Origin: a virus
IMG/VR virus record: IMGVR_UViG_3300045988_169015
Location: 64,001-128,000 of that record
Strand: one strand, 5' to 3'
Length of the DNA: 64,000 nucleotides
How positions within the stretch are numbered: the first letter of the stretch is position 1; every line of letters begins with the position of its first letter. This document shows positions 1-64,000 of this stretch, one piece after another. Below the pieces are notes generated by a model. It searched no databases. It saw nothing but the letters and a program-made list of their open reading frames with translations, and was not told the DNA's origin. The translations under genes and the position numbers were made by a program.

Positions 1-215
1 CCGAATGTTTTCTGAATTTGTATTTCTTGTGTTTTATTTGGATAAAGCCTATATTTGAATGATTTAAACATTGGTTTGTTACCGCCTTTCTACATCACTG
101 TTATATCACAGCGAGCTTAACCCATCGTCTAAAGCCAATGGGATTGCGGCTGGTTTATTTTATTTCAAGTTTTAACATTGCAATAACCTCCATATCCAAT
201 ATTTCTACGCTATTT

Positions 216-300
216 TGGTACGAGAGATGGGCTTCGAACCCACACGCATTCCTGCAGCAGTTTTTGAGACTGCTCTGTCTGCCTATTCCAGCACTCTCGC
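216..300 (-). tRNA. tRNA-Leu(CAA), class II, CCA encoded
   Basis: Reverse complement folds with acceptor GCGAGAG/CTCTCGT (G1-U72), anticodon arm GCAGT-CTCAAAA-ACTGC, a long variable arm, T arm GTGGG-TTCGAAG-CCCAT and 3' ACCA. Confidence 0.8.
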
Positions 301-347
301 ATATTTCGTTAATAATATAGCAACTGACGTTAGCTATTATTAACATC

Positions 348-430
348 TGGTGCGGGTGACAGGACTTGAACCTGCACGCTTGCGCAATGGATCCTAAGTC
401 TATCGTGTCTGCCAATTTCACCACACCCGC
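348..430 (-). tRNA. tRNA-Leu(UAG), class II, CCA encoded
   Basis: Reverse complement has acceptor GCGGGTG/CACCCGC, anticodon loop CTTAGGA (one A-C mismatch in the stem), a long variable arm, T arm GCAGG-TTCAAGT-CCTGT and ACCA. Confidence 0.7.
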
Positions 431-434
431 ATGT

Positions 435-511
435 TGGTCTCCCAGATGGGATTCGAACCCATCCTGTAGGGATTTTAAGTCCCTTGTCTCCTGCCTCTGG
501 ACTACTGGGAG
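435..511 (-). tRNA. tRNA with anticodon UAA (Leu-type) but class I geometry (5-nt variable loop)
   Basis: Reverse complement reads CTCCCAG-TA-GTC..GAC-A-AGGGA-CTTAAAA-TCCCT-ACAGG-ATGGG-TTCGAAT-CCCAT-CTGGGAG-A-CCA. Confidence 0.65.
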
Positions 512-879
512 TTATGTGCCCGTCTTTCCGGGCTGCCACGATGTCCAGCTTCGACATCTGCCGATTCGGGTCTTACGGCGTGACAACATTTCTTATGTTG
601 CGCAACGAGCTGGATCCTTGCCCATCACACCCCTATACAGCGGTATTAAGGAACCCCTGCAAAACCTGTTTTTCACATTTCTGTTTTAACGTTATCTTGT
701 GAGTTCTGGCTTCTGCACCCGTAGGCGTCTCCAATAAGCCGAGGCTGTATTTAAACTTGCCCGATCTACCCCTCGTCAGGGTCTTGATCTCATCAGGAGA
801 CTTTGTACGTCCGCATTATAATTGTAACGGGCAACGGAGCACCCGTGCGGTCTCATTTCAATAACACCTATTCATACTA

Positions 880-952
880 CCAAAAGGATAGGACTCGAAC
901 CTATGACACCTCGGTTAACAGCCGAGTGCTCTACCAACTGAGCTACCTCTGC
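880..952 (-). tRNA. tRNA-Asn(GUU) with mismatched acceptor positions 1 and 2
   Basis: Reverse complement reads GCAGAGG-TA-GCTC-AGTTGGTA-GAGC-A-CTCGG-CTGTTAA-CCGAG-GTGTC-ATAGG-TTCGAGT-CCTAT-CCTTTTG-G. G1/G72 and C2/U71 do not pair. No CCA is encoded. Confidence 0.6.
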
Positions 953-1679
953 ACGAATACCACAGTCAGACTTATGCGTACACTCAATACGCTTATCTTC
1001 CAACTGTATAACGCTGAGTGCGTTTACTGTACCGTCCATACATTATTTTGTTTGGTTGTATTACGGTCTTATTATTGATACAAGTTAATCTGTATCTCAA
1101 CCACTCAGACAGTTATATTACCATACCGCAAGCTGATGTGGATTTTTTCAGTTACAAGGGTGACACTAAGATAGTCTCCGCCACGTTTTACCCCTTGTTG
1201 TCATCTGTTATGCAGCACAGATGATCTTGGCCACTGAGTTTTCACCTACAAGCTTTGTCTGCATCTGCTTATAGACACCATTGGTGAGCCGCTCGGGTAC
1301 TTACCCCGAATCTCCTTCTGCAGTTAGGCGGCTTGTCATTAGCCCAACGGCTCATATATGCACCCTTACTGACCCCAAGTAAATTATATTAAGGTGTAGG
1401 GTGCTTGTACTCGGTTTCAGGAATTAGCCATCTCTCTTTAACGACGCTCACCGGCATAATTATCGTATGGTCACTTCACCAAAAAGCAAATCCATACTCA
1501 ACGTTTTGATGATTTTTTCAAGCCCCATCCTCACAAGGCATCAGAATCAAGTCTGTAAACGTTCTTCTGGCTTAATTCCTATCACACTTGTCTTAGACTC
1601 AGAGTTGATGTCTCCTATTGCCTGTTCTCCCATTTAGAAAGGTCGGTAGTGTTCACCATGTAATTTGTAAATAATTTTA

Positions 1680-1754
1680 TGGATTCAGGTAACGGGATCG
1701 AACCGTTATTCTTAGAGCCAAAATCTAATGTTCTACCACTTAAACTAACCTGAA
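1680..1754 (-). tRNA. tRNA-Gln(UUG), CCA encoded
   Basis: Reverse complement reads TTCAGGT-TA-GTTT-AAGTGGTA-GAAC-A-TTAGA-TTTTGGC-TCTAA-GAAT-AACGG-TTCGATC-CCGTT-ACCTGAA-T-CCA. Confidence 0.75.
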
Positions 1755-2208
1755 ATATTTGTGCAGCTTAACGTACCGCACATGAGATTTCTCAACGATA
1801 GGATACTATGTTAATCTATAAATTATCCACCATCAACCAGCCCCGAGGATCACACACAGCCGATGGATTCGCCGCTTTAACCTATATCGGGGATTTCTAT
1901 GAACTCTATGATTTACAATTTACAATTTGAACTTTGAAGTGCAGCAAGTCTGCCATCAAGTACGCACGTTTGCTACTATAAATTCTGAACTTTAATGTTT
2001 AAAACAATTAAGCTTTGAATTTTAAACTTTCAGCTATTATTCGGACTTTAAACTCTGCCCGAAAACATCGTAGATACTCGATATTCTTAATATCTTTAGC
2101 ATTTGGAAGCTTTTACAGTTTCAAATTGTTTTGTTCATCATTTTAGACTGTTGATGTTCAGTTGAAACCAGTTAAGTGTTTTCGGTTGACGATGGATAAT
2201 CAGCTTAA

Positions 2209-2865
2209 TCAGTAGTTAATTTCGATTTCGGTGGTTGCATTTGCCACTGTAATGGCTGCGTCCACCTCAGCTTCGAAAGCGTCGATCTTATTTTTCAAGT
2301 CTTCGATTGCCTTCTTTGTGTCAATACCCTCGATAAGATCAAAAGTATTTTCATCGATGTACTTTGCTCTCGCCGCATTTATGATTTCCACCATTTCATC
2401 GGAAATAGTGTTATTACTGCTGTTTGTTCCATAAAGACCAATGATATATGTCTCGCAGGCTTTTGTCAGCTTCTCTCCGTTGTTATTCTGGAGCAGACTC
2501 TGCGTATTTGTATATTGAGTTGCCATGGTATTGAGCAGAGCCTTCATATAATCAATACCCGTCTGTTTCATATAAATAGCTTCGGCAACAGTCATTTGCT
2601 CTCCACCGATAGATACGATTGTGGAAGCGTTTGCCTTATTCACTGCCTTCTTGATGGCATTATTCCTGTTGATGAGAGCGACTATTTTATCGTAGCTGCC
2701 CTGCATCTCTGCCTTTACGTCAGTGATATTTTTGCCGTTTAGCGTGCGCATTGTATGCTTGCTTACGTTGCAGAATGTCGCACTGCGAATCTCTGCTGTG
2801 ATTCTGTTACCGAGCACCTTCAGCTCGGAAAGTGCCTTTGCGATCGTCATTTTTTCGTTGGTCAT
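2209..2865 (-). CDS. hypothetical coiled-coil protein
   Basis: The ORF track gives 2209..2904. The ATG at 2865 is preceded by GGAGGAG 5 nt upstream, so the start is probably MTNEKMTIAK. Confidence 0.7.
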   Translation of the reverse strand: MTNEKMTIAKALSELKVLGNRITAEIRSATFCNVSKHTMRTLNGKNITDVKAEMQGSYDKIVALINRNNAIKKAVNKANASTIVSIGGEQMTVAEAIYMKQTGIDYMKALLNTMATQYTNTQSLLQNNNGEKLTKACETYIIGLYGTNSSNNTISDEMVEIINAARAKYIDENTFDLIEGIDTKKAIEDLKNKIDAFEAEVDAAITVANATTEIEINY

Positions 2866-2947
2866 GATGACTCCTCCTTGATTTTTAAATTGTAAAATAT
2901 CCAATATGTTTTCGCACTAATAAATAATAGTATAAAAAACATATATT

Positions 2948-3023
2948 TGGTGAGCCATTGGGGATTTGAACCCCAGACCAATAGTTTAAAAGACTACTGC
3001 TCTACCGACTGAGCTAATGACTC
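2948..3023 (-). tRNA. tRNA-Lys(UUU), CCA encoded
   Basis: Reverse complement reads GAGTCAT-TA-GCTC-AGTCGGTA-GAGC-A-GTAGT-CTTTTAA-ACTAT-TGGTC-TGGGG-TTCAAAT-CCCCA-ATGGCTC-A-CCA. Confidence 0.8.
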
Positions 3024-3323
3024 ATAATTTTTCATACTTTGATTTTACAATTTATACCTGACAAAAATATAATTATGAACATTTTTGTAACTTACGGTTA
3101 CGGGTTAAATAACATCTCCGATATTCCACCCAGCAGCCCCATCAAGAGTTGATGAAAGAATGTTCATTATATCCAATATGTTTTGGACTTCTTGGAATAA
3201 CGGCTCATTTCTGAACCGTTCTCCCTTGACTGTATTTATATTATATCAGATGAGTTTAAACTTGTCAAGCGATTGTGGATGTTGCTAAAAATTTTTATGT
3301 ACTGCCTTACATAAGGCAGCGGA

Positions 3324-4262
3324 TCATTTATAGAAAACGTTTTTCCAATTCTGATAATCACGATATGTGCTATAACCAATTTTTTTCTGATTTGAAATAG
3401 CAAACACTCTAAAATAATCCGATATATTGTTTGATGTGATCTCCTTTCCCTTCTTCTCGTCGAGATATGCACGATAAAAATTACCGGATCTCATTATCCA
3501 AGTGGGAACAAGAACTTTACCATAATACTTATTATCAATATCAACCTCCATTCTGTCCCATGCTCTTCTGCGCTGAGCATGGAAATTATCGTTGATCTGA
3601 CCGAGGGAATTCTTTTTATTCTTAGCTCTTATCAGATAAATAGACTGAGCAAATGGCATAACACTATCGTTTATTACGACACTATCCATGTTCTTATACT
3701 CGTTAATTATTTCAGCAAAACGATCTGATACTATAATAGTATCGTCTCCAACTTTTATACGATTGCCCTGCACATCTGATTTTTTCAGATTATAGATTTC
3801 AACATTGCATAATCCATTCCAGTACAAACCATAAAAAGCCTGATACCAAATTATCATGGAGGAATCCTGTTCCATCATAACACTGCTGATACAATCCAAT
3901 AAATCATTTTCGTCTGCAAACATTTCGGTCATGATTTTCCATCTTGGATTTATGTCTTCGCTTATAACTCTTTTAAGTTCATTTATGGTATCGCTTGAAC
4001 AGTATCCCATCTTGGTTGCCCATTCTATATACCTATTTATAATACTCTTGCTGTTAAGCATGGTGTTGGTGTTAATGATTTTATTTCTCTCAAACAAAAG
4101 CTTAAAATCGTTATAATTAAAATCATATAGGTCTTTTTTAAGAAGCTCTTCAGTGTCGGAAAATTTTTCAAACTTATACATATAGGTATTGCAAGACATG
4201 TCCGTATAGCTTCCTTCTTTCATGCTTGCTAAGAATTCGAGCTTTTTTTCCTCATTATACAT
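3324..4262 (-). CDS. hypothetical protein, weakly tyrosine-recombinase-like but lacking the catalytic Arg (GLC in place of GLR)
   Basis: 312-aa ORF overlapping the upstream DGQHR gene by 8 nt (operon). The recombinase resemblance is only a box-I-like NGLCNVEIYNLKKSDV and the C-terminal MRSGNFYRAYL. Confidence 0.6.
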   Translation of the reverse strand: MYNEEKKLEFLASMKEGSYTDMSCNTYMYKFEKFSDTEELLKKDLYDFNYNDFKLLFERNKIINTNTMLNSKSIINRYIEWATKMGYCSSDTINELKRVISEDINPRWKIMTEMFADENDLLDCISSVMMEQDSSMIIWYQAFYGLYWNGLCNVEIYNLKKSDVQGNRIKVGDDTIIVSDRFAEIINEYKNMDSVVINDSVMPFAQSIYLIRAKNKKNSLGQINDNFHAQRRRAWDRMEVDIDNKYYGKVLVPTWIMRSGNFYRAYLDEKKGKEITSNNISDYFRVFAISNQKKIGYSTYRDYQNWKNVFYK

Positions 4263-5493
4263 TCTTCTCCCCCATTTCTTTATTGATTATTTCTATACTC
4301 TTTTTTGAATTTAAAAAATCCAATTTAGGAAAAACAGCAGCAAGTTCATCTTCCCAGCCTGAACGATTCTGAAGTTTACTACTTAAATAAACATAGATCG
4401 GAAATACAGAATTTTTGGCAGAGATACTCTTTTTATAACCTACAAACGCATCATAATTGATACTTGCAAGCTCATTAAAAAATTTAATAAGCCATTCTGC
4501 AACTTTACTCTGTTCCTTGACCGTTCTTGCAGAATAATACTTATCAATGGCAGCTGCAAAATCCGATTTAAGAATAAAGCCCTGACCGACCTGAATTCCT
4601 TGCTGAGTATCACAGAACTTGTAAATGCCGTCAAGCTCGCCGCTGCCAATAATCTTTTTCAGAACATTGTTTCCCATAGTATATTTGTATTGAGCCACTA
4701 CGCTCTTATTGATGGGGGCACGTTCTTCGTCTTGATTGATGATTCTCTGAGCAGTTGCACGAGAGCCTATTGTCAGAACAATGGGCATAGTCATTATAAT
4801 ATTCGGATTATTCATAAGAGCATACTCGCTGCCTTTATCTCGATGCTGACCATCGATCTCGGCAATATAACCTGATTTCAATATAACTCTATCATCTTTT
4901 ACCTCATAGTCAGATTCGTCCGCCACGATATGCCAACGAAGAGAATTTGGAAAGAACGTTCCGTCGCTCATAGACTTTCCGATTGCTCTGGCACGGTTGT
5001 CATCATATTTGATATGACTTATAAAGTCATTATCAGAAAGCTTGGTAATGACAGTTTCTCTTTGCATTCCTTCTTTCCACTGTATAAGACCGGCAGATTT
5101 TAGATTCGCAATATCCTGTATGGATAACGCTGTCAGATAATTATCATTATCCGTAAGCCTTGCCAGTATTGGGAAGGCTATCGGTAATTTGGAATAGCCT
5201 CTTTTGATATAAGCAGAATTAGCCTCGGTGATTTCCGAGGCAGTAAAAAAATGTGAAACATCAGGAATTTTCAATGCGGCGCTATGTTTCGACACAGCTT
5301 CATACAGCCAACACAGCACAATATCTGATACGTTTTCCAAGTCGGGATTAGACATAAGAGGACCAAGTTCTCCCCATGTCATTTTGCCGGTATCCACAAG
5401 CTCAGCGGAATAAATGTCTTGGCATACGTTAAGCTTTGTCGAAAATAATCTTTTTAATATCGCTATGGCTTCGTTTCTTTTTGACACATTCAT
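4255..5493 (-). CDS. DGQHR-domain (DndB/ParB-like) protein
   Basis: Literal motif AEIDGQHRDKG. The ORF track gives 4255..5508. The second ATG at 5493 has GGAG 9 nt upstream. Confidence 0.7.
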   Translation of the reverse strand: MNVSKRNEAIAILKRLFSTKLNVCQDIYSAELVDTGKMTWGELGPLMSNPDLENVSDIVLCWLYEAVSKHSAALKIPDVSHFFTASEITEANSAYIKRGYSKLPIAFPILARLTDNDNYLTALSIQDIANLKSAGLIQWKEGMQRETVITKLSDNDFISHIKYDDNRARAIGKSMSDGTFFPNSLRWHIVADESDYEVKDDRVILKSGYIAEIDGQHRDKGSEYALMNNPNIIMTMPIVLTIGSRATAQRIINQDEERAPINKSVVAQYKYTMGNNVLKKIIGSGELDGIYKFCDTQQGIQVGQGFILKSDFAAAIDKYYSARTVKEQSKVAEWLIKFFNELASINYDAFVGYKKSISAKNSVFPIYVYLSSKLQNRSGWEDELAAVFPKLDFLNSKKSIEIINKEMGEKNV

Positions 5494-5570
5494 GTTATCA
5501 CACTCCATATATTATGATAAAGTAGTATATGCTTGTATTTGCTTTATTATAACACATGTTTTCAAATATG

Positions 5571-5987
5571 TCAAGAGAAATTCAGGATTTTCTGAAAGCG
5601 CTGTGTCTTATGCACATTGCTCTCGAAAGCTTTTAAGACAAGAGGAGTCGCCATTATCATAGCTGTCGCAATTCTTTCAAGCTGTTTATCGCTCAGATGC
5701 CCAACAATTTCAATTATCTGAAATTTGTTAATGACCCATTGGCTTTCGGCTTCAAAAGTCGTATTTCTTGGCAGCCCTTGAATTTCTCCGGCTTTAAAGT
5801 GTGCATGAGTTGGAAGCGTGCTGTCATCTCTTTTTGTAGTTCCCGGAAGAACCTCTACTGTAGGAGAAACTTTATTTCCAATGTTGTTTGAAACAACGAC
5901 AGCATATCTTTCTCCGCCCTGCTGATGCCCGATGGCATTTGGCAGTGTTATTCTGACTACATCTCCTGTTTTAACGTTCATTGACAA
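5571..5987 (-). CDS. mazF: MazF/PemK/EndoA-family endoribonuclease toxin
   Basis: GDVVRITLPNAIGHQQGGERYAVVVSNNIGNKVSPT ... LPTHAHF ... closely follows the B. subtilis EndoA pattern ([32 protein letters not shown]). Confidence 0.85.
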   Translation of the reverse strand: MSMNVKTGDVVRITLPNAIGHQQGGERYAVVVSNNIGNKVSPTVEVLPGTTKRDDSTLPTHAHFKAGEIQGLPRNTTFEAESQWVINKFQIIEIVGHLSDKQLERIATAMIMATPLVLKAFESNVHKTQRFQKILNFS

Positions 5988-6004
5988 GTTCTCCTTTCAT
6001 AGAA

Positions 6005-6400
6005 TCAAGCGGGCTTTTTCATATTTTTGCTTGGCAACAAAGCCGAAGCAAGATTAACAACATCTATTATTTCAACAGAAGCTTTAACGAAGCCCGGAAA
6101 ATCAAAATTTGTTTTTATAAACTCCTCATACATTTGTTCATTGGGAGCGTATTCATCTATATAATAGTATGTATCTCCAAAGTTTGGTATTCCATTAAGC
6201 AGCGGAACAAATATGCTAAAGTAATACCACTGATCATCATAGTCGAGTTCCTTTTTTAAAGTATCAATTACCAATCTTTCCCGGACTGCAAGCGGAAGCT
6301 GGAACCAGTCCAGCTTCATTTCTGCAAATCCGTTGTGAATATTCGTTGATGTGATAATATTCTTGCTGAATTCAAGATTGAAGTTATCGATTAATCTCAT
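6005..6400 (-). CDS. hypothetical acidic protein, positional candidate antitoxin or immunity partner of MazF
   Basis: The ORF track gives 6005..6436. The ATG at 6400 forms an ATGA overlap with the stop of the upstream gene. The ORF ends 17 nt before mazF. Confidence 0.6.
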   Translation of the reverse strand: MRLIDNFNLEFSKNIITSTNIHNGFAEMKLDWFQLPLAVRERLVIDTLKKELDYDDQWYYFSIFVPLLNGIPNFGDTYYYIDEYAPNEQMYEEFIKTNFDFPGFVKASVEIIDVVNLASALLPSKNMKKPA

Positions 6401-7578
6401 ACTTGCTCGCTGCCTTTCTGATAATTTCTGTTCCATGTGTCAGGTGGAAGTTCTTCTGCCAGCATATCTGCATTTCTTTCCAGGATTTCTTTGCTGTCAG
6501 GGCGAAGGCACTTGGGGTTATTGGTTTTTTCATCCATTCTATATTTGGAACATTCCGCATGGCAAAACTCTTTTGTATCCAACCAGTTTTGCATATATTG
6601 TTCATCGTAATAATAACCAAGACAATTCAGAAGCTTGCACATGAATCTCTTTAAATAAATAGGATCTTCAAGAGCTAATACGACTTCTAATACTTTGCAA
6701 ACGTTTTTAAAGTTTTGATTTATGATTTCTTCTTCCCTTGAGTAAAATAAATGCTTTTGAGGCTGTCCAAGGAGTGTCTCAGTAAATAGGTTTCGAGCAT
6801 TATTGGGACGACGATTTGCAATTCCGTAAGTAATTCTTTCCAGAACATCGCTGTCGTAATATAACCCAACGGCTTTTGCCTCCCTTAATTTTTCTGCTTT
6901 TTCCAATGGCAAAAACTTGTCAAGGTCAGATTGACGATAATTTATATAAAAAATATAGTACTTATCAAACAGTTCCAGATACCCGGGACGGGGAGAAAAG
7001 GGGCCACTTCTATCATAAGGGTCATAGACACATTTGGCCATAAGCCTAAACTCTGAGGTATGACTAAGCTTTTCCATTACAATTTCATCATAATAATACC
7101 CCAGAATATTAAGAATTCTACACGTAAGTCCTTCGATATACATTGATTCATCACTGTTTTTTGCAACATATGCCATGATCCTAAAATCATGATAATCAAA
7201 AAAGCGACGAACAGTATCTATTTTTTCCTTATCGAGTAAAGGAGATGGAAATTGATCTCCATTAAAAAAAACGGTTCCATTAAACCTGTTAATATCTGAA
7301 GAAGAGATATCTTCATCACGACGTGCCGCAAACTCAAGAATCGTCAATGTTATACTTATTTGGAATTTTTCATCATAAATAAGCCCCAGCTCTGTCGCCT
7401 TGTTAATATTTGTAATCTTTTCTTCAATGCTGCCGACTCTGGCATATTCAGCTGCAGCTATTCTGGATTCTTTAGCGGCTTCTAATTTTGCATCTACACA
7501 TGTTTCTTTAACCTTTTCATGCACCACAGCGCCGCCAATACCAAGCCATGTAAAAATAGTACTTACCAATCCAAGCAT
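6397..7578 (-). CDS. membrane-anchored protein with internal duplication
   Basis: 393 aa with a hydrophobic N-terminus. Two similar modules are present: ...ILNILGYYYDEIVMEKLSHTSEF... and ...LLNCLGYYYDEQYMQNWLDTKEF... Confidence 0.65.
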   Translation of the reverse strand: MLGLVSTIFTWLGIGGAVVHEKVKETCVDAKLEAAKESRIAAAEYARVGSIEEKITNINKATELGLIYDEKFQISITLTILEFAARRDEDISSSDINRFNGTVFFNGDQFPSPLLDKEKIDTVRRFFDYHDFRIMAYVAKNSDESMYIEGLTCRILNILGYYYDEIVMEKLSHTSEFRLMAKCVYDPYDRSGPFSPRPGYLELFDKYYIFYINYRQSDLDKFLPLEKAEKLREAKAVGLYYDSDVLERITYGIANRRPNNARNLFTETLLGQPQKHLFYSREEEIINQNFKNVCKVLEVVLALEDPIYLKRFMCKLLNCLGYYYDEQYMQNWLDTKEFCHAECSKYRMDEKTNNPKCLRPDSKEILERNADMLAEELPPDTWNRNYQKGSEQV

Positions 7579-7580
7579 TA

Positions 7581-7766
7581 TTATTCTCCTTTCTTATTTC
7601 GCAATTCTGCATTGCGCTTTCTTGCTTCTGCAAGTCTCCTCATTAAGTCTTCACGAGCAGCTTGTTCGGCGGCTTTAGCTTCTCTTTCATCGTCGTCTTC
7701 AACCGATTTAACAAGAAAGAAAATTAAAGGATATGCAAAAATGATAATTAGTATAATTATTTCCAT
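7581..7766 (-). CDS. small membrane protein with a charged tail
   Basis: 61-aa ORF with a hydrophobic N-terminus, abutting neighbouring genes. Confidence 0.5.
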   Translation of the reverse strand: MEIIILIIIFAYPLIFFLVKSVEDDDEREAKAAEQAAREDLMRRLAEARKRNAELRNKKGE

Positions 7767-7778
7767 ATATACACCCTC

Positions 7779-8018
7779 TTACACGTCCATTTCCAAAGCT
7801 TCATTCAGTTCGGAAAAGGCTTCATCAAAAGCATCGGCGGCAGAATTAAGGTGATCGATATATTCCTGCATTGCGTCGCCCTTCTCGCTTTCTTGATTTT
7901 TTTCAGACCATTTATCAAACCTTTCCTGTGCTTTGTCGGCCGCTTCTCTTACGACCGTTGCAAAATCGACTGTATCATTCATCTGGGAAAGTGCCATAAT
8001 TCTATTCATGTTTTCCAT
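7779..8018 (-). CDS. hypothetical acidic helical protein
   Basis: 79-aa ORF immediately downstream of the hicA-like gene. Confidence 0.55.
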   Translation of the reverse strand: MENMNRIMALSQMNDTVDFATVVREAADKAQERFDKWSEKNQESEKGDAMQEYIDHLNSAADAFDEAFSELNEALEMDV

Positions 8019-8034
8019 TTGTAAAATCCTCCAT

Positions 8035-8232
8035 TTAATTTAATATCAAATTATTTTCCTTGACAATTCTCAGAAAAAGCATTTTATTAACTGTCTTTTT
8101 CTGAGACGGAATTGAAACGCTGCAATTACCGTTTGAATAAATACGATGACTGCCGTGAGTTCTAAGATATGTAAACCCATTCCGTGATAATATATCCTGC
8201 ACTTCTCGCACAGAATATTCTTTTATAAACAT
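8035..8232 (-). CDS. hicA: HicA/YcfA-family toxin-like protein
   Basis: 65 aa. LSRNGFTYLRTHGSHRIY fits the HicA pattern (..GF....kGSH..y). Confidence 0.7.
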   Translation of the reverse strand: MFIKEYSVREVQDILSRNGFTYLRTHGSHRIYSNGNCSVSIPSQKKTVNKMLFLRIVKENNLILN

Positions 8233-8331
8233 CTTTAGACCTCCTTATATATTTTGCCATACTAATTATAGCACACGATCTGGTCGGAAAATCGGACAGC
8301 AAATGTGTATGACAAGAAATAATTAGTTTAC

Positions 8332-8360
8332 TTGACTTTTATCACGAAATGTGGTATAAT
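8332..8360 (+). promoter_or_regulatory. consensus sigma70-type promoter towards the repressor gene
   Basis: TTGACT (8332-8337), 17-nt spacer, TGg-TATAAT (8355-8360). Confidence 0.7.
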
Positions 8361-8367
8361 AATACTA

Positions 8368-8387
8368 AAGTTGAGAATATTCAACTT
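8368..8387. promoter_or_regulatory. palindromic operator candidate
   Basis: AAGTTGA-gaatat-TCAACTT lies between the two predicted transcription start sites. Confidence 0.55.
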
Positions 8388-8395
8388 ATAATATG

Positions 8396-8424
8396 ATTAT
8401 ATACGCTTTTGAACGTAAAGTCAA
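8396..8424 (-). promoter_or_regulatory. consensus sigma70-type promoter towards the hicA operon
   Basis: The minus strand reads TTGACT (8424-8419), 17-nt spacer, TATAAT (8401-8396). It faces the plus-strand promoter. Confidence 0.7.
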
Positions 8425-8515
8425 GTGTTTTTTCAAATTATATTCATCTTTGTTTATTATTGACAAAGATACAATTAAGAAACTATACAACAATTTACGA
8501 GGTAAACATTGAAAT

Positions 8516-9286
8516 ATGGAATACAGTGAAACCATAATACAGAAAATAGTAAACAGCGGAAAGACTAAGGCTTCCGTTGCAGCTGCTATTGGCTGTAACA
8601 AGAGCTTATTCAGCCAGTGGGAAAAGAAACCGACTTCTAAGATAACTCTTGATATTGTAGTTAAAATCGCAAGATACCTTAACGTTACCGTTGACAACCT
8701 ATTGTTTGATAAAATATCATTATCTGAGAACGACAAAGCATTATTAAATGTCTTCCACTCGCTGCCTGATAATGAACAACAGCGTTTTATTGGTCGCTGT
8801 TCTGAAATATCCGACAGGCTCGGAGAATCTCAAAACAAAAGACGAAAAATCTCTATGCGCAAAATGGATATTGCGGTTATCGCTGCAGGCGCAGGTGTTT
8901 CTTTCCCCTTTACGGAAGATGATTCTTTTGAAAAAGAGTCGTTTCCTATTGACGAAATCCCTGTTGGTGCAGATTGTGGAATTCCGATTGACGGAGATAG
9001 CATGGAACCTGAATATCCCAATGGCTGCATTGTTTGGGTAAACCGCAATTGTGGGATCCGATATGGAGATGAAGTTATTGCCATAGTTGATGGTTGTCCC
9101 CTGTTTAAAATCTATCAGGAAGATGGTCTTCATTCTTACAATTCTAAATATTCGGTTATAACTACAGACCATAAGATCGAAATTTTTGGCAAAGTCATCG
9201 GGTATTATATAAAAGAAGAACCTCAGATGCTTGCTGCCCGCAGTTACAATTTATGTAACATCTCCAAATCTACCAACAATTACTAA
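8516..9286 (+). CDS. CI/LexA-like repressor (XRE HTH plus S24 peptidase domain)
   Basis: N-terminal HTH (SVAAAIGCNKSLFSQWEKK...IARYLNVTVDNLL) and C-terminal GDSMEPEYPNGCIVWV. Confidence 0.85.
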   Translation: MEYSETIIQKIVNSGKTKASVAAAIGCNKSLFSQWEKKPTSKITLDIVVKIARYLNVTVDNLLFDKISLSENDKALLNVFHSLPDNEQQRFIGRCSEISDRLGESQNKRRKISMRKMDIAVIAAGAGVSFPFTEDDSFEKESFPIDEIPVGADCGIPIDGDSMEPEYPNGCIVWVNRNCGIRYGDEVIAIVDGCPLFKIYQEDGLHSYNSKYSVITTDHKIEIFGKVIGYYIKEEPQMLAARSYNLCNISKSTNNY

Positions 9287-9334
9287 CGTCCCTCCTTAAT
9301 AATCACCCGGCAGTTACAAACAATAACTGCTGAG

Positions 9335-9883
9335 GTGATTTTTTTGTATGAAAAATATAAACGGGCCAGAAATGCAGCGTGGCAATGTTTGATCAACTGC
9401 AATATTAAAGCGCTCCCTGTCAAACTGTCTCAGATTTGCAATCATTACAATTCCGAAGTAATAGAAAATTCTGTTCTGCCGACTGACAGCCCTTATGCTT
9501 TAGCCGCCGAACAAAGAGGAAAAACAGTTATCGAGAACAACAGATATTATATCATTGTAAGAGATACCGAAACATACCAAGCACGACGATACACTATTGC
9601 TCATGAGCTGGGTCATATTATCATCCCCACCGATGACGAGTATGAAGCAGAAAGATTTGCGATTGACATTCTTGCTCCTGCGTGCGTGCTTTGGGGCTGC
9701 GACATTCATTCGGCAAATGAGATATCTGAAATTTGTAATATATCCAAAACGGCAGCCGAAATAAGAGCAAAGAGAATGGCAGTGTTATATCAGCGTAACG
9801 TTTTTCTTAAATCATCTTTAGAACGTCAGGTCTATGGACAATTTGCAGATTTTATTTGGGAATATAAGCATAATCACAATTAA
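9335..9883 (+). CDS. ImmA/IrrE-family metallopeptidase (anti-repressor protease)
   Basis: HELGH zinc motif (TIAHELGHII), located directly downstream of the repressor. GTG start. Confidence 0.8.
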   Translation: MIFLYEKYKRARNAAWQCLINCNIKALPVKLSQICNHYNSEVIENSVLPTDSPYALAAEQRGKTVIENNRYYIIVRDTETYQARRYTIAHELGHIIIPTDDEYEAERFAIDILAPACVLWGCDIHSANEISEICNISKTAAEIRAKRMAVLYQRNVFLKSSLERQVYGQFADFIWEYKHNHN

Positions 9884-10209
9884 TCATATGTACCGTCGGC
9901 GCACATTTCATCAAAGGTTTTGACGTTAAGATAGACGCAGTCCCAAGGAGTGCCAAAGTGAGCCACTCCCCATACATAAAGATTCAGTTCATCGCAATAG
10001 TATACAATTTCATCGGTTGCTCTTGCCAAATAATCGGCAAAGCTCTGATCGATAAGATAATACTGATAGATATCGTAATAATAATCATTTTCTTCATCAT
10101 AATCATTACCGCAATAAAGCTCAAGTTCAAGATTCGTGATATTATTGCAGAGAATAAGATTTTCATTTTTAACAAGTTCAGCATAAGATATCTTTTTCAT
10201 GTACGACAC
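9880..10209 (-). CDS. hypothetical acidic protein
   Basis: 109-aa ORF rich in D/E/Y. It is the last gene of the leftward early block. Confidence 0.6.
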   Translation of the reverse strand: MSYMKKISYAELVKNENLILCNNITNLELELYCGNDYDEENDYYYDIYQYYLIDQSFADYLARATDEIVYYCDELNLYVWGVAHFGTPWDCVYLNVKTFDEMCADGTYD

Positions 10210-10379
10210 TCCTCTTTTGTGTTATCAAGTTTCTGAATTGAAATTATGCAGTCCACCTTGACAGATTGCATGAGTTTAACAACAGCATCGGCAGGAGAAA
10301 TTGCAGTTATGGTTTTCTTGATTCCACATCTGAATGATGGGGCTCCGCTATCAAACACGATTATATATTCGTTCATCAT
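10197..10379 (-). CDS. hypothetical protein
   Basis: The ORF track gives 10197..10403. The ATG at 10379 is preceded by AAGGAAGAG. Confidence 0.5.
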   Translation of the reverse strand: MMNEYIIVFDSGAPSFRCGIKKTITAISPADAVVKLMQSVKVDCIISIQKLDNTKEECRT

Positions 10380-10396
10380 TACTCTTCCTTTCCATA

Positions 10397-10663
10397 TTAG
10401 CATTCATCACAATTAGGACAATAGTTAAGATAGAACATCAGGCTAAAACAGTCCGGCTCTAATTCCTGACCATCAAAACAGAATTCCTCATGCTGAATCA
10501 GTTCGTCAAGAATAGCCTCGGCATTTGCTGATATAACCGTCTTACTTGTTCTGAACCTTTTTGCAAGATCATCAAAGTAAAATATGTAATTGCCGGATGT
10601 GGTTTTTGCAGTTCCTGTTTTTATCATGTAATTTGCGATTTCCTTTATGAACTTATTATTCAT
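10397..10663 (-). CDS. hypothetical protein
   Basis: 88-aa ORF overlapping its neighbours by 4 nt. Confidence 0.6.
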   Translation of the reverse strand: MNNKFIKEIANYMIKTGTAKTTSGNYIFYFDDLAKRFRTSKTVISANAEAILDELIQHEEFCFDGQELEPDCFSLMFYLNYCPNCDEC

Positions 10664-10923
10664 ATTGCTGCCTCCATTTCTTTTCTGTACCTCAGCTGAT
10701 CATAAGCCTCGCCTTTTGCAATCAGATTTTCGTATTCCTGCAAATCATAACTCATCGGGCACTCTTTAGTGAATTTCAACCGGGTACCCGAAACGGAGCA
10801 AAAGTATTCTCGATACTCCTTGCCTGTTTTGGATTCCATCATAATGATGGAACGATTCATGCACTCGCTGCACAGTTTCATATCCATAGAAAACATCTCC
10901 TTATTTAAACATATATTTTTCAA
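10660..10923 (-). CDS. hypothetical Cys-containing protein
   Basis: ORF track. An internal ATG at 10887 has better SD spacing (AAGGAG plus 9 nt). Confidence 0.55.
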   Translation of the reverse strand: MKNICLNKEMFSMDMKLCSECMNRSIIMMESKTGKEYREYFCSVSGTRLKFTKECPMSYDLQEYENLIAKGEAYDQLRYRKEMEAAI

Positions 10924-11025
10924 TATGCTTCGTTCACGATTTTACAGTTGTCGGATTGAGAAAGCTCCTCGTTCCGAGCCGTTATCCACAGTCCATGGTG
11001 GGCTGTGCAGAATTTGGCGTGACGA

Positions 11026-11391
11026 TTACTCTTCTTTTATTTCTTCAATTATGATGCCGTACTTTTCAGCAACGGCTCTGTTTATTGTAATCTTCCTACC
11101 TTCGACTTTGAGTATCTGTGCCTGACTGAACCGTCCGACAGTAAAAGTTTTTGTCGTGACGAGCGTTTCATCTTCGTGGATATAATTATCATAGCGAGGA
11201 TCTTCTTTTGTAATATAAAAATTCGTCTGGTTCTTACTGTTATACCCACGATAATCATAACGTTTAAATCCGGTCCAGTAACCCTTTGTGAGATTACATC
11301 CGCAGTATTCACGAAGTTCCTTATACGAGTTGCAGAAGTGGTTATACGATTCGTCGGGAGTTACACATTCGACTTTGTATCTTGTTTTCAT
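11026..11391 (-). CDS. hypothetical protein
   Basis: The ORF track gives 11026..11412. GGAGG precedes the ATG at 11391 (MKTRYKVE). Confidence 0.6.
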   Translation of the reverse strand: MKTRYKVECVTPDESYNHFCNSYKELREYCGCNLTKGYWTGFKRYDYRGYNSKNQTNFYITKEDPRYDNYIHEDETLVTTKTFTVGRFSQAQILKVEGRKITINRAVAEKYGIIIEEIKEE

Positions 11392-11412
11392 TTTTATTCC
11401 TCCGATTATCAT

Positions 11413-11628
11413 TTAGTGTATCTCGTCTTCGTAGAATGGAGTGCCATCCGAATGAAGAATCTGATATACATATAAAGATACAGGTTTATTGATTTCAAAT
11501 AACCGACCATTGATGTTTGCATATATCTTTGTAAATGCTCTTCCTTCTTTTTTTCTTACACATTCGTTGATAAGAGTTTCGGCTTTCTTCGCAGCTTTAC
11601 TAAAATCAAAATCATATACCAGTTTCAT
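11413..11628 (-). CDS. hypothetical protein
   Basis: The ORF track gives 11413..11649. GGAGG precedes the ATG at 11628. Confidence 0.55.
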   Translation of the reverse strand: MKLVYDFDFSKAAKKAETLINECVRKKEGRAFTKIYANINGRLFEINKPVSLYVYQILHSDGTPFYEDEIH

Positions 11629-11645
11629 TTCTACTCCTCCAATCA

Positions 11646-11909
11646 TCAATCGTTCCAGTCAGGCTGGTCACAGTATGTAGTGTTCTCAAAAATCTTTCTC
11701 GCTTTTTGGACGGCTCTTGTTATGGATATTCTCTTTGGAAGTTTGAGCTGAACAGGAGCGAAGCAGCCGTCATAATGGAAGTCGATATTATATATCCACT
11801 GTCCATTTTCGTTTTCGAAATAGTCATAGCTATGAAGAGTTCCGTTCGGCTGATGGCTCCACACATCTGTCAGTTTCTTCATTATCCATTTTGCACCGGG
11901 TTTTATCAT
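11646..11909 (-). CDS. hypothetical protein
   Basis: 87-aa ORF with GGAGG 6 nt upstream of the start. Confidence 0.6.
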   Translation of the reverse strand: MIKPGAKWIMKKLTDVWSHQPNGTLHSYDYFENENGQWIYNIDFHYDGCFAPVQLKLPKRISITRAVQKARKIFENTTYCDQPDWND

Positions 11910-11924
11910 AGGTTGCCTCCTTAC

Positions 11925-12119
11925 TTAATATAGCTCCACATAATGTGTGCCGTCTTCTCTGCGTTCGTAGCCGCCAATCTGTGCAACGATTTCGCACATT
12001 CCGTTATAACAAATCTTGTTGGTTTCATAAGCGGTTCGGTTTGATTTTACTTCTTGCATTATCTGATATCTTAAATTGAGACGTTCAGCAAGTTTCTTTT
12101 CCATCTGTTTCCGTGTCAT
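11925..12119 (-). CDS. hypothetical protein
   Basis: The ORF track gives 11925..12128. The ATG at 12119 has GGAG 9 nt upstream. Confidence 0.5.
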   Translation of the reverse strand: MTRKQMEKKLAERLNLRYQIMQEVKSNRTAYETNKICYNGMCEIVAQIGGYERREDGTHYVELY

Positions 12120-12124
12120 GGTTA

Positions 12125-12397
12125 TCACTCCTCTTCTGCTTTTACAAAATCTTCTCCGTAATAAAGGCTGATATCCAAATCGTAATTATCAGTTACGCCC
12201 CAGCCGTTATGATATCCTTCGTCTCCATCCACAAACCAACACTCAATATCACTCAGGATATCTTCTGTATCGGGGATCATTGTTTCGTCTGCCGTGTCTT
12301 TGCCTGCATCGAGCAGCTCCTTGCGGAACGCCCGACACTCAGCAATGAAGTTATCAACTTTGCGCTTGCCGCTCTCAGTCAGTTTGAAATCGTACAT
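12125..12397 (-). CDS. hypothetical acidic protein
   Basis: 90-aa ORF with the SD GAAAGGAAA. Confidence 0.6.
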   Translation of the reverse strand: MYDFKLTESGKRKVDNFIAECRAFRKELLDAGKDTADETMIPDTEDILSDIECWFVDGDEGYHNGWGVTDNYDLDISLYYGEDFVKAEEE

Positions 12398-12409
12398 ATA
12401 TATTTCCTT

Positions 12410-13063
12410 TCAATTAACATCATTATCATTTGCTTCTTTGAGAATAATGACACCGATATACCAGTTATTTCCTCTTAAATAAATATTTCTGCCTTCATCG
12501 TCCGCAGTATTGATATCCTTTTCGGTAATAAGATCAATGCCTAAATCGTATTTTGTAATTAAGCCATTGATATGCTCGGCTACTTCATCTGAGCCGTCAA
12601 AATAATCGCCTTCGTAATCTTCGTCTTCCCCAATACTCCATTCAACATGGTAATAATCAGTGCCGAACCAACCTATATCATCGGTCATATACAGCCCGCC
12701 GTCCTTCTCCTCGGCTATCCAATGTATGGAAATACGATTATCATAATGCCTTGCGATTATCTCACGCCACATTTTGATCATTGGTATCCATGCTGTTTCG
12801 GCAAAGATATCAAAACTCGACTTATCCTGTCTGTCAGTTACATTTCCGATGTCATCGATCCATCCACGGCAGCGGATAATGTTTTCGGGATTATCGATTC
12901 TGTCGCCGAAGCCGAACCCGATGAGCACATTACCAAGCCAAGGCTCACCAAAGCCTGAAGTTTCTGCATTTGACGATGTGTACTGTACTATCTTATTGTG
13001 CAGATCCGTAAGGTCTGCGAAGTTTCCTGTAAATTCTATTTTAGTAGAACACCAATTAGGCAT
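12410..13063 (-). CDS. DUF1281/Api92-like protein (paralog A)
   Basis: Starts MPNWCSTKIEFTG. It shares ETAW.P, ISxxWxAEE and other blocks with 13610..14209. Confidence 0.6.
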   Translation of the reverse strand: MPNWCSTKIEFTGNFADLTDLHNKIVQYTSSNAETSGFGEPWLGNVLIGFGFGDRIDNPENIIRCRGWIDDIGNVTDRQDKSSFDIFAETAWIPMIKMWREIIARHYDNRISIHWIAEEKDGGLYMTDDIGWFGTDYYHVEWSIGEDEDYEGDYFDGSDEVAEHINGLITKYDLGIDLITEKDINTADDEGRNIYLRGNNWYIGVIILKEANDNDVN

Positions 13064-13077
13064 AATGTTTTCTCCTT

Positions 13078-13242
13078 TCAATCTTCAATATCGTACCCAA
13101 AATGGCAAAATCCAATTAGGTCTGAGATATAATCTCCAATATCTTCTTCGTCAACGTCATCGGGAATTTCAACTTCTGAGGGCAACTCTTCAAAAAGCTT
13201 TTTGTCTCCGTCAGTGTCCCACATAATATTTACTGCTTTCAT
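13078..13242 (-). CDS. small acidic protein (hand-found, 54 aa)
   Basis: The ATG at 13242 is preceded by AAAGGAG. The product is MKAVNIMWDTDGDKKLFEELPSEVEIPDDVDEEDIGDY... It is below the ORF-track length cutoff. Confidence 0.5.
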   Translation of the reverse strand: MKAVNIMWDTDGDKKLFEELPSEVEIPDDVDEEDIGDYISDLIGFCHFGYDIED

Positions 13243-13258
13243 ATCTACATCTCCTTTT

Positions 13259-13492
13259 TCAGTTGCGAAGTTCGTTGATCAGATCCTCATCTCCGTTTTC
13301 CAGAGCGTCGATCGTCTCTAAGTCAAGGCCGAAGCAGAAATCGCTGTCGTCCTCAAAGAACTCGTAGTTTTCGTTAGTATCAATATCGAGCGTCTCTTCT
13401 ATATATTCCAAGACTGCACGTCTCAACTCCTGCGCTCTGTTAAAGCAGTCATAGAATTCTTTTATCATACCATTAAGCTTTGCGTTATCCAT
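13259..13492 (-). CDS. hypothetical strongly acidic protein
   Basis: 77-aa ORF with the SD AAAGGAG. Confidence 0.6.
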   Translation of the reverse strand: MDNAKLNGMIKEFYDCFNRAQELRRAVLEYIEETLDIDTNENYEFFEDDSDFCFGLDLETIDALENGDEDLINELRN

Positions 13493-13609
13493 AATAAAAT
13501 CTCCTTTTCAAATTACAATTTACCAAACTTATCGTCGCTGTTTATCTTTACTCTGAGCTTACCGCCGCTTCTGAGAATGTATTTCCAATTACCCATTACA
13601 AACTCCTCT

Positions 13610-14209
13610 TTAATCAAAATCGCAGGTATCAAACAGTTCAAGCTTGTGAACTGACATAAACCAGTCTTCATTGACTTCAACTGCCACTTCCGCTTCCGCA
13701 AGAGACTTGACAGGCTCAAGTCCTGCTTTTTCAAAAACTCTGTTAACCTCTTTGAGCACCTCTTCTTCTGTGGCGCCGTAGAGGTAATCTGCATCGCTGC
13801 CTATATCGTAGTCAATGCAGTATGTCATGTCGCCAAATTCATTCATGTCGTTTGTGCAGTAGATATCGCAGCCGAACTCCTCTGCGCACCAGCTGAATGA
13901 AATGAGCTGCTCGTCATCTTTGGTATAGCATTTTGCAATTATCGCACTCCATATGCCAAGGCGAGGCGTCCATGCGGTTTCAGTATATATTGTTGCGCAA
14001 TCCCTGTCATATTCGATATCTCCTCTTAATGAGACCTTATCAGGATCGATTCCGAATTCATTGGCGATGTTGCGGAAGCTGCGTCTTTCGCAGTAGCTCA
14101 TATCAGGGTGTGCTTCATCTGAAACAGCGTGCTCGATCCTGTTGAAAAAATCTGTAAGTGCATCATCATTTCCAAAAAATCTTATCTGTGTAGAGCAAAT
14201 GTTAGCCAT
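13610..14209 (-). CDS. DUF1281/Api92-like protein (paralog B)
   Basis: The ORF track gives 13610..14275. GGAGGT precedes the ATG at 14209. The product starts MANICSTQIRFFG. Confidence 0.6.
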   Translation of the reverse strand: MANICSTQIRFFGNDDALTDFFNRIEHAVSDEAHPDMSYCERRSFRNIANEFGIDPDKVSLRGDIEYDRDCATIYTETAWTPRLGIWSAIIAKCYTKDDEQLISFSWCAEEFGCDIYCTNDMNEFGDMTYCIDYDIGSDADYLYGATEEEVLKEVNRVFEKAGLEPVKSLAEAEVAVEVNEDWFMSVHKLELFDTCDFD

Positions 14210-14268
14210 AATAGTTACCTCCAAATTCCATAAGCAGATAATCATAAAAACTTTTATCAGTGGTTGAA

Positions 14269-14493
14269 TTACCATGTAATGCGTTTGGGTATAAATTCAA
14301 TTTCTGCATTGCTATATGCAGTTATACAGTCTATCGGTGTATCAGGTTCGCCATCGAAATTTTGATATTTTGTGCATATTTTTGGCTCATGATCTTTGCG
14401 AGGATCAACATCAACAAATAACTTTCCGTTTTCGTTTTTATAAACGGGTCTGTTGTAACTGTCGTTTCCAATATAAATTAATGTTATTCTCAT
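14269..14493 (-). CDS. hypothetical protein
   Basis: GGAGG lies 8 nt upstream of the ATG at 14493 (MRITLIYIG). Confidence 0.55.
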   Translation of the reverse strand: MRITLIYIGNDSYNRPVYKNENGKLFVDVDPRKDHEPKICTKYQNFDGEPDTPIDCITAYSNAEIEFIPKRITW

Positions 14494-14570
14494 CAAAAAA
14501 TCCTCCTATCAAATGTGAATTTTACTATCTTTTTCATTATTTATAACCTCCATTAAACAATTATTTTGTT

Positions 14571-14579
14571 TTGCAATTA
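14571..14579 (-). promoter_or_regulatory. TAAYTGCAA box
   Basis: The minus strand reads TAATTGCAAAAC, followed about 25 nt later by GGAGG and an ATG. Confidence 0.45.
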
Positions 14580-15672
14580 GCATAACAAGATGTTTTCTAC
14601 AAAGGTTTAGATGTATTGGAGGAGAGTGTCCGTGACACCCGCTGATAAGCGGGGTGTAACTGGACTGATCGCCTCCTATAGTACAAAGCTATTATGCTGA
14701 TTGCAGTTATCAAAACCGAGCCTGGCGGCAATTTACTAAAACAGTTTAGATATGAGGGATCTGAAACGTCGGGCACTTGTCAGGTATGAATAGTGCCCGT
14801 CGGTGTAAGATCCCGAAATGCAGTTTGCCAAACTCGGTTATGCAGCCGGAATATCCATGGTATCGCTAAAGGAATTTAGATATGAACCTTCTGAAAGAAG
14901 AGTCATCGACGCTTCAATCAACGAAGTTGATTGAGGGTCATCGACTCATCTTTCGAAGGTGCAGTGCATATTGGATATCACGGTTACTGAATTTAATTGA
15001 AGTGCTTATTGTATTGCTGAAAGATTTTTAGATACAATGTCGTGGGTGCATCTTGAAGCTCGCACGTTTGCGAGCGGTTTTGTGATGATTCTCAATGACA
15101 TTATTGCATTTAAGGTGCTGCAATTATTTATATATATTTCCTGACCGCCGAATTTTCGCTAAAAGCATTTAGATAACATGTATCACGGAGATGAGAAACA
15201 TCCAGCAGTGTGCTGGATGGCTCTCATCTGAGGGATTACATGTTTGCATTAGGACGGACAGAAATCAGATCAGCAATTTCCGGCAGCAGTTGTTCGCTAA
15301 ATTGATTTAGATAATACCATCTTGTCTGAGGAAAGAGTACTGGGAGTGTCCCAGTACATTTCTTCGGACCAGATGCGTATTTGCATTTTGCCGCCGGGAA
15401 TTAAGAAATCATAACACCGAATTGTCGCTAAAGTAATTTAGATATAAAGAATCACGACAGCGGCGTGAAGCGATGGGTGACGCATCACGAGCGCCGAGGG
15501 AGGGATTATTGATTGCATTTTGTGTTATGAATTAGGAATTATTCGGCTTGTGGAAACATATGCTTACTAAAGATATTTAGATAAGAGGCAGCATAAACGA
15601 TCTCGAACTCTGGAGGTCTCCAGGATGAGAAGATCGTGTTGCTGCGGACTTGAATGTTGTTTCCGCAAGTCG
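14579..15672 (+). ncRNA. tandem array of eight ~120-133 nt three-way-junction RNA-like units (U1-U8), unassigned family
   Basis: Unit coordinates: U1 14579-14698, U2 14714-14839, U3 14851-14978, U4 14994-15126, U5 15137-15264, U6 15277-15400, U7 15409-15530, U8 15544-15672. Each unit has four parts: a closing helix P1 of unit-specific sequence, an invariant mini-hairpin CTAAA-N4-TTTAG followed by AT, a long unit-specific hairpin P3, and a junction that usually contains TGCA. No ORFs are present. G-U pairs favour the plus strand. Confidence 0.6.
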
Positions 15673-15680
15673 TTTTGCAG

Positions 15681-15983
15681 TTAGTGATTTGCCGCTATAG
15701 CGTCCAGCTCAGATTGGAATTCGGACACAACATATTCGGCGTCGTAATGCCACTGCTCATCGTTGTTTCTGCAGTCCTCATACATGTCTAATATGTCACG
15801 CCAAAGTTCCTGATTTGCAGTTACCTTTTCCTGCGTCTGAGCGCCATACTCTTCTTCGATAGTCATCGCCATATCTTCTGCGTTGTATTCACTCTTGACG
15901 AATTTATAAACATCGAAAGCATCGTAAGAACTAAGCACTGTGCCGTTGACAACGTATTCGCCATTACTGTTTCGTGTTACCAT
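15681..15983 (-). CDS. hypothetical acidic protein
   Basis: 100-aa ORF with GGAGG 7 nt upstream. Its stop codon is the TAA of a TAACTGCAA box. Confidence 0.65.
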   Translation of the reverse strand: MVTRNSNGEYVVNGTVLSSYDAFDVYKFVKSEYNAEDMAMTIEEEYGAQTQEKVTANQELWRDILDMYEDCRNNDEQWHYDAEYVVSEFQSELDAIAANH

Positions 15984-16016
15984 ATGTATTCCTCCGTTAC
16001 AATTATAATAGTATAA

Positions 16017-16143
16017 CTCTCAGCCGCAGCGATTTACTAAAACCATTTAGATTAAGAGTCCGTGATTTACGAGCATCGTACGGGAGTGATAACTGTCGTC
16101 GATGCTTATAAATCCGGATGATATGCACTTTGCTGACTGAGAG
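16017..16143 (+). ncRNA. ninth unit (U9) of the same RNA-like family
   Basis: P1 is CTCTCAG..CAGC / GCTG.CTGAGAG. P2 is CTAAA-ACCA-TTTAG-AT (16037-16052). A long hairpin follows. The unit is followed by TTTGCAGTTATTTTTTTATT. Confidence 0.55.
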
Positions 16144-16158
16144 TTTGCAGTTATTTTT

Positions 16159-16989
16159 TTATTCCATATTCGCAAAAGGATCGCTGAGGCTGATGTAGTT
16201 TTCCGCCATAGAAACCTTAAGTGCCTTATAGAAATAGTAGTCGGGTGACTGAATCTCGAGTCTGAGTTTTCTGAGGGCATTCTCTCTGGTGTAAACTTCA
16301 TCGAACCAGTGAAGAATAAATCTTCCGTCAAACATGATATAGTTTTTGAGAGTATAATAAGCGCCAGCCTTCTTGAAGCTGCGAATAAACGCATCAGCAA
16401 GCTCGTGGTTCTTGAAGTATCTGCCGCCCTTCATGCCTGTGCCTTCGGGGATATCAAACGCTCTCTTTGCAATTACCAGTTCAATAGCCTCTGCAATTAC
16501 AGCGAAGTCTGAGTATGACCAAGCGGTATTTATAAGGCTCTGAAGACTGGGCTGGAACTCCTTAGCGAAGTTCATAAATATATCGGCGATGCTATTCACA
16601 TCAAAGAAATGCTTGCGCTCTTCAAATGCAACGGGGTCGTTATCTTTGAGGTGAGCCAGCAGCTTAGCTTCCTTACAGGTATAGAGGATACTGTACTTAT
16701 AGGTATAGAAATTTGCGATTACCTGATTGATACTTGTGGTGACACTCTCCTGTCTCATAAGTCTAATGAACTGAGCGGAGATCCAACGTCTTGTTGTTCT
16801 GGGGTTATAGACTTCGCCGCAGATCGTCTTGCCAAAATACTTACCGTGCGCAGGAATTGAGTTATCATTGTCGGCAGGGATTGGAGTATTAGCCATATCG
16901 AGCATTGACTTTGCCACCAGTTTTGCGAACTCATTCATATCGAGGTTGCTGTTGTTAAGGTTAACGTTGTTCGTGTTGTTGTTAGTCAT
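16159..16989 (-). CDS. hypothetical protein (RT-module neighbour)
   Basis: 276-aa ORF with the SD AAAGGAG and an Asn-rich N-terminus. Confidence 0.7.
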   Translation of the reverse strand: MTNNNTNNVNLNNSNLDMNEFAKLVAKSMLDMANTPIPADNDNSIPAHGKYFGKTICGEVYNPRTTRRWISAQFIRLMRQESVTTSINQVIANFYTYKYSILYTCKEAKLLAHLKDNDPVAFEERKHFFDVNSIADIFMNFAKEFQPSLQSLINTAWSYSDFAVIAEAIELVIAKRAFDIPEGTGMKGGRYFKNHELADAFIRSFKKAGAYYTLKNYIMFDGRFILHWFDEVYTRENALRKLRLEIQSPDYYFYKALKVSMAENYISLSDPFANME

Positions 16990-17032
16990 AATAAATTTCT
17001 CCTTTTAATATGTATGGTTTATGGTTTTCGGG

Positions 17033-17476
17033 TTACTGGATATAGCTGCGATAGATTATGAAACTATCGGTCAGTTTACGGAACCAGCCGGGCGTTTCCC
17101 ATTTAAGGGTACCGTTAAGACTTCCGATTATAATAGCGGCACAAAGCTTTGCGTGCATTACATCTCGGTTATCGTTACGGTAAAAGTCGGTCATGCTCAG
17201 CTCATCGGCAGACAGAGGTTTAAACAGGTAAGTCTTGCGGCTGTTCTCACTGCTCGGTGACGAATGAATAAAGTTCTCGTAAAGAGTTACCAGATCGTCA
17301 TAGCCGGACACAGGAGACCCCAACGAGTCGATAACTTCGCCGCCTATCATATCAGCTACAAGCTTGCCGTTTTCCATTACGACACGCTTATCTATTCTGA
17401 TATTCTTTTTGACCAGATCGAACCTGAGCTTATGCCCCGATTCTGATTTTGCAATTAACGCATCATACAGCGTCAT
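17033..17476 (-). CDS. hypothetical protein (RT-module neighbour)
   Basis: The ORF track gives 17033..17485. The ATG at 17476 has GGAG 9 nt upstream. It overlaps the end of the RT gene by 14 nt. Confidence 0.65.
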   Translation of the reverse strand: MTLYDALIAKSESGHKLRFDLVKKNIRIDKRVVMENGKLVADMIGGEVIDSLGSPVSGYDDLVTLYENFIHSSPSSENSRKTYLFKPLSADELSMTDFYRNDNRDVMHAKLCAAIIIGSLNGTLKWETPGWFRKLTDSFIIYRSYIQ

Positions 17477-18842
17477 GTATAACACCTCCTTTTATTTTGT
17501 TTATCTCGCTCAGCCAGAGTTCGTGGTCGGTATGATAGACTTTGTACATATGATTAAGGCTGTACCAACCGGCAGCCCTTACCATATCTATTCCGTCTGC
17601 CACAGTCCTTTTCCTGTTGGCTTTAACGTTTATTCCTTTCTGGAACTGGATCGTGTAATTGGGGTTATTATCTGTAGAACCGAGACCCCAAACCTTATTG
17701 CGACCTGTTATCACTGCTCTTAAACAATCTTTACAATACCTGTCTATCATGTCGATATCATGTTTGCAGTTAACGGTTCCGAACAGATACTGACACATGC
17801 CGAACTGGTTGCTGTTCTCTTCATATGCAAGGAACAGATACCTCTGGAGCCGCCTGCATATCCGCTTGGTCTCCGCTTCGGTAGCCGGTCTTTTGTGTTC
17901 TCTGCTCCACTGTATCGTTTCAGATTTTATATGCTGCTCGATACCTCTGAGAGTTTTTGCAGACACAGTTATCAAGTCGCCACGTATCTTAAAGCCCAGA
18001 AACTCGAACCAGTCTTTATCTGCCTGTAACGCTTTGACCTTTTTGGGATTAAGAGTTACACCCTTTGGTTCGAGCATCTGCTTTATAACTTCGAGGGCGT
18101 GGTCAGCTTCCCTGCCGAGGATTATGATATCGTCAGAATAGCGATAATAGATAACATCCATATTACTTATGGTCTCATCTATATCTCTCAAGCACAGGTC
18201 AGCCAGCAGACAGGCGATAGGATTGCCCTGACTTAGTGATTTATATCTGTATTCGGGTTTTCCGTTTATGATTATAGTATCGTCGTGATAATGTTTAATT
18301 ACTATGTTATCGATACAATCCTTATCGGGAGTTATGATATCGAGTGTTCTGTCAAGCGTTTCACGATTTACGGTATCAAAGAACTTGCTCAGGTCAAGCT
18401 TGTATCCTTTGTACCATTTCTTACGGTTCATCTCACTGACAAGAGCCTTTACGGTCTTGCCGGCTGACAGTCCCCTGCGGTAAGAAACGCAGTTAGGATG
18501 TATCAGGTGGTGAAAATCGTCGTAATACATCTTATAGAATGTATTGCACAGAACTCGGTCAAACGTTTCGAGAACTGCAAGCTTGCGGACTTCTTCAAAG
18601 TTTCGCTTCTCTGCTTCGGCGAATGTCAACCAGTTGTCTGTAAGCTTGTCAATGTACATCTCTACAGGGGCTTTGAACTCGATTTTGCAATTAGCGATAA
18701 GGTCGCCTGCAAGAGCCCACGCTGCATCTTGCGAAAACGTGGACAGCACGCACATATCGAGTCCCTTGCGGTCGATGTGCAAAAGCGCTCTTTCATGCAG
18801 CTCTCGGTCGTTCACAAACCGTTCAAGTTTATTCGGTTTCAT
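17463..18842 (-). CDS. reverse transcriptase, group-II-intron-like (RT plus maturase/thumb-like C-terminus), free-standing
   Basis: Motifs seen in order: DRVLCNTFY, SYRRGLSAGK, KLDLSKFFDTV, LSQGNPIACLLADLCL, YYRYSDDIIILG, GVTLNPKKVK and FEFLGFKI. A thumb-like LQRYLF...IDRYCKDCLRAV and AAGWYSLNHMY follow. Confidence 0.85.
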   Translation of the reverse strand: MKPNKLERFVNDRELHERALLHIDRKGLDMCVLSTFSQDAAWALAGDLIANCKIEFKAPVEMYIDKLTDNWLTFAEAEKRNFEEVRKLAVLETFDRVLCNTFYKMYYDDFHHLIHPNCVSYRRGLSAGKTVKALVSEMNRKKWYKGYKLDLSKFFDTVNRETLDRTLDIITPDKDCIDNIVIKHYHDDTIIINGKPEYRYKSLSQGNPIACLLADLCLRDIDETISNMDVIYYRYSDDIIILGREADHALEVIKQMLEPKGVTLNPKKVKALQADKDWFEFLGFKIRGDLITVSAKTLRGIEQHIKSETIQWSREHKRPATEAETKRICRRLQRYLFLAYEENSNQFGMCQYLFGTVNCKHDIDMIDRYCKDCLRAVITGRNKVWGLGSTDNNPNYTIQFQKGINVKANRKRTVADGIDMVRAAGWYSLNHMYKVYHTDHELWLSEINKIKGGVIHDAV

Positions 18843-18958
18843 TTATCTCTTCTCCTTTCCGATTATTCTTATTACAGTTATCAGTTCATCGTCATACAGA
18901 TAACATTCGCAGTCATCTCCATGACGGCATGATGTTGTCCCCTTGTCATCATATACAG

Positions 18959-19126
18959 TTATTCTTCTTCCACCTCCCAAGTATCTGTTTCTGCATCGTC
19001 AAGATAGAGATTACAGTTATTATAAAATGATTTCTCTGCCGCTTTCACCGCTGCATCTTTATTTTCAGCTTCGATGTGAAGCGTTGTATATCCAGTTACT
19101 AAAAGTGTTACACTGTACTTCTTCAT
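18959..19126 (-). CDS. small hypothetical protein (hand-found, 55 aa)
   Basis: The ATG at 19126 is preceded by GGAGG. The product is MKKYSVTLLVTGYTTLHIEAENKDAAVKAAEKSFYNN... Confidence 0.5.
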   Translation of the reverse strand: MKKYSVTLLVTGYTTLHIEAENKDAAVKAAEKSFYNNCNLYLDDAETDTWEVEEE

Positions 19127-19371
19127 TTATAAGCCTCCTCTACTGTATATGTAACGATGTTACCGTCGGTCAGACTTATTGTTTTCAGATTCTCCCTTTC
19201 GTCGCACGTTTCATCTACGTGTATGTGAAGGTTGTCATATTCCAATAAGTCAAGGCAGTATGCCCTCTGCAGTTCTTCAACTGCGGTATCATAATCATCG
19301 CAGAGCTGAACAAGAAGTATGCCGTCATAAGCACTGCGAATAATTACAGCATAACCTATCTGATTCATCAC
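19123..19371 (-). CDS. hypothetical protein
   Basis: 82-aa ORF with the SD AAGGAG upstream. Confidence 0.6.
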   Translation of the reverse strand: MMNQIGYAVIIRSAYDGILLVQLCDDYDTAVEELQRAYCLDLLEYDNLHIHVDETCDERENLKTISLTDGNIVTYTVEEAYK

Positions 19372-19374
19372 CTA

Positions 19375-19548
19375 TCACTTCTCCTTTATAGATATGATTA
19401 CATTTTTCCTAACCTTGAAATTATCGAAAACGAATAACATCTTTGTTTCCTTTTCAAATTTTCCGGTTAGAATAACGTCGCACGTCACCAGCGGTTTCGT
19501 ATGGACTTTTATTCTTTTGGTTATTTCATATGACTGACCTATGTTCAT
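19375..19548 (-). CDS. small hypothetical protein (hand-found, 57 aa)
   Basis: The ATG at 19548 is preceded by TAACTGCAAAAGGAGAACGAGA (box plus SD). Confidence 0.5.
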   Translation of the reverse strand: MNIGQSYEITKRIKVHTKPLVTCDVILTGKFEKETKMLFVFDNFKVRKNVIISIKEK

Positions 19549-19561
19549 TCTCGTTCTCCTT

Positions 19562-19570
19562 TTGCAGTTA
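19562..19570 (-). promoter_or_regulatory. TAAYTGCAA box
   Basis: The minus strand reads TAACTGCAAAAGGAG. The TAA is the stop codon of the upstream gene, and the box abuts the SD of the next gene. Confidence 0.45.
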
Positions 19571-20143
19571 CGGTCTTAATGACCACTTGACTGTTTTGAT
19601 AAATGTTTCCTCAAAATAGTTATCGAGGCCGAAGCGATAGTTATTATAGACTTCTTTCATATCGCTCTTACTGAACCCGGTTTCGTCAAGGATATCTTCT
19701 ATACCGTCGCTGCCGTAAAAACCGCCACAGCTGTATAATGGCCCATCGAATTCATACAAGGTGTACCCGTACACCTCGCCGCTCGCATACTGATTGAGTG
19801 CCTCTATTTCGCCCTGCAAAACTGTTTTCGCAGTTGCAATTGTAGAATCGTCAACCTTTCCGTATTCTTTTTCGATCTCATCATAGGTGACATAGATAAG
19901 ACCGCATATTCCGCTGTCCCATCTGTCGCCAAAATCCGAAAGTGAAAATGTTACTCCGCTATGTACGTAAGCATACACAGGATACTGAACTCTTTTGATA
20001 CCGGAAAGTGCAGTTGTCAGCTCCTGAAATGATTTGTAGTTATGCTTGTCTCCGTAAGCTCTTGTATCTCTTCCAAAGAGAATCAGATGTCCGAGACTGT
20101 CCCATTCTCTCGGTGATTCGCAGTCGTAATCTTTATAAATCAC
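19568..20143 (-). CDS. hypothetical protein
   Basis: 191-aa ORF with a GTG start, coupled to an 18-codon upstream mini-ORF. Confidence 0.65.
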   Translation of the reverse strand: MIYKDYDCESPREWDSLGHLILFGRDTRAYGDKHNYKSFQELTTALSGIKRVQYPVYAYVHSGVTFSLSDFGDRWDSGICGLIYVTYDEIEKEYGKVDDSTIATAKTVLQGEIEALNQYASGEVYGYTLYEFDGPLYSCGGFYGSDGIEDILDETGFSKSDMKEVYNNYRFGLDNYFEETFIKTVKWSLRP

Positions 20144-20211
20144 AAGAGTGTTTTACCTTTTGTACCTACCATAACAATTTCATTATTGCATACCATATTG
20201 AATGCCTCCTA

Positions 20212-20913
20212 TTACCACCAAGGACAAAATACTGTCTTGCCATTTTCCCATTTTTCCAAAAACTCTTCACTTAAACCACCTGTCTTACATAAGGTCTCTA
20301 TTACCCTCTCGTCTCCACAATAAGAACAATTTTCCGGAAGTGCATCCCAACCCGCATCTGTCAATCCCTTACGCTGATAACAAATCTCTTCAAGATTTAC
20401 AACATAAACCACCTCATACTGCTCCACTATGTATTTACCGTTATATTTTCGTCCGCCACTTTCTGTGAAACTATTTTCGAAAATTACCTCTGCTTTGTAT
20501 GTAGCAGTTTCAACATCCTCTTCCTTTAATTCCACATTACATTTTATTGCAAAGCCATCATCTTGCTGTACAACAGTTGAATTGCCTGTTTTCACTTTAT
20601 AGTCTTTCTTAATGGTTATGTATAGCATATTAACTGTTTGATTATCACAATATTTTACACCACCATATTTAGATGTTATAACCATATCGCTTGTAAGACC
20701 CATAACATCTATAAGTATCTGCTTGATCTCTATATACCATTTCTTTATTTCACCTTTTACTAAATACTCTTTATATGGAAATGCAATATATTCCTCTTCG
20801 TTAAATAAGACCAGTCCATCTTCTTCTCGGGTATAAATCTCATCTTCCGTTAAACTAAAACCCTCTGCTATATCAGGTTTACTTACTTCATATAAATACA
20901 TATCAAGTCCCAT
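20212..20913 (-). CDS. hypothetical protein
   Basis: 233-aa ORF with the SD AAAGGAG. Confidence 0.7.
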   Translation of the reverse strand: MGLDMYLYEVSKPDIAEGFSLTEDEIYTREEDGLVLFNEEEYIAFPYKEYLVKGEIKKWYIEIKQILIDVMGLTSDMVITSKYGGVKYCDNQTVNMLYITIKKDYKVKTGNSTVVQQDDGFAIKCNVELKEEDVETATYKAEVIFENSFTESGGRKYNGKYIVEQYEVVYVVNLEEICYQRKGLTDAGWDALPENCSYCGDERVIETLCKTGGLSEEFLEKWENGKTVFCPWW

Positions 20914-20933
20914 AGGTATTTTCTCCTTTCAAA

Positions 20934-21293
20934 TTATACAATAGCCCATGTCACACCGTGATAAACATCATTAAGGGTACAGATGGGTACGTAAAGTATT
21001 TCTGCATTATCCCAAGATTTAAGTTCATTTTCTTCGATAACTCTAATTTTTAAACGCAAGTCAAAATAATCGGCTACGTCTCCAACATCATCAGCTTTAC
21101 CCCACCATATCGCTTTGCGAAGTTGATAAGCAGCTGAAAGATATTTTACAATTCCATCACGAAACAATGGATAATTGTCATTGATATTAAATTCACCATC
21201 GTTATTTGTTATCTGTTCTATCAGATACTGTCCGAGACCGTTAAGCTCTCTACCAAAATCATTATCGTGCAGAGTTATTTCAAGATACTTCAT
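20934..21293 (-). CDS. hypothetical protein
   Basis: The ORF track gives 20934..21374. GGAGG precedes the ATG at 21293. Confidence 0.6.
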   Translation of the reverse strand: MKYLEITLHDNDFGRELNGLGQYLIEQITNNDGEFNINDNYPLFRDGIVKYLSAAYQLRKAIWWGKADDVGDVADYFDLRLKIRVIEENELKSWDNAEILYVPICTLNDVYHGVTWAIV

Positions 21294-21307
21294 TTGCAGT
21301 CCTCCTT

Positions 21308-21709
21308 TTATGCAGTTCTTATCAGTCCGCCGAACATCGGTGTCACTCCAATGCTTCCCATATCGGAACACCATTCGTCGTCGAGGTTTATAACCATTGC
21401 AATAGGGTAGCCTGCTTTGATATCCTTGTTATCCATTTCCCATTCCTCTTCATACTGACTTACAAACAGCATAGAAAAGCAGCGCCCGAAATGTGTCGGG
21501 GTATAAATGGCGTGATATACAAGTGCATTGTGCTCGGCTTCAAATTTTTCGATTATCTTCTGTTCATCTTCATTTGCCCAGTAGAGAGCACCCATCTGCT
21601 TGCTGACGTTTACTCTCCCCTGCTTTAAGTCTGCGATTGTGTTTTTATGAAGCTTCAGTGCTTTCATTCTTTCGATTGCTTCTGTGAGCTGCTGTTCTTT
21701 TGTTACCAT
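21308..21709 (-). CDS. hypothetical protein
   Basis: The ORF track gives 21308..21736. GGAGG precedes the ATG at 21709. Confidence 0.6.
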   Translation of the reverse strand: MVTKEQQLTEAIERMKALKLHKNTIADLKQGRVNVSKQMGALYWANEDEQKIIEKFEAEHNALVYHAIYTPTHFGRCFSMLFVSQYEEEWEMDNKDIKAGYPIAMVINLDDEWCSDMGSIGVTPMFGGLIRTA

Positions 21710-21780
21710 AATAATTTCCTCCTTACTCGGTTTCAATAAGATTTACAATGAGCATAATAATCGCAATTACAAAACTCAAA

Positions 21781-21990
21781 TTACCACTCCCTTGATAGTA
21801 CATCTCCATGAGGCATTCTTTTCCTCCTCCTGCAGATATCTTCGGCTATCTCCCGCATAAGCTCATAACTGTAATTCTCGGGACAGCTTTTTATATATTT
21901 GACAGACGACTTACAGATAGAACATCTGCCTTTTGTGTTATAAGCACACTCAGTGCAGATGCCGTTATCAAACCCTGTTTTCGTAGGCAT
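21781..21990 (-). CDS. small Cys-rich (zinc-ribbon-like) protein
   Basis: The ORF track gives 21781..22104. The ATG at 21990 is preceded by AAAGGAG. CTEC...CSIC motifs are present. Confidence 0.55.
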   Translation of the reverse strand: MPTKTGFDNGICTECAYNTKGRCSICKSSVKYIKSCPENYSYELMREIAEDICRRRKRMPHGDVLSREW

Positions 21991-21997
21991 CACTCCT

Positions 21998-23380
21998 TTA
22001 TTTTTTGTAGTAATCAAGTTCATCATTGACGACGAACACGTACTCAGCTTCAGTTTCATCATACCTACAGATGGTATTGTTCTTAGTAAAGGCAACTGCG
22101 TCAATTGGAGTTACGATAATATTGAACTTATCATAATCTTCATCTTCATTGGAACTATAGTCAATAAGCTTGTAGATCTTATTATCTTTACCGATATAGA
22201 AATCGTCAGTACCGTCTGTTTCAATCATTGAACCGTCTGCAAGCATAAGATATTCAGAGTTGTAGAGCAGAGTTGCCTTTATCATATTGTCCCAGAGCGA
22301 CTCATCTTCTTCATAATCAGTTTCATCATCTGGGAAAGAATTGATAACAGTTTTACCGGTCTTGTCCTTGCCGTAGTATCTGCCGTAATCGAAGTCGTCA
22401 TATCCGTCATCGCCGTCCCAGCCGTAGTATCTTTTACTGGCATAACCTCGGTAGCTGTATATAGCTTCAATGTATTCGTACTTTGCAGTTTTACCCTCGG
22501 CTACATCCTTGATAATTGTATTTACTCTTTCGATAACGTTATAAAGCTCATCAAGAACGATATACTCGCTTGTGGTATGAGCATTGTAATATCCGCTGCT
22601 GAAGTTTACAGCTGCAACACCGAGAGCGGGAGCTACATATGAGATGTCAGAGCAGGAACCATATGCAGTCTTAAAGCCGTATGTGTCAATGAACTTCTCA
22701 AATTCGGGATTATCGCAGTCATAGTACACGCTGTCGTTTGAGCCTTTGCGATCCACTTCAATTATGAAGTTGATGTTTATGTCTTCGAGATTGATAATGC
22801 TATTACGGATATCGTCTGCGAAGTAATCAGCTCCCACACAGCCTATCTCTTCGTCTTCGGTAAAGAGAATGTAAGGCTTAATGCCATCTCTGATACTCAT
22901 AAGTGCAGTATAGATACCGCATCTGTCATCGCCGCCGATACCCTGCGGAGACCAGACGCAGCCCTTATCGGACATATAAATGTCTCGAACGGGTTCCTTA
23001 TGAACAGTATCCATATGAGCACACATCATTACGGGAACATTGCCTTTTGCGAATAAGTATCCGTCCGCATAGACAACATCATAACCGAAGCCGACGAGTA
23101 TCGAGTAAAGAAAATCTTTGAGAGCATACTGCTCAAGTCGGATTATCTTTTCAAACAGAGATGAAAGAGGTCTGAAATCTCTTGTGCTGCCGATGATAGA
23201 ATTATATTTTTCGATCATCTTATTTACGTTGTCGAGATCGGGTGTTTTGGGATTGAGGTTTCTTACGTGTTTTTCCGGTTCGTATTTCTTTACCTTGGGT
23301 GATAAAGTATTAAATGCGGAAATATTTGCGGTTGCGGGAGTGGTAGTAGTAGTTGTAGTAGTTGTTGTAGGCATAGCCAT
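21998..23380 (-). CDS. M20/M28-type metallopeptidase-like protein with an N-terminal poly-Thr tract
   Basis: Motifs CAHMDTVH, GGDDRCG and TEDEEIG. The N-terminus is MAMPTTTTTTTTTTPA. Confidence 0.65.
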   Translation of the reverse strand: MAMPTTTTTTTTTTPATANISAFNTLSPKVKKYEPEKHVRNLNPKTPDLDNVNKMIEKYNSIIGSTRDFRPLSSLFEKIIRLEQYALKDFLYSILVGFGYDVVYADGYLFAKGNVPVMMCAHMDTVHKEPVRDIYMSDKGCVWSPQGIGGDDRCGIYTALMSIRDGIKPYILFTEDEEIGCVGADYFADDIRNSIINLEDININFIIEVDRKGSNDSVYYDCDNPEFEKFIDTYGFKTAYGSCSDISYVAPALGVAAVNFSSGYYNAHTTSEYIVLDELYNVIERVNTIIKDVAEGKTAKYEYIEAIYSYRGYASKRYYGWDGDDGYDDFDYGRYYGKDKTGKTVINSFPDDETDYEEDESLWDNMIKATLLYNSEYLMLADGSMIETDGTDDFYIGKDNKIYKLIDYSSNEDEDYDKFNIIVTPIDAVAFTKNNTICRYDETEAEYVFVVNDELDYYKK

Positions 23381-23402
23381 TTTCCTCCATTAAATTATTT
23401 GA

Positions 23403-24680
23403 TTAGAAGCGGTCATAATCATCATAAGAATCGACATCGGGGGCATCGTCATCACAATTATCATTTGCAATTGACGAATCGCAGTTATCACAATAAAGTG
23501 AACTGCACATTATATCATTAACATCTGATGTTGAGCGGTACTTCTGTGCCCCGCATTCTATACAATATGTACTACCGCCGACTGATATTGTGTTGCTCTG
23601 CTTCGGCAAATCGGGATTATCATATTTAAGTACCGTATAAAACTTCCAGTCGGGGTACATAAACGTATCGGGGTTGCTTTTGATTATTGTGTGATTTGGC
23701 GTCCACGAGCCGGGGACACCTTCGCACTCCGAAAGAATTTTCTGGACACGGTTTCGATATATGAAATACGGATTGCTGTCGCTCTCACAATAGTCTATTG
23801 ACTTGGGGTATATTCTTTCGTGAACTATGTGGGGCGACTTATAGAATATCACTTGTCGGGTTATCTTCGGTATCTTCCACAATTCTCTTGATTCGAAGTT
23901 CTTATCATCAAGAGTGTAGAACAGAAGTGAAACCCTGTCAGTCAGATAGGACATACAACCTGCTTTGTGCTTTCCTTTATACTCAAAGCCATCGAAATTG
24001 CGGCTTGGAGTTAAACACATACAGTTGCTCCATGAGTTGCCATGGCTCATTGTAAGGTAATCCATAGGATTGACTGAGAGAACCGCAGTTCGCTTGAAGG
24101 CTCGGGGTGATATGCAGTCGCTTATCTTTGCGAAGATGCGGTTATACTCCGGGTGTTTTGTAAAACCGAAGTATTCATAGACTTTGTTCAGAATTCGTGT
24201 CGATTTTTGACCGCTCTTGAATTTAAATTCGGGAGCTATCAGATTTATTGTGGACACGATATCGCCATCAACAGTTTCCGAAAAACAATGCTGAGTTACA
24301 AATCGGAGAGCAGTGTCGTTATTGTTATTCATTGAAAAGAACATCCTGAACTCATCGGGGACGTTTCCACCGTGATTATCGAAGATGTGCTTTCTCAGTT
24401 TTGTAATTATGTTATATGAAACATCGCTGTTTTCAAAAATCAGTGCCCGCATCTCATCGCAGAAACTAAAGTAATTGCTGTCAAGTTCTCGCTTCTCGGT
24501 TATTGTAGTAACGATTGCGAGCTCGTCCTCTCGCCACATAGGGTGTTTGCGAAGTAACTCAAGAAGCGGAGTTTTATTTTTGCTCCACTCGTTTATGTTT
24601 TTGGCAACACCAAGCTCGGAGCAGGATATCCCGAGGCTTCTGAGATAATTGACTGCGGTTGTTGTTATGCTGTTTACCAT
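23403..24680 (-). CDS. hypothetical protein, paralog of 24680..26752, Cys-rich C-terminus
   Basis: Shares the blocks F.KHPEYNRIFAKISD, VLS.NP.D.L.MS.GNSW..C and GGSTYCIECGAQK with the upstream gene. Confidence 0.75.
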   Translation of the reverse strand: MVNSITTTAVNYLRSLGISCSELGVAKNINEWSKNKTPLLELLRKHPMWREDELAIVTTITEKRELDSNYFSFCDEMRALIFENSDVSYNIITKLRKHIFDNHGGNVPDEFRMFFSMNNNNDTALRFVTQHCFSETVDGDIVSTINLIAPEFKFKSGQKSTRILNKVYEYFGFTKHPEYNRIFAKISDCISPRAFKRTAVLSVNPMDYLTMSHGNSWSNCMCLTPSRNFDGFEYKGKHKAGCMSYLTDRVSLLFYTLDDKNFESRELWKIPKITRQVIFYKSPHIVHERIYPKSIDYCESDSNPYFIYRNRVQKILSECEGVPGSWTPNHTIIKSNPDTFMYPDWKFYTVLKYDNPDLPKQSNTISVGGSTYCIECGAQKYRSTSDVNDIMCSSLYCDNCDSSIANDNCDDDAPDVDSYDDYDRF

Positions 24681-26752
24681 TATGCAGTTACCTCCTCAGA
24701 GCTTTCGGGTTCTTCTGTTTCCTCATTTTCCATATGCTTGTCATAGCAAGCTTCGCAAAAACAATCGCTACCAAGCTCAAATATATTTTCACGGTGGAAA
24801 TATTCGTCGCAGTCATCACACTGTATGTAATATTCCTTAAGACAATTATCACAGACTTCGATCTCATCATCGTATCTGTCATAGACAGTTGTAGTTGGTT
24901 CGTCGTAATGCCACTCCCCACACTGATCGCAGCAACAGAAATCACCAATATAAAGACCGTTTTCACAAACGTTGCCATAATTTTCGACGTATGTGTAATT
25001 GCCTGTTTCATATTCCTGATGATATTCACAATAGAAACAGCAGTTATCACAATACCACTCGCCGTCTATGCAGTGCATATCATCACGATCGTTGTAACAA
25101 CCGCATTCATCACAATAAGCTGTTTCCTCATCGGGGTGACACTTGTGACAAAGAAGACCGTTATGAGAATTTTCACTGTCTTCAAATTCATCTTTACATT
25201 TTTCAGCTCCGCAGTTTATGCAATAGCTTGTACCGCCCACGACAATATACTTTGCAGAACGAATAACGTAATCAGAGTCACGGTTTTCAGTATCGCTGCC
25301 CTCTTCAACCTCGTTTTCGGAAACGGAAATTTCCTTTTTCAGATGTACAATGTAGTTAGGGAAATTATTCCAATCATCGTACATAAAAGTATCATCACGG
25401 TTACATACACTTGCTCTGTTGCGGTTCTCCCTGACCCAAAGATTCGGAGTTTCAAGACAGGTTGCAAAGATATCCTCAACAACAGTTCTGTACTGCTTAA
25501 CAAGGGCTTTTCCTTGTTCCGTGTCATCGTTACACTGCGGGTAAAGGCGTTCCTGTACGAGCACAGGATAACTCCAGAAGAAAATCTGGCGATTAATTTT
25601 AGGTTCAAAGCAATAATCTGTGCCGTGATAATCCTTATCGACAGTATAGAATATCATTGATTCGGAATCATTGGCGTAACTAAGTGTTCCGCCCATATAG
25701 CAGCCACCGTAATTATCGGGACCACCTGAGAGGATAGTATGGCAGGAACGCCACGAGTTGCCGTTTGACATCAGCAAAAAGTCGATGATGTTTGCAGAAA
25801 GAACTGTAATACGTTCTACGTCAAACGGATTCATGCTATCCGCAAGCTTTGCAAACTCACGGTTATAGTTTGGGGTTTTATCAAAACCGAATTTACAGAA
25901 CAACTTATTTGCAATTCGGCTTGTCTTTTGACCAACGTGTGCTCTGATATCGGGATAGATTCGATTTACGCAGTCGGCAACTTCTTTGGACATTGTATTC
26001 ATCGGCTCTTGAGAAAAGAGTGCTAAGAATACGGTGGCAAAAAGCCTTTTACTGTCAACATAGGAATCTGATATCCAACTCCAATTGCAAATATGCGATT
26101 TGTTTATCATTGTCTGCCAATCTATCTGAGACATTTCAGAAAAGCAAGTGTAAACATTGTCCCAAGGAGTTGTACCAGATTCAATGTGGTCGTATCCACA
26201 AAATTCTATAAGGTGACTAAATGCGGATTCTGAATCTGCCGATGATGGCATACGGTGCTCGGTCTGATGATAGACGACTGCTTTTGCCTCTTCGTTCCAG
26301 TTAGGGTGTTTACGAAGAAGTCTGAAAAGTGGAGCCTTCATGTTGAGCCACTCTTCGACATTCTTACGGATGCCATCTTTGGTAAACTTATTCGCACGGT
26401 CGATAAGTGCGCCATTGCGAGCAAATCTGTTGAACATATCATACACCTTGTTGGTGTAGTAATCGACAGAGAACTCGTTAAACTCTTTGGGCTCCGGTTC
26501 TGCAGTTTCCATCAGTCGTGCTGTTGCTTCGTGGTCGATCATACCGTCTGACCAATGCCAACGGCGTCCACTGTTGTCGTTTTCATCTTCGACCATATAA
26601 TAAGGGCAGGTGACACTTCCCGAATGCGTTGTGTAAATTGTCATTGTTGTGCCTGCATATTTGTACATTTCAGACACTGTGTATAATACATGCCTTAAAG
26701 TCTCTTCATTTGCAATTACGACCTTCTGACCAACTTCATATCTTGTACTCAT
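24680..26752 (-). CDS. hypothetical large protein, paralog of 23403..24680, with an extended multi-CxxC C-terminus
   Basis: 690 aa. Contains SNGNSWRSCH, GGTSYCINCGAEK, and then many CxxC pairs. Confidence 0.75.
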   Translation of the reverse strand: MSTRYEVGQKVVIANEETLRHVLYTVSEMYKYAGTTMTIYTTHSGSVTCPYYMVEDENDNSGRRWHWSDGMIDHEATARLMETAEPEPKEFNEFSVDYYTNKVYDMFNRFARNGALIDRANKFTKDGIRKNVEEWLNMKAPLFRLLRKHPNWNEEAKAVVYHQTEHRMPSSADSESAFSHLIEFCGYDHIESGTTPWDNVYTCFSEMSQIDWQTMINKSHICNWSWISDSYVDSKRLFATVFLALFSQEPMNTMSKEVADCVNRIYPDIRAHVGQKTSRIANKLFCKFGFDKTPNYNREFAKLADSMNPFDVERITVLSANIIDFLLMSNGNSWRSCHTILSGGPDNYGGCYMGGTLSYANDSESMIFYTVDKDYHGTDYCFEPKINRQIFFWSYPVLVQERLYPQCNDDTEQGKALVKQYRTVVEDIFATCLETPNLWVRENRNRASVCNRDDTFMYDDWNNFPNYIVHLKKEISVSENEVEEGSDTENRDSDYVIRSAKYIVVGGTSYCINCGAEKCKDEFEDSENSHNGLLCHKCHPDEETAYCDECGCYNDRDDMHCIDGEWYCDNCCFYCEYHQEYETGNYTYVENYGNVCENGLYIGDFCCCDQCGEWHYDEPTTTVYDRYDDEIEVCDNCLKEYYIQCDDCDEYFHRENIFELGSDCFCEACYDKHMENEETEEPESSEEVTA

Positions 26753-26804
26753 GATAATACCTCTTTCTGCCTTTCGGCGTTAAAATTTATTTGATAGTTC
26801 AAGC

Positions 26805-26839
26805 TATCAGAAAAGCCCACCAGACAGGCTGATGGGCTT
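26805..26839 (-). terminator. intrinsic terminator
   Basis: The minus strand reads AAGCCCATCAG-cctgt-CTGGTGGGCTT followed by TTTCT. Confidence 0.65.
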
Positions 26840-26862
26840 GAGCTCATAGTTTGAAGTTGTAA

Positions 26863-27093
26863 TTATCCCTCGATGACGACAAACTTGGCATTGTTGTGAC
26901 AAAGCATATAGTATCCGATATTGGGATCGTCGCACCCGTATTCTTTGAGCTGTCCATACTCACCTTCTGTATGAACATCGGTGAGCACGTTGTAAGCTAA
27001 CGCATCACATTCATAACAAGAATTATGAATGCCAACATAAGCATCAAGGTCACAGGTTTCGAGTTTTGCAATAAGTTCTTTTACGGTCATCAT
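26863..27093 (-). CDS. hypothetical protein
   Basis: 76-aa ORF with the SD AAAGGAGAG. Confidence 0.6.
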   Translation of the reverse strand: MMTVKELIAKLETCDLDAYVGIHNSCYECDALAYNVLTDVHTEGEYGQLKEYGCDDPNIGYYMLCHNNAKFVVIEG

Positions 27094-27130
27094 AATAATA
27101 TCTCTCCTTTTAAATATGTGTGTATGATTA

Positions 27131-27628
27131 TCAGAACCACTTGGGGCGGTTTTCGGTGAGCCATTTTATTTCGTCACCGAATTCCTCGATCGCGGCTTCG
27201 GCAAGTTCTTTAGTTACAAAATATACTTGTCCACAATCAATGCCAGTGATATAACCATACGCTTCAACTTTCTGAGTTACATTATTCCAAACAGGAGACC
27301 ATTTGGGTGTATGACAATCCCAATCAGCAGGTTTGGTATTATGCCCCGCTGCCCAACGCCTCATTTGGCGGGTAAGAGTGTCGCTGCGTTTACACCATTC
27401 GGCAAGTCGCCTATTGGTGTAGTAGTTTGCCACCGCATAATGACAATCGGAATTTACATCATCTTCGTCATAACCCAACCCTATGTCGCCCTCGGAGTCG
27501 ATATACAAATAACTATCGGCTCTTTCAAAGCCCGTGACTTTCTTAGGCGCAGTCAGCTCTTCCACCTGTTTATCTGAGATCTGAACCTCGATCTCTTTAC
27601 CGTCAATAATAAGTTTTGCAGTTTTCAT
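27131..27628 (-). CDS. hypothetical protein
   Basis: 165-aa ORF starting MKTAK (ATGAAAACTGCAAAAC). It is preceded by AGGAGG and a TAATTGCAA box. Confidence 0.65.
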   Translation of the reverse strand: MKTAKLIIDGKEIEVQISDKQVEELTAPKKVTGFERADSYLYIDSEGDIGLGYDEDDVNSDCHYAVANYYTNRRLAEWCKRSDTLTRQMRRWAAGHNTKPADWDCHTPKWSPVWNNVTQKVEAYGYITGIDCGQVYFVTKELAEAAIEEFGDEIKWLTENRPKWF

Positions 27629-27651
27629 ATGTGTTTACCTCCTATTTGATT

Positions 27652-27660
27652 TTGCAATTA
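27652..27660 (-). promoter_or_regulatory. TAAYTGCAA box
   Basis: The minus strand reads GCGTAATTGCAAAATCAAATAGGAGG. The TAA is the stop codon of the upstream gene. Confidence 0.45.
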
Positions 27661-28434
27661 CGCATTTACGCCTTCGCCCTGATTGTCGATCGCATCAAGG
27701 GGAACGTAATTATCGTGGGCGAATTTGACCAGTTTAAGAAATGCGTTAAAATCCATTCCGTACTTTTCCATGCCTCTGAGCTTGCCCTTGTTTATGCAAG
27801 TCAGCATCTGAGACTGGATCTCAGGAACGCACTTGCAAATATAAGCAAATTTAAACCGTTCCAGCATGGGAGAGAACAGCTTTTGTAATGCGGCTTCGTT
27901 CATCTGTTCAAACCGATTCTTCATATCATAGTATGCCTTGACGTTTGGGTCTTCGTTGATTGTTTTGTCGATGTGTATGAGCACATCTATTGGACTGACA
28001 TACTCGGTAGCAGGTTCGGGATTTGCGGTTACGGGGACAACGACGGCAGAAGTTTCGGGCTCCGACTTTGCCGATTTGCCGTTAAGATATTCCTTGAAAC
28101 CGTCAAGTGTCTCTCTGGAAAAACGATTAGGAAATTGTCCCCTGCCATGAATGTCGGGGACTATGAGTCCCCTCTTTATGTAATAGTTCAATGTGGGATA
28201 TGAAATTCCCAGATATTTAGCTGCTTCTGAACTGGTCAGCATATCGGAATTTCCGACTACACCTTCGACATAGCGAAGGATATCCTCTTTTGTCCACTTG
28301 CTACGATTCGCATTGCGAAATGCAAGGCGAATTGTAGAATGTGGTGCATCAATAATATGTGCGACCTGAGAAATGGTAAATTCGGTCTGTGCTGTTACCT
28401 CGAGAGCTGCTTTGATTTCTGCGATTGTTTTCAT
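27658..28434 (-). CDS. DNA-binding protein with two HTH-like segments (excisionase/MerR-like)
   Basis: FTISQVAHIIDAPHSTIRLAF and LTSSEAAKYLGISYPTLNYYIKRGLI. The ATG at 28434 is preceded by GAAAGGAAA. Confidence 0.65.
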   Translation of the reverse strand: MKTIAEIKAALEVTAQTEFTISQVAHIIDAPHSTIRLAFRNANRSKWTKEDILRYVEGVVGNSDMLTSSEAAKYLGISYPTLNYYIKRGLIVPDIHGRGQFPNRFSRETLDGFKEYLNGKSAKSEPETSAVVVPVTANPEPATEYVSPIDVLIHIDKTINEDPNVKAYYDMKNRFEQMNEAALQKLFSPMLERFKFAYICKCVPEIQSQMLTCINKGKLRGMEKYGMDFNAFLKLVKFAHDNYVPLDAIDNQGEGVNA

Positions 28435-28473
28435 AATATCATTTCCTTTCAAATATCTAATATGTTTAGGCGA

Positions 28474-28620
28474 TTACGCAAGTTCTCTTGCAAGGTCACG
28501 CTTGCAAAGAACTATCTCTGCCTTAACGGTTGAGATGTTATCTCTTATTAAGGCAGCCTCATATTTGCTGTTTGCAGATATGAGGTCGGAATTAAGGTCG
28601 GCGAGCTGTTTTGTTAGCAT
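28474..28620 (-). CDS. small coiled-coil protein (hand-found, 48 aa)
   Basis: ATG at 28620 (or TTG at 28650). The product is MLTKQLADLNSDLISANSKYEAALIRDN... Confidence 0.4.
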   Translation of the reverse strand: MLTKQLADLNSDLISANSKYEAALIRDNISTVKAEIVLCKRDLARELA

Positions 28621-28642
28621 CGCCAATTCCTGCTTGTAGTAT

Positions 28643-28906
28643 TCAGCCAATGTACTTCACCGCCCTTTTTAATATGTGTTCGCAACCGTATTTTACAGTT
28701 GTAAAAATGACTGTCTTGATAATAAACAGCCAGTCATATACACATCTTGCGATTATCCCGCAGAACAGTGCGGGGAAAATTACTATTCCTGTCATATCCT
28801 GCTCCCATGGAGAAATCAGGGAAACAAGAATTATTGTTGCTACGATAATGGCAACGGAGAGTACATGCCACTCGGTGGGAGCGTATTTGTGTTTTGCAGT
28901 TTTCAT
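28643..28906 (-). CDS. small membrane protein (2-3 TM)
   Basis: 87 aa, starting MKTAK. The upstream sequence is TAACTGCAAAATACATATGAAAGGAG. Confidence 0.65.
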   Translation of the reverse strand: MKTAKHKYAPTEWHVLSVAIIVATIILVSLISPWEQDMTGIVIFPALFCGIIARCVYDWLFIIKTVIFTTVKYGCEHILKRAVKYIG

Positions 28907-28931
28907 TCAGAAAACTCCTTTCATATGTATT

Positions 28932-28940
28932 TTGCAGTTA
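28932..28940 (-). promoter_or_regulatory. TAAYTGCAA box at the head of the leftward block
   Basis: The minus strand reads CAGGTAACTGCAAAATAC, with the box starting 34 nt upstream of the first ATG of the block. Confidence 0.5.
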
Positions 28941-30158
28941 CCTGCTGGGGCGGAGTGATTGGTAGAGCAGCACCCCGCTAAGCTGCTTGTGGTGTTAGGG
29001 CATTGGTATCACGTCCTTTCGTTGATTTCGGGTTTTGTTCAGGCAGTTCCCGAAACTGCTCTTGTGATTACTGACATAACTACCTCCAAAGTCCACCACG
29101 GACTTTTACTTTTTAATTTAAGCCCCTGACTATCGACCAACCCAGTTCAGATTTGCCGTGTGGGATTATCGGTTCGCATTTACCAAGTGCGAATCGTACA
29201 TCCTACGTACAGAGCTGTCGGATGTCAGGTTCGTGCCGCCTATTTCCGGTCGCTGGCACTTGGACCATTAGTAGTGCATTGGAAACACCTACTTTCTAAT
29301 ATTGCTTGGCAATTAGACGATGAGTGTCAGAGGACACTCAAAATTGCGCAGCTTGAACTCGTTCCAGTCTGCAGAATAGGTATGACCTGCGAACTTGATA
29401 AATGCTATGGACGAATCCATAGCGTCTCTGCGAAGGGTTATGTCACTCCGTGAGTGACAGCCCAGTGCAAAGAGGTTAAGTGTGAGATTGGGCATAGTAG
29501 TTTCCTTTCTGCTCGGTTTAATGACATGAGCTGGTCGATAAGTTGTGCTCCGCCGCCCTCGTGCAGACTTTGGAGTGTATTAAGGGTGTGCAAGAATAGC
29601 TCTTCGCATTTTACGGGCAAGGCATTTGCTAAACGTGTGCTCACGTACCAGTGCCCAACTTGCTGCCTGCTCACACATTGCTGTGTGGTAACACCCTTAT
29701 TGTTTGTGCGGATTTCCGCAAAAAAATGAGCGGTTTAATGACGTGCTCAGGTCAAAAGTGATACTATTCGCTAAGGTGGAATTCCATATAAAGAACCAAT
29801 GTGTAAGCATGGTGGGTCATAGCGCATACTACTATATGCCAGCAACAACCAGTTGCTCAAGAAATACATAAGACTAACCACTATAGTCTTACACATACTT
29901 GTGGAGTAATACTTGTCCGTGTTCTCTATACGGGCGTATGAATTTATTTTCAACTTTTTTACCCCTCATGAGCGATAAAATTACCCCCTGTCGGCGCTCA
30001 TCTCCGCAGAGGGTTAGTGGGTTGGAGCCATTTGTTTTAGGTCGTTGACCCCAACAGGACGACCTGTGCCCGGTATTGGGCATGGCGTGGCATAGGATTA
30101 CCTCACTTACTGAGCTTTTGCGCCTGTACTGCCTTAATCTGCTCGGGAGTAAGCAGAT

Positions 30159-30764
30159 TCATAATAAACGTAACCATGGTTTCGTTCTGCTCATTCTTAG
30201 CCTTTCAGCCTCGTATGCCTCCTTGTTCTTACGCATCTGCTCTGCAAGATCGTCCATTTCGGACTTGCTTGTCTTACGGGAAGACTTAGGGTCACACCAT
30301 GTTCCGTCGTTGAGAACATGATTAGTAAGGTAGAGAGCATATTTGATAAATGTAGACTTGGTAGTGTAACCGCCAAGGACACTTTTTTCCTTGGTGTCTT
30401 TATCGGTCTTAGTCTGTCTCTTAGGGGCAAAGAGAGCCGTGAGCATAGCTATATTTCCTATGCCGCAACCGAGACCAACCGCTTTAAGATATGAGCGGGC
30501 AAAGTCGTGAGCTTTGTTGACCGATTTATCTCTCTGGTTGTCAGTCCGTGATGTGGCGGCGGTTTCAAGATACTCAAAGACCTTGACAAGGTTGCCGAGA
30601 GCAGACTTGGCGGACTCGTCCTCGATGTCGGACAGCTTGGGGGCGTGTGCAAAGCTGTCAGCAAGAGCTGTTGTTGTCATGACAATATACTTGCCGTCAC
30701 TGGACTTCTTCTTGTAGGTTACGGGCGCATTGATGATAGCGCTGAATGTAGAGTTAATAGTCAT
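30159..30764 (-). CDS. hypothetical protein
   Basis: The ORF track gives 30159..30788. GGAGG lies 5 nt upstream of the ATG at 30764. Confidence 0.65.
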   Translation of the reverse strand: MTINSTFSAIINAPVTYKKKSSDGKYIVMTTTALADSFAHAPKLSDIEDESAKSALGNLVKVFEYLETAATSRTDNQRDKSVNKAHDFARSYLKAVGLGCGIGNIAMLTALFAPKRQTKTDKDTKEKSVLGGYTTKSTFIKYALYLTNHVLNDGTWCDPKSSRKTSKSEMDDLAEQMRKNKEAYEAERLRMSRTKPWLRLL

Positions 30765-30916
30765 AAAGACCTCCATTTTTAAAGTCACGTGGACTATATA
30801 TTTGAGTGTTTAGCACTCTATAGAGCGCACAAAGTCCGCACGGTTATCCCTATGCAAAGCGGCGGAAATGTTGGCGGTATGCGCTCGAACAATGCTAAAA
30901 TGCCCCATTATTTCAC

Positions 30917-30945
30917 TTGACAAAATGGGACAGTTGTGTTATAAT
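30917..30945 (+). promoter_or_regulatory. consensus sigma70-type promoter
   Basis: TTGACA (30917-30922), 17-nt spacer ending in TGT, TATAAT (30940-30945). Confidence 0.7.
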
Positions 30946-31077
30946 TTAATCGTCATCTATGATGTCGAACAGCTCGTCATCTGAAACGGCGGTATATACA
31001 ACCCCGTTTATAATCCGGGTGTATGAGTAGCCGTCGTCGCAGATTCCGAGCTCCGGGTCGTCTGAAAAGTCTGTCAT
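30946..31077 (-). CDS. small acidic protein (hand-found, 43 aa)
   Basis: The ATG at 31077 is preceded by GGAGGGAGGTGA. The product is MTDFSDDPELGICDDGYSYTRIINGVVYTAVSDDELFDIIDDD. Confidence 0.45.
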   Translation of the reverse strand: MTDFSDDPELGICDDGYSYTRIINGVVYTAVSDDELFDIIDDD

Positions 31078-31105
31078 AGTTGTCACCTCCCTCCGGAGGG
31101 AATTT

Positions 31106-31138
31106 CCGCCACGTATTGCCAGTACGGGCGGATTTTTC
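31106..31138 (+). terminator. intrinsic terminator
   Basis: CCGCCACGTA-ttgccag-TACGGGCGG (one bulge) followed by ATTTTTCT. Confidence 0.6.
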
Positions 31139-31511
31139 TATGTATAACTATGTGTCACACCCCAAAGACATAGAGACTTTGGGCATAGTTTTTGTGTACT
31201 TGTTATTTTCACCCTTTATGTATAGACATATGCAACGTTGCCAAACGATTGATAATATTCTACACGCTTATTCAGCTCTCCCGCTTTTAGCCGTGTATAA
31301 GCCCTATCAAAAGCGCCGTGCGCCCATTTTATCGGTGTTTTATAGACTTTACATATGCGTACAGTCAAGCCCCATTGGCAAGCCGTGCGTAAAGTCATTC
31401 AGTACGTATTCAGTTTTCAAGGTACACCCACAAAGTGGGGATTTTTACCCACCGACAAGCGGTGCTTTTTGGATATTCAAGGTGTTTTCTGTCTCTGTCG
31501 TTTCTGTTCCC

Positions 31512-31540
31512 TTGACTGTAGCTATAATATATCTCATAAT
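31512..31540 (+). promoter_or_regulatory. sigma70-type promoter
   Basis: TTGACT, 17-nt spacer, CATAAT. It is immediately followed by the ATCCAATATGT motif. Confidence 0.55.
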
Positions 31541-31948
31541 ATCCAATATGTCAATAGACAACTGCAAAATCCCCGTTTTTGGCTTGCCTACGTTGTCCCA
31601 CTACTCGAAAAAGAGGGACAACGGGGTGTATTTTACAAGAAATTTTCGGTTAAAAATTCACTTTTCCTCGTAGTCACTTTTTGTTCATCACCCCTCACAA
31701 ACCGCCCCATCAAACCGCTCCGCACAGCCCCGACTCCACTCAAAAATCCCACCCAATCGCACTCAACCAGCTCCGATCCGCAAATCTCATTTTGTCCCTC
31801 TTTTTACGCCCAACAGCTCACACCTCTTTTCGTTACAATCCACAAACTCTCCCCACATTCCTTGTCACATTCTACAAAAAATTCACACTCAAAAAACTTC
31901 GTCACATTGCACAAAACGCAAAAAATCCCTTGCAATATCCAAAAATGC

Positions 31949-31977
31949 TTGACAAATCCAGTAAAAAAGCCTATAAT
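31949..31977 (+). promoter_or_regulatory. consensus sigma70-type promoter upstream of the recombinase
   Basis: TTGACA (31949-31954), 17-nt spacer, TATAAT (31972-31977). Confidence 0.7.
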
Positions 31978-32013
31978 TAGAGTATTAAAACACATTAGAA
32001 AGGGTTGACCAAT

Positions 32014-32814
32014 ATGTACGCAATAGCCAATTCGCCCGTAGTTTCTCTCGCCAATGTTATCAACATAGATCGTCGTCCGAAACCTGTCCCCTCTAATTAC
32101 ACGGCCCGAGGAAAGCGCAAAGCAACACCGGGAGACCCATTCCGAGAGCTCTCAGACATTCAGCTTTTCAAGAACTACTTTCACGAGCACTCCCTCCGTA
32201 ACTATGCACTCTTTGTCCTTGGCATTTCAATCGGTATAAGAGGCAAAGACTTACTCCGCCTGCAAGTTCGTGATGTAGTAACCAACGACGGGTTCGTTGC
32301 TGATGAGATATCAACTTTCGAATCTAAGACACACAAGATGAACCACCCAATCATCAATGCCGAAGCCAAGGCAGCAATAGCTGAATATTTGAGCAGTCTT
32401 TCCGTAGTTCACCCCGATGACTATCTCTTCAGAGCCTCGTCTGACGAAAACAAGCCTCTTGAAACTAATTCTCTTCGTCGTCTTCTGGTCAGAGCAAAGG
32501 AAGCGCTTGCTCCTCAGCTCTCATGTAACTTCAGTCTCAACGTTCGTTCACTTCGCAAGACGTTCGCATATTGGATAATTGTTCAGCATTATGATGATCC
32601 CCACGTAATGGCTTCACTGCAGGAAATGCTCAACCACGACTCAATGCTCACAACGCTCCATTATTCCGGACACACTCGTGATCATCTGTCCGTCATGTAC
32701 CAAGACATGGGAAACGTTGTTGCTGGCACGGCAACCAGAGCTCTCCCTCAAACAGAAAGTGTCGAAGCAATGCTCGAAAAGCTGCTTGATGCCCTTAAGC
32801 TCGATGCTGAGTAA
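32014..32814 (+). CDS. tyrosine recombinase/integrase (short, XerC/D-like)
   Basis: GIRGKDLLRLQVRDV (Arg box), SLRKTFAYW and LNHDSMLTTLHYSGH (His...Tyr box). The ATG at 32014 follows AAAGGG. Confidence 0.8.
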   Translation: MYAIANSPVVSLANVINIDRRPKPVPSNYTARGKRKATPGDPFRELSDIQLFKNYFHEHSLRNYALFVLGISIGIRGKDLLRLQVRDVVTNDGFVADEISTFESKTHKMNHPIINAEAKAAIAEYLSSLSVVHPDDYLFRASSDENKPLETNSLRRLLVRAKEALAPQLSCNFSLNVRSLRKTFAYWIIVQHYDDPHVMASLQEMLNHDSMLTTLHYSGHTRDHLSVMYQDMGNVVAGTATRALPQTESVEAMLEKLLDALKLDAE

Positions 32815-32908
32815 CCCCGGGGGTACGATTAACACGAAGCACAACGTCACACACTCCGTATTGGTGGGGCTTAAAGCCCCTGCTATGCAATATTAGAAAG
32901 GATTAGCA

Positions 32909-33226
32909 ATGACATACACTATATTCCAATGCCCAGTAACGATCCCCTATTGTTTCATGCCTTATGATGAAACCGAATTCTCGCCTGCTGATTATATTCC
33001 GGTTTACGAAGGAGAGATCTCAGGCGATGTCAACAGTCGAACGCTTGAAGCGCTCTACGAGGCTCTCAATATACACCATCCGAATGATTATCACGCCCGT
33101 TCTCTCTCGGTAAGCGATGTTATTGTGTTTGATATTGCCGGTAATCGCAAGGCATATTATGTTGAACCTATTGGCTTCAAAGAAATTAATTTCCCTACTG
33201 CCATTTCCTATCAGAAGCGTCACTAA
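32909..33226 (+). CDS. YodL-like protein
   Basis: Pattern Y.PVYEGE....TLEALYEALN...P.DY.ARSLSVSDVIVF. Confidence 0.5.
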   Translation: MTYTIFQCPVTIPYCFMPYDETEFSPADYIPVYEGEISGDVNSRTLEALYEALNIHHPNDYHARSLSVSDVIVFDIAGNRKAYYVEPIGFKEINFPTAISYQKRH

Positions 33227-33255
33227 CTATACTATATATAAAGGAGTAATTAACC

Positions 33256-33441
33256 ATGAACAAAATAGCCATCACTCTCACGTCCGCAGAAATCGAAACT
33301 CTCATCTATGGCTGTATGGCAGCCACTTCCTACTACTGTCACGAAGAAAACGAAGCTCTCCCATATCGGGAGCTTATACGTAAACTCGAAGCCTTACAGC
33401 AATCTACATCACACTATTCAAAAGGAGATAGAAAAATATGA
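33256..33441 (+). CDS. hypothetical protein
   Basis: 61-aa ORF with the SD AAAGGAG. Confidence 0.55.
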   Translation: MNKIAITLTSAEIETLIYGCMAATSYYCHEENEALPYRELIRKLEALQQSTSHYSKGDRKI

Positions 33442-34250
33442 AACTATCTACTTATCAGTTTGATACCAATGAACACGCAAAAGAACAATATTCGACAAAC
33501 AGACGAAACTCTACCTGGAAGGCTGAACATTTTTTTATGTATATTTTCGGGCCGAATAGCAGCTTATCCGACCTGAAACCTCAGACGGCGACAAGGCTTA
33601 TATATCTTGCTACATGGCTGAATTATAACGATAACTGCCTAAAAATCGGCAATAACGCCATGACCAGAGGACAGATGCAAAGACTTATGCTGCTTGAAGA
33701 AAGTACATTCAAGCGATTTTTGAAAGAAGTTACCGAAAAGGGATATCTAATAAAATCAGGGTGTCAGTATTGTCTTAACAAAGACAACTTTAAAAAGGGA
33801 GAGTTTAAAACTAATGCTCCGCTTACGGAAAAGCGCTTTGTTAGAGTGTATATTTCATATGTCCGCAGGCTTTATGAACAGACTCCTCAGTCACTGCATA
33901 AACACCTTGGATATGTATTCAAGATGATACCTTACGTAAATATAAAGTATAATATCATCTGTCACAATCCACTTGAAGAGGACGAAAGCAGCATTATTCC
34001 TATGACTATTGGCGAGTTCTGCGATGCGATAGGTTATGACAAAAATCAGGTTTCCAGACTGATAAAAATATATAATGATATCACATTTGAAGCAGACGGG
34101 AAAAAATACGTATTCTGCGGCTATAGATATGCTCCGCAAAAGAAGAATATGCGTTTCTATGTAAATCCGCTTATCTTCTATGCCGGTAATAATCAAGATA
34201 AAATCGATATAATTAAAATTTTATATGTTCAATCAAAGGAGTATAAATAA
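33438..34250 (+). CDS. replication initiator/replisome-organizer-like protein (paralog 1)
   Basis: Shares with 47543..48427 the blocks LSDLKPQTATRLIYLATWL, TRGQMQRLM, STFKRFLKEV..GYLIK, RFVRVYI, LGYVFK.IPY.N and II.PM..GEFC..IGYD. Confidence 0.5.
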   Translation: MKLSTYQFDTNEHAKEQYSTNRRNSTWKAEHFFMYIFGPNSSLSDLKPQTATRLIYLATWLNYNDNCLKIGNNAMTRGQMQRLMLLEESTFKRFLKEVTEKGYLIKSGCQYCLNKDNFKKGEFKTNAPLTEKRFVRVYISYVRRLYEQTPQSLHKHLGYVFKMIPYVNIKYNIICHNPLEEDESSIIPMTIGEFCDAIGYDKNQVSRLIKIYNDITFEADGKKYVFCGYRYAPQKKNMRFYVNPLIFYAGNNQDKIDIIKILYVQSKEYK

Positions 34251-34963
34251 TGAGAAATAAAAAAACGTATAAATCTGAAGATATCATCGGACAACGCTTT
34301 GGAAGATTAGTCGCATTAGAAGAAGTAAGATGTGAATCAAATCCTAAATATAGGTATTTTAAATGTAAATGTGATTGCGGTAATATTAAAAATATCAGAT
34401 TGTCTTGTTTAGTGTATGGGAGCACAATATCTTGTGGATGTTATCGAAACCCTGGAGAATTTAAAAAGGGGCGTAATATTTATGAATTCCAGGGAGACAT
34501 TTGTAAGGTTTATACTAATAAAGGCGAGTATTTTATAATTGACACAGATAAATATGATATAATAAAAGATCATTACTGGGCAATAGGAAATATGGGATAT
34601 GTTGTGTCTGTTTTTAGCTATAATAAACAGGTTCAGTTACATAGATTCTTAACTAATTGCCCCGACAATATGGTAGTGGATCATAAAAACCATGATAAAA
34701 AAGATAATCGATTATGCAATTTGAGAATATGTACACAATCTGAAAATTCTCAAAATAGAATTCCAGTATTCTGGAAAAATGTTAAAGGCGTAACCACTTT
34801 AAAAAGTGGTAAATATGGTGCATCGATTAAATATGGAGATAATTCAAGAACAGAATATCTTGGAACATTTAATACCTTGAAAGAAGCTGCTGACGCTTAT
34901 GATGAAGCTGCGAAAAAATATTTTGGAGAATTTGCACATTTAAATAATTATTACAATCATTAA
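34250..34963 (+). CDS. HNH endonuclease with an AP2-type DNA-binding domain (homing-endonuclease-like)
   Basis: VVDHKNHDKKDNRLCNLRICTQSENSQN, plus C-terminal YGASIKY...EYLGTF.TLKEAADAYDEAAKKYFGEFA. Confidence 0.8.
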   Translation: MRNKKTYKSEDIIGQRFGRLVALEEVRCESNPKYRYFKCKCDCGNIKNIRLSCLVYGSTISCGCYRNPGEFKKGRNIYEFQGDICKVYTNKGEYFIIDTDKYDIIKDHYWAIGNMGYVVSVFSYNKQVQLHRFLTNCPDNMVVDHKNHDKKDNRLCNLRICTQSENSQNRIPVFWKNVKGVTTLKSGKYGASIKYGDNSRTEYLGTFNTLKEAADAYDEAAKKYFGEFAHLNNYYNH

Positions 34964-35105
34964 AATAATAGCCGTAAATAAAGTATAGTTACATTTAATA
35001 CATGTACATTCTCTATGAGTGTTATAATGTCGGCTGTATGATGCCGCATATGGACTACACGCCAAGAACATTGACAGAGATTATAGAAAGGTCAAGGTAA
35101 TTTAA

Positions 35106-35723
35106 ATGAGTATGTGGACATATATTAACGGCACCATCACGGTCGATGCGATCGGCAGAACTCAGGCGGAGAAAGAATATATTCTCCGCACAGTTCTCGA
35201 TCATCTGCCATTGGTCACAGGTTCCGAGGAAGATATGAACGTATATCTTATTCAAGCCAACGGGCACGATTGCAGCAGGTCGGTCGATGAATTTGAGAAC
35301 CATTCAAATCAGTTGGTCGATTCTTACGGTGCTCACAGCCAAAAATACGGTTGGCTCAAAACACAGAGCAAATATATCATCGTAATTGATGGAGCACTCC
35401 GTGACCGAACGTTTGACACAACTTTTGCTGAGTTTAACAAGTGGCTTTGCAGACTGGCCAAAAGAGTTCGCATTGACAAGGTTCTGGTTGAGCTGACCGG
35501 AGAAGACAAAATCTATGTATTTGACGACCACAGCGGCATTTACAGAGACATGTTTGAGTATCCATCGTGGAGCTGCCTCAATGATGATGGCGAACCCGCC
35601 TGGTGGGAATATCTGTACTGGCAGCCAGATTCAGTCGGATTTCCAAGACAATTGGCTTACAAATATTACATTGATCCCGATAACGACAAGCGTGTCGAGG
35701 ATTGGATAAGGAGAGATAAATAA
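35106..35723 (+). CDS. hypothetical protein
   Basis: 205-aa ORF. Confidence 0.65.
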   Translation: MSMWTYINGTITVDAIGRTQAEKEYILRTVLDHLPLVTGSEEDMNVYLIQANGHDCSRSVDEFENHSNQLVDSYGAHSQKYGWLKTQSKYIIVIDGALRDRTFDTTFAEFNKWLCRLAKRVRIDKVLVELTGEDKIYVFDDHSGIYRDMFEYPSWSCLNDDGEPAWWEYLYWQPDSVGFPRQLAYKYYIDPDNDKRVEDWIRRDK

Positions 35724-36544
35724 TGAATAAAAATGATAGTCTTGGTGACAGAATGAAAACATACGAAAATGTAACCCGCACACATCTTACTCGCAGAACG
35801 CCTGTTATCATCAGGATTGACGGCAAAGCATTTCACACATTTACAAGAGGCTTTGTTAAGCCGTTTGATGATATTCTCGTTGAGACTATGCAGGACACAA
35901 TGAAATATCTTTGTGAAAACATCGAAGGCTGTGTTCTCGGCTACACTCAGTCTGATGAAATAACTCTTGTGCTTTGTGACTATAAGAAGCTTACATCTCA
36001 GGCTTGGTTTGATAATAACATTCAGAAGATGTGCAGTATTTCAGCAAGTATGGCAACATTGGAATTTAACAGAAAATTTTGTGAAAATAAAGACCGATGG
36101 ATTATGAATACTCATTCAAACGAAGATATGCTTGAAAAATGGTTCAAGATAAGGAACGCTTATGACGACGCAGATTTTCACGGAGCACTCTTCGATAGCC
36201 GAGTATTTAATATTCCAAAAGAAGAGGTTAATAACTGCCTGCTCTGGAGACAGCAGGATGCGACCCGCAATTCTATTCAGTCTGTAGCTCAGGCAAATTT
36301 CTCGCACAAACAGCTGCAAAATAAGAATTGTTCAGAGCTTCAGGAAATGCTGTTTCAGGAAAAAGGTATCAACTGGAATGATATTCCCACTCATTTAAAG
36401 CGTGGTTCTTGCTGTGTCAAAAAACAGTATGAGATTGAAACTGGAGATGGCGTGGCACTGCGTTCTCGTTGGGTTATTGATAAAGAAATACCTGTTTTCT
36501 CACAGGATACAAGCTATGTAAATAGCAGGATAATGTTTGAATGA
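35723..36544 (+). CDS. Thg1-like protein (tRNA-His guanylyltransferase / 3'-5' polymerase family)
   Basis: The N-terminus LGDRMKTYENV...RRTPVIIRIDGKAFHTFTRGF.KPFDD matches the Thg1 signature. Confidence 0.75.
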   Translation: MNKNDSLGDRMKTYENVTRTHLTRRTPVIIRIDGKAFHTFTRGFVKPFDDILVETMQDTMKYLCENIEGCVLGYTQSDEITLVLCDYKKLTSQAWFDNNIQKMCSISASMATLEFNRKFCENKDRWIMNTHSNEDMLEKWFKIRNAYDDADFHGALFDSRVFNIPKEEVNNCLLWRQQDATRNSIQSVAQANFSHKQLQNKNCSELQEMLFQEKGINWNDIPTHLKRGSCCVKKQYEIETGDGVALRSRWVIDKEIPVFSQDTSYVNSRIMFE

Positions 36545-36558
36545 AGGAGAAATGGATA

Positions 36559-36783
36559 ATGATTGGTGCAATTATTGTTATTATTATCATATGTGCATTT
36601 ATAACACTTTGGGTATTCATCCCATTATGTGCAGATGCTGATGCTTGGATATTCAATAAAGATTACTACAAAGACTGCTACAGCAACAAAGTCGCAATTT
36701 TACATGAAATCAAGCAGCTGCGTAAAGAGGTCGCAGACCTCAAAAATCAGACGAACGATGCGGGCTTTTTTAAGAAGGAGTGA
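36559..36783 (+). CDS. small membrane protein
   Basis: The ATG at 36559 follows GAAGGAG. A hydrophobic N-terminus is followed by a coiled coil. Confidence 0.55.
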   Translation: MIGAIIVIIIICAFITLWVFIPLCADADAWIFNKDYYKDCYSNKVAILHEIKQLRKEVADLKNQTNDAGFFKKE

Positions 36784-36788
36784 TAAGA

Positions 36789-37136
36789 ATGATTGAGATT
36801 GATCTTTACATTGATAATGATTGGGAGCATTTTGAATTAGATGACGCATTAAAAATAATTAAAATAAGCAACAACACGAACGACGCAGATAATGAGGACA
36901 TTGAATATGCAACAAAAGCTCTTAATAGTCCTTGGAGTGAAAACGGTCATTGGTTTAAAATAAAATACGATCGTGATAAAAAACTTTGGATATGCAAGCG
37001 AATAGTGGATTTTTATGATGGCTGCCAAGCAACTTTGAGCGTTTATTGTAACGATTATTACAAAGCGTTGAGAGAAAACGAAGATGTTTTTCATAAGCTT
37101 CAGCAATTTTATAATCCTGAAAATATTTCGTTTTAA
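36789..37136 (+). CDS. hypothetical protein
   Basis: The ATG at 36789 lies 9 nt after AAGGAG. Confidence 0.6.
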   Translation: MIEIDLYIDNDWEHFELDDALKIIKISNNTNDADNEDIEYATKALNSPWSENGHWFKIKYDRDKKLWICKRIVDFYDGCQATLSVYCNDYYKALRENEDVFHKLQQFYNPENISF

Positions 37137-37151
37137 AGGAGACGATGAATA

Positions 37152-37586
37152 ATGAACATAAAAGCCAAATATAAGTTCTATATTTATCCTTATTTCAAGT
37201 GTCCTATGGTGAAAATTTCTTTTATTTATAATAGACATATTTTTAAGATCAACAAAGACATTTCCCGTGACCTTACATGGATTAACTGTCTTAATAAAGA
37301 TATATATAATTTTACATTCTCAAATGGGTGTACGTTAAGATCAAAAGCAAAACTGCGAACAAGCTTTTATGATTGCTTAACCTTGGATGAAATATATCAA
37401 GTATTACAGCGCATAGGATTGGAGACGATCGTGAAAGAATATATAATTGATACCCTGAAAACATATATTGAAGCCCACAGAGACAAGGTAATAATGTCTG
37501 AACAGATGTCTTATCTGAAGAGTCTGACCACAAAGAAGTGGGAAACGCTCAATATTGAAATAAGTAGTATATTGGAGGAAAAATAA
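37152..37586 (+). CDS. hypothetical protein
   Basis: 144-aa ORF with the SD AAAGGAG. Confidence 0.6.
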   Translation: MNIKAKYKFYIYPYFKCPMVKISFIYNRHIFKINKDISRDLTWINCLNKDIYNFTFSNGCTLRSKAKLRTSFYDCLTLDEIYQVLQRIGLETIVKEYIIDTLKTYIEAHRDKVIMSEQMSYLKSLTTKKWETLNIEISSILEEK

Positions 37587-37978
37587 TGAATAAATCAAAT
37601 ATGTCCGGCGCTTATGACATATACCGCCAAATGTTCAAGCAGATAATGTGGTGGGATCTGAGTCCTAAAGAAATTGGCAATACATACTTCAAAGACGGCA
37701 CCCACCAAGTTCTTGGAAACGAAGACGGTCATTATCTTTATGATCTCGGCTGGTTAATGGGTGATATAGGGTATCATGGCTGGTCTGGTTCGGCTGCTGA
37801 AAATGAATGTAATATTTACAACAAGGTTGAAACTGCATATTTCTATCTGCTTAAATCTCTTGCCGAAGCTATCGGTTTTGAATATACAGATGAAGACGTA
37901 TGGAAGTACCACTTGAAAGACATCGACACGGATGATATGTTGAAGCTGTATGAAGCCAACAAGCAGAAAAAGGGGTGA
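37586..37978 (+). CDS. hypothetical protein
   Basis: 130-aa ORF with the SD GGAGG. Confidence 0.6.
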   Translation: MNKSNMSGAYDIYRQMFKQIMWWDLSPKEIGNTYFKDGTHQVLGNEDGHYLYDLGWLMGDIGYHGWSGSAAENECNIYNKVETAYFYLLKSLAEAIGFEYTDEDVWKYHLKDIDTDDMLKLYEANKQKKG

Positions 37979-38292
37979 TGGCAATGACCCCACAAGAAGC
38001 AATAGATACGCTCAAGATTGCTATAGCTGAGGTCGAGTGGAACTATCCACTTGACTATGCTGTGGCAATGGAGATGGCTATTAAAGCACTGAAAAAAGAA
38101 GTACCGGCAGAACCCATAATACAGGAAGAAGAAAATTTTATTCAAGGGTATCTTATTTTTGATAAATATTTCTGCTGTCCTATTTGTAAATATTGTTTTG
38201 GTCTGGTTGAATATGTTGATAAAGCGGGGAAAAAGATAAAATCCGAATGTTGTCCAAAATGCGGTCAAAAACTTGATTGGAGCGACGATTAA
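37975..38292 (+). CDS. hypothetical zinc-ribbon protein
   Basis: CPICKYC...CCPKCG. Confidence 0.6.
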   Translation: MMAMTPQEAIDTLKIAIAEVEWNYPLDYAVAMEMAIKALKKEVPAEPIIQEEENFIQGYLIFDKYFCCPICKYCFGLVEYVDKAGKKIKSECCPKCGQKLDWSDD

Positions 38293-38293
38293 A

Positions 38294-38527
38294 ATGGCTG
38301 AACATACTGCTTATATATGTGATATCTGCGGCAAGATTATTTTTGATTATGATGAAATAGTTAGACTAAAAGTTAAGATATACCATCAGTCAGCACGCTA
38401 CGACACAAAACTTTTAGATGTTTGCAGTGATTGTGTCAAAAGTTTTGAAAAATGGATAGGTGAAAGAAATGAAAACAGTGAACAAACACGAGTACATAGA
38501 CCGTCGTATGGTGATCTTGACCATTGA
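38294..38527 (+). CDS. hypothetical zinc-ribbon protein
   Basis: ATG at 38294. CDICGK...CSDC. Confidence 0.55.
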   Translation: MAEHTAYICDICGKIIFDYDEIVRLKVKIYHQSARYDTKLLDVCSDCVKSFEKWIGERNENSEQTRVHRPSYGDLDH

Positions 38528-38789
38528 TAACTGCATTTCCTCGATGACGCCTGAAGAGTATGACGCATGCCGTCTTACTCTTGACGATTTAAAAAATTTC
38601 ATCAAGACGTTTGCCGCCGCTGACGTCGAGCCGGTCATACGCTGCCGAAGGTGTGAATATGCTCGGCAGACACTTGACAAAAGGCTTTGTTGCAAGCGTT
38701 ACGATTATGCAATAGTAGAAAAAGACTACTACTGTGCTTACGGAGAAAAATCAAAGTCTCCTATTGAAATGAAAGGATGGGTATTATGA
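38469..38789 (+). CDS. hypothetical protein
   Basis: ATG at 38469. The ORF overlaps the end of the previous gene. Confidence 0.55.
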   Translation: MKTVNKHEYIDRRMVILTIDNCISSMTPEEYDACRLTLDDLKNFIKTFAAADVEPVIRCRRCEYARQTLDKRLCCKRYDYAIVEKDYYCAYGEKSKSPIEMKGWVL

Positions 38790-38820
38790 CTATAATGGAA
38801 ACATCAAATGGAGGTAATAA

Positions 38821-39117
38821 ATGATGAATGCTGATATTAAAGCACAAATCAAGAGTAAGATACATAAAGTTTGCGTGAATAGATTTCCCGTGTATGACAG
38901 TGACGGAAGAGTTCAACTTTATAGACGACCAGACCTGTCTGAATGGGCAGCGAAAGCAGCAGCCGATGGTGAAAGATACTTCTATGTTGAGGCTGTAAAC
39001 CCTAATATCAATGGTGGTAAGCTTAGACTATGCTGTCCTAAGTACGAGTACAGAGTTAATAGTCTCACGCAGGAAGAATATGATGTTCTGAAAGAACTGT
39101 TAAATGGAGGTAAATAA
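38821..39117 (+). CDS. hypothetical protein
   Basis: 98-aa ORF with the SD GGAGG. Confidence 0.6.
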   Translation: MMNADIKAQIKSKIHKVCVNRFPVYDSDGRVQLYRRPDLSEWAAKAAADGERYFYVEAVNPNINGGKLRLCCPKYEYRVNSLTQEEYDVLKELLNGGK

Positions 39118-39119
39118 TA

Positions 39120-39626
39120 ATGACGACAGAAGAAAAAATTTCCAAGCTTGAAGCTAACTATGAGGCAATGGCAGCATAGATTGAAAAGCTCAAGGCTGAA
39201 CTTGCTGAAAAGAATGAAACCGTGTGGATACCCCAAAAGGGTGAAAAATATCTGTGTATTTGTAATAATGGCAGAATTGCTTCACAAATTTATAACCCAT
39301 CTTCTATATTTGACATAGAAATAATTGATATGAATGCTAAATTTAAGCCAGTTGCTGGGTGTAAAAAACATCTCGAATGGTATCGTGACAACGTTTTGCG
39401 TGTCCAGAATAAGCTGATGCAGCTCCACGAGTTATTGTGTCCCGATTGTTTTCCTGATTGGGATACAGGTAAAGAAACATGGACTATATATTATGATAAT
39501 ACATATAAGTGTTTTAGTTATACTCTTCAGTGTTCTTGTAATTTCTTTGTTGTTTGTTTTACCAGAGAAGCAGCCGAAAAGGCTTGTGAAATTCTTAACC
39601 GAGAGAAATTTATGATGGAGGAATGA
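39120..39626 (+). pseudogene. CDS interrupted by one in-frame TAG (39177-39179): nonsense allele or readthrough candidate
   Basis: GGAGG lies 9 nt before the ATG at 39120. The reading frame continues through the TAG into track ORF 39222..39626, which has no SD of its own. A coiled-coil heptad runs across the stop. Confidence 0.6.
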
Positions 39627-39630
39627 TACT

Positions 39631-40656
39631 ATGACAATAAATGAAATCAAGTTTGCGCTCCGCAGCTCTGAATACAGCTTCCTGTCGGATAATCCACATC
39701 TTGGCTCTAATATCATCTTGTTGACAGTCGGCGGTTCCCACGCTTACGGAACGGATACGCCCACCAGCGACTTGGATATCCGAGGATGTGCTCTGAATAC
39801 TCCAAGGGAGCTGCTTACCAGCGAAAATTTCGAGCAGTTTGTAAATGAGGAGACCGACACGACGATATATTCGTTCAACAAGTTGGTCTCACTGCTCACT
39901 AATTGTAACCCCAACACCATCGAGATGCTGGGAAACAAGCCAGAGCATTATTTCTATATCTCCCCTATTGGGCAGGAACTTATTGACAACGTTGAGCTGT
40001 TTCTCTCCCAGAAGGCAGCATACAGCTTCGGTGGGTATGCAACCGCTCAGCTTCGTCGCCTTGAAAATAAAGCCAACCGCCTTGTTGGTCAGGAACAGCT
40101 GGAACAGTATATCTATAACACACTGTCTCAAGTTGCCGAAAACTTTGAAGAAAAATATGGTATTCCTGCTGGTCAGCTTCGACTGTATATCGACAAGGCT
40201 GTAAATCCCGATATGGAAACTGAGATTTTCATGGACACTAACTTGACTCACTACCCTATCAGAGACTACGCCGGAATGTGGGATGAAATGAAGAGCATTA
40301 TCAAGTCTTACAATAACATCGGCTGTCGCAATAGCAAGGCTATCGAAAACGGAAGGCTTGGCAAGCATATGATGCACTTGATTCGTCTGTATCTCATGTG
40401 TACTGACATTCTTGAGGGACGAGGCGTAATAACATACCGTGAAAAGGATCGTGACCTGCTGATAGACATCCGCAACGGCAAGTACCTTGATGAAAATCAG
40501 CAGCCCACTTCCGAGTTCTATGAGATGATAGACGAATATGAAAAGAAATATCAGTATGCGAAAGAGCACACTGAACTCCCACCTAAGCCAAACTACAAGG
40601 CAATAAATGATTTCGTTCAGAGCGTCAATGAAAGAGTGATAAAAAATGAAGTATAA
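39631..40656 (+). CDS. Pol-beta-superfamily nucleotidyltransferase (RlaP-like, RNA-repair-associated)
   Basis: N-terminal GGSHAYGTDTPTSDLDIRG signature. Confidence 0.65.
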   Translation: MTINEIKFALRSSEYSFLSDNPHLGSNIILLTVGGSHAYGTDTPTSDLDIRGCALNTPRELLTSENFEQFVNEETDTTIYSFNKLVSLLTNCNPNTIEMLGNKPEHYFYISPIGQELIDNVELFLSQKAAYSFGGYATAQLRRLENKANRLVGQEQLEQYIYNTLSQVAENFEEKYGIPAGQLRLYIDKAVNPDMETEIFMDTNLTHYPIRDYAGMWDEMKSIIKSYNNIGCRNSKAIENGRLGKHMMHLIRLYLMCTDILEGRGVITYREKDRDLLIDIRNGKYLDENQQPTSEFYEMIDEYEKKYQYAKEHTELPPKPNYKAINDFVQSVNERVIKNEV

Positions 40657-41986
40657 AATTGATATGCCGCCCAATGCAAATGTAATCATTCATGCACTTC
40701 AAGATGCAGGTTACAAAGCATATATCGTTGGCGGCTGTGTCAGAGATAGTCTAATGAACAGATTTCCTCATGACTGGGATATATGCACTTCTGCGAGACC
40801 GGAGCAAACGCTTGAAGTGTTTAAAGATTACCGTGTTATCGAGACGGGGTTGCAGCATGGCACGGTAACAGTAGTCATTGATGGCGAGCAGTATGAATGC
40901 ACTTCGTTTCGTATCGACGGGGTGTATTCCGACAATCGCAGACCTGACAGCGTGACGTTCGTTGATGATCTTACAGAAGACTTAAGACGTCGAGATTTTA
41001 CAATCAATGCAATGGCATATAATGACGAAGAAGGTCTTATCGATCCGTTTGATGGAATGGGTGATATAAAGCGTGGCATAATCAGATGCGTTGGGAATGC
41101 GGCAGATAGGTTTAACGAAGATGCTCTCAGAATACTTAGAGCCATTCGATTTGCCGCACAGCTGCGTTTTGTTATTGAAGACAACACGTCTTCTGAACTA
41201 AACAGACAGAGGGATTCTTTAGCAAATATATCCACTGAAAGAATTACCAGCGAATTCAATAAAATCGTTATATCCAATCGATTTGTCACAATGTTAGTCC
41301 TATATTTTCACGTATTCACACAATTTATTCCAGAGCTTAAGGATATGCTTAAGTTTCCTCAGAATAATCCTCATCATATGTACGATGTACTTATTCACAC
41401 ACTTTATACAGCAGTATCCTGTCAGAACGATCTTATCCTTCGATTGGCGGCATTATTCCACGATATCGGGAAACCTCATTCATACCAAGACGAACCTGAC
41501 GGTATCAGACATTTTGTGGGACACAATATTGTCGGGGCGGATATGACAGATAAAATCATGAGGCGCTTGAAATATGACAGCAACACCCGAAATGCTGTTG
41601 TTCAGTTGATTTTATATCACGATTCTTCGTTTATAGCAAAGCCATCAGCTGTTAAGCGTTGGCTAAACAAAGTGGGAGAAGTTCAATTAAAGCGTCTCAT
41701 CGATCTTCGCAGGGCTGATATTAGGGGGCAGAAAATTCCTTATGATAGGGAGAAAATGAGGAAAATTGATGATCTTGCAGATGTTTTAAACCAAGTTCTC
41801 GAAGAACAACAATGCTTTTCTATGAAAGACCTCGCAATCAATGGAGATGATCTTATTGTCTTGGGTTTTGTCCCGGGCAAGGAATTAGGGGAGGTGCTCA
41901 CAGGGTTGTTAAACTCCGTAACAGATGACGCTCTTCCGAACGATAAAGAAACGCTTTTAAAGGAGGCTCAGAAATGGCTCAAGTAA
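40646..41986 (+). CDS. cca: CCA-adding tRNA nucleotidyltransferase with an HD domain
   Basis: YIVGGCVRDSLMNRFPHDWDICT, RRDFTINAMAY and LAALFHDIGKP. Confidence 0.85.
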   Translation: MKYKIDMPPNANVIIHALQDAGYKAYIVGGCVRDSLMNRFPHDWDICTSARPEQTLEVFKDYRVIETGLQHGTVTVVIDGEQYECTSFRIDGVYSDNRRPDSVTFVDDLTEDLRRRDFTINAMAYNDEEGLIDPFDGMGDIKRGIIRCVGNAADRFNEDALRILRAIRFAAQLRFVIEDNTSSELNRQRDSLANISTERITSEFNKIVISNRFVTMLVLYFHVFTQFIPELKDMLKFPQNNPHHMYDVLIHTLYTAVSCQNDLILRLAALFHDIGKPHSYQDEPDGIRHFVGHNIVGADMTDKIMRRLKYDSNTRNAVVQLILYHDSSFIAKPSAVKRWLNKVGEVQLKRLIDLRRADIRGQKIPYDREKMRKIDDLADVLNQVLEEQQCFSMKDLAINGDDLIVLGFVPGKELGEVLTGLLNSVTDDALPNDKETLLKEAQKWLK

Positions 41987-42708
41987 CCACATTTGACAAC
42001 ATTTATATCACGGGTGATAAGCACGGAGATTTCTCGGGGCTTATGCGATTCTGTGACCAGCAAGGCACCACCCGTAACGACCTGATAATAGTTCTTGGAG
42101 ATGCGGGCGTTAACTATTACCGAAATGGACGTGATCAGAGGCTAAAAGAAATGCTCGCCCAGTCCCCTATCACACTGCTATGCGTTCATGGCAACCACGA
42201 AGAGAGACCTGAGAACATCTCTACATATACCGAGACGGAATTTTGTGGGGATACGGCTTACTACGAACCCAAATATCCAAATCTGATTTTTGCCAAGGAT
42301 GGCAGCATTTACAAGCTTAACGGCGCTAAGACATTGATTCTCGGCGGTGCATATTCGGTGGACAAGTATTACAGGCTGATGAAAGGCTGGAACTGGTTCG
42401 AGTCAGAGCAGATTACAGATAAGCGTAAGGCTGAGATAGAGCAAATACTTGACAAAGCCGGATGGAGCGTTGACTACGTACTGTCTCATACTTGTCCTTA
42501 TGATACGAGACCCACACACCTTTTCCTGAGAGGTATTGACCAGTCCCTCGTGGACAGCTCTATGGAAGTCTGGTTTCAGAAGGTTGCCGACAGGCTTGAC
42601 TTCAAGCACTGGTATTTTGGACATTATCACGACGACTGGGATAATGGCAAATATACGATGTTTTATACAGACATTGAAAAGTTTCCGTATGAGCCGGCGG
42701 ATGAATGA
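41974..42708 (+). CDS. calcineurin-like metallophosphoesterase
   Basis: ITGDKHGD, VLGDAGVNY, VHGNHEERP and FGHYH. Confidence 0.75.
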   Translation: MAQVTTFDNIYITGDKHGDFSGLMRFCDQQGTTRNDLIIVLGDAGVNYYRNGRDQRLKEMLAQSPITLLCVHGNHEERPENISTYTETEFCGDTAYYEPKYPNLIFAKDGSIYKLNGAKTLILGGAYSVDKYYRLMKGWNWFESEQITDKRKAEIEQILDKAGWSVDYVLSHTCPYDTRPTHLFLRGIDQSLVDSSMEVWFQKVADRLDFKHWYFGHYHDDWDNGKYTMFYTDIEKFPYEPADE

Positions 42709-42763
42709 GGTAAGATTTATGCGCACGAAAATACAAAAATTATTAACGGAAAGGAGTGGCTGT

Positions 42764-43009
42764 ATGACAAATAATGAGATCGACAATCTCACAAGCCTTT
42801 TGCAGCGAGCACAGGCCACTATAAATCATATGGCAGCTGATCTCAATGAGCATGACCTCGACTGTTACTATTGCGCTCATTTTCCAGATGGCGGAGACGG
42901 CAAATGCCCTATGTATTCAGATGATGGCAGCAATGGTTGGTGTCATTTCAGATGGAGACTTGACGATGAGATAGACAAAACTATCGAGAAGCTTCAGGCA
43001 GAATTGTAA
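42764..43009 (+). CDS. hypothetical Cys-containing protein
   Basis: The ATG at 42764 follows AAAGGAG. The track ORF 42536..43009 overlaps the previous gene. Confidence 0.55.
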   Translation: MTNNEIDNLTSLLQRAQATINHMAADLNEHDLDCYYCAHFPDGGDGKCPMYSDDGSNGWCHFRWRLDDEIDKTIEKLQAEL

Positions 43010-43051
43010 AGTCCCATAGTAACACTACAGTAATAAGAAAGGAATAATTTT

Positions 43052-43831
43052 ATGGCTATAATTGGAGCAATTTTAGGAGATATCGCAGGTTCTCAGTTTG
43101 AGTTTACCCGTCCCGATGATCTCGACTGGCAGCACTGCGAACTCTTTACAGATAAATGTCACTTTACAGATGACACAGTAATGACACTGGCAACAAAGAT
43201 GGCAGTGTTTAATAAAGGCTCATTTACAAAATACTACAGGGAATTCGGCAGGCAATATCCCCACGCCGGATATGGTGGAATGTTTCATTGGTGGATAAAA
43301 CACAACGATGAGAGTCCATACGGCAGTTTCGGAAACGGTTCAGCAATGCGATGCTCTTATATTGGAGAACATTACCAGCTTATCCCCGATGTATATGTAT
43401 ATGCAAGAATGTCAGCAGATTGCACCCATAATCACGAAGAAGGTATAAAAGGCGCAGTAGTAACAGCCGTGTGCATAAATCTGGCAAAGAACGGGAAAAG
43501 CAAAGGGGATATTTATGAATACGTGTCAACAGAATATCCTTCAAGCAAATATAAATACGGCATCGACCAGACTCTCGATAGTTACAGAGAGACTTATAAA
43601 TGGGATGTGACTTGTCAGGGCAGTGTGCCGGTAGCTATCAGATGTTTTCTCGAAAGCGAGAGTTATGAGAGTTTCATCAGAAATGTACTGTCACTGCCTT
43701 GCGATACTGATACACTATGTGCGATCGGCGGAGGCATTGCCGAGGAATTCTACCACGGAACAGGTTTCGATGAAGATACACTACTGAGAAGATATCTTGA
43801 CAATAATCTGTATAGGATCGTGAAAATGTGA
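43052..43831 (+). CDS. ADP-ribosylglycohydrolase-family protein
   Basis: N-terminal IIGAILGDIAGSQFEF, plus ...GNGSAMR... and C-terminal CDTDTLCAIGGGIAE. Confidence 0.75.
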   Translation: MAIIGAILGDIAGSQFEFTRPDDLDWQHCELFTDKCHFTDDTVMTLATKMAVFNKGSFTKYYREFGRQYPHAGYGGMFHWWIKHNDESPYGSFGNGSAMRCSYIGEHYQLIPDVYVYARMSADCTHNHEEGIKGAVVTAVCINLAKNGKSKGDIYEYVSTEYPSSKYKYGIDQTLDSYRETYKWDVTCQGSVPVAIRCFLESESYESFIRNVLSLPCDTDTLCAIGGGIAEEFYHGTGFDEDTLLRRYLDNNLYRIVKM

Positions 43832-43873
43832 AAGAAACAAATAATACACTACTATAGTAGGAGATGATTAAAT

Positions 43874-44113
43874 ATGAGCAACTGTCAAAGGCAATATACT
43901 AAAACCGAAGGTCATATACAAGAAGCCTATCAGCACATCAAGCCTTATCTTGACGATGAGACCAGCTGTAAGGCATTACACGATATGTGCCGAAACTGTG
44001 AGAGATGGTGCGGCGAAGACCACGATTATGGCGAATGTGAGAATATGAATTGTTTCAAATTTTATCTCGCATACGAATACTTATGCTGGTGCGAAGCGTG
44101 GGATGAATATTGA
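43874..44113 (+). CDS. hypothetical Cys-rich protein
   Basis: 79-aa ORF with the SD AGGAG. Confidence 0.55.
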   Translation: MSNCQRQYTKTEGHIQEAYQHIKPYLDDETSCKALHDMCRNCERWCGEDHDYGECENMNCFKFYLAYEYLCWCEAWDEY

Positions 44114-44147
44114 TAAGCCGTATCAGTACGCCAACGGAGGTGATTAA

Positions 44148-44258
44148 ATGTTCTGGATAGGTTTTGTAGTTGGGATGTTCGCAGGCAGCTGTGCGCTTGC
44201 TGCTATAGCATGTGTAATTGCATCAAGTGACGAGGAGGATAATAATGAGACACGTTGA
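44148..44258 (+). CDS. small membrane protein (hand-found, 36 aa)
   Basis: The ATG at 44148 follows GGAGGTGA. The product is MFWIGFVVGMFAGSCALAAIACVIASSDEEDNNETR. Confidence 0.4.
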   Translation: MFWIGFVVGMFAGSCALAAIACVIASSDEEDNNETR

Positions 44259-44523
44259 AAATATTGTTATCGGGACGCCTATTGTAGATCCTGCTGAAAT
44301 ATTTGCCGCAACCAGCGACGATTGGATCGGTAGCGAGTCTGAGAAAACATATTATACCGATGAAAGATATTTGCCTAAAATCCTTGTAGAATTAGGCATT
44401 TATCCATCGGTCAGCGAGATAAGGCGCAATAAGCCTGAACTGATTCGAACTTTAGACACCGTGGACTTTATAGAAATAAAGCCTAAGAAGAAAATTCCTT
44501 TATGGATATTGATAGGAAAATAA
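44245..44523 (+). CDS. hypothetical protein
   Basis: The ATG at 44245 follows GGAGG. Confidence 0.55.
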   Translation: MRHVENIVIGTPIVDPAEIFAATSDDWIGSESEKTYYTDERYLPKILVELGIYPSVSEIRRNKPELIRTLDTVDFIEIKPKKKIPLWILIGK

Positions 44524-44525
44524 TA

Positions 44526-44837
44526 ATGATGATGATAACAATTAACTCAAAGAATGATATGACGTTTGGGACAGAATTTTCCACTTGGATAATAGCATTC
44601 TGCCCTGACTCTGACTCATGGTTTGTAACTAATCAGAGATTTTGGTGGTATGAATATCCTATAGAGTTTCAAAGCGAACAAGAGGGTATTTACTACTTTG
44701 TTAGTAATTATCAACTTTTTGACAAATTAGAAAACGAAATGAAAATACAAAGATATGAAAAAGGAACCGTATTTCTTGAAAATACAAGAAGCGTTTATGG
44801 TAAGCCCAAGGAAAATGGAGGTAAAAATGAAAATTAA
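44526..44837 (+). CDS. hypothetical protein
   Basis: The ORF track gives 44502..44837. ATG run at 44526. Confidence 0.55.
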   Translation: MMMITINSKNDMTFGTEFSTWIIAFCPDSDSWFVTNQRFWWYEYPIEFQSEQEGIYYFVSNYQLFDKLENEMKIQRYEKGTVFLENTRSVYGKPKENGGKNEN

Positions 44838-45102
44838 TTACATATTGGCAGGCTGTGTGCTTGCGGTGGGAATGTTGGCAGTAGGAGCAATAGCACTGGG
44901 AATATTTACAGTGCGCAGTAGATCACAAAACAACACCATTGAAAATCCTATGGTAAAAGTATATGAGGATTCTAATAGCACTATTTGGTACGACAAGGAT
45001 ACAATGGTAATGTATTATGAACGTAACTGTACTTATTGCGTCGAAATAACCGTTATGGTCAATGCCGATGGAACTCCGAAGCTGTATAAAGAAGAAAATT
45101 AA
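44827..45102 (+). CDS. membrane-anchored small protein
   Basis: The ATG at 44827 follows GGAGG. The product starts MKINYILAGCVLAVGMLAVGAIALGIF. Confidence 0.55.
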   Translation: MKINYILAGCVLAVGMLAVGAIALGIFTVRSRSQNNTIENPMVKVYEDSNSTIWYDKDTMVMYYERNCTYCVEITVMVNADGTPKLYKEEN

Positions 45103-45108
45103 AGAAAG

Positions 45109-46233
45109 GTGGAAATAACAGTGGCATTATCGGTTTATAAGGATCATTCATTCTTAATTTTTAATCAAGACGATAAGATTTGCAAATATGATTTTGCAAC
45201 AAAGACTACATACGGATGGAGTGGAAGAAAAGTCAATTCGCTTCAAACACAGCTTCGTAATATTTCAATAAAAGAATTAATTGATGCCTGCTCCGATAAA
45301 AATTATGGTTTATTTTTACAGTCTATTATGGAATGGGAAGTAAAGGGCGGATCCAATATTTCAAATATAGGAACAATTTTAGATCGCATTCCTTTATATT
45401 CCAATCTTGAACAATATTACAGCGCAGGAATAACAAATATAAGTAAAAATATGTACGCAATACCCTTTTCCGATATTCCTAAAGGATTAAAAAAGATATG
45501 TAAAGAAAATAATATCTGTTTACAGCAAAACACATATGAATCCTATAAAAAACACGCAGATATATTTAATTTTGCAGCTTCGGAGCAACTTACGTCTCTT
45601 TCGTTTGGAACTATCGTAGAATATATACTTGCTCAACATGATTATCGAAATAATGATTTTTATATTGATTCTTTTATCAGATATAATTATCAGCCTAAAG
45701 CTCTCCTTAGATACATAGACGACCTGATAACTTACGAAGCGTGTAATTTAAATATCATAAGAGAAGTGCTCGATTATGCAACTATGATGTCAAAAATCAG
45801 TCCTAAATTTGATAAATACCCTCGACATTTTCTTACTACTCACGCTATCGCTTGTCGAAACTATAATCGTTTAAAACAGCAGTTTCAAGAAGATCAATTT
45901 GTAGCAAGAATAGATACTACTCTTGAAGACAAAATTGATGGGTATGTATTCATATATCCCAAGAGCTCTCAAGATATTAAAGATGAAGCCGTACAGCAGA
46001 ACAACTGTGTTGCTTCATATATTAGTAGGGTTATATCCGGTGATTGCCATGTCATGTTTATGAGATACGCTGCTACTCCAAATGACAGCTTGGTAACTTT
46101 AGAGATCCGAGACGGTTATATTGTTCAGGCAAAGCAGAGATTTAATGATCCTATTACTAAAGAACAGCAAGAAGCAATCGACAAATGGAACGTGAAGCAT
46201 CAACAGTCCAATATATTGACACAGAGAGGTTAA
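45109..46233 (+). CDS. PcfJ-like protein
   Basis: The C-terminal block QQNNCVASYISRVISGDCHVMFMRY....SLVTLEIRDGYIVQAKQRFN resembles the PcfJ core. Confidence 0.55.
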   Translation: MEITVALSVYKDHSFLIFNQDDKICKYDFATKTTYGWSGRKVNSLQTQLRNISIKELIDACSDKNYGLFLQSIMEWEVKGGSNISNIGTILDRIPLYSNLEQYYSAGITNISKNMYAIPFSDIPKGLKKICKENNICLQQNTYESYKKHADIFNFAASEQLTSLSFGTIVEYILAQHDYRNNDFYIDSFIRYNYQPKALLRYIDDLITYEACNLNIIREVLDYATMMSKISPKFDKYPRHFLTTHAIACRNYNRLKQQFQEDQFVARIDTTLEDKIDGYVFIYPKSSQDIKDEAVQQNNCVASYISRVISGDCHVMFMRYAATPNDSLVTLEIRDGYIVQAKQRFNDPITKEQQEAIDKWNVKHQQSNILTQRG

Positions 46234-46239
46234 ACAATA

Positions 46240-46500
46240 ATGAACGAGATAACAATATGTGATACTTTAATCGGTATCAAGGAGTACAAAGGACAGCGTG
46301 TTGTGACATTCAAGGATATTGACGCCGTACATGGCATTCGTACATGTAGTATTGTTTATGGAATAATAGGTACTAAAGCGAGCTGGAGCCAGCTTATGAG
46401 AAGATGTGGCGCAAGAACCAAGAATGAAGTTATTCTTGCTCGCCCTGATAAATATGAGCTTTTCTGCGAATGTATAGAAAAACTGATGAATGAAATATAA
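46240..46500 (+). CDS. ORF6N/KilA-N-like DNA-binding protein
   Basis: IKEYKGQRVVTFKDIDAVHG pattern. Confidence 0.45.
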   Translation: MNEITICDTLIGIKEYKGQRVVTFKDIDAVHGIRTCSIVYGIIGTKASWSQLMRRCGARTKNEVILARPDKYELFCECIEKLMNEI

Positions 46501-46521
46501 GTATAGAAAGGATAATAGTAA

Positions 46522-47163
46522 ATGTATTACATAGGCACAGGCAATAAGTACATTGCCACTAAATCTGATGGATATATGTTTGTAACAGAAGATCTCAGCA
46601 AAGCAAGAAGATATTCTACTGTTCAGAGAGCAGGACAGGCTCTTGTATCGCTACCTCGTAGATTCTACAATATTAGCACTCAGTGGTCTGTAAGACAGGA
46701 TATTGTAGAAGATAATGAGCTACAGGGAGAGATTCAGAGCAAGACAGAACAGCAAACAGTGGATCGTGAGCCTGATGAAACAGTCGATGTCATAGAAACA
46801 TTTGATAATGATGAGATTGATTATCTTACATTATTTGATGAAATGGCTGAGCTTAAAGCAAGAAAGAACGGATGTTTATCGAAGCTTCAGGGGAGATTAT
46901 CTGAAATAAATGAGGAAATAACAGACATAGAACATCTGATTGAGTTTAGCAAGTTTAACGTGTCTGATGCTTATGCTGCCTATAAGATGCTGAGAGATAC
47001 ACTGCAGGAGAGACGTAAGATCAAAGATAACATAGTGGCCGTGAAAAGCTTGTATGACAACTGTAATGTAAATAAGTTAGCCGAAGATCATAAGCAGCTT
47101 GAGAATAGAGTCTACAAGCCAAGAAGACTGACCAAGTTGTTTGATGAAATCAGTGACAAATAA
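46522..47163 (+). CDS. hypothetical coiled-coil protein
   Basis: 213-aa ORF. Confidence 0.65.
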   Translation: MYYIGTGNKYIATKSDGYMFVTEDLSKARRYSTVQRAGQALVSLPRRFYNISTQWSVRQDIVEDNELQGEIQSKTEQQTVDREPDETVDVIETFDNDEIDYLTLFDEMAELKARKNGCLSKLQGRLSEINEEITDIEHLIEFSKFNVSDAYAAYKMLRDTLQERRKIKDNIVAVKSLYDNCNVNKLAEDHKQLENRVYKPRRLTKLFDEISDK

Positions 47164-47401
47164 ACTACTTTGCAGCAGGAAACAAGTTGCAGTAGGAATA
47201 CAGCGTAATGAACTTACGTTCATTCCACTGGTCGTGACGTTTCACGTCCCGACTCTTAAAAATTCCCTTTTCTCCTAACGACAAGAGAGGAAGTGATTCC
47301 GATGTGGTAGCTGATCGTATGAAGTAAGGTATAAAGAACAATGTAATTTTGCCTCAAAAAAGTGCCTTTTTGCCTGTTCCTGCCTAACAAAAACGCAATT
47401 T

Positions 47402-47455
47402 TAAAAAGGCTCAAATTTGACGAGAAATCGGGCAAAAAAGGCTCAAATTTGACGA
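47402..47455 (+). repeat. two 22-bp direct repeats (iteron-like)
   Basis: AAAAAGGCTCAAATTTGACGAG occurs at 47402-47423 and 47434-47455, upstream of Rep-like paralog 2. Confidence 0.7.
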
Positions 47456-47542
47456 GGTGAATCTGTCCATGATTATTGAGGAGGGATTTTTATAGGATCG
47501 TATATAGATGCAAACACAGGAGAAATATTTGATGATGCAACA

Positions 47543-48427
47543 TTGATCACCAAAGAACAGAAAGAAGTCAGAAAACAATATGCTGAAAACAATGAGCAGG
47601 TAGAATGTTTTAAATATCTGACAAAAAAAGAGCAGTTTGTCATGTACTTATTTAATATTCATAAGTCTATGACGGACTTGTCTCCTCAAACGGCAATCAG
47701 ATTGGTATATCTTTCAACGTTTTTGGAATATGATGGGAAGTTCCTGAAATCAAATGGAAAATATATAACCCGAGAAAAGATGCAAAATTTGATGGTGTTA
47801 AAGCCGGCAACATTTAAAAGATTTTTAGCTGAAGTAGTATCAGCAGGATATTTGATCAAAGAGAAAAAGCTTTACAGACTTAATACCGACCATTTTTACA
47901 GAGGAGAGCTTTCGATAGATTCGTCTGACAAGAAGCAGAGATACGTTCGTGTTTACATAAATAATTTGAGGAAATTATATTTGTCCGTCCCCCAGAACAA
48001 GCACGTATATCTTGGGTATATATTTCAGCTTATTCCCTACATAAATCGTGAATGGAATGTAATTTGTTATAACCCTGAAGAAACAGATGAAGATGCAATA
48101 ATCCCTATGAGCGTTGGAGATTTTTGTGAATTGGTAGGATATGACAGAACTAATGCGGCTCGTTTCATGAGAGAATATCGAGACATTAAGTTTGATTGGA
48201 ACGGTTATAATCAAAGTTTCTTAGGATATTTTTATAATTATGAAGATGATAAAGCCGACATGAGGTTCTTTGCCAATCCGAATATCTTCTTTGCAGGACA
48301 TGATTATAATCGTGTAAAAATACTGAAAATAGTCTTCACGCAAAAAAAAGATTATATAGAACCTACGCCGGATCCTATTCAGTTTGTAGATGATTTTGAT
48401 TGTCCGGATAGATGGGATCTTTATTAA
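47543..48427 (+). CDS. replication initiator/replisome-organizer-like protein (paralog 2)
   Basis: See 33438..34250. The reading frame is open from 47480, and a strong SD (GAGGAGGG) sits at 47478-47485, so the real start may be a non-canonical codon near 47492. Confidence 0.55.
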   Translation: MITKEQKEVRKQYAENNEQVECFKYLTKKEQFVMYLFNIHKSMTDLSPQTAIRLVYLSTFLEYDGKFLKSNGKYITREKMQNLMVLKPATFKRFLAEVVSAGYLIKEKKLYRLNTDHFYRGELSIDSSDKKQRYVRVYINNLRKLYLSVPQNKHVYLGYIFQLIPYINREWNVICYNPEETDEDAIIPMSVGDFCELVGYDRTNAARFMREYRDIKFDWNGYNQSFLGYFYNYEDDKADMRFFANPNIFFAGHDYNRVKILKIVFTQKKDYIEPTPDPIQFVDDFDCPDRWDLY

Positions 48428-48462
48428 GGCTTGCTGAACATATTAGAAAGGAGATAAACATC

Positions 48463-48633
48463 TTGGAAACATCACCATGTAAAGACTGTTCTGAGCGCTG
48501 TTATAATTGTCATTCTGCTTGTGGTAAGTATCAGAAATATTCTGCTAAAAGGAAGACTATATTGGCAAGGACTCGTTCAGAAGACCTTCGGGCATACTAT
48601 TGTGAAAAATATGCTCGTATAGGGAAAAGGTAA
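48463..48633 (+). CDS. small Cys-rich protein
   Basis: The TTG at 48463 follows AGAAAGGAGA. CKDCSERCYNCHSACGK. Confidence 0.5.
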   Translation: METSPCKDCSERCYNCHSACGKYQKYSAKRKTILARTRSEDLRAYYCEKYARIGKR

Positions 48634-48732
48634 AAGGAGGTTATTTCTCTGTCAAAACAAAAGACATATCAGAAGTACATTTTTAAGCTACGTAGTGGCA
48701 GGATATTATCTGCCCCTCGTAAGAGCTTAACT

Positions 48733-51435
48733 TTGTCTCTGGAAGACGCCAGACGTAATGACGAAATAATTGCTCTGGGAGATCGTGAAGTTATGCGCTT
48801 CATCGATGAAATTAACGGACTCGATGTTCAGGCAACAGAAGAAAAAATCAAAACCATTCGGCGTGAGATACGAAGCATACAAAAAATGCCCAAATCACTG
48901 GCAAATAAACGCCGCATAAAAGCACTATATTCTGAGTTGGATCGGCTTCAATTTAAACCTGATTATGTTGCGGTCATAATGGATAGAATGTCAGATTTTA
49001 AAAAGTTAAATACAGGATTTAAGATTAACGGATTGTCTTATAAGAGATTGATAGGAACGACCAATGGTGTAAAGAAATCTACGATAATATATGCAAGCGA
49101 GATATCTAATCAAGGGAAAATAATACATAAAGAGCTTGCCCGTAGACTTGATAACGACAGAGACCTTAGTATCAAACTGGTTCCTGCAAAATTCGAGGCT
49201 TATAAATCACTTTCATGCAGTACGTCTACTCCGGTTTCGATGCCTAAAGGTATTCTTGTGGTAGATGATGTTTTTACTCATTTTCGTGAAAGGGTAATAA
49301 ATCTTGATGATGTTAACAGTAATGAGCCGGTAATGACTGTTGCGGAGCAGGAAGTGGAGTTAAATACTAATGATGGATACGGACTTATTTGTCCTGCTTT
49401 AGCTGAAAAATGGAGCTCCGAAATGGGAGAGCATTATCTTGTATCTGGGTTCTGTACAAGAAATGCCTTTTTCAAAGGAATGATGTTTACTTTTGATTTT
49501 CATAGTTTTTGCGAAGAATATGGTGGAAACAAGATAATCAAAGATGTATGGGGAAATAAACATAATCTCGACGATATTGAGATGATAACAACTCCATCGA
49601 TGCTTAAACTTTGGGACTCGTATAAGAGTATAGATGATTACATAGAAAAAAGCACGGGTAATCATTACGGGTTTGCGATAACTAAAGCTTTACCTGAGAA
49701 ACTTGAAAGTGAAAGAAATCTTAATTATCAGTTTATTCAAAGTTACGAGCTAAATGATAAACAGATTGAAGAGCTTATCTCCCCTACCGTATCAGAGATT
49801 AAAGACGTTATCAGCGGAGATGTGAATAAGACGATTTTGTTTCTTAAAGGTATGGGCTTAACTGCAGATAATATCAATTCTGTCGAAAATGATTTCGCTA
49901 AGGCAATAATGATAGACCCTCGAATGCTTAAGGACAATTACGTAATAAACAGACTCAACTATATGCTCAAGAAAAAAATTGATGAGGCTAAGATCGGCGT
50001 ACTTAAAATACATGGTAATTATGCGACAATTTCGGGAGATCCTGTTGCTTTATGTCAAAAAACATTCGGTATCGAAACAGATGAGAGTAAGCTGGGGCTG
50101 TTAAATGCCGGGGAAATTTATTCGGAGTATTGGGCGGATCTCGGAGTGAAAGAAATTGTGTGCTTTAGGGCTCCTATGTCGGCGGCAAATAATATAAGAA
50201 GAATGAAGATAGCTGACAACCCTGAAATACGTCGATGGTATAAATATATACACGTTGTAAACGTGTTAAATGCTCACGACTCGTTCTGCCATGCGCTGAA
50301 TGGGTGTGACTTTGATGGAGACGCATTGATAACAACAGATAATAAAGTCCTTCTTGAGAACACAAGAGATTTACCTGCAATAATGTGTGCTCAAAGAAAA
50401 GCAGAAAAAAAGATCATAACCGAAGAATTACTCGTAGAAGCTAATCAAAACAGCTTTGGCGATGAAATAGGTACGACAACTAATCACATAACAGCTATGT
50501 ATGATCTCTTGCCTTTGTTTGATAAGAATAGCGAAGAGTACAAGACGCTGGAATATAGGATAATGTGTGGACAGTTATACCAGCAGAATTGTATAGATCG
50601 TACAAAAGGCATAATCTCCAAACCTATGCCTGATTATTGGTATAATATGTCCAAAAACAAAGTCAAAGATAATAGCACACCTGAAGAAACATTGAAAAAG
50701 AAATTCAACTCTTCTATCTGTGCAAATAAAAAGCCATATTTCACGAATTATATATATCCGGACCAGATGACCGAATACAATCAATATATAAAAAGCACGA
50801 ATCAAAAATGCAGAATGCTTTATCAGATGGATATTGCGGAGTTAGAAGCTCTGCCCGAGAAGACAGAAGAGCAAAACGACTTTCTTCATTGGTATTATTT
50901 GTTACTGCCCGTAAGTGATAATAGTTCGACGATGAATAAAATTTGTCATAAAATAGAACAGGAATTTGATGGATATATATCATCTGTAAAGTCATCGTCT
51001 GATTTCGATTATAGTATAATGAAAAGCGGTGTAGAATATAGCAAATACGATTATACAAAAATCAAACAACTGTATGACGAATACTTAAAAAGAACAGTCG
51101 ATTTTCAAATTAGATCGAAACAGCAAAGATTAGATAAGGAAGAAACATCTATTCAATTTTTAGTGATGAGGGATGAGTTCAAGAGGGAATGTCAAGCTAT
51201 TTGCCCTAATGAATGCGAATTGTGTGATATTATCCTTGATATGTGCTACAAGTCCTCACATTCTAAGCAGTTTGCATGGGAAATATGTGTAGATACGATT
51301 ATTCATAATCTTCTTGCTAAAAATAATAATGAAATCTCATATGTATATAAAGATAAAGACGGTGAGATTATTTATTGTGGAGAAAATTTCAGCGTTGGGA
51401 AAGCAAAGGTGGAGACGAAGAATGATAATACTTAA
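48733..51435 (+). CDS. candidate single-subunit two-barrel RNA polymerase (YonO / RdRP-like, DbDGD motif)
   Basis: The motif NGCDFDGDALI is encoded at 50308-50322, preceded by CFRAPMSAANNIRRMKIA. The frame is open from 48634 with AAAGGAGG at 48633-48640, so the true start may be CTG at 48649. Confidence 0.55.
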   Translation: MSLEDARRNDEIIALGDREVMRFIDEINGLDVQATEEKIKTIRREIRSIQKMPKSLANKRRIKALYSELDRLQFKPDYVAVIMDRMSDFKKLNTGFKINGLSYKRLIGTTNGVKKSTIIYASEISNQGKIIHKELARRLDNDRDLSIKLVPAKFEAYKSLSCSTSTPVSMPKGILVVDDVFTHFRERVINLDDVNSNEPVMTVAEQEVELNTNDGYGLICPALAEKWSSEMGEHYLVSGFCTRNAFFKGMMFTFDFHSFCEEYGGNKIIKDVWGNKHNLDDIEMITTPSMLKLWDSYKSIDDYIEKSTGNHYGFAITKALPEKLESERNLNYQFIQSYELNDKQIEELISPTVSEIKDVISGDVNKTILFLKGMGLTADNINSVENDFAKAIMIDPRMLKDNYVINRLNYMLKKKIDEAKIGVLKIHGNYATISGDPVALCQKTFGIETDESKLGLLNAGEIYSEYWADLGVKEIVCFRAPMSAANNIRRMKIADNPEIRRWYKYIHVVNVLNAHDSFCHALNGCDFDGDALITTDNKVLLENTRDLPAIMCAQRKAEKKIITEELLVEANQNSFGDEIGTTTNHITAMYDLLPLFDKNSEEYKTLEYRIMCGQLYQQNCIDRTKGIISKPMPDYWYNMSKNKVKDNSTPEETLKKKFNSSICANKKPYFTNYIYPDQMTEYNQYIKSTNQKCRMLYQMDIAELEALPEKTEEQNDFLHWYYLLLPVSDNSSTMNKICHKIEQEFDGYISSVKSSSDFDYSIMKSGVEYSKYDYTKIKQLYDEYLKRTVDFQIRSKQQRLDKEETSIQFLVMRDEFKRECQAICPNECELCDIILDMCYKSSHSKQFAWEICVDTIIHNLLAKNNNEISYVYKDKDGEIIYCGENFSVGKAKVETKNDNT

Positions 51436-52174
51436 TGAACGTGCAGAAGCAGAAAGAATCATTGAGACGGGGAACATTGGAGAGAAGCCTTCTGAGACCC
51501 TATTACTGCTTGCAAGATACTATTATAATGTTGAAAAGCTCACGGGTAAAAAAATATATAATAAGCTGAATGAGTTTATGCAAAATAATTATCCTAAGTA
51601 TGATTCGAAATTATGGGAGAATACTTTACAGAACAAAGTGAAAAAGGCAGATAAATACCCTCTTACAGAGATAAACGAAGTCGTTATTACGAGGGCGGAA
51701 ATGGAAACTATAAAAAATCTAAAATCTCCACCTCTCGAAAGACTTGCGTTTACGTTGTTGTGTCTTGCGAAATTCGGAGATAAAAGAAATATAAACAACA
51801 ATGGTTGGGTTTGTCGTTCTCATGATGAAATATTCAAAATCGCTGCTGTACCAGCTACTATCAAAAAACAAGCAGCAATGCTGAATAGTTTATATCGAGC
51901 CGGATTGATTGGGTTCAGCATGAAAGTTACTAATACAAACATTCAGGTTCTATATATTCAGGAAGAATCGTATATGGCGATAAGAATATCTGATTTCAGG
52001 GAGCTTGGACATGAATACATGAATTACTTAGGCAAGCATAAGTATATCAGATGTGCAGAGTGTGGGCGCTTGACAAAGTGTAAAGGGAATGCCCGCACAA
52101 AATACTGTAAGAACTGTAGTGTGAAAGTAAATATTGAACAGACAAGAATGCGCAAATTGCAAGATAAAGTTTGA
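51422..52174 (+). CDS. hypothetical DNA-binding protein with a C-terminal zinc ribbon
   Basis: The ATG at 51422 follows GGAG. RCAECGR...CKNCS. Confidence 0.6.
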   Translation: MIILNERAEAERIIETGNIGEKPSETLLLLARYYYNVEKLTGKKIYNKLNEFMQNNYPKYDSKLWENTLQNKVKKADKYPLTEINEVVITRAEMETIKNLKSPPLERLAFTLLCLAKFGDKRNINNNGWVCRSHDEIFKIAAVPATIKKQAAMLNSLYRAGLIGFSMKVTNTNIQVLYIQEESYMAIRISDFRELGHEYMNYLGKHKYIRCAECGRLTKCKGNARTKYCKNCSVKVNIEQTRMRKLQDKV

Positions 52175-52203
52175 TATTCAAGTTGATTTGTAATAGTAAA
52201 TTG

Positions 52204-52250
52204 AACACGCTCGAATGGCTATAATACGTTATTTGAGCGTGTTTTTCTTT
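52204..52250 (+). terminator. intrinsic terminator
   Basis: AACACGCTCGAA ... TTTGAGCGTGTT (12-bp stem with one G-U pair) followed by TTTCTTTCGTTTTT. Confidence 0.65.
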
Positions 52251-52329
52251 CGTTTTTGATTGTTGTTTATATAGTAGGAATTTATGCCTTCGGTGGTACC
52301 GAGACTTTTCCTAAAATACGAGTAAAAGG

Positions 52330-52527
52330 ATGAACAAAATGATACAAATCAGTAAAGACGAATATTTATTTATCTGCAAGCATGTGCGTGACCCTTATAT
52401 TACCATCTGTTCGAAGCGTAAACATGGAGCAAAGGGAAGTAGAATGAGCGGCAAGACATATTATTGTCCTGAAAGCAACAGATATCTCGGACTCATCAGA
52501 GAATATCGCAATATACGTGAGGGCTAA
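52330..52527 (+). CDS. hypothetical basic protein
   Basis: 65-aa ORF. The ATG at 52339 has better SD spacing. Confidence 0.5.
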   Translation: MNKMIQISKDEYLFICKHVRDPYITICSKRKHGAKGSRMSGKTYYCPESNRYLGLIREYRNIREG

Positions 52528-52530
52528 AGC

Positions 52531-53217
52531 ATGACAGAGAATAAACAGACTGACAATATTGAAGCGGTAATTTCTGAAGAGAAGAGCTGCGAATGTGGTG
52601 AAATGAATGTTCTTGAATGTGCATCATCAAATAATTTCAATTATGGACTCGAAGAAATGTTTGTTATGTCGGACATTGAGGACAGAAAACTTTTTATCAA
52701 TGGAGAAATCACCCCTGAGACCAGAGCCAATATTTCATATCATATCATGAGATATAATGCACTTGATATTGACGTACCCGTTACAGAGAGAACTCCAATC
52801 ATCATATACATATCATCTACCGGAGGTTCTACGTGGGACGGTATGGGAATCTGTGACTGCATCAAAAATTCAAAGACACCTGTAATTGGTGTTTGTACAT
52901 CATATGCACTGTCCATGGGATTCTATATCTATATTTCGTGCCACAAAAGATATGCTTCTGAAAACGCATTCTTTTTAAATCATGAAGGAAGAGACGGAGA
53001 TTATGGCAGTCCTTCTAAGGTTGATGACTATTGGAGATTTGGTCAAAAATATAAAGAGCGCTTGATGCAGTTTGTTGTGTCAAGAACAAAGCTTTCCATA
53101 AAAGACCTGAAAAAGACAGAGAGAATTGAAAATTATTATTTTGCAGATGAAGCCAAAACGCTTGGCATTGTAGATTCAATCATCGGCAAAGACTGTGACA
53201 TTGATGAGGTCGTATAA
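52531..53217 (+). CDS. ClpP-family (S14) serine protease
   Basis: IIIYISSTGGSTWDGMGICDCIK...TSYALSMGFYI...FFLNHEG matches the ClpP core with the catalytic Ser and His. Confidence 0.8.
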   Translation: MTENKQTDNIEAVISEEKSCECGEMNVLECASSNNFNYGLEEMFVMSDIEDRKLFINGEITPETRANISYHIMRYNALDIDVPVTERTPIIIYISSTGGSTWDGMGICDCIKNSKTPVIGVCTSYALSMGFYIYISCHKRYASENAFFLNHEGRDGDYGSPSKVDDYWRFGQKYKERLMQFVVSRTKLSIKDLKKTERIENYYFADEAKTLGIVDSIIGKDCDIDEVV

Positions 53218-53218
53218 T

Positions 53219-54508
53219 ATGGACAATCAATATTATATAGATCTTTACAATATTCTCTGTGAGAAGCAGCACAACGAGGATATTGAATGGCAGGATGTTG
53301 CCGATATGAGAGCCAGATATGGTATAAACGAAACCAGAGACTGTGCCCGTAAAGGTGCAAAGTTCTTCTATGAGTTTATCAACGGTGGCTGGGAAATCAA
53401 GCCTAAAACCAATGCTGCGACTATATCCACCAAGGAAACCGTTACGATAAACGCAGACAGATCGGAAACAAGCGAACGTACATTCTATATTGAGGATGAA
53501 AGTAAACTTCGTGACGTTGATTATCTTTTGCGCTTACATAATTATGATCCACGTTTCTTTGATGTTTCATCTGCTAAAAACAGCAAATGGAACAGTGGAG
53601 ACAAGACACTATATTCAAGCAAGATAACTGTAAAGCCCAAAGTCCCCGAACTAATGGACTCTGACATGAAGCAGTGGTTCGATGATTTAGATAGAAGATA
53701 CAGTAATATTACCATTCCCGTAGTATCATCAGATTACGGAACGGGTGATAATCTGCTTATTTTACCCATATCTGACCTTCACTTTGCTCTCAGATCCAGT
53801 ATGCTTGAGACCGGAAGCGAATATAACTGCGAGATTGCTGAAAATCTATTTTACTATGTCATTAAAGATGTGATGTCTCGTGTGAAACATATCAAGCTTA
53901 GTAGGATTATATTTACTATAGGCGGAGATCAAAGTAATTTTGATAATCTTGCCGGAACAACTACTAAGGGAACACCGCAAGATAATGCTTGTGGATATTT
54001 TGATATGATGCAGAAGCTGTTCGATATGACTATTATAGCTATTGATATGCTTGCAAATATCGCACCTGTAGATGTTGTCTTGGTGAATGCTAATCATGAC
54101 AAGACTGTTGGATATTCTCTTGCACAATATTGCTATGCCTGGTATAAGGATGACAAAAGAGTAACGGTAGATATGTCCCCTGCTCCTCGTAAGTATCGTG
54201 TTTTTGGTAAAACACTTTTCGTGTTCGCACATGACGCTGATATTAAAAAGCTTCCTGCCCTCATCCCTGATGAGTGTAGAAAAGTATGGAGCAGTGTAAC
54301 TAATACTGAAGTATTTTTACAGCATCTACATAGTGAAATGGTTCTCGATGAAAACAATCACATGAGAATTCAAAGATTGCCCACTATCAGTGCGCCATCA
54401 GCGTGGACTACTGAGCAAGGATATCGTTCAAAGAGACAATGTAAGTCTTTTATTTTCGATAAAGAATATGGACTTACGGATGTTCTATACACAAATATTA
54501 AAGAATAA
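53219..54508 (+). CDS. metallophosphoesterase-like protein (possible nuclease)
   Basis: The ATG at 53219 follows GAGG. Motifs ISDLHF, GGDQSNFD, NANHDK and LQHLHSE. Confidence 0.55.
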   Translation: MDNQYYIDLYNILCEKQHNEDIEWQDVADMRARYGINETRDCARKGAKFFYEFINGGWEIKPKTNAATISTKETVTINADRSETSERTFYIEDESKLRDVDYLLRLHNYDPRFFDVSSAKNSKWNSGDKTLYSSKITVKPKVPELMDSDMKQWFDDLDRRYSNITIPVVSSDYGTGDNLLILPISDLHFALRSSMLETGSEYNCEIAENLFYYVIKDVMSRVKHIKLSRIIFTIGGDQSNFDNLAGTTTKGTPQDNACGYFDMMQKLFDMTIIAIDMLANIAPVDVVLVNANHDKTVGYSLAQYCYAWYKDDKRVTVDMSPAPRKYRVFGKTLFVFAHDADIKKLPALIPDECRKVWSSVTNTEVFLQHLHSEMVLDENNHMRIQRLPTISAPSAWTTEQGYRSKRQCKSFIFDKEYGLTDVLYTNIKE

Positions 54509-54522
54509 AAGGAGAAATTATT

Positions 54523-54795
54523 ATGACTAAGAAGGAATTTATCGCTGCTATCGCAGCAAACGCTAACATGACAAAGAATGATGCTGAGACTGCGCTTAAT
54601 GCGGTTGTTGACACAATTATCTCAGCTCTGGACAAGAAGGACACTGTAAAGCTTTATGGCTTTGGCACCTTCTCTACTGCTGACGTAGAGGCTTGTGAAA
54701 GACAGAATCCCCGCACCAAGGAAAAGTTTGTTTCCCCTGCTCATACTGTCCCCAAGTTCAAGTTCAGTTCTACTTTTAAGAAGTCGTTTAAGTAA
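54523..54795 (+). CDS. hup: HU/IHF-family DNA-binding protein
   Basis: MTKKEFIAAIA...TKNDAETALNAVVDTI...VKLYGFGTF...RNPRT. Confidence 0.85.
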   Translation: MTKKEFIAAIAANANMTKNDAETALNAVVDTIISALDKKDTVKLYGFGTFSTADVEACERQNPRTKEKFVSPAHTVPKFKFSSTFKKSFK

Positions 54796-54810
54796 TAAGG
54801 GGGCGATATT

Positions 54811-55179
54811 ATGTCGTCTTCCAAGAAAAATCAGCCTGAAATGATCACTAAGACAGAATTTATAAAAAGGATGTCTTATGATACTGGCTTCACTCAGGCT
54901 AATTGTAGAATTGCTTATGACTCCTTTGTCAATATAATGAAAGAGACTTTGCTTGAAGGCAGAGGTCTTTATTTCATTAAGCTCGGTTGGCTTGAGCCCT
55001 ATATCAAGCCGCCCAGAAAAATGTTTCGTCTTGACGGAAACGGAGTAATGCTCGACGAAAATGGTAACAAAGTTGAGTATATTTTTCCCGAAACAAGATG
55101 GGTCAAGTTCCGTATCACTCAGAAGTTTAAGAGAGATATGAACCCCGGAATATATGACAAAGACGAAGAAGAAGATTAA
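54811..55179 (+). CDS. divergent HU/IHF-like protein
   Basis: KTEFIKRMSYDTGFTQANCRIAYDSFVNIMKETL pattern. Adjacent to the HU gene. Confidence 0.55.
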   Translation: MSSSKKNQPEMITKTEFIKRMSYDTGFTQANCRIAYDSFVNIMKETLLEGRGLYFIKLGWLEPYIKPPRKMFRLDGNGVMLDENGNKVEYIFPETRWVKFRITQKFKRDMNPGIYDKDEEED

Positions 55180-55213
55180 CGATGGTGCTGCCCCAATAGG
55201 GGCGCACTATTTT

Positions 55214-55288
55214 GGTGCGATGGTCAAGTGGTTAAGATGGTGCCCTTTCACGGCGTCGGCTCGGGTTCGAATCCCGATCGCATCCCCA
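55214..55288 (+). tRNA. tRNA-Glu(UUC), CCA encoded
   Basis: GGTGCGA-TG-GTC-AAGTGGTTAA-GAT-G-GTGCC-CTTTCAC-GGCGT-CGGC-TCGGG-TTCGAAT-CCCGA-TCGCATC-C-CCA. Confidence 0.8.
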
Positions 55289-55384
55289 ATGAGCTTTCAG
55301 AGGCTTTGTGCTCCGAACAAGCCTTCGCCCTTGTGGCAAAATAATATATATAATAGTATATCAGAATGAAAGGAAGATTTATGA

Positions 55385-56014
55385 ATGTCATATTCAGGAT
55401 ACCGCACAATTTATTTACCATCTGATCCTGAAGCTGATAAACGTGGCTTTGTTCCCGAACACAGAGTTGTGGCAAGGAAAATCCTTGGCAGACCTTTGAA
55501 GCCGGGCGAAGTGGTTCACCACAAGGATCAGAATCGATTGAATAATAGCGAAGATAACATAATCGTGTTTGTCTCCCGAGAAGCTCATACGAGATATCAT
55601 CAGGGAGGCACTTTGGTTGAGACCGACGAACCTAACGTTTACACGAGTTATTTTTATCGTCCCGAAATTCCCTGTGCTTACTGTGGACAAATGTTTAAAC
55701 CCAAAAGAGCTGATGCTAAGTTCTGTTGCTCTGAATGCAGCTCTTTAGCGCAGCGTAAAACAGATCGTCCAAGCAGAAGGGAACTTAAGAGATTGTTATT
55801 GGAATACAATATTACTCAGATTTCTCATATGTATGGTTTGACTGATAATGGCATCAGACGTTGGTGCCAAGCAGAAAAGCTGCCGTATAAGAAAAAAGAT
55901 CTTGATAAAATGAGAGAAAAGGAAAGACTTAAAGCCGAAGAAAAGGCTTTAGAGAAAGAAATGAAGGAACGCATTGCAGAGCGTGACAGGATGATTAAAA
56001 AAAATAGCAAATGA
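55385..56014 (+). CDS. HNH homing-endonuclease-like protein
   Basis: VPEHRVVARKILGRPLKPGEVVHHKDQNRLNNSEDNIIVF...EAHTRYH. Confidence 0.8.
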   Translation: MSYSGYRTIYLPSDPEADKRGFVPEHRVVARKILGRPLKPGEVVHHKDQNRLNNSEDNIIVFVSREAHTRYHQGGTLVETDEPNVYTSYFYRPEIPCAYCGQMFKPKRADAKFCCSECSSLAQRKTDRPSRRELKRLLLEYNITQISHMYGLTDNGIRRWCQAEKLPYKKKDLDKMREKERLKAEEKALEKEMKERIAERDRMIKKNSK

Positions 56015-56043
56015 CATTAGTTCCTTCATAAAAAGGAGGAATT

Positions 56044-57090
56044 ATGCCGAAGCAAAATTTAGGACGTAAAGCTCCTCAGCAACAAAAGAAAAAAGCTGTA
56101 GATACGCGTGTTGAGATGCTTAAACAAATTGCTGCTGGTAACGAGAATGTCCCATTTATGTATCGCTGCGAAAAATGCGGCAAACAAGTTATGGACGATG
56201 ACAGAGAATTTATGATCAGCTTCAGCAAGCTTCACGTAGGACACAGATGCAGGCTTCCAATATGCAAAGACTGTTTGGATTCGTTATATGAGGAATATCT
56301 CGAAGAGCTTGGCAGCGAAGAAGAAGCGGTTCGCAGAGTGTGCATGAAGTTTGACATATATTATAATAAAGAGATCGTCAATTTGATGAAGAGCGCTTCT
56401 AAGCCTTTGAAGCGAATGACATACTATGTTGGTAAAACCCATACTGCAAAGTATGCAAACAAAACATATGACACTACTATATTGGAAGAAAAGGCAGAAG
56501 AGGATAAAATAACTACATATGAGGATATGTATTCTTCAAAAGAGATAGATCCAGATACGGTGTCTTTCTGGGGTTCCGGATTTAAACCCGAAGATTACGA
56601 ATATTTGGATAGCCGATATTCTGAATGGATCCTATCTTATCCTGTACAGGCAAAGGCTATGGAAGCAATTATTCAGAAAATATGTTTGCTTGAGCTTCAG
56701 ATTATGAGAGGTATTCAAAAGGGAGATAAGGTTGATAGCTTATGTAAGGCTATGAACGACCTTATGAATTCTGCGGGCATTCAGCCTAAACAAAGCAGCG
56801 AGAACACAATGAGCGACACTGCTTCATTCGGGGTCCTGATAAAACGTTGGGAAGACGAAGAGCCTATACCCGAACCTGAAGAAAAATGGAAAGATATCGA
56901 TGGAATCAGACGCTATATCAGCGTCTTTTTCTTTGGACATTTATCTAAGATGTTCGGATTTAAAAATAACTGGAGTCAACTCTATGAAGACGAAATAAGA
57001 AAATATACTGTTAATCGTCCTGAGCTTGAAGAAGAAGATATCAATCAGATCACATATGAAGATATTTTTGGGTCCGGTGATGAGCCTTGA
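56044..57090 (+). CDS. possible terminase small subunit
   Basis: 348-aa ORF directly upstream of and overlapping terL. Basic N-terminus. The call is by position only. Confidence 0.45.
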   Translation: MPKQNLGRKAPQQQKKKAVDTRVEMLKQIAAGNENVPFMYRCEKCGKQVMDDDREFMISFSKLHVGHRCRLPICKDCLDSLYEEYLEELGSEEEAVRRVCMKFDIYYNKEIVNLMKSASKPLKRMTYYVGKTHTAKYANKTYDTTILEEKAEEDKITTYEDMYSSKEIDPDTVSFWGSGFKPEDYEYLDSRYSEWILSYPVQAKAMEAIIQKICLLELQIMRGIQKGDKVDSLCKAMNDLMNSAGIQPKQSSENTMSDTASFGVLIKRWEDEEPIPEPEEKWKDIDGIRRYISVFFFGHLSKMFGFKNNWSQLYEDEIRKYTVNRPELEEEDINQITYEDIFGSGDEP

Positions 57091-58850
57091 GTAAATATAG
57101 ACAGTATAATACAGGAATACAGGACAAGTCTGAAAAGATGATGACTACGATAGCAAAGCGTGCAGCATTCTACAGAGAAAATCCTAACAGATTTGTAAAG
57201 GATTATCTGGGAATAGAGCTGAAATTATTCCAAGAGATTATTCTTGTGATGATGAATTACTGCACGAACAGTATGTTTTTGGCCGCAAGAGGCCTCGGAA
57301 AAACATACTTAACAGCTATTTTCTGTGTTGTCAGATGTATCTTGTATCCCGGTACCAAAATATGCGTAGCATCAAAAACACTTAAGCAGGCCAAGGAAGT
57401 TCTGAAGAAGATAACGTCAGAGCTTATGCCGAATTCTCCAAATCTTAGATTGGAGATAAAACAAATAACGCTCAATAGTGTTGATGCTCAGATTGAATTT
57501 AAAAATGGTTCTATGATTTTCGTAACCACTACGACCGATACAGCTCGTGGCGGCAGATGTCACATACTTCTTGTGGATGAGTTCCGTCTGTGCAAGAAAG
57601 AAGTTATTGAAACCGTTCTCAGACCTTTTATGCGTTCGGAGCGTATGCCTGGTTTCTTCAAGAAGAAAGAATATGTTAACTATCCCAAGGAACGTAATAA
57701 AGAAATTTACATGTCTTCGGTGTGGCTTAAGTCACATTGGGCATATAAAGAAGCACAGAGCTATGTTGTCGATCTGATGAATCAAAAGAAGAAAACATTT
57801 ATATGCGGACTTCCCTATCAGATGTCTATCAAAGAAGGACTTTTGAATCCAGAGCAAGTATTGGAAGAAATGATGAGCCCGACTTTTAATGAAATTTCAT
57901 TCAGCATGGAGTCTGGCTGCTTATGGTGGGGCGAAAGTGAAGATTCATTTTTCAGGTTTGACGACTTGATGAAAGCCAGAAGAATCAAAGAAGCTATATA
58001 TCCCAAAGAGATATATACTCAGATCTCGAACAAAATCATTAAGTATCCCGAAAAAACACCGGGAGAACTTAGATTGCTTTCTGCCGATATTGCTGTAATG
58101 AGTTCGAAGCGCAATAAAAATGATGCAACATCAATTTTTGTTACTCAGCTGCTTCCCACTAAAGACGGTCAATATATCAGAAATGTCCTCTATTCTGAAA
58201 ATAAAGAAGGCGGACATACTGAAGATCAAGCCCTAACCATCCGTCGAATTTTTGAGCAAATGGATTGTGATTACATAGTTATAGATACTCAAGGTGTTGG
58301 TGTTGGAGTATTTGATAATCTTGTTAAGGATATGACTGATGATATAACCGGAGAATTTTATCCTGCTTTCACTTGTATTAACGATGCTGAGATGGCTGAG
58401 CACTATAAAGGATCAAGCACTAATCCTGCAAAAGTTATATATAGTGTAAAAGCTAACACGAAATGGAACTCACAATGCGCATATGCTCTAAGAGACTGTA
58501 TTCGTCGTGGTAAAATGAGACTTCTTCTTGATGAAGAGGAATTTAATGATGAATATGAAAGCAATAAAGCATTTTATAATTTGAGTGCTGAAGATAAGCT
58601 CACCATTAAAATGCCTTATATCCAGACATCGTTGCTCATCAATGAATTGGTCAATCTTGAATATACGACTGTTGGAGCAGAAATAAAGATCAAAGAGACC
58701 GGAACAAATCGAAAAGACCGATACAGCTCACTATCTTATGCAAATCAGATTGCAAATGAGCTTGAACGTAAATTGAGTAAGCCTAAACTTTCCCAGAGTG
58801 CATTTAGGCTTCAATGCAGAAGCCCTAAATGTATGTCGATAGGAAGGTGA
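57087..58850 (+). CDS. terL: terminase large subunit
   Basis: Walker A-like AARGLGKTY and Walker B HILLVDEF. Size and position fit. The start may be the ATG at 57138. Confidence 0.85.
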   Translation: MSKYRQYNTGIQDKSEKMMTTIAKRAAFYRENPNRFVKDYLGIELKLFQEIILVMMNYCTNSMFLAARGLGKTYLTAIFCVVRCILYPGTKICVASKTLKQAKEVLKKITSELMPNSPNLRLEIKQITLNSVDAQIEFKNGSMIFVTTTTDTARGGRCHILLVDEFRLCKKEVIETVLRPFMRSERMPGFFKKKEYVNYPKERNKEIYMSSVWLKSHWAYKEAQSYVVDLMNQKKKTFICGLPYQMSIKEGLLNPEQVLEEMMSPTFNEISFSMESGCLWWGESEDSFFRFDDLMKARRIKEAIYPKEIYTQISNKIIKYPEKTPGELRLLSADIAVMSSKRNKNDATSIFVTQLLPTKDGQYIRNVLYSENKEGGHTEDQALTIRRIFEQMDCDYIVIDTQGVGVGVFDNLVKDMTDDITGEFYPAFTCINDAEMAEHYKGSSTNPAKVIYSVKANTKWNSQCAYALRDCIRRGKMRLLLDEEEFNDEYESNKAFYNLSAEDKLTIKMPYIQTSLLINELVNLEYTTVGAEIKIKETGTNRKDRYSSLSYANQIANELERKLSKPKLSQSAFRLQCRSPKCMSIGR

Positions 58851-58856
58851 TATAAA

Positions 58857-60332
58857 ATGGCAGAACAAATAAACTATAACGAACAATGGAAGAATGCTAT
58901 GAAAGATTTGCGATTTTCTAAGTTGACCGACGTGCAACTTTTAAATTTAGCAAGTAATACTCATACTTCCGTTATTTATACCAAATATACAAAAGAAAAC
59001 ATTATCAAGTATCTTAAAAATCCCGAAACTAATGCCAAACAGCTGCGCAATGCTTCGATATACTTATATGAAGTTTCGTCACAGTATCGTAGAGTAGTCA
59101 ATTATTTTGCTCATATGTGTCCGCTTAATTATATAATGTATCCGTTTAAGTTTGACGCCACTAAGGAAATAAATGATAAGGCTTTTAAAGCCTCATATAA
59201 AAAGGCTACAGATTTCATGTCGATATTTAATCTGCGTCATGAAATGAGAAAAGCATTAACTATCGCTTGGAGAGAGGATATCTTTGCAGGATACATTTAT
59301 CAGACAAAAGACTCGTTTTACATAAGAAAGCTTCCTGCTGATTATGTTAAGATAGCCTCAATAGTCGATGGCTGTTATATTGTAGCTTTTGATTTCAGTT
59401 ATTTCCGTGGAAAAGAAGATGAACTTGAATCGTATGGACAGGAATTTATTGATAAATACGAAATTTATAAGAAAGATTCCTCTCAGCGCTGGCAGCTTCT
59501 CGATGAAAAGAAACAGTTTTGCTTAAAAATTTCTGAAGATGTTACTTACCCTCTTATCCCTCTTGCCGGTTGTTTAGTGGGCATTTATGACATTGAAGAT
59601 TATAAGGATCTTCAGAAGGGCGCCTCAATCCTGAGAAATTATAAGGCTCTTGGATTGAAGCTTCCTACTGATGAAACCGGAAATCTTCTTATTGACAAAA
59701 CGCTTGCAGATCAATTTTATGCTCAGCTGACAAACATTACGCCTGATAATATTGGCGTTTTTGAGACCCCTATGGATGTACAAGTATTTGATTTCGAGAA
59801 GTCCGGAGCAGAAGATCCGGATAAAACCTATGAAGCTATCCGAAATTTCTATAACGATGTTGGAGTTTCTTCATTGCTTTTTGGCAGTGATAAACAAACT
59901 GCAGCATCGTTGAATATTTCAATAACAGCAGATGAGTGTCTGACGTTCGCTGTCAATCGTCAGATCGAACGTAATGTAAACAGGTTACTTAAAAATCTTA
60001 GTGGCACACAGAAATTCCAGATAACCATTTTGGATATAAGTGAATACCACAGACAACAGTTTCATGATTTACTTCTTAAGGATGCTCAATACGGAGTGCC
60101 TGTTAAGTCTGCTATTGCAGCCTCAGTAGGCATCGATCAACCTGCAATGAATGCTATGCTATTTATGGAAAATGATTTCCTGAAAATGCACGAAAAAATG
60201 ATACCTCTAAGCTCTTCATATACTTTAGCTTCTGGGGATGAAGCAGGTCGCCCGACCGCCGAAGAAAATGGAGAAGAAATCTCCGACTCAAACGAAAACA
60301 CAAGAGAACATGACAGTAACGCATCGAGGTGA
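58857..60332 (+). CDS. portal protein
   Basis: 491 aa immediately after terL, with an acidic C-terminus. Confidence 0.7.
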   Translation: MAEQINYNEQWKNAMKDLRFSKLTDVQLLNLASNTHTSVIYTKYTKENIIKYLKNPETNAKQLRNASIYLYEVSSQYRRVVNYFAHMCPLNYIMYPFKFDATKEINDKAFKASYKKATDFMSIFNLRHEMRKALTIAWREDIFAGYIYQTKDSFYIRKLPADYVKIASIVDGCYIVAFDFSYFRGKEDELESYGQEFIDKYEIYKKDSSQRWQLLDEKKQFCLKISEDVTYPLIPLAGCLVGIYDIEDYKDLQKGASILRNYKALGLKLPTDETGNLLIDKTLADQFYAQLTNITPDNIGVFETPMDVQVFDFEKSGAEDPDKTYEAIRNFYNDVGVSSLLFGSDKQTAASLNISITADECLTFAVNRQIERNVNRLLKNLSGTQKFQITILDISEYHRQQFHDLLLKDAQYGVPVKSAIAASVGIDQPAMNAMLFMENDFLKMHEKMIPLSSSYTLASGDEAGRPTAEENGEEISDSNENTREHDSNASR

Positions 60333-60336
60333 CAGT

Positions 60337-60519
60337 ATGAAATTTATTATTACACAAAGTGAGAGTGTTGCTGACGCTTTGATTAAATCTGGATATGAGC
60401 CGTTACCTAATATGGGTAGCGGTTTTTTCATATTTAAAAACGAGCCATCAATCAGGAAGTTTTGTAAAGAAAATCTCGAAAATGGTGCTTACGTTTTTAC
60501 AGACAAAATATTTCTTTGA
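60337..60519 (+). CDS. hypothetical protein
   Basis: The ATG at 60337 follows GAGGTG. 60 aa. Confidence 0.5.
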   Translation: MKFIITQSESVADALIKSGYEPLPNMGSGFFIFKNEPSIRKFCKENLENGAYVFTDKIFL

Positions 60520-61976
60520 GAAGGGCGGTGAAAAATTTGGCATTAAGCGAATTAAATAATGTTTCTCTCGCAGTAACATATGACCTTGATGAAAGTTTTG
60601 ACACTGACCGATTCATTAAGATGAGACTCAGAGTATGTCATGATGGAGTGAATCCTAATGGTTCAAATTTCAACGTTGATGATATGAACTCTGCGAAAGA
60701 TACACTGAAAAACATTCCTATTCTTGCAAACGTTGAATTTGACGAGAATGGCCAGCCCCAGTTTGGCTCTCATGATATGTCTATTGAAAAGGATAAGGTC
60801 AATGAGGGAGAATATCGTATGATTTACAAAGAAGTTCCCATTGGTGTTATTCCTGAGACGAACAATTATGAGGTAGCTGAATATGACGGCAAAAACTATG
60901 TATTTGTAGATGGATATGTATGGCGAGGATATTCAAATTACGCTGAGGATATTATCGAACGTGATAAAAATATCAAGCTTTCTATGGAAATAAGTGTTAA
61001 TGAATTTACTTTTAATGCTGCCAAGAAAATCTATAACATAACCGACTATAAATACACCGGTATTACTTTTCTTAACAATGAGCTTGGTACAGGCATGAAA
61101 AATGCAATGGGTACTACAGACACATTCGCAGAAAAGGACAATATCAATGAAAAAATGCTTATTATCATGCAAGAGCTGAATGAAACTCTTGTCGCTTTTA
61201 ATAAGAAAAATACTGAAGAAGGAGGTAAAAAACAAATGGATGAGAATATTGTAACAAACGCTACACCCGAAGAGCAGCCTGCTGCTCCTGCGGAAAATTT
61301 TGAAGGAGAGCCTGCTGCACCCGAAATTCCTGCTTCAGTTGAAAGCGGAGCTCCCGCAAATGATAAATTTGTAAAGACTTTTGAGCTCTCTCATGACGAC
61401 GTTCGTTGTGCTCTCTATGCTCTTCTTGAACCTATCGAGACGGAGAATAATGATTGGTACTATATAGACGCCGTATATGATACATACTTCGATTATGCTT
61501 CTTGGTCTGGCAACTCTCTGTACAGACAGAAGTACACAAAGAATGGCGAAAACATTACTTTTGAGGGCGATCCCTATGAAGTATTCGTTGAAAAACTGAC
61601 TTCCGATGAGAAGGCGGCTCTTGACACAATGAGAGCAAATTATGAGTCTATGCAGACAGAGATGATTTCACTCAGAGATTACAAGGCAAAGATTGAAGCT
61701 GAGTTTGCTCTTGCAGAAAAACAGGAGATCATTGACAAGTGGTCTGAGAATCTGAAAGATTCTGCTGAGTTTGCAGCCCTTAAGGATAAGCTTAATGAGT
61801 ATTCCAAGGAAGACCTTGAAAGGGAATGTAAGTGTATTTTTGCTGATGCGAAAGCAAGCTTTACATTTTCAGCAAAACCTAAAGATGATGGAGTAGTTAG
61901 AATACCTATCGTAGAAAAAGATTCCGTACCTTCCAGTCCCTATGGCGACTTGTTTGATTTGTACGGCACAAAGTAA
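60516..61976 (+). CDS. head scaffold / maturation protein candidate
   Basis: 486 aa between the portal and capsid genes, with a Pro/Ala/Glu-rich central linker and a coiled-coil C-terminus. The call is positional. Confidence 0.5.
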   Translation: MRRAVKNLALSELNNVSLAVTYDLDESFDTDRFIKMRLRVCHDGVNPNGSNFNVDDMNSAKDTLKNIPILANVEFDENGQPQFGSHDMSIEKDKVNEGEYRMIYKEVPIGVIPETNNYEVAEYDGKNYVFVDGYVWRGYSNYAEDIIERDKNIKLSMEISVNEFTFNAAKKIYNITDYKYTGITFLNNELGTGMKNAMGTTDTFAEKDNINEKMLIIMQELNETLVAFNKKNTEEGGKKQMDENIVTNATPEEQPAAPAENFEGEPAAPEIPASVESGAPANDKFVKTFELSHDDVRCALYALLEPIETENNDWYYIDAVYDTYFDYASWSGNSLYRQKYTKNGENITFEGDPYEVFVEKLTSDEKAALDTMRANYESMQTEMISLRDYKAKIEAEFALAEKQEIIDKWSENLKDSAEFAALKDKLNEYSKEDLERECKCIFADAKASFTFSAKPKDDGVVRIPIVEKDSVPSSPYGDLFDLYGTK

Positions 61977-61996
61977 TATTAGAAAGGATGAATAAT

Positions 61997-62494
61997 ATGG
62001 CATATACAGTTGTAAATCTCGATCGTATGAGCGGTACAGAAGATAGCACTCTTCTTGTATCTCTCAAGTATTTTGTTTCCGAGAACCCTGCCGAGATTGA
62101 AAACGGCGGAATTGTTGAGATTGGCGATTTTATCGACAATGAGAGAGAAGTCAGAAAGGCAACAGCGCCTACAGCTTCTACTCCCATTACCAAGCTTGTA
62201 CTCGTTGCGAATCCCGAAATAATTTATGATGAGACCAGACATCATGGTCTTGAAGAGTATGTTAACGAGGCTGGCAAGGTTATACGTGGCTATCGTTTCC
62301 ACAGCGGAGATGGTTTTTCAATGACCGCTGAAGGCTTCTCCGGCACACCCGCTAAGGGTAAGTATATTAAGGTTGGTACTACCACAAAGCCTGTAATCGC
62401 AAACGACGCAAGCACTGGTACTATTATCGGTAAGATTACAGATGTGTACACCCTTGGTGCACATACTTTCTATTACGTTGATCTTGCACTTTAA
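61997..62494 (+). CDS. head-associated protein (decoration or minor capsid candidate)
   Basis: The ATG at 61997 lies 9 nt after GAAAGGA. Located directly before the major capsid gene. Confidence 0.5.
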   Translation: MAYTVVNLDRMSGTEDSTLLVSLKYFVSENPAEIENGGIVEIGDFIDNEREVRKATAPTASTPITKLVLVANPEIIYDETRHHGLEEYVNEAGKVIRGYRFHSGDGFSMTAEGFSGTPAKGKYIKVGTTTKPVIANDASTGTIIGKITDVYTLGAHTFYYVDLAL

Positions 62495-62514
62495 TTTGAG
62501 AGGAGTGATTTTTA

Positions 62515-63516
62515 ATGGCTACAGTAAATGATATTGTAAAGCTTGCAGTTGATACATATAACGGCACCCCTGCCGGTCAGTATTCCCTTGATGAATCTCA
62601 CGAGGTTGTTTATAACGCTATCGTTGCTGCAAATAATGGTAAGAAATATCTTGATAGAAAAGATATCCGTGACGGCAAGTGCGGCGAGCTCTTTGCTATC
62701 ATCGAAGAGACTATTGTTAAGACAGTAATTGATGGTCTTCAGGGTAATGAGTTCTTCATGAATATGGTTGAATACAAGAACCTTGCTCTTGGCGATACTA
62801 ATGAGTTTTATATTCCTAATGACTCCCTTTTCTATGTTGACGAGGTAGCTCGTGGTACTCAGGGTCTCAGACGTCAGAGACTTGGCGGCGGTAATCGTAT
62901 TTCTGTCAATATGAAGACTTACGGCGTAAAGGTTTACGAGGAACTTGACAGAATGCTGTCTGGAAGAGCTGATCTCAACAATATAATTGATAGAGTCGGC
63001 AGATCTATTGTTAAGAAGCAGTACGATGATATTTTTACTGCATGGACAGGTCTTGTTAACAATTCCGGTTCTACTTACATTCCTGCATCTGGTTCTTATT
63101 CTGAAGCAGTTCTTCTTGAGCTTTGCGAGCACGTTGAAGTAAACAATGGACAGACACCCATAATTATGGGTACTCGTGCAGCTCTCAGAAAGGTTACTAC
63201 TGCTACTGTTTCTGAGACCGCTAAGGAAGATATGTATAACATGGGCTACTATGGCAACTTCAATGGTATTCCTATGGTAAGAATCAACCAGATCCATAAG
63301 ACAAATACTGATTCTTTCCTGCTTCCTGACAATCAGCTTTATATCATAGGTATTAACACTAAGCCTATTAAGTATGTAAATGAAGGCGAGGCACTTATTG
63401 TTCCTCCTACTTACGGTATGAATGCTGATTTCTCCGAGGACTATCTGTTCGTAAACAATGCAGGCATTCAGGTTATTATTCCTGATAAGAAGTTTGCTGT
63501 TTACACAATGTCTTAA
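62515..63516 (+). CDS. major capsid protein candidate
   Basis: 333 aa with the SD GAGGAG. The call rests on position in the head module. The antisense ORF 62512..63297 is rejected. Confidence 0.65.
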   Translation: MATVNDIVKLAVDTYNGTPAGQYSLDESHEVVYNAIVAANNGKKYLDRKDIRDGKCGELFAIIEETIVKTVIDGLQGNEFFMNMVEYKNLALGDTNEFYIPNDSLFYVDEVARGTQGLRRQRLGGGNRISVNMKTYGVKVYEELDRMLSGRADLNNIIDRVGRSIVKKQYDDIFTAWTGLVNNSGSTYIPASGSYSEAVLLELCEHVEVNNGQTPIIMGTRAALRKVTTATVSETAKEDMYNMGYYGNFNGIPMVRINQIHKTNTDSFLLPDNQLYIIGINTKPIKYVNEGEALIVPPTYGMNADFSEDYLFVNNAGIQVIIPDKKFAVYTMS

Positions 63517-63547
63517 TTACTATTGAGAATTTAAAGGAGAAGAATAT

Positions 63548-64000
63548 ATGGCGTATTCAAAAGCTAAAACTGCCGATATTGAGAAAACACAGGATTCGGG
63601 TACTGCTGAAACAGTGCCCGAAACTGTTTCTGCCACTTATGTTCCTCGCAGAAAGATTCCCCTTGACGCTCAGGTTATGGTTAAAAATCTAACCGGAGGC
63701 AAGCTTATTTATGTAAGTAAAAGACTTGTGGGTTATTCTGAGGAATGGCATGAGTTTGGTGAGGAAATTCCAATGGAAATGGCAGAACTATATTCTATGA
63801 AGAATACTGATAGACGTTTCTTTACTGAAAATTGGATTGAAGTTGACATGGCTGTTCTGCGTGATTTGCAGATGGATCGTTTCTATGAAAATGCTATTAC
63901 TGCGGACGAGATTGAAAACCTTTTCAATATGGATCAAGAAGAACTTATAACCAAGATTAAAACAATGAGTTCTGTTATTAAGAATTGCGTTGGCATTAAA
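63548..64000 (+). CDS. hypothetical head-module protein (partial, runs off the window)
   Basis: The ATG at 63548 follows AAAGGAGAAG. The frame stays open to the end of the window. Confidence 0.55.
   Translation, partial: MAYSKAKTADIEKTQDSGTAETVPETVSATYVPRRKIPLDAQVMVKNLTGGKLIYVSKRLVGYSEEWHEFGEEIPMEMAELYSMKNTDRRFFTENWIEVDMAVLRDLQMDRFYENAITADEIENLFNMDQEELITKIKTMSSVIKNCVGIK

What the first reader, a model, noticed from the sequence alone, without database searches (positions are those of the whole stretch)
14579..16163. Tandem array of nine ~125-nt structured RNA-like units with conserved architecture but unit-specific sequence
There are nine units of 120-133 nt separated by linkers of only 8-15 nt. 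U9 is offset by a 100-aa ORF.

All units share one architecture:
(1) A closing helix P1 of 6-15 bp whose sequence differs in every unit. Examples are U7 TCATAACAC/GTGTTATGA, U8 CGGCTTGTGGAAACA/TGTTTCCGCAAGTCG, U6 TTTCCGGCAGCA/TGCCGCCGGGAA and U3 ATATCCA/TGGATAT.
(2) A U-rich joiner ending in UUYR.
(3) An invariant mini-hairpin CUAAA-N4-UUUAG with variable loop bases, followed by AU.
(4) A 60-85 nt imperfect hairpin P3 that is entirely different in each unit. For example, U6 has 10, 11 and 9 bp segments.
(5) A joiner containing UGCA in 7 of 9 units.

Because the helices are maintained with unrelated sequences, selection appears to act on structure.

G-U pairs occur in the plus-strand fold: two in U6 P3, two in U8 P1, one in U4 P2 and one or more in U9. 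On the minus strand they would be C-A mismatches. The RNA is therefore probably plus-strand, antisense to every flanking gene. U9 ends in TTTGCAGTTATTTTTTTATT, which looks terminator-like.

The layout (closing inverted repeat, small hairpin, long hairpin) is formally retron-ncRNA-like, and a reverse transcriptase gene lies 1.3 kb away. However, that gene is on the other strand and is not of the retron class. The short linkers resemble polycistronic tRNA-like precursors. I know of no described family with this design.
Basis: seen in the sequence. Interest (0 to 1): 0.9.

Follow-up and report, generated by a model that had tools for sequence, protein, structure and literature searches.

The report
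Phage UG27 reverse-transcriptase template RNA array
The nine structured repeats are real and are most likely the template RNAs of a phage reverse-transcriptase system (UG27) encoded next to them, each predicted to be copied into a short DNA hairpin; this kind of array was first described in a September 2026 preprint, so this is a new example and not a new kind of element.

Summary
Nine ~122-131-nt units lie at 14579-16146. Each has a unit-specific closing helix, a unit-specific 60-85-nt hairpin and a shared 16-nt motif that occurs nowhere else in the window.

The interpretation needs correcting. The next two genes are the two UG27 accessory proteins. The array lies directly downstream of them on the same (minus) strand.

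Read on the minus strand, each unit is: base stem, U(G/U)CA, central hairpin, AUCUAAA-N4-UUNAG, base stem. This is a variant of the UG27 ncRNA unit (UUYA, hairpin, AUC-N7-UANAG) described in bioRxiv 10.64898/2026.09.22.753630. That preprint showed RT-dependent 50-100-nt cDNA hairpins in five other systems.

Five other UG27 lineages, including the cultured Bacteroides phage BS-TP1, carry such arrays in the RT-sense orientation.

The G-U argument for the plus strand is a composition effect. Folding z-scores are equal on both strands, and the same bias occurs in every UG27 array tested.

The mini-hairpin is not conserved in the sister clade, so it is a sequence motif and not a conserved helix.

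New here: a motif variant, and central hairpins that vary strongly between near-identical phages. Biological function remains unknown.

The parts
17463..18842 (-). Reverse transcriptase, UG27 group (class 2 UG/Abi), 459 aa, YSDD active site
   Evidence: PADLOC RT_UG27 E 5.1e-86, 287 bits, profile positions 65-416 of 420; the next best model is RT_UG26 at 9e-47. Pfam RVT_1 E 3e-21. The YYRYSDD motif is present in the translation.
17033..17485 (-). Small UG27 accessory protein (cluster 346, called 'sORF' in the preprint), 150 aa
   Evidence: PADLOC RTas346 E 7.1e-18, profile positions 2-144 of 147. Homologues lie downstream of the RT in L006, L016, L018, L025, L028, L030 and L031.
16159..16989 (-). 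Large UG27 accessory protein (cluster 337, called 'bORF' in the preprint), 276 aa
   Evidence: PADLOC RTas337 E 1.1e-20; best stretch is residues 57-150. Homologues lie next to UG27 RTs in L005, L015, L016, L018, L020, L031 and L033.
16016..16146 (-). Unit U9, the first unit in RT-sense order. 3' motif at 16037-16052; predicted cDNA template 16050-16127.
   Evidence: Minus-strand fold -46.8 kcal/mol, z -5.6. Predicted 78-nt cDNA hairpin, DNA z -5.2. The stem sequence is swapped in L003 and L004 while the hairpin is kept.
15681..15983 (-). 100-aa ORF embedded between U9 and U8. It has a strong GGAGG ribosome-binding site. Function unknown.
   Evidence: ORF list. It is 93% identical at protein level in L003, L004 and L152 only. 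No hit in Pfam, PHROGs, NCBIfam or PADLOC.
15544..15672 (-). Unit U8. 3' motif at 15567-15582. Its 5' motif is UUCA, the canonical UUYA. Predicted cDNA template 15580-15654.
   Evidence: Minus-strand fold -41.1 kcal/mol, z -5.6. Motif read. cDNA fold.
15409..15530 (-). Unit U7. 3' motif at 15428-15443; predicted cDNA template 15441-15517.
   Evidence: Minus-strand fold -30.6 kcal/mol, z -3.6. The predicted cDNA hairpin is weak, z -1.6.
15275..15402 (-). Unit U6. 3' motif at 15297-15312; predicted cDNA template 15310-15385.
   Evidence: Minus-strand fold -49.3 kcal/mol, z -7.2. The hairpin is 79.5% identical to those of L003 and L004, with compensation.
15138..15264 (-). Unit U5. 3' motif at 15159-15174; predicted cDNA template 15172-15248.
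   Evidence: Minus-strand fold -50.6 kcal/mol, z -7.8. cDNA z -6.5.
14996..15122 (-). Unit U4, with a 17-nt motif variant AUCUAAAAAUCUUUCAG at 15017-15033. It looks partly degenerate in this phage. Predicted cDNA template 15031-15108.
   Evidence: z is only -1.9 on the minus strand and -1.6 on the plus strand. The orthologous U4 central-hairpin regions fold at -42.3 (L003) and -40.7 (L004) kcal/mol, against -19.7 here.
14850..14980 (-). Unit U3. 3' motif at 14866-14881; predicted cDNA template 14879-14963. The sequence around the hairpin tip reads C-UUCG-G on the minus strand.
   Evidence: Minus-strand fold -46.6 kcal/mol, z -6.7. cDNA z -7.0.
14713..14840 (-). Unit U2. 3' motif at 14736-14751; predicted cDNA template 14749-14822.
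   Evidence: Minus-strand fold -50.4 kcal/mol, z -6.8. cDNA z -6.1.
14579..14706 (-). Unit U1, the last unit in RT-sense order. Motif variant AUCUAAACCUUUGUAG at 14597-14612, and no UGCA. Predicted cDNA template about 14610-14685.
   Evidence: Minus-strand fold -39.9 kcal/mol, z -4.7. cDNA z -6.3.

Best explanation
The array is the non-coding RNA template array of a phage-encoded UG27 reverse-transcriptase system.

Layout (shown). The minus strand carries, in order: RT (17463-18842), small accessory gene (17033-17485), large accessory gene (16159-16989), unit U9, a 100-aa ORF, then units U8 to U1.

Transcription (inferred). The units are transcribed on the minus strand together with, or just downstream of, these genes.

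Fold (shown by folding). Each ~125-130-nt unit has a unit-specific base stem and a unit-specific 60-85-nt central hairpin. Between them is an asymmetric internal loop. Its 5' side carries U(G/U)CA. Its 3' side carries AUCUAAA-N4-UUNAG-YRAA.

cDNA synthesis (inferred from experiments on five other UG27 systems in bioRxiv 10.64898/2026.09.22.753630). The RT, together with both accessory proteins, starts DNA synthesis at the AUC immediately 3' of the central hairpin, copies the hairpin, and stops just past the 5' motif. This would release nine different single-stranded DNA hairpins of about 74-85 nt. Their sequence is that of the window's plus strand (GAT...TGCA).

Function (unknown). What the DNA hairpins do is not known for the family either. 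The central hairpins of U9, U4 and U6 differ strongly between phages whose protein genes are 94-99% identical, and they remain hairpins. The hairpin sequence is therefore probably a fast-evolving specificity determinant, for instance in phage-host conflict. This last step is speculation.
For: - Proteins: RT_UG27 E 5.1e-86, RTas346 7.1e-18, RTas337 1.1e-20, in three consecutive minus-strand genes ending 13 nt from U9. YSDD active site.
- Phage context: large terminase, portal and 7 tRNAs.
- Architecture: 9 of 9 units have AUC directly after the central hairpin (0-14 nt by the parse, 0-6 in eight units), a shared 3' motif, and a base stem and central hairpin of unrelated sequence.
- Literature: the preprint describes UG27 arrays of structurally conserved, sequence-diverse units of ~135, 149 or 167 nt. 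It reports cDNA starting at AUC within AUC-N7-UANAG and ending after UUYA, 50-100-nt products, a requirement for all three proteins, and extra units in neighbouring intergenic regions. Whole loci were cloned behind one T7 promoter, which implies that the RNA is RT-sense.
- Independent loci with the same layout on the RT-sense strand: L005/L059/L144 (UUCA, hairpin, AUCUAAA-N4-UWAAG), L076, L023 and L027 (exact AUC-N7-UANAG), and Bacteroides phage BS-TP1 (8 units, AUC-N8-UA(A/C)AG).
- A profile built only from the sister-clade 3' motif ranks 8 array units among its top 10 hits in the 64-kb window, all on the minus strand.
- Compensation: 11 double compensatory changes in central hairpins between orthologues. 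Complete stem swaps occur in U9, U4 and U6, with fold energies of their central-hairpin regions between -28 and -42 kcal/mol except U4 of this window at -19.7.
- Predicted cDNAs of 74-85 nt fold as DNA hairpins, with z at or below -3.2 in 7 of 9.
Against: - No transcript or cDNA data exist for this locus.
- The published covariance models are not available, so formal family membership of the RNA could not be scored.
- The literal published motifs are not met. The 3' motif is AUC-N8-UUNAG, not AUC-N7-UANAG. The 5' motif is UGCA in 7 units, UUCA in only 1, and absent in U1.
- A profile built from the more distant canonical loci does not detect the units.
- Absolute fold energies are lower on the plus strand in 8 of 9 units. 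One helix (P1 of U8) keeps pairing only on the plus strand across orthologues.
- No promoter or terminator could be assigned to either strand.
- U4 is poorly folded in this phage.
Confidence: 0.85

Rival explanations
1. The array is a plus-strand polycistronic structured RNA, antisense to all flanking genes. It works independently of the RT, for example as a processed set of small RNAs bound by a protein at the CUAAA-N4-UUUAGAU hairpin.
For: - Plus-strand minimum free energies are lower in 8 of 9 units.
- The two motif variants (CUGAA...UUUAG in U4, and in U9 of L004) and P1 of U8 keep pairing as G.U only on the plus strand.
- U9 is followed by a T-rich stretch on the plus strand.
- The exact 16-mer upstream of U9 on the plus strand (15994-16009) recurs at 815-830 in gene-sense orientation.
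Against: - Shuffled sequences are also 3-9 kcal/mol more stable on that strand. Folding z-scores are equal. The same composition bias is seen in BS-TP1, L023 and L027, where the motif orientation matches the experimentally mapped RNA strand.
- Orthologue substitutions give A.C and G.U states equally.
- The variable position of the 'hairpin' coincides with the N of the family motif U(A/U)NAG. The sister clade cannot form the hairpin on either strand.
- The invariant 'AU' after the hairpin has no role in this model, but it is part of the AUC start site on the minus strand.
- The model ignores the adjacent three-gene UG27 module.
Confidence: 0.08
2. The array is a multi-copy retron: each unit is an msr-msd RNA that yields branched msDNA.
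For: The topology is the same: closing inverted repeat, short element, long hairpin that serves as template. The RT gives a weak match to a retron model.
Against: - The RT scores 43.7 bits against retron_St85 (cut-off 235) but 287 bits against UG27.
- There are nine units downstream of the RT, not one upstream.
- There are two UG27-specific accessory genes and no retron effector.
- The published UG27 products were recovered and mapped as short ssDNAs; no RNA branch is reported.
Confidence: 0.02
3. The array is CRISPR-like, or a set of repeat mimics (an RNA anti-CRISPR). In this reading CUAAA-N4-UUUAGAU imitates the Cas12a crRNA 5' handle (UCUAC-N4-GUAGAU) and the hairpins stabilise decoy RNAs.
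For: The only support is a resemblance recalled from memory between the plus-strand motif and the Cas12a repeat stem-loop ending in AGAU.
Against: - No cas-like gene is present in the window. The largest ORFs have no Pfam domain, and no RuvC, Cas or TnpB hit was found.
- Only about 16-20 nt are conserved, and the 'spacers' are 100-nt structured helices.
- The hairpin is lost in the sister clade.
- The motif orientation follows the RT in all loci.
Confidence: 0.02
4. The array is decayed promoter/terminator cassettes, a diversity-generating retroelement (DGR) template, or selfish repeats with no RNA function.
For: A few hairpins are followed by T-rich tails.
Against: - Promoter-like and terminator-like counts are within the shuffle expectation.
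- There is no template/variable repeat pair of the DGR kind, and the RT is not of the DGR class.
- Compensatory evolution and conservation of the motif across clades with 33-39% RT identity argue for function.
Confidence: 0.02

Closest known systems
UG27 reverse-transcriptase ncRNA arrays (Li et al., bioRxiv 10.64898/2026.09.22.753630, 24 Sep 2026; an ncRNA in these loci was predicted by Mestre et al. 2022, PMC9226505)
   Same: - Three-gene module: UG27 RT plus the cluster 346 and cluster 337 proteins.
- Phage location.
- Tandem array of sequence-diverse units, each with a base stem, an asymmetric internal loop and a central hairpin.
- AUC directly 3' of the hairpin.
- Unit size near the ~135-nt class reported to lack the pseudoknot.
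- An extra unit in a neighbouring intergenic region.
- Predicted products within the 50-100-nt range.
   Different: - The 3' motif is AUCUAAA-N4-UUNAG (spacing 8, U in place of A). In this clade it is self-complementary.
- The 5' motif is UGCA in 7 of 9 units, not UUYA.
- A 100-aa ORF is embedded in the array.
- No experimental data exist for this locus, and the published models could not be run.
Retron msr-msd non-coding RNA
   Same: Closing inverted repeat, and a long hairpin that is reverse-transcribed into a short ssDNA by a dedicated RT that recognises the RNA structure.
   Different: A different RT clade. One ncRNA lies upstream of the RT, whereas here nine lie downstream. Retrons prime from a branching G and give branched msDNA, and they pair with effector proteins in bacterial defence. 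Here the element is phage-borne and has two unrelated accessory proteins.
Other class 2 UG/Abi systems with ncRNA templates (DRT2, DRT9)
   Same: Related RTs (weak PADLOC hits) that use a neighbouring structured ncRNA as template.
   Different: According to the preprint's summary, other class 2 Unknown Group RTs give long or concatemeric cDNA from nearby RNA templates. From my own knowledge, DRT2 and DRT9 are bacterial defence systems that each use a single ncRNA. UG27 gives many short discrete hairpins and shows no enrichment in defence islands.
Cas12a crRNA repeat and RNA anti-CRISPRs
   Same: A short stem-loop ending in AGAU, repeated in tandem on a phage (plus-strand reading only).
   Different: No cas genes, no repeat-spacer organisation, and the hairpin is not conserved in relatives. 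The resemblance is recalled from memory, not tested.

Membership tests
UG27 RT system with ncRNA array | The reverse transcriptase belongs to the UG27 group (class 2 UG/Abi). | tested here: met
   PADLOC RT_UG27 E 5.1e-86, 287 bits, near full length; the runner-up is UG26 at 9e-47. YSDD motif present.
UG27 RT system with ncRNA array | An adjacent small accessory protein (cluster 346, sORF). | tested here: met
   17033-17485 matches RTas346 at E 7.1e-18, profile positions 2-144 of 147.
UG27 RT system with ncRNA array | An adjacent large accessory protein (cluster 337, bORF). | tested here: met
   16159-16989 matches RTas337 at E 1.1e-20. Two stretches match; the best covers residues 57-150, so coverage is partial.
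UG27 RT system with ncRNA array | The system is encoded in a phage or prophage. | tested here: met
   Large terminase 57087-58850, portal 58857-60332, tRNA nucleotidyltransferase and 7 tRNAs. Orthologues are IMG/VR viral contigs.
UG27 RT system with ncRNA array | A tandem array of ~135-167-nt units. Each has a base stem, an asymmetric internal loop and a central hairpin, and the unit sequences are diverse. | tested here: met
   Nine units of 122-131 nt with unit-specific helices; z -3.6 to -7.8 in 8 of 9 on the minus strand.
UG27 RT system with ncRNA array | 3' internal-loop motif AUC-N7-UANAG, with AUC abutting the central hairpin. | tested here: inconclusive
   AUC and the terminal AG are present in 9 of 9 units. 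However, the spacing is 8 (9 in U4), the pentamer is UUUAG, UUCAG or UGUAG, and the literal pattern matches 0 of 9. Spacing 8 also occurs in BS-TP1. An intermediate form, AUCUAAA-N4-U(U/A)AAG, occurs in L005, L059, L144 and L076.
UG27 RT system with ncRNA array | 5' internal-loop motif UUYA before the central hairpin. | tested here: inconclusive
   The literal UUCA occurs only in U8. UGCA occurs in 7 of 9 units and U1 has neither. The sister clades have UUCA or UUUA at the same place.
UG27 RT system with ncRNA array | The units lie on the RT-sense strand. | tested here: met
   The motif orientation is RT-sense here and in L005, L144, L076, L023, L027 and BS-TP1. Actual transcription was not testable.
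UG27 RT system with ncRNA array | A significant hit to the published covariance models (with or without pseudoknot). | not testable with these tools
   The models and supplements are not held. Rfam 15 has no such family and gave no hit. My own covariance model could not be built, because MAFFT cannot align the unrelated helices.
UG27 RT system with ncRNA array | RT-dependent 50-100-nt ssDNA copied from each central hairpin. | not testable with these tools
   Prediction only: 74-85-nt products with plus-strand sequence.
Retron | A retron-clade RT. | tested here: not met
   retron_St85_RT scores 43.7 bits against a cut-off of 235. PADLOC retron-type RT models reach only about E 1e-11 to 1e-12, against 5e-86 for UG27.
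Retron | A single msr-msd ncRNA immediately upstream of the RT. | tested here: not met
   Nine units lie downstream of the RT and the accessory genes. The stretch upstream of the RT holds small ORFs with ribosome-binding sites.
Retron | A 2'-5' branched msDNA primed from a conserved G next to the closing repeat. | not testable with these tools
   This needs biochemistry.
CRISPR array or Cas12a-repeat mimic | An associated cas gene or a matching host repeat, and a repeat-spacer organisation. | tested here: not met
   No Cas, RuvC or TnpB domain was found in the large ORFs. Only a 16-20-nt motif is shared, and the 100-nt 'spacers' are structured.
Diversity-generating retroelement | A template repeat / variable repeat pair near a DGR-type RT. 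| tested here: not met
   No direct repeat of 30 nt or more was found in 10000-24000 apart from the unit motif and one weak chance pair. The RT is UG27, not DGR.

The most novel reading that the evidence does not exclude
The central hairpins may be the fast-evolving specificity determinants of the system. In three phages whose RT, accessory and neighbouring genes are 94-99% identical, the hairpins of U9, U4 and U6 are only 61-80% identical between at least two of the phages (U6 is identical in L003 and L004). They have been rewritten with full compensation. The U9 base is kept in all three phages, and its apical loop GUUAUCAC in two of them (the window and L004).

Across all UG27 arrays tested, the template strand is G-poor, so the cDNA is the G+T-rich strand, which folds better in absolute energy.

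Together these points suggest that selection acts on the shape and sequence of the DNA hairpin products in a phage-host arms race, for example as decoys or inhibitors of host nucleic-acid-sensing defences. They also suggest that this clade's self-complementary start motif (AUCUAAA-N4-UUUAG, with UGCA) is a distinct recognition variant.
Probability: 0.3. Interest if true: 0.75.

Novelty: new member of a known kind. Interest (0 to 1): 0.45.

Why it matters
UG27 is the one UG/Abi reverse-transcriptase group that lives mainly in gut phages rather than in bacterial defence islands. Its biological role is unknown.

This locus adds three things:
- A clean nine-unit example of the short unit class, which by size fits the ~135-nt class the preprint describes as lacking the pseudoknot, with variant start and stop motifs. 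That helps to define what the RT complex actually recognises.
- Three near-identical phages in which individual hairpins have been rewritten. This is a natural experiment on which parts of a unit are constrained (base stem, loop motifs, sometimes the apical loop) and which are free or diversifying (the stem sequence).
- A cautionary result: in this family G.U-based strand calls mislead, because the template RNA is G-poor.

It also flags a cultured phage-host pair (BS-TP1 and Bacteroides salyersiae) in which the function could be tested genetically.

Tried and rejected
- Rfam, at permissive threshold on the region and at gathering threshold on the whole window: only tRNAs.
- blastn of the locus against GenBank phages: no match.
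- Strand test by G.U versus A.C, first with a strand-symmetric hairpin dynamic programme, then with orthologue substitutions: no usable signal. The energy asymmetry turned out to be compositional.
- Covariance model: MAFFT alignments of 29 and of 15 units align the motifs but not the unrelated helices. The column-pair consensus was noise, so no model was built. A sequence profile (nhmmer) was used instead. The sister-clade profile finds the units; the profile from distant canonical loci does not.
- Metagenome pattern scan: 118 loci, mostly short-period tandem repeats or repeat proteins. Only L059, L076, L085, L144 and L152 are true arrays.
- Generic 'hairpin + ATC-N7/8-T(A/T/G)NAG' detector across all RT loci: too noisy to map arrays in the L006-L019 clade.
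- P0072 contigs: a Bacteroidota chromosomal RT of another type, not pursued.
- Candidate extra units upstream of the RT (about 19150-19400): they lie in small ORFs with ribosome-binding sites, so judged chance.
- DGR repeats: none.
- Cas-like proteins: none.
- Complementarity of the hairpins to the rest of the window, and of two hairpin cores to IMG/VR: none beyond orthologues.
- Promoter and terminator scan: no enrichment on either strand.

Full report
**Observation.** The region contains nine copies of a 16-nt motif. On the plus strand it reads CTAAA-N4-TTTAGAT. Eight copies match with at most one mismatch, against 0.97 expected by chance, and none of 100 shuffles reaches 8. All lie between 14597 and 16052. 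The ninth copy, in U4, is a 17-nt variant. Using the closing helices as borders, the units are U1 14579-14706, U2 14713-14840, U3 14850-14980, U4 14996-15122, U5 15138-15264, U6 15275-15402, U7 15409-15530, U8 15544-15672 and U9 16016-16146. They are 122-131 nt long with linkers of 6-15 nt. U9 is separated from the rest by a 100-aa minus-strand ORF. Most units fold into closing helix, small hairpin and long hairpin (U5 differs around the motif; U4 lacks the closing helix). Eight of nine fold far better than dinucleotide shuffles on either strand (z -3.2 to -9.0); U4 is weak. Outside the motif the units share no sequence.

**Context.** All genes around the array are on the minus strand. The three immediately 'upstream' in that orientation form a recognisable module:
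- 17463-18842 is a reverse transcriptase that matches PADLOC's RT_UG27 model almost end to end (E 5.1e-86). The next best model is UG26 at 9e-47, and retron, DRT and group II models are far weaker.
- 17033-17485 matches RTas346.
- 16159-16989 matches RTas337. These are the two 'RT-associated' clusters that Mestre et al. 2022 linked to UG27.

The RT has the YSDD active site. The window is a phage genome, with large terminase, portal, tRNA nucleotidyltransferase and seven tRNAs. A contig from a human gut metagenome is almost identical over U7-U1 (L085).

**Literature.** Mestre et al. (PMC9226505) reported that UG27 RTs are mostly encoded in human-gut phages of Bacteroidetes and Firmicutes. They reported that UG27 shows no defence-island enrichment, and they predicted a structured ncRNA in the locus. 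A preprint of 24 Sep 2026 (bioRxiv 10.64898/2026.09.22.753630) shows that UG27 loci carry variable arrays of structurally conserved but sequence-diverse ncRNA units. Unit lengths cluster around 149 and 167 nt, with a ~135-nt class lacking a pseudoknot. Each unit has a base hairpin, an asymmetric internal loop with short conserved motifs, and a central stem. Some loci have extra units in neighbouring intergenic regions. In five systems expressed in E. coli, the RT and both accessory proteins produce 50-100-nt ssDNA. Synthesis starts at the AUC of an AUC-N7-UANAG motif, copies the central hairpin and stops after a UUYA motif on the other side. The function of these cDNAs is unknown, and no complementarity to phage or host genomes was seen. 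Whole loci were cloned behind a single T7 promoter, so the RNA is RT-sense.

**Fit of the window to that description.** Read on the minus strand, every unit is: base stem, AA(U/C)UGCA(A/U), central hairpin, AUCUAAA-N4-UUNAG-YRAA, base stem. AUC follows the hairpin directly in 9 of 9 units. The pentamer is UUUAG in seven units, UUCAG in U4 and UGUAG in U1. The position that varies is therefore the 'N' of the published U-A-N-A-G. The 5' motif is UGCA in seven units, the canonical UUCA in U8, and absent in U1. The literal published patterns are thus not met: the spacing is 8 where the preprint gives 7, there is a U where it has A, and G replaces U in UUYA.

The gap is bridged by relatives:
- The sister clade L005/L059/L144 (RT 39-43% identical) and L076 (33%) have UUCA or UUUA, a hairpin, then AUCUAAA-N4-U(U/A)AAG-RGAAA.
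- L023 and L027 have exact AUC-N7-UANAG with UUCA or UUUA.
- The cultured Bacteroides phage BS-TP1 has eight units with AUC-N8-UA(A/C)AG in an unannotated 1.35-kb gap right after its RT.

In all of these loci the motif is on the RT-sense strand, next to the RT or the accessory genes. A profile built only from the sister-clade 3' motif places eight of the window's units among its ten best hits in 64 kb, all on the minus strand. Individual E-values are weak (0.13-7.6) because the motif is short. A profile from the distant canonical loci does not find them.

**Strand.** Plus-strand energies are indeed lower in 8 of 9 units. However, shuffled sequences are lower by the same amount, and z-scores are equal (means about -5.5 and -5.8). 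The same asymmetry appears in every UG27 array I tested, including BS-TP1, L023 and L027. Shuffled means there are 1.5-9 kcal/mol lower on the antisense strand (3 or more in all but L144). In the window, BS-TP1 and L005 arrays the RT-sense strand has C>G, while the neighbouring genes have G>C; in L023 C and G are about equal. Between orthologous arrays, single substitutions in helices produce A.C states (30) and G.U states (28) equally often. Folding therefore carries no strand information here. The strand is assigned from motif orientation and from the published mapping. A residual doubt remains: P1 of U8 stays paired only on the plus strand in the orthologues, and no promoter or terminator could be assigned.

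**The mini-hairpin.** CUAAA/UUUAG can pair in this clade, and RNAfold draws it in most units. The sister clade's U(U/A)AAG cannot pair on either strand, and the general family motif leaves those positions free. It is best seen as a protein-recognised sequence motif that happens to be self-complementary here. Whether the pairing matters in this clade is open.

**Evidence for selection on structure.** Two IMG/VR phages (L003 and L004) have RT, sORF, bORF and ORF100 genes 94-99% identical in DNA to the window. Their U9 and U4 central hairpins are only 62-79% identical to the window's, and U6 is 79.5% identical. Each version still folds into a stable hairpin; the central-hairpin regions fold at -28 to -42 kcal/mol, except the window's U4 at -19.7, which looks partly decayed. 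In U9, the window and L004 keep the base and the apical loop GUUAUCAC but have entirely different stem sequences. Eleven double compensatory changes were counted in central hairpins.

**Predicted products.** If the published start and stop rules hold, the cDNAs have plus-strand sequence and span 14610-14685, 14749-14822, 14879-14963, 15031-15108, 15172-15248, 15310-15385, 15441-15517, 15580-15654 and 16050-16127. They would be 74-85 nt long. Seven of nine fold as DNA hairpins with z at or below -3.2. No 13-mer or longer match links the hairpins to the rest of the window, apart from one 13-mer at the edge of U9. Two hairpin cores occur nowhere else in IMG/VR apart from the orthologues.

**Alternatives.**
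- A retron is excluded by RT class and by layout.
- A DGR is excluded by the lack of a template/variable repeat pair.
- A Cas12a-repeat mimic is only a remembered resemblance, with no cas gene present and no conservation of the hairpin.
- Promoter/terminator debris does not explain the compensation or the cross-clade motif conservation.

**Verdict.** The array is real. It is most likely the template-RNA array of a UG27 reverse-transcriptase system, transcribed on the minus strand, and a member of a class first described in September 2026. It is a new member of a known kind, with variant loop motifs and informative hairpin hypervariability. The biological role of the DNA hairpins remains the open question.

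Noticed in passing
L160 (Bacteroides phage BS-TP1, PQ571274.1) 3797-6409; record coordinates 79351-81962: This cultured phage of Bacteroides salyersiae BG8 has a UG27-like RT (gp79) annotated as 'tail protein'. It is followed by an unannotated 1.35-kb gap. The gap holds eight ~140-180-nt units with UUYA, a hairpin and AUC-N8-UA(A/C)AG on the RT-sense strand. This would be a tractable model for the family.
   Followed up: partly
window 14579-16146; L160 5060-6409; L005 8357-8916: On the RT-sense strand these UG27 arrays have C>G (window 0.249 vs 0.176), while the neighbouring genes have G>C; in L023 C and G are about equal. Shuffled sequences are 1.5-9 kcal/mol more stable on the antisense (cDNA-sense) strand in every locus tested (3 or more in all but L144). 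The template RNA is G-poor and the cDNA is G+T-rich.
   Followed up: partly
window U9 16016-16146, U4 14996-15122 and U6 15275-15402, compared with L003 and L004: These central hairpins are 61-80% identical between phages, except that U6 is identical in L003 and L004. The protein genes of the same phages are 94-99% identical. The stems have been rewritten with full compensation. U4 of this window looks partly degenerate (-19.7 kcal/mol, against -42.3 in L003 and -40.7 in L004).
   Followed up: yes
apical loops of central hairpins: window U9 (about 16083-16090) and U1 (about 14643-14650); L005, L059, L144, L023: Many apical loops contain UAUC(A) on the RT-sense strand: 2 of 9 in the window and about 9 of 13 in the L005/L059/L144 clade. 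The same trinucleotide, AUC, marks the cDNA start site. No enrichment statistic was computed.
   Followed up: no
window 15681-15983 (-): A 100-aa ORF with a strong GGAGG ribosome-binding site sits inside the array between U9 and U8. Among the fetched loci it is found only in the orthologous arrays L003, L004 and L152, and it has no family hit in any library.
   Followed up: partly
window 815-830 (-) and 15994-16009 (+): The exact 16-mer CCGTTACAATTATAAT occurs twice. One copy lies just upstream of U9 on the plus strand. The other is in gene-sense orientation downstream of tRNA-Asn. It contains TATAAT and might be a regulatory element. It is the only hint of a plus-strand promoter near the array.
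   Followed up: partly
window about 700-880 (-): Between tRNA-Asn and the next tRNAs lies a GC-rich stretch with CUGAUGAG...CUGACGAGG, which recalls the core of a small ribozyme or structured RNA. There is no Rfam hit at gathering threshold.
   Followed up: no
window 216-3023 (-), 55214-55288 (+), 40646-41986 (+): The phage carries seven tRNA genes (three Leu, plus Asn, Gln, Lys and Glu) and a tRNA nucleotidyltransferase homologue.
   Followed up: no
metagenome loci such as L055, L067, L072, L080, L097, L117 (period about 41-42 nt) and L039, L046, L083, L102, L137 (period about 62-65 nt): The pattern ATCTAAA-N4-TWWAG also recurs in short-period tandem arrays in environmental metagenomes. These are unrelated to UG27 units and were not examined.
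   Followed up: no
L157-L159 (contigs encoding P0072): A 400-aa RT (29% identical to the window RT) lies in Bacteroidota chromosomal contexts next to SusC/SusD genes. It is preceded by a 204-aa gene and, upstream of that gene, about 1.1 kb without called genes. It may be another ncRNA-associated UG-type RT.
   Followed up: no

What the first reader, a model, noticed from the sequence alone, without database searches (positions are those of the whole stretch)
16159..18842. Free-standing group-II-intron-like reverse transcriptase in a phage early operon
The 459-aa protein has all RT motifs with YSDD, an FLGF motif 7, and a maturase/thumb-like tail. No intron ribozyme is present. The flanks are coding: small ORFs lie upstream, and the downstream gene overlaps the RT gene by 14 nt. 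I see no domain V-like sequence. It lacks the DGR-type SQ..AN motif and the retron VTG motif. It is translationally linked to two unknown proteins (147 and 276 aa), followed by unit U9 of the RNA array. Two TAAYTGCAA boxes lie inside the RT gene itself. A phage-borne RT of this class with dedicated partners suggests either a cDNA-producing function in counter-defence or replication, or a link to the adjacent structured RNAs.
Basis: partly seen in the sequence, partly recalled or inferred. Interest (0 to 1): 0.7.

Follow-up and report, generated by a model that had tools for sequence, protein, structure and literature searches.

The report
Phage UG27 reverse transcriptase system

Summary
A 459-aa RT (17463-18842, minus strand; YSDD, FLGF) overlaps a 147-aa gene by 14 nt. 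A 276-aa gene follows, then structured RNA units.

It is not a group II intron RT. Profile searches place the RT in UG27 (class 2 UG/Abi; 287 bits, against 96 for the group II model, whose cut-off is 300). The two partners match the UG27-associated families RTas346 and RTas337. No intron RNA is detectable.

Nine units of 118-131 nt lie downstream (16144-14579). Each has a basal stem, a 5' loop motif UGYA, a long central hairpin and a 3' loop motif AUCUAAA-N4-UUUAG. This is the UG27 ncRNA array architecture published in September 2026, with variant motifs. In that work the three proteins copy each central hairpin into 50-100-nt ssDNA; here the predicted templates are 74-90 nt.

RT, both partners and a motif array co-occur in relatives: 224 motif hits on the RT strand against 6 opposite, in 41 loci.

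Verdict: a new member of a known kind. One extra finding: in near-identical phages, the apical hairpins of particular units (U9, U4, U6) are replaced by different, still self-pairing sequences. The biological role remains unknown.

The parts
17463..18842 (-). UG27 reverse transcriptase, 459 aa (YSDD 235-238, FLGF 281-284)
   Evidence: PADLOC RT_UG27 E=5e-86, 287 bits, residues 79-446 on profile positions 65-416 of 420. Pfam RVT_1. Group II model below its cut-off.
17033..17476 (-). Small accessory protein (sORF, cluster 346), 147 aa; overlaps the RT stop by 14 nt
   Evidence: PADLOC RTas346 E=7e-18 over the whole length. Found next to the RT in 33 related loci. No Pfam, PHROG or NCBIfam hit.
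16159..16989 (-). Large accessory protein (bORF, cluster 337), 276 aa; all-alpha; conserved motifs GxxYNP..RR..QF, AFEER and FKKAGAYYTLKN
   Evidence: PADLOC RTas337 E=1e-20. Alignment A3. AF2 model pLDDT 75, pTM 0.69, with no fold match in PDB or BFVD. Present in 31 related loci.
16016..16144 (-). ncRNA unit U9. Basal stem 16144-16132 / 16030-16016; predicted cDNA template 16127-16050; 3' motif ATCTAAATGGTTTTAG at 16052. The apical part, about 16110-16067, is hypervariable between strains.
   Evidence: (z=-6.0).
15681..15983 (-). 100-aa acidic ORF inserted between U9 and U8, with a GGAGG Shine-Dalgarno. Lineage-specific and not a generic UG27 component.
   Evidence: Homologues only in L001, L002 and L109 at the same position. 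No family hit.
15547..15669 (-). ncRNA unit U8. Its 5' loop motif is the canonical AUUCAA; template 15654-15580; ATC at 15582.
   Evidence: (z=-5.6).
15409..15531 (-). ncRNA unit U7 (template 15517-15441; ATC at 15443)
   Evidence: (z=-3.5).
15280..15397 (-). ncRNA unit U6 (template 15385-15310; ATC at 15312); has two alleles among close relatives
   Evidence: (z=-6.4).
15137..15264 (-). ncRNA unit U5 (template 15248-15172; ATC at 15174)
   Evidence: (z=-6.4); 4 pairs changed on both sides; no pair broken by substitution (one has a gap in three sequences).
14995..15125 (-). ncRNA unit U4 (template 15108-15031; the 3' motif has one extra base, ATCTAAAAATCTTTCAG at 15033). Hypervariable, and this window's allele has the weakest fold.
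   Evidence: (z=-3.1).
14851..14978 (-). ncRNA unit U3 (template 14968-14879; ATC at 14881)
   Evidence: (z=-5.8).
14716..14837 (-). ncRNA unit U2 (template 14822-14749; ATC at 14751)
   Evidence: (z=-5.7); 6 pairs changed on both sides.
14579..14700 (-). ncRNA unit U1 (template 14685-14610; ATC at 14612; 3' motif ATCTAAACCTTTGTAG)
   Evidence: (z=-6.9); 2 pairs changed on both sides.

Best explanation
The locus is a complete UG27 system carried in the early (minus-strand) region of a large phage that probably infects Bacillota. It has an RT (class 2 UG/Abi), a small and a large accessory protein, and an array of nine structured ncRNA units.

Proposed mechanism:
1. The genes and the array are transcribed together on the minus strand (inferred).
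2. Each unit folds into a basal stem that closes an asymmetric internal loop, from which a long central hairpin rises (shown here by folding and covariation).
3. The RT/sORF/bORF complex starts DNA synthesis at the AUC of the 3' loop motif (AUCUAAA-N4-UUUAG). It copies the central hairpin and stops at the 5' loop motif (UGYA here, UUYA in the published consensus). This step is inferred by homology with the five systems tested in the 2026 preprint.
4. The output would be nine different ssDNA hairpins of about 74-90 nt.

The cellular role of these hairpins is unknown. Two features point to a specificity-carrying product used during infection, for example decoys or ligands for host factors or defence sensors, rather than a housekeeping product. 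The system sits in an early operon, and the apical hairpins of particular units are replaced between near-identical phages. This last step is speculative.
For: Proteins. RT_UG27 scores 287 bits, against 158 for UG26, the next-best group. The partners match RTas346 and RTas337.

Array. Nine units on the RT strand carry the invariant ATCTAAA..T.TAG motif. They are spaced 130-152 nt apart, apart from the ORF between U9 and U8, and there are none elsewhere in the 64 kb.

Structure.
- Folding z-scores run from -3.1 to -6.9 for all nine units; a false in-gene hit gave -0.2.
- Compensatory changes occur at 4, 6 and 2 pairs in U5, U2 and U1, with almost no broken pairs.
- In a sister lineage, all 11 basal-stem pairs show double changes.

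Co-occurrence.
- sORF was found in 33 and bORF in 31 of the 35 loci whose RT is >=30% identical. Neither was found in the 77 loci with other RTs.
- The generalised 3' motif occurs 224 times on the RT strand against 6 on the other strand in 41 UG27 loci. It occurs 5 times in 779 kb of non-UG27 loci.

Literature.
- Mestre 2022 (PMC9226505) defined UG27 plus clusters 337 and 346 plus a putative ncRNA in gut phages.
- bioRxiv 10.64898/2026.09.22.753630 describes arrays of about 135-, 149- and 167-nt units. cDNAs of 50-100 nt run from AUC to UUYA. YSDD and both accessory proteins are required.
- The predicted templates here are 74-90 nt.
Against: - No experiment exists on this locus. The cDNA step rests on a not-yet-peer-reviewed preprint and on systems whose RTs are only about 25-35% identical.
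- The exact published motif AUC-N7-UANAG is absent from the array: 12 hits in the window against 11 expected, none of them in the array. Here the spacer is 8 nt, the end is UUUAG, and the 5' motif is UGYA in 8 of 9 units.
- I could not run the published covariance models. My own cross-lineage model did not recover these units.
- No promoter or terminator signal defines the transcript.
- The role of the cDNAs is unknown, and no complementarity to the rest of the window was found.
Confidence: 0.8

Rival explanations
1. A free-standing group II intron-like (G2L) RT, or the remnant of a mobile group II intron whose ribozyme has decayed. It would work on its own as a maturase-like or repair polymerase.
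For: Among NCBIfam models the best hit is group II RT/maturase. The nearest solved structures by sequence are Cas6-RT-Cas1 and group II intron RTs, at E about 1e-11 to 1e-12 and over the RT domain only.
Against: The group II model scores 96 bits against a cut-off of 300, while the UG27 profile scores 287 bits over nearly the whole protein. There is no GIIM/maturase Pfam domain and no intron RNA even at E<=10. The conserved partners and the RNA array are not features of G2L RTs.
Confidence: 0.03
2. A retron-like element. Each unit would be an msr/msd-type RNA, and the cDNA would stay branched to the RNA through a 2'-5' link, acting as an abortive-infection sensor.
For: It works alike in outline: an RT copies a hairpin of an adjacent structured ncRNA into a short ssDNA, and accessory proteins are needed.
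Against: The retron RT model scores 44 bits against a cut-off of 235. The VTG motif is absent. No inverted a1/a2 repeats with a priming G were seen. There are nine tandem templates instead of one. The unit architecture (basal stem plus AUC/UGYA loop motifs) is that of UG27. Priming has not been determined for UG27.
Confidence: 0.05
3. A self-diversifying, DGR-like system. Error-prone cDNA of a unit would be copied back into the array or another target, which would explain the hypervariable hairpins.
For: The variable segments lie inside the predicted cDNA-templating region, next to an RT. At the U9 position there are six alleles in ten genomes on a constant scaffold.
Against: Substitutions affect all four bases and come with compensatory partners, not the adenine-specific pattern of DGRs. 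No template/variable repeat pair, no Avd, and no DGR-type RT motif were found. Only some units vary. L001's U9 stem resembles that of a different unit of another lineage (L109 unit 1), which fits recombination better.
Confidence: 0.07
4. The same UG27 machinery, but serving as a phage-carried defence or superinfection-exclusion module (a DRT in the strict sense) rather than an offensive or counter-defence tool.
For: UG27 belongs to the UG/Abi family, many of whose groups are antiviral. Phages often carry defence genes against competitors.
Against: Mestre 2022 found no defence-island enrichment for UG27 and predicted a non-defence role. Here the system sits among small early genes of a roughly 110-185 kb phage, with no integrase seen in the window. 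Neither role has been tested.
Confidence: 0.2

Closest known systems
UG27 reverse-transcriptase systems (class 2 UG/Abi; Mestre et al. 2022 NAR, PMC9226505; ncRNA array and cDNA products in bioRxiv 10.64898/2026.09.22.753630, Sept 2026)
   Same: RT family; both accessory protein families (clusters 346 and 337); phage-borne; tandem array of about 120-150-nt units with a basal stem, an asymmetric internal loop carrying short motifs, and a variable central hairpin; YSDD active site; template length within the published 50-100-nt cDNA range.
   Different: The RT is longer (459 aa against about 400-420) and only about 25-35% identical to Bacteroidota-phage members. The array lies after the three genes rather than between the RT and sORF, and a 100-aa ORF splits it. 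The 3' motif is AUCUAAA-N4-UUUAG (8-nt spacer, UUUAG) instead of AUC-N7-UANAG. The 5' motif is UGYA instead of UUYA, except in U8. The units are of the short class, for which no pseudoknot is reported. Nothing has been tested experimentally for this lineage.
Retrons
   Same: An RT plus an adjacent structured ncRNA whose hairpin is copied into a short single-stranded DNA; accessory proteins are needed.
   Different: A different RT clade; one template rather than nine; no msr/msd inverted repeats or VTG motif; the branch-priming of retrons is not shown for UG27; retrons are bacterial defence systems, whereas this is a phage early gene set.
DRT2 / DRT9 / DRT3 (other class 2 and related UG RTs with ncRNA templates)
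   Same: A UG/Abi RT that reads a dedicated neighbouring ncRNA.
   Different: Those make long or concatemeric cDNAs (rolling-circle or poly-dA type) from a single ncRNA, and they defend bacteria. Per the preprint, UG27 makes short discrete hairpins from many units and needs two extra proteins.
Group II intron RT/maturases and G2L RTs
   Same: RT fingers/palm motifs 1-7 with a YxDD active site, and a C-terminal thumb-like region; they are the nearest solved structures by sequence.
   Different: Scores below the family threshold; no maturase or endonuclease domains detected; no ribozyme; has dedicated partners and an RNA array.
Diversity-generating retroelements
   Same: Phage-borne RT next to short variable sequence cassettes.
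   Different: No TR/VR pair, no Avd, no adenine-specific changes; the variable segments are RNA hairpins, not part of a target-binding protein gene.

Membership tests
UG27 system | RT matches the UG27 profile better than any other RT group | tested here: met
   PADLOC RT_UG27 E=5e-86, 287 bits, near full length. The next best are UG26 at 158 bits and the generic RT at 93 bits.
UG27 system | Small accessory protein of cluster 346 adjacent to the RT | tested here: met
   RTas346 E=7e-18, residues 5-149 on profile positions 2-144 of 147. It overlaps the RT gene by 14 nt.
UG27 system | Large accessory protein of cluster 337 adjacent | tested here: met
   RTas337 E=1e-20. Conserved with the RT in 31 related loci.
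UG27 system | Tandem array of about 135-170-nt structured ncRNA units on the RT strand | tested here: met
   Nine units spaced 130-152 nt, with folding z-scores of -3.1 to -6.9 and compensatory changes.
UG27 system | Unit architecture: a basal stem, an asymmetric internal loop whose motifs bracket a central hairpin | tested here: met
   Constrained folds of all nine units and of nine L109 units. Basal-stem covariation.
UG27 system | Published loop motifs AUC-N7-UANAG (3') and UUYA (5') | tested here: inconclusive
   The exact pattern is absent from the array. Related variants are present: AUCUAAA-N4-UUUAG and UGYA, with U8 carrying UUCA. Other UG27 lineages show intermediate forms: N8 TTAAG/TAAAG in L003 and L110-112, N7 TANAG in L021 and L025, N8 TANAG in phage BS-TP1.
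UG27 system | Units match the published UG27 covariance models | not testable with these tools
   The models are not in Rfam 15. My surrogate cross-lineage model R1 was too weak: best hit U7 at 19 bits, E about 1.
UG27 system | RT-, sORF- and bORF-dependent synthesis of 50-100-nt ssDNA from each central hairpin | not testable with these tools
   Shown only for five other systems. The predicted templates here are 74-90 nt.
UG27 system | Carried by a phage or prophage | tested here: met
   Terminase, portal and tRNAs in the window. Relatives lie on IMG/VR contigs of 111-146 kb.
Group II intron RT/maturase | Scores above the curated threshold of the group II RT/maturase model | tested here: not met
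   TIGR04416 gives 96.4 bits against a cut-off of 300.
Group II intron RT/maturase | Intron ribozyme (domains I-VI) surrounding the ORF | tested here: not met
   No Rfam group II hit at gathering thresholds or at E<=10. The flanks are coding.
Retron | Retron-type RT (VTG motif, retron RT profiles) with an msr/msd ncRNA | tested here: not met
   retron_St85_RT scores 44 bits against a cut-off of 235. No VTG. No retron RNA family hit.
DGR | Template and variable repeats with adenine-specific differences; Avd accessory protein | tested here: not met
   Allelic differences involve all four bases. The partners match the UG27-associated clusters, not Avd.

The most novel reading that the evidence does not exclude
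The apical parts of particular UG27 units would be exchangeable specificity cassettes under diversifying selection. At the U9 position, ten genomes whose flanking genes are 95-100% identical within each lineage carry six unrelated, individually self-pairing apical sequences on an invariant scaffold. U4 has four alleles in four genomes. The U9-equivalent and one other unit are again the hot spots in the sister lineage. If this holds, each cDNA hairpin would be a ligand or decoy matched to a variable host or competitor factor. The array would then be a phage-side repertoire in an arms race, somewhat like an inverted CRISPR array. A further possibility is that the lineage-wide, strand-specific TAAYTGCAA box, whose core resembles the units' 5' stop motif, is read by the same machinery.
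Probability: 0.25. Interest if true: 0.7.

Novelty: new member of a known kind. Interest (0 to 1): 0.35.

Why it matters
UG27 is one of the most abundant RT systems in gut phages, and what its DNA hairpins do is unknown. This locus adds a divergent, probably Bacillota-phage lineage with variant start and stop motifs, which helps to show which features are essential. Comparing it with near-identical phages shows where the system evolves fastest: the apical halves of specific templates. That narrows the search for the cDNAs' targets and suggests unit-swap experiments. As a discovery it is not new, because the protein trio was described in 2022 and the array and its cDNA output in 2026.

Tried and rejected
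- Near-identity DNA search of 15500-19500 against deposited phages: no match.
- Exact published motif ATC-N7-TANAG in the window: chance level, and none in the array.
- My heuristic unit finder produced an apparent unit inside the RT gene (window about 17925), conserved in position in L002 and L003. Its folding z-score is -0.16, so I rejected it as a coding-sequence coincidence.
- Cross-lineage covariance model R1, built from 22 units of L003 and L110-112. It recovered only U7, at E about 1, among equally scoring false hits, with filters on or off. It is uninformative because the central hairpins cannot be aligned.
- AF2 of the small protein with 3 sequences: pLDDT 39, unusable.
- Foldseek of the large-protein model against PDB and BFVD: nothing below E=0.5.
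- Promoter and terminator scan of 13500-20500: no excess over shuffles; the 'terminators' found are unit hairpins.
- blastn-short of the nine predicted templates against the window: only chance 11-12-mers.
- Exact-match scans of the U9 and U5 apical sequences in IMG/VR: only the same phage lineage, no target-like contexts.
- Scaffold-anchored scans for more U9 alleles in IMG/VR and JGI metagenomes returned only alleles already seen.
- DGR-like adenine mutagenesis was considered and rejected.
Full report
**1. Observation.**
The minus strand carries three consecutive genes:
- 17463-18842, 459 aa.
- 17033-17476, 147 aa from the ATG behind a GGAGG. The mechanical ORF list gives 150 aa from an upstream GTG.
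- 16159-16989, 276 aa.

The first two overlap by 14 nt (ATGACGCTGTATGA). The second and third are 43 nt apart, and the third has its own ribosome-binding site.

The 459-aa protein has Pfam RVT_1 (E=3e-21). YSDD lies at 235-238 and FLGF at 281-284, and both are invariant in an alignment of 36 homologues.

Rfam finds only seven tRNAs in the window at gathering thresholds. In 13500-20500, even at E<=10, it finds nothing resembling a group II intron.

The window is phage DNA:
- It encodes a large terminase, a portal, an exonuclease and a tRNA nucleotidyltransferase, plus seven tRNAs.
- The portal is 35-40% identical to those of 120-168 kb phages of Brevibacillus, Alicyclobacillus and Bacillus.
- Strong GGAGG ribosome-binding sites fit a Bacillota host.

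The stated facts are therefore confirmed.

**2. What the proteins are.**
Against PADLOC models the RT matches RT_UG27: E=5e-86, 287 bits, residues 79-446 on profile positions 65-416 of 420. It is well ahead of UG26 (158 bits) and every other RT group.
- The 147-aa protein matches RTas346 (7e-18, full length).
- The 276-aa protein matches RTas337 (1e-20).
- These are the two gene clusters that Mestre et al. 2022 found associated with UG27 RTs (PMC9226505).

It scores only 96 bits against a cut-off of 300. The nearest solved structures match the RT domain only, at E about 1e-11 to 1e-12.

Neither partner has a Pfam, PHROG or NCBIfam hit.
- An AF2 model of the large partner is confident in its core (pLDDT 75, pTM 0.69, all-alpha), but has no fold match in PDB or BFVD.
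- The model of the small partner is unusable.

**3. The RNA array.**
Reading the minus strand from 16200 to 14500 shows nine copies of ATCTAAA-N4-TTTAG. U4 and U1 deviate slightly. The ATC triplets lie at 16052, 15582, 15443, 15312, 15174, 15033, 14881, 14751 and 14612. There are none elsewhere in the 64 kb on either strand.

Each unit (118-131 nt between the ends of its basal stem) has five parts:
- a basal 5' arm;
- a short 5' loop containing U-G-Y-A, mostly AAUGCAA (U8 has AUUCAA);
- a central hairpin of 58-75 nt;
- a 3' loop carrying the AUCUAAA..UUUAG motif;
- the basal 3' arm.

Three lines of evidence support the structure:
- All nine units fold far better than shuffles, with z from -3.1 to -6.9. 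An in-gene false positive gave -0.16.
- Alignments of orthologous units from seven genomes give 4, 6 and 2 pairs changed on both sides for U5, U2 and U1, with almost no broken pairs.
- In a sister lineage, RNAalifold recovers the basal stem, and all 11 of its pairs show double changes.

U9 lies directly after the 276-aa gene. A 100-aa ORF (15681-15983), found only in this lineage, separates it from U8-U1.

**4. Literature.**
The September 2026 preprint 10.64898/2026.09.22.753630 reports the following:
- UG27 loci consist of an RT, an sORF, a bORF and an array of about 135-, 149- or 167-nt units. Each unit has a basal hairpin and an asymmetric internal loop whose short motifs bracket a central stem.
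- Five systems expressed in E. coli make 50-100-nt ssDNAs. Synthesis starts at the AUC of AUCNNNNNNNUANAG and ends after UUYA.
- The YSDD motif and both accessory proteins are required.
- The biological role is unknown.

The architecture I derived from the window matches this description. The predicted templates (UGYA through AUC) are 74-90 nt.

The motifs, however, are variants. The exact published pattern is at chance level in the window and absent from the array. Other UG27 lineages bridge the gap:

| Loci | RT identity to window | 5' motif | 3' motif |
|---|---|---|---|
| L003, L110-112 | 39-48% | AUUCAA | AUCUAAA-N4-UUAAG or UAAAG |
| L021, L025 | 32-34% | UUCA or UUUA | AUC-N7-UANAG |
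| L013, L018, L029 | 33-36% | not examined | AUCGUAAA-N4-UGAAG |
| Bacteroides phage BS-TP1 | 33% | not examined | AUC-N8-UA[AC]AG, spaced 168-175 nt |

**5.
- An iterated profile search over all ORFs of the fetched loci finds the sORF in 33 and the bORF in 31 of the 35 loci whose RT is at least about 30% identical. The exceptions are L020 and L030, which end close to the RT and show neither, and L027 and L028, which show the sORF only.
- It finds neither protein in the 77 loci with other RTs that merely share the YRYSDD pattern.
- A generalised 3' motif, ATC(N0-1)TAAA-N3-6-TNNAG, occurs 224 times on the RT strand against 6 on the opposite strand in 41 UG27 loci. Thirty-four of the 41 have at least two copies. 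It occurs only 5 times in 779 kb of the non-UG27 loci.

The RT, its partners and the array therefore travel together. The refutation condition is not met.

**6. Mechanism and rivals.**
The best-supported reading is that this is a working UG27 system that turns nine RNA hairpins into nine ssDNA hairpins.
- Shown here: protein family membership, RNA architecture, co-occurrence.
- Inferred from the preprint: cDNA synthesis, its boundaries, and the need for all three proteins.
- Inferred from gene order and the absence of terminator signals: co-transcription.

Membership in group II introns, retrons and DGRs each fails on tested defining features. Whether the system serves the phage offensively or as an exclusion or defence module is open. 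Mestre et al. found no defence-island association.

**7. An addition beyond the published description.**
I compared the window with four phages of its own lineage (L001, L002, L117, L118). Their RT genes are 96-98% identical to it, and 91-95% at third codon positions.
- Most units are 93-99% identical. The apical parts of U9, U4 and U6 are not: hairpin identity falls to 0.51, 0.61 and 0.75 respectively.
- The scaffold stays constant (CATCCGGAT...AAATCACGGA, the loop motifs and the basal stem). Each variant keeps its own pairing and a similar stability, except this window's U4 allele, which folds more weakly.
- In the sister lineage (L109, L113-116) the hot spots are again central hairpins, including the U9 equivalent.
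- Across ten genomes that position has six alleles.
- The changes affect all four bases, so this is not DGR-like mutagenesis. One allele's stem resembles that of a different unit in another lineage, which hints at cassette exchange.
- The alleles recur in independent assemblies, so they are not assembly errors.
- The preprint's main text mentions gain and loss of whole units, but not this.
- I found no complementarity of these sequences to the window or to IMG/VR beyond the same phages.

**8. The TAAYTGCAA boxes.**
The box is real. It is the most over-represented strand-specific word of the early region, both in this window and in the 87%-identical lineage (L109), which has 13 copies on the gene strand and none on the other in 12.9 kb.
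- Positions inside genes are not conserved between the lineages. Both RT boxes are lost in L109.
- Several boxes supply the TAA stop codon of a gene and sit 15-35 nt before the next start.
- L109 has a tandem cluster of four to six boxes in an intergenic region.
- The box is essentially absent from the other UG27 phage lineages checked: none on either strand in L003, L110, L021 and L025, and one per strand in L111 and L112.

It therefore looks like a lineage-specific regulatory or processing signal, not a generic UG27 part. Its core does resemble this lineage's UGCA stop motif, and that resemblance is unexplained.

**9. Verdict.**
The locus is a new, divergent member of a known and recently characterised kind of system. 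Interest is moderate to low as a discovery. Some added value lies in the motif variants and in the unit-specific hypervariability.

Noticed in passing
window 16110-16067 (U9), 15100-15040 (U4), 15371-15315 (U6); L109:8389-8448 and L109:8989-9048: Between phages whose RT genes are 96-98% identical, the apical parts of particular ncRNA units are replaced by different, individually self-pairing sequences on an invariant scaffold. The U9 position has six alleles in ten genomes, and U4 has four in four. The other units stay 93-99% identical.
   Followed up: partly
window 10301-28940, minus strand (15 sites); L109:1318-1400: TAAYTGCAA is the most over-represented strand-specific word of the early region in this phage lineage and in its 87%-identical sister. 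Its positions turn over between the lineages. Some copies supply the stop codon of a gene just upstream of the next start. L109 has a tandem intergenic cluster of 4-6 boxes in a 36-nt repeat. The box is essentially absent from other UG27 phages, and its function is unknown.
   Followed up: partly
window 15681-15983 (-): A 100-aa acidic ORF with a strong Shine-Dalgarno sits inside the ncRNA array, between U9 and U8. It is conserved only in this lineage and its sister (L001, L002, L109) and has no family match.
   Followed up: partly
L119 (PQ571274.1, Bacteroides phage BS-TP1, 79351-81963): A cultured Bacteroides salyersiae phage carries a UG27-type RT, annotated 'tail protein'. A 1.35-kb unannotated gap follows, holding at least 7 units (ATC-N8-TA[AC]AG, spaced 168-175 nt), and then three small genes. 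It is a possible laboratory model for UG27.
   Followed up: partly
window 18300-18120 (RT), 16385-16206 (bORF), 15847-15788 (orf100): Short patches of 83-92% identity lie inside otherwise 97-100% identical genes when the window is compared with L001 and L002. This suggests mosaic recombination within the operon.
   Followed up: no
window 12410-13081 (-) and 13610-14275 (-): Two neighbouring genes of 223 and 221 aa just downstream of the array look like paralogues, with similar N-termini (PNWCSTKIEFTGNFADLTDL and ANICSTQIRFFGNDDALTDF). Neither has a PHROG match.
   Followed up: no
window 216-3023 (-), 55214-55288 (+), 40646-41986 (+); L118:1291-2124: The phage carries seven tRNA genes (Leu x3, Asn, Gln, Lys, Glu) and a tRNA nucleotidyltransferase. 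A close relative additionally encodes a Thg1-like protein upstream of the RT.
   Followed up: no
L124 (OLVO01000003.1, contig of 401,949 bp); L123 (contig of 184,920 bp): The same array (U9 allele C) lies on much longer contigs than the 111-146 kb IMG/VR contigs. This could mean a prophage state, a larger genome or a chimeric assembly, and it could reveal the host.
   Followed up: no
window 27600-27660 and 28890-28940 (-): Two genes that each follow a TAAYTGCAA box start with the same ATGAAAACTGCAAAA (MKTAK...). They may be paralogous small early genes.
   Followed up: no
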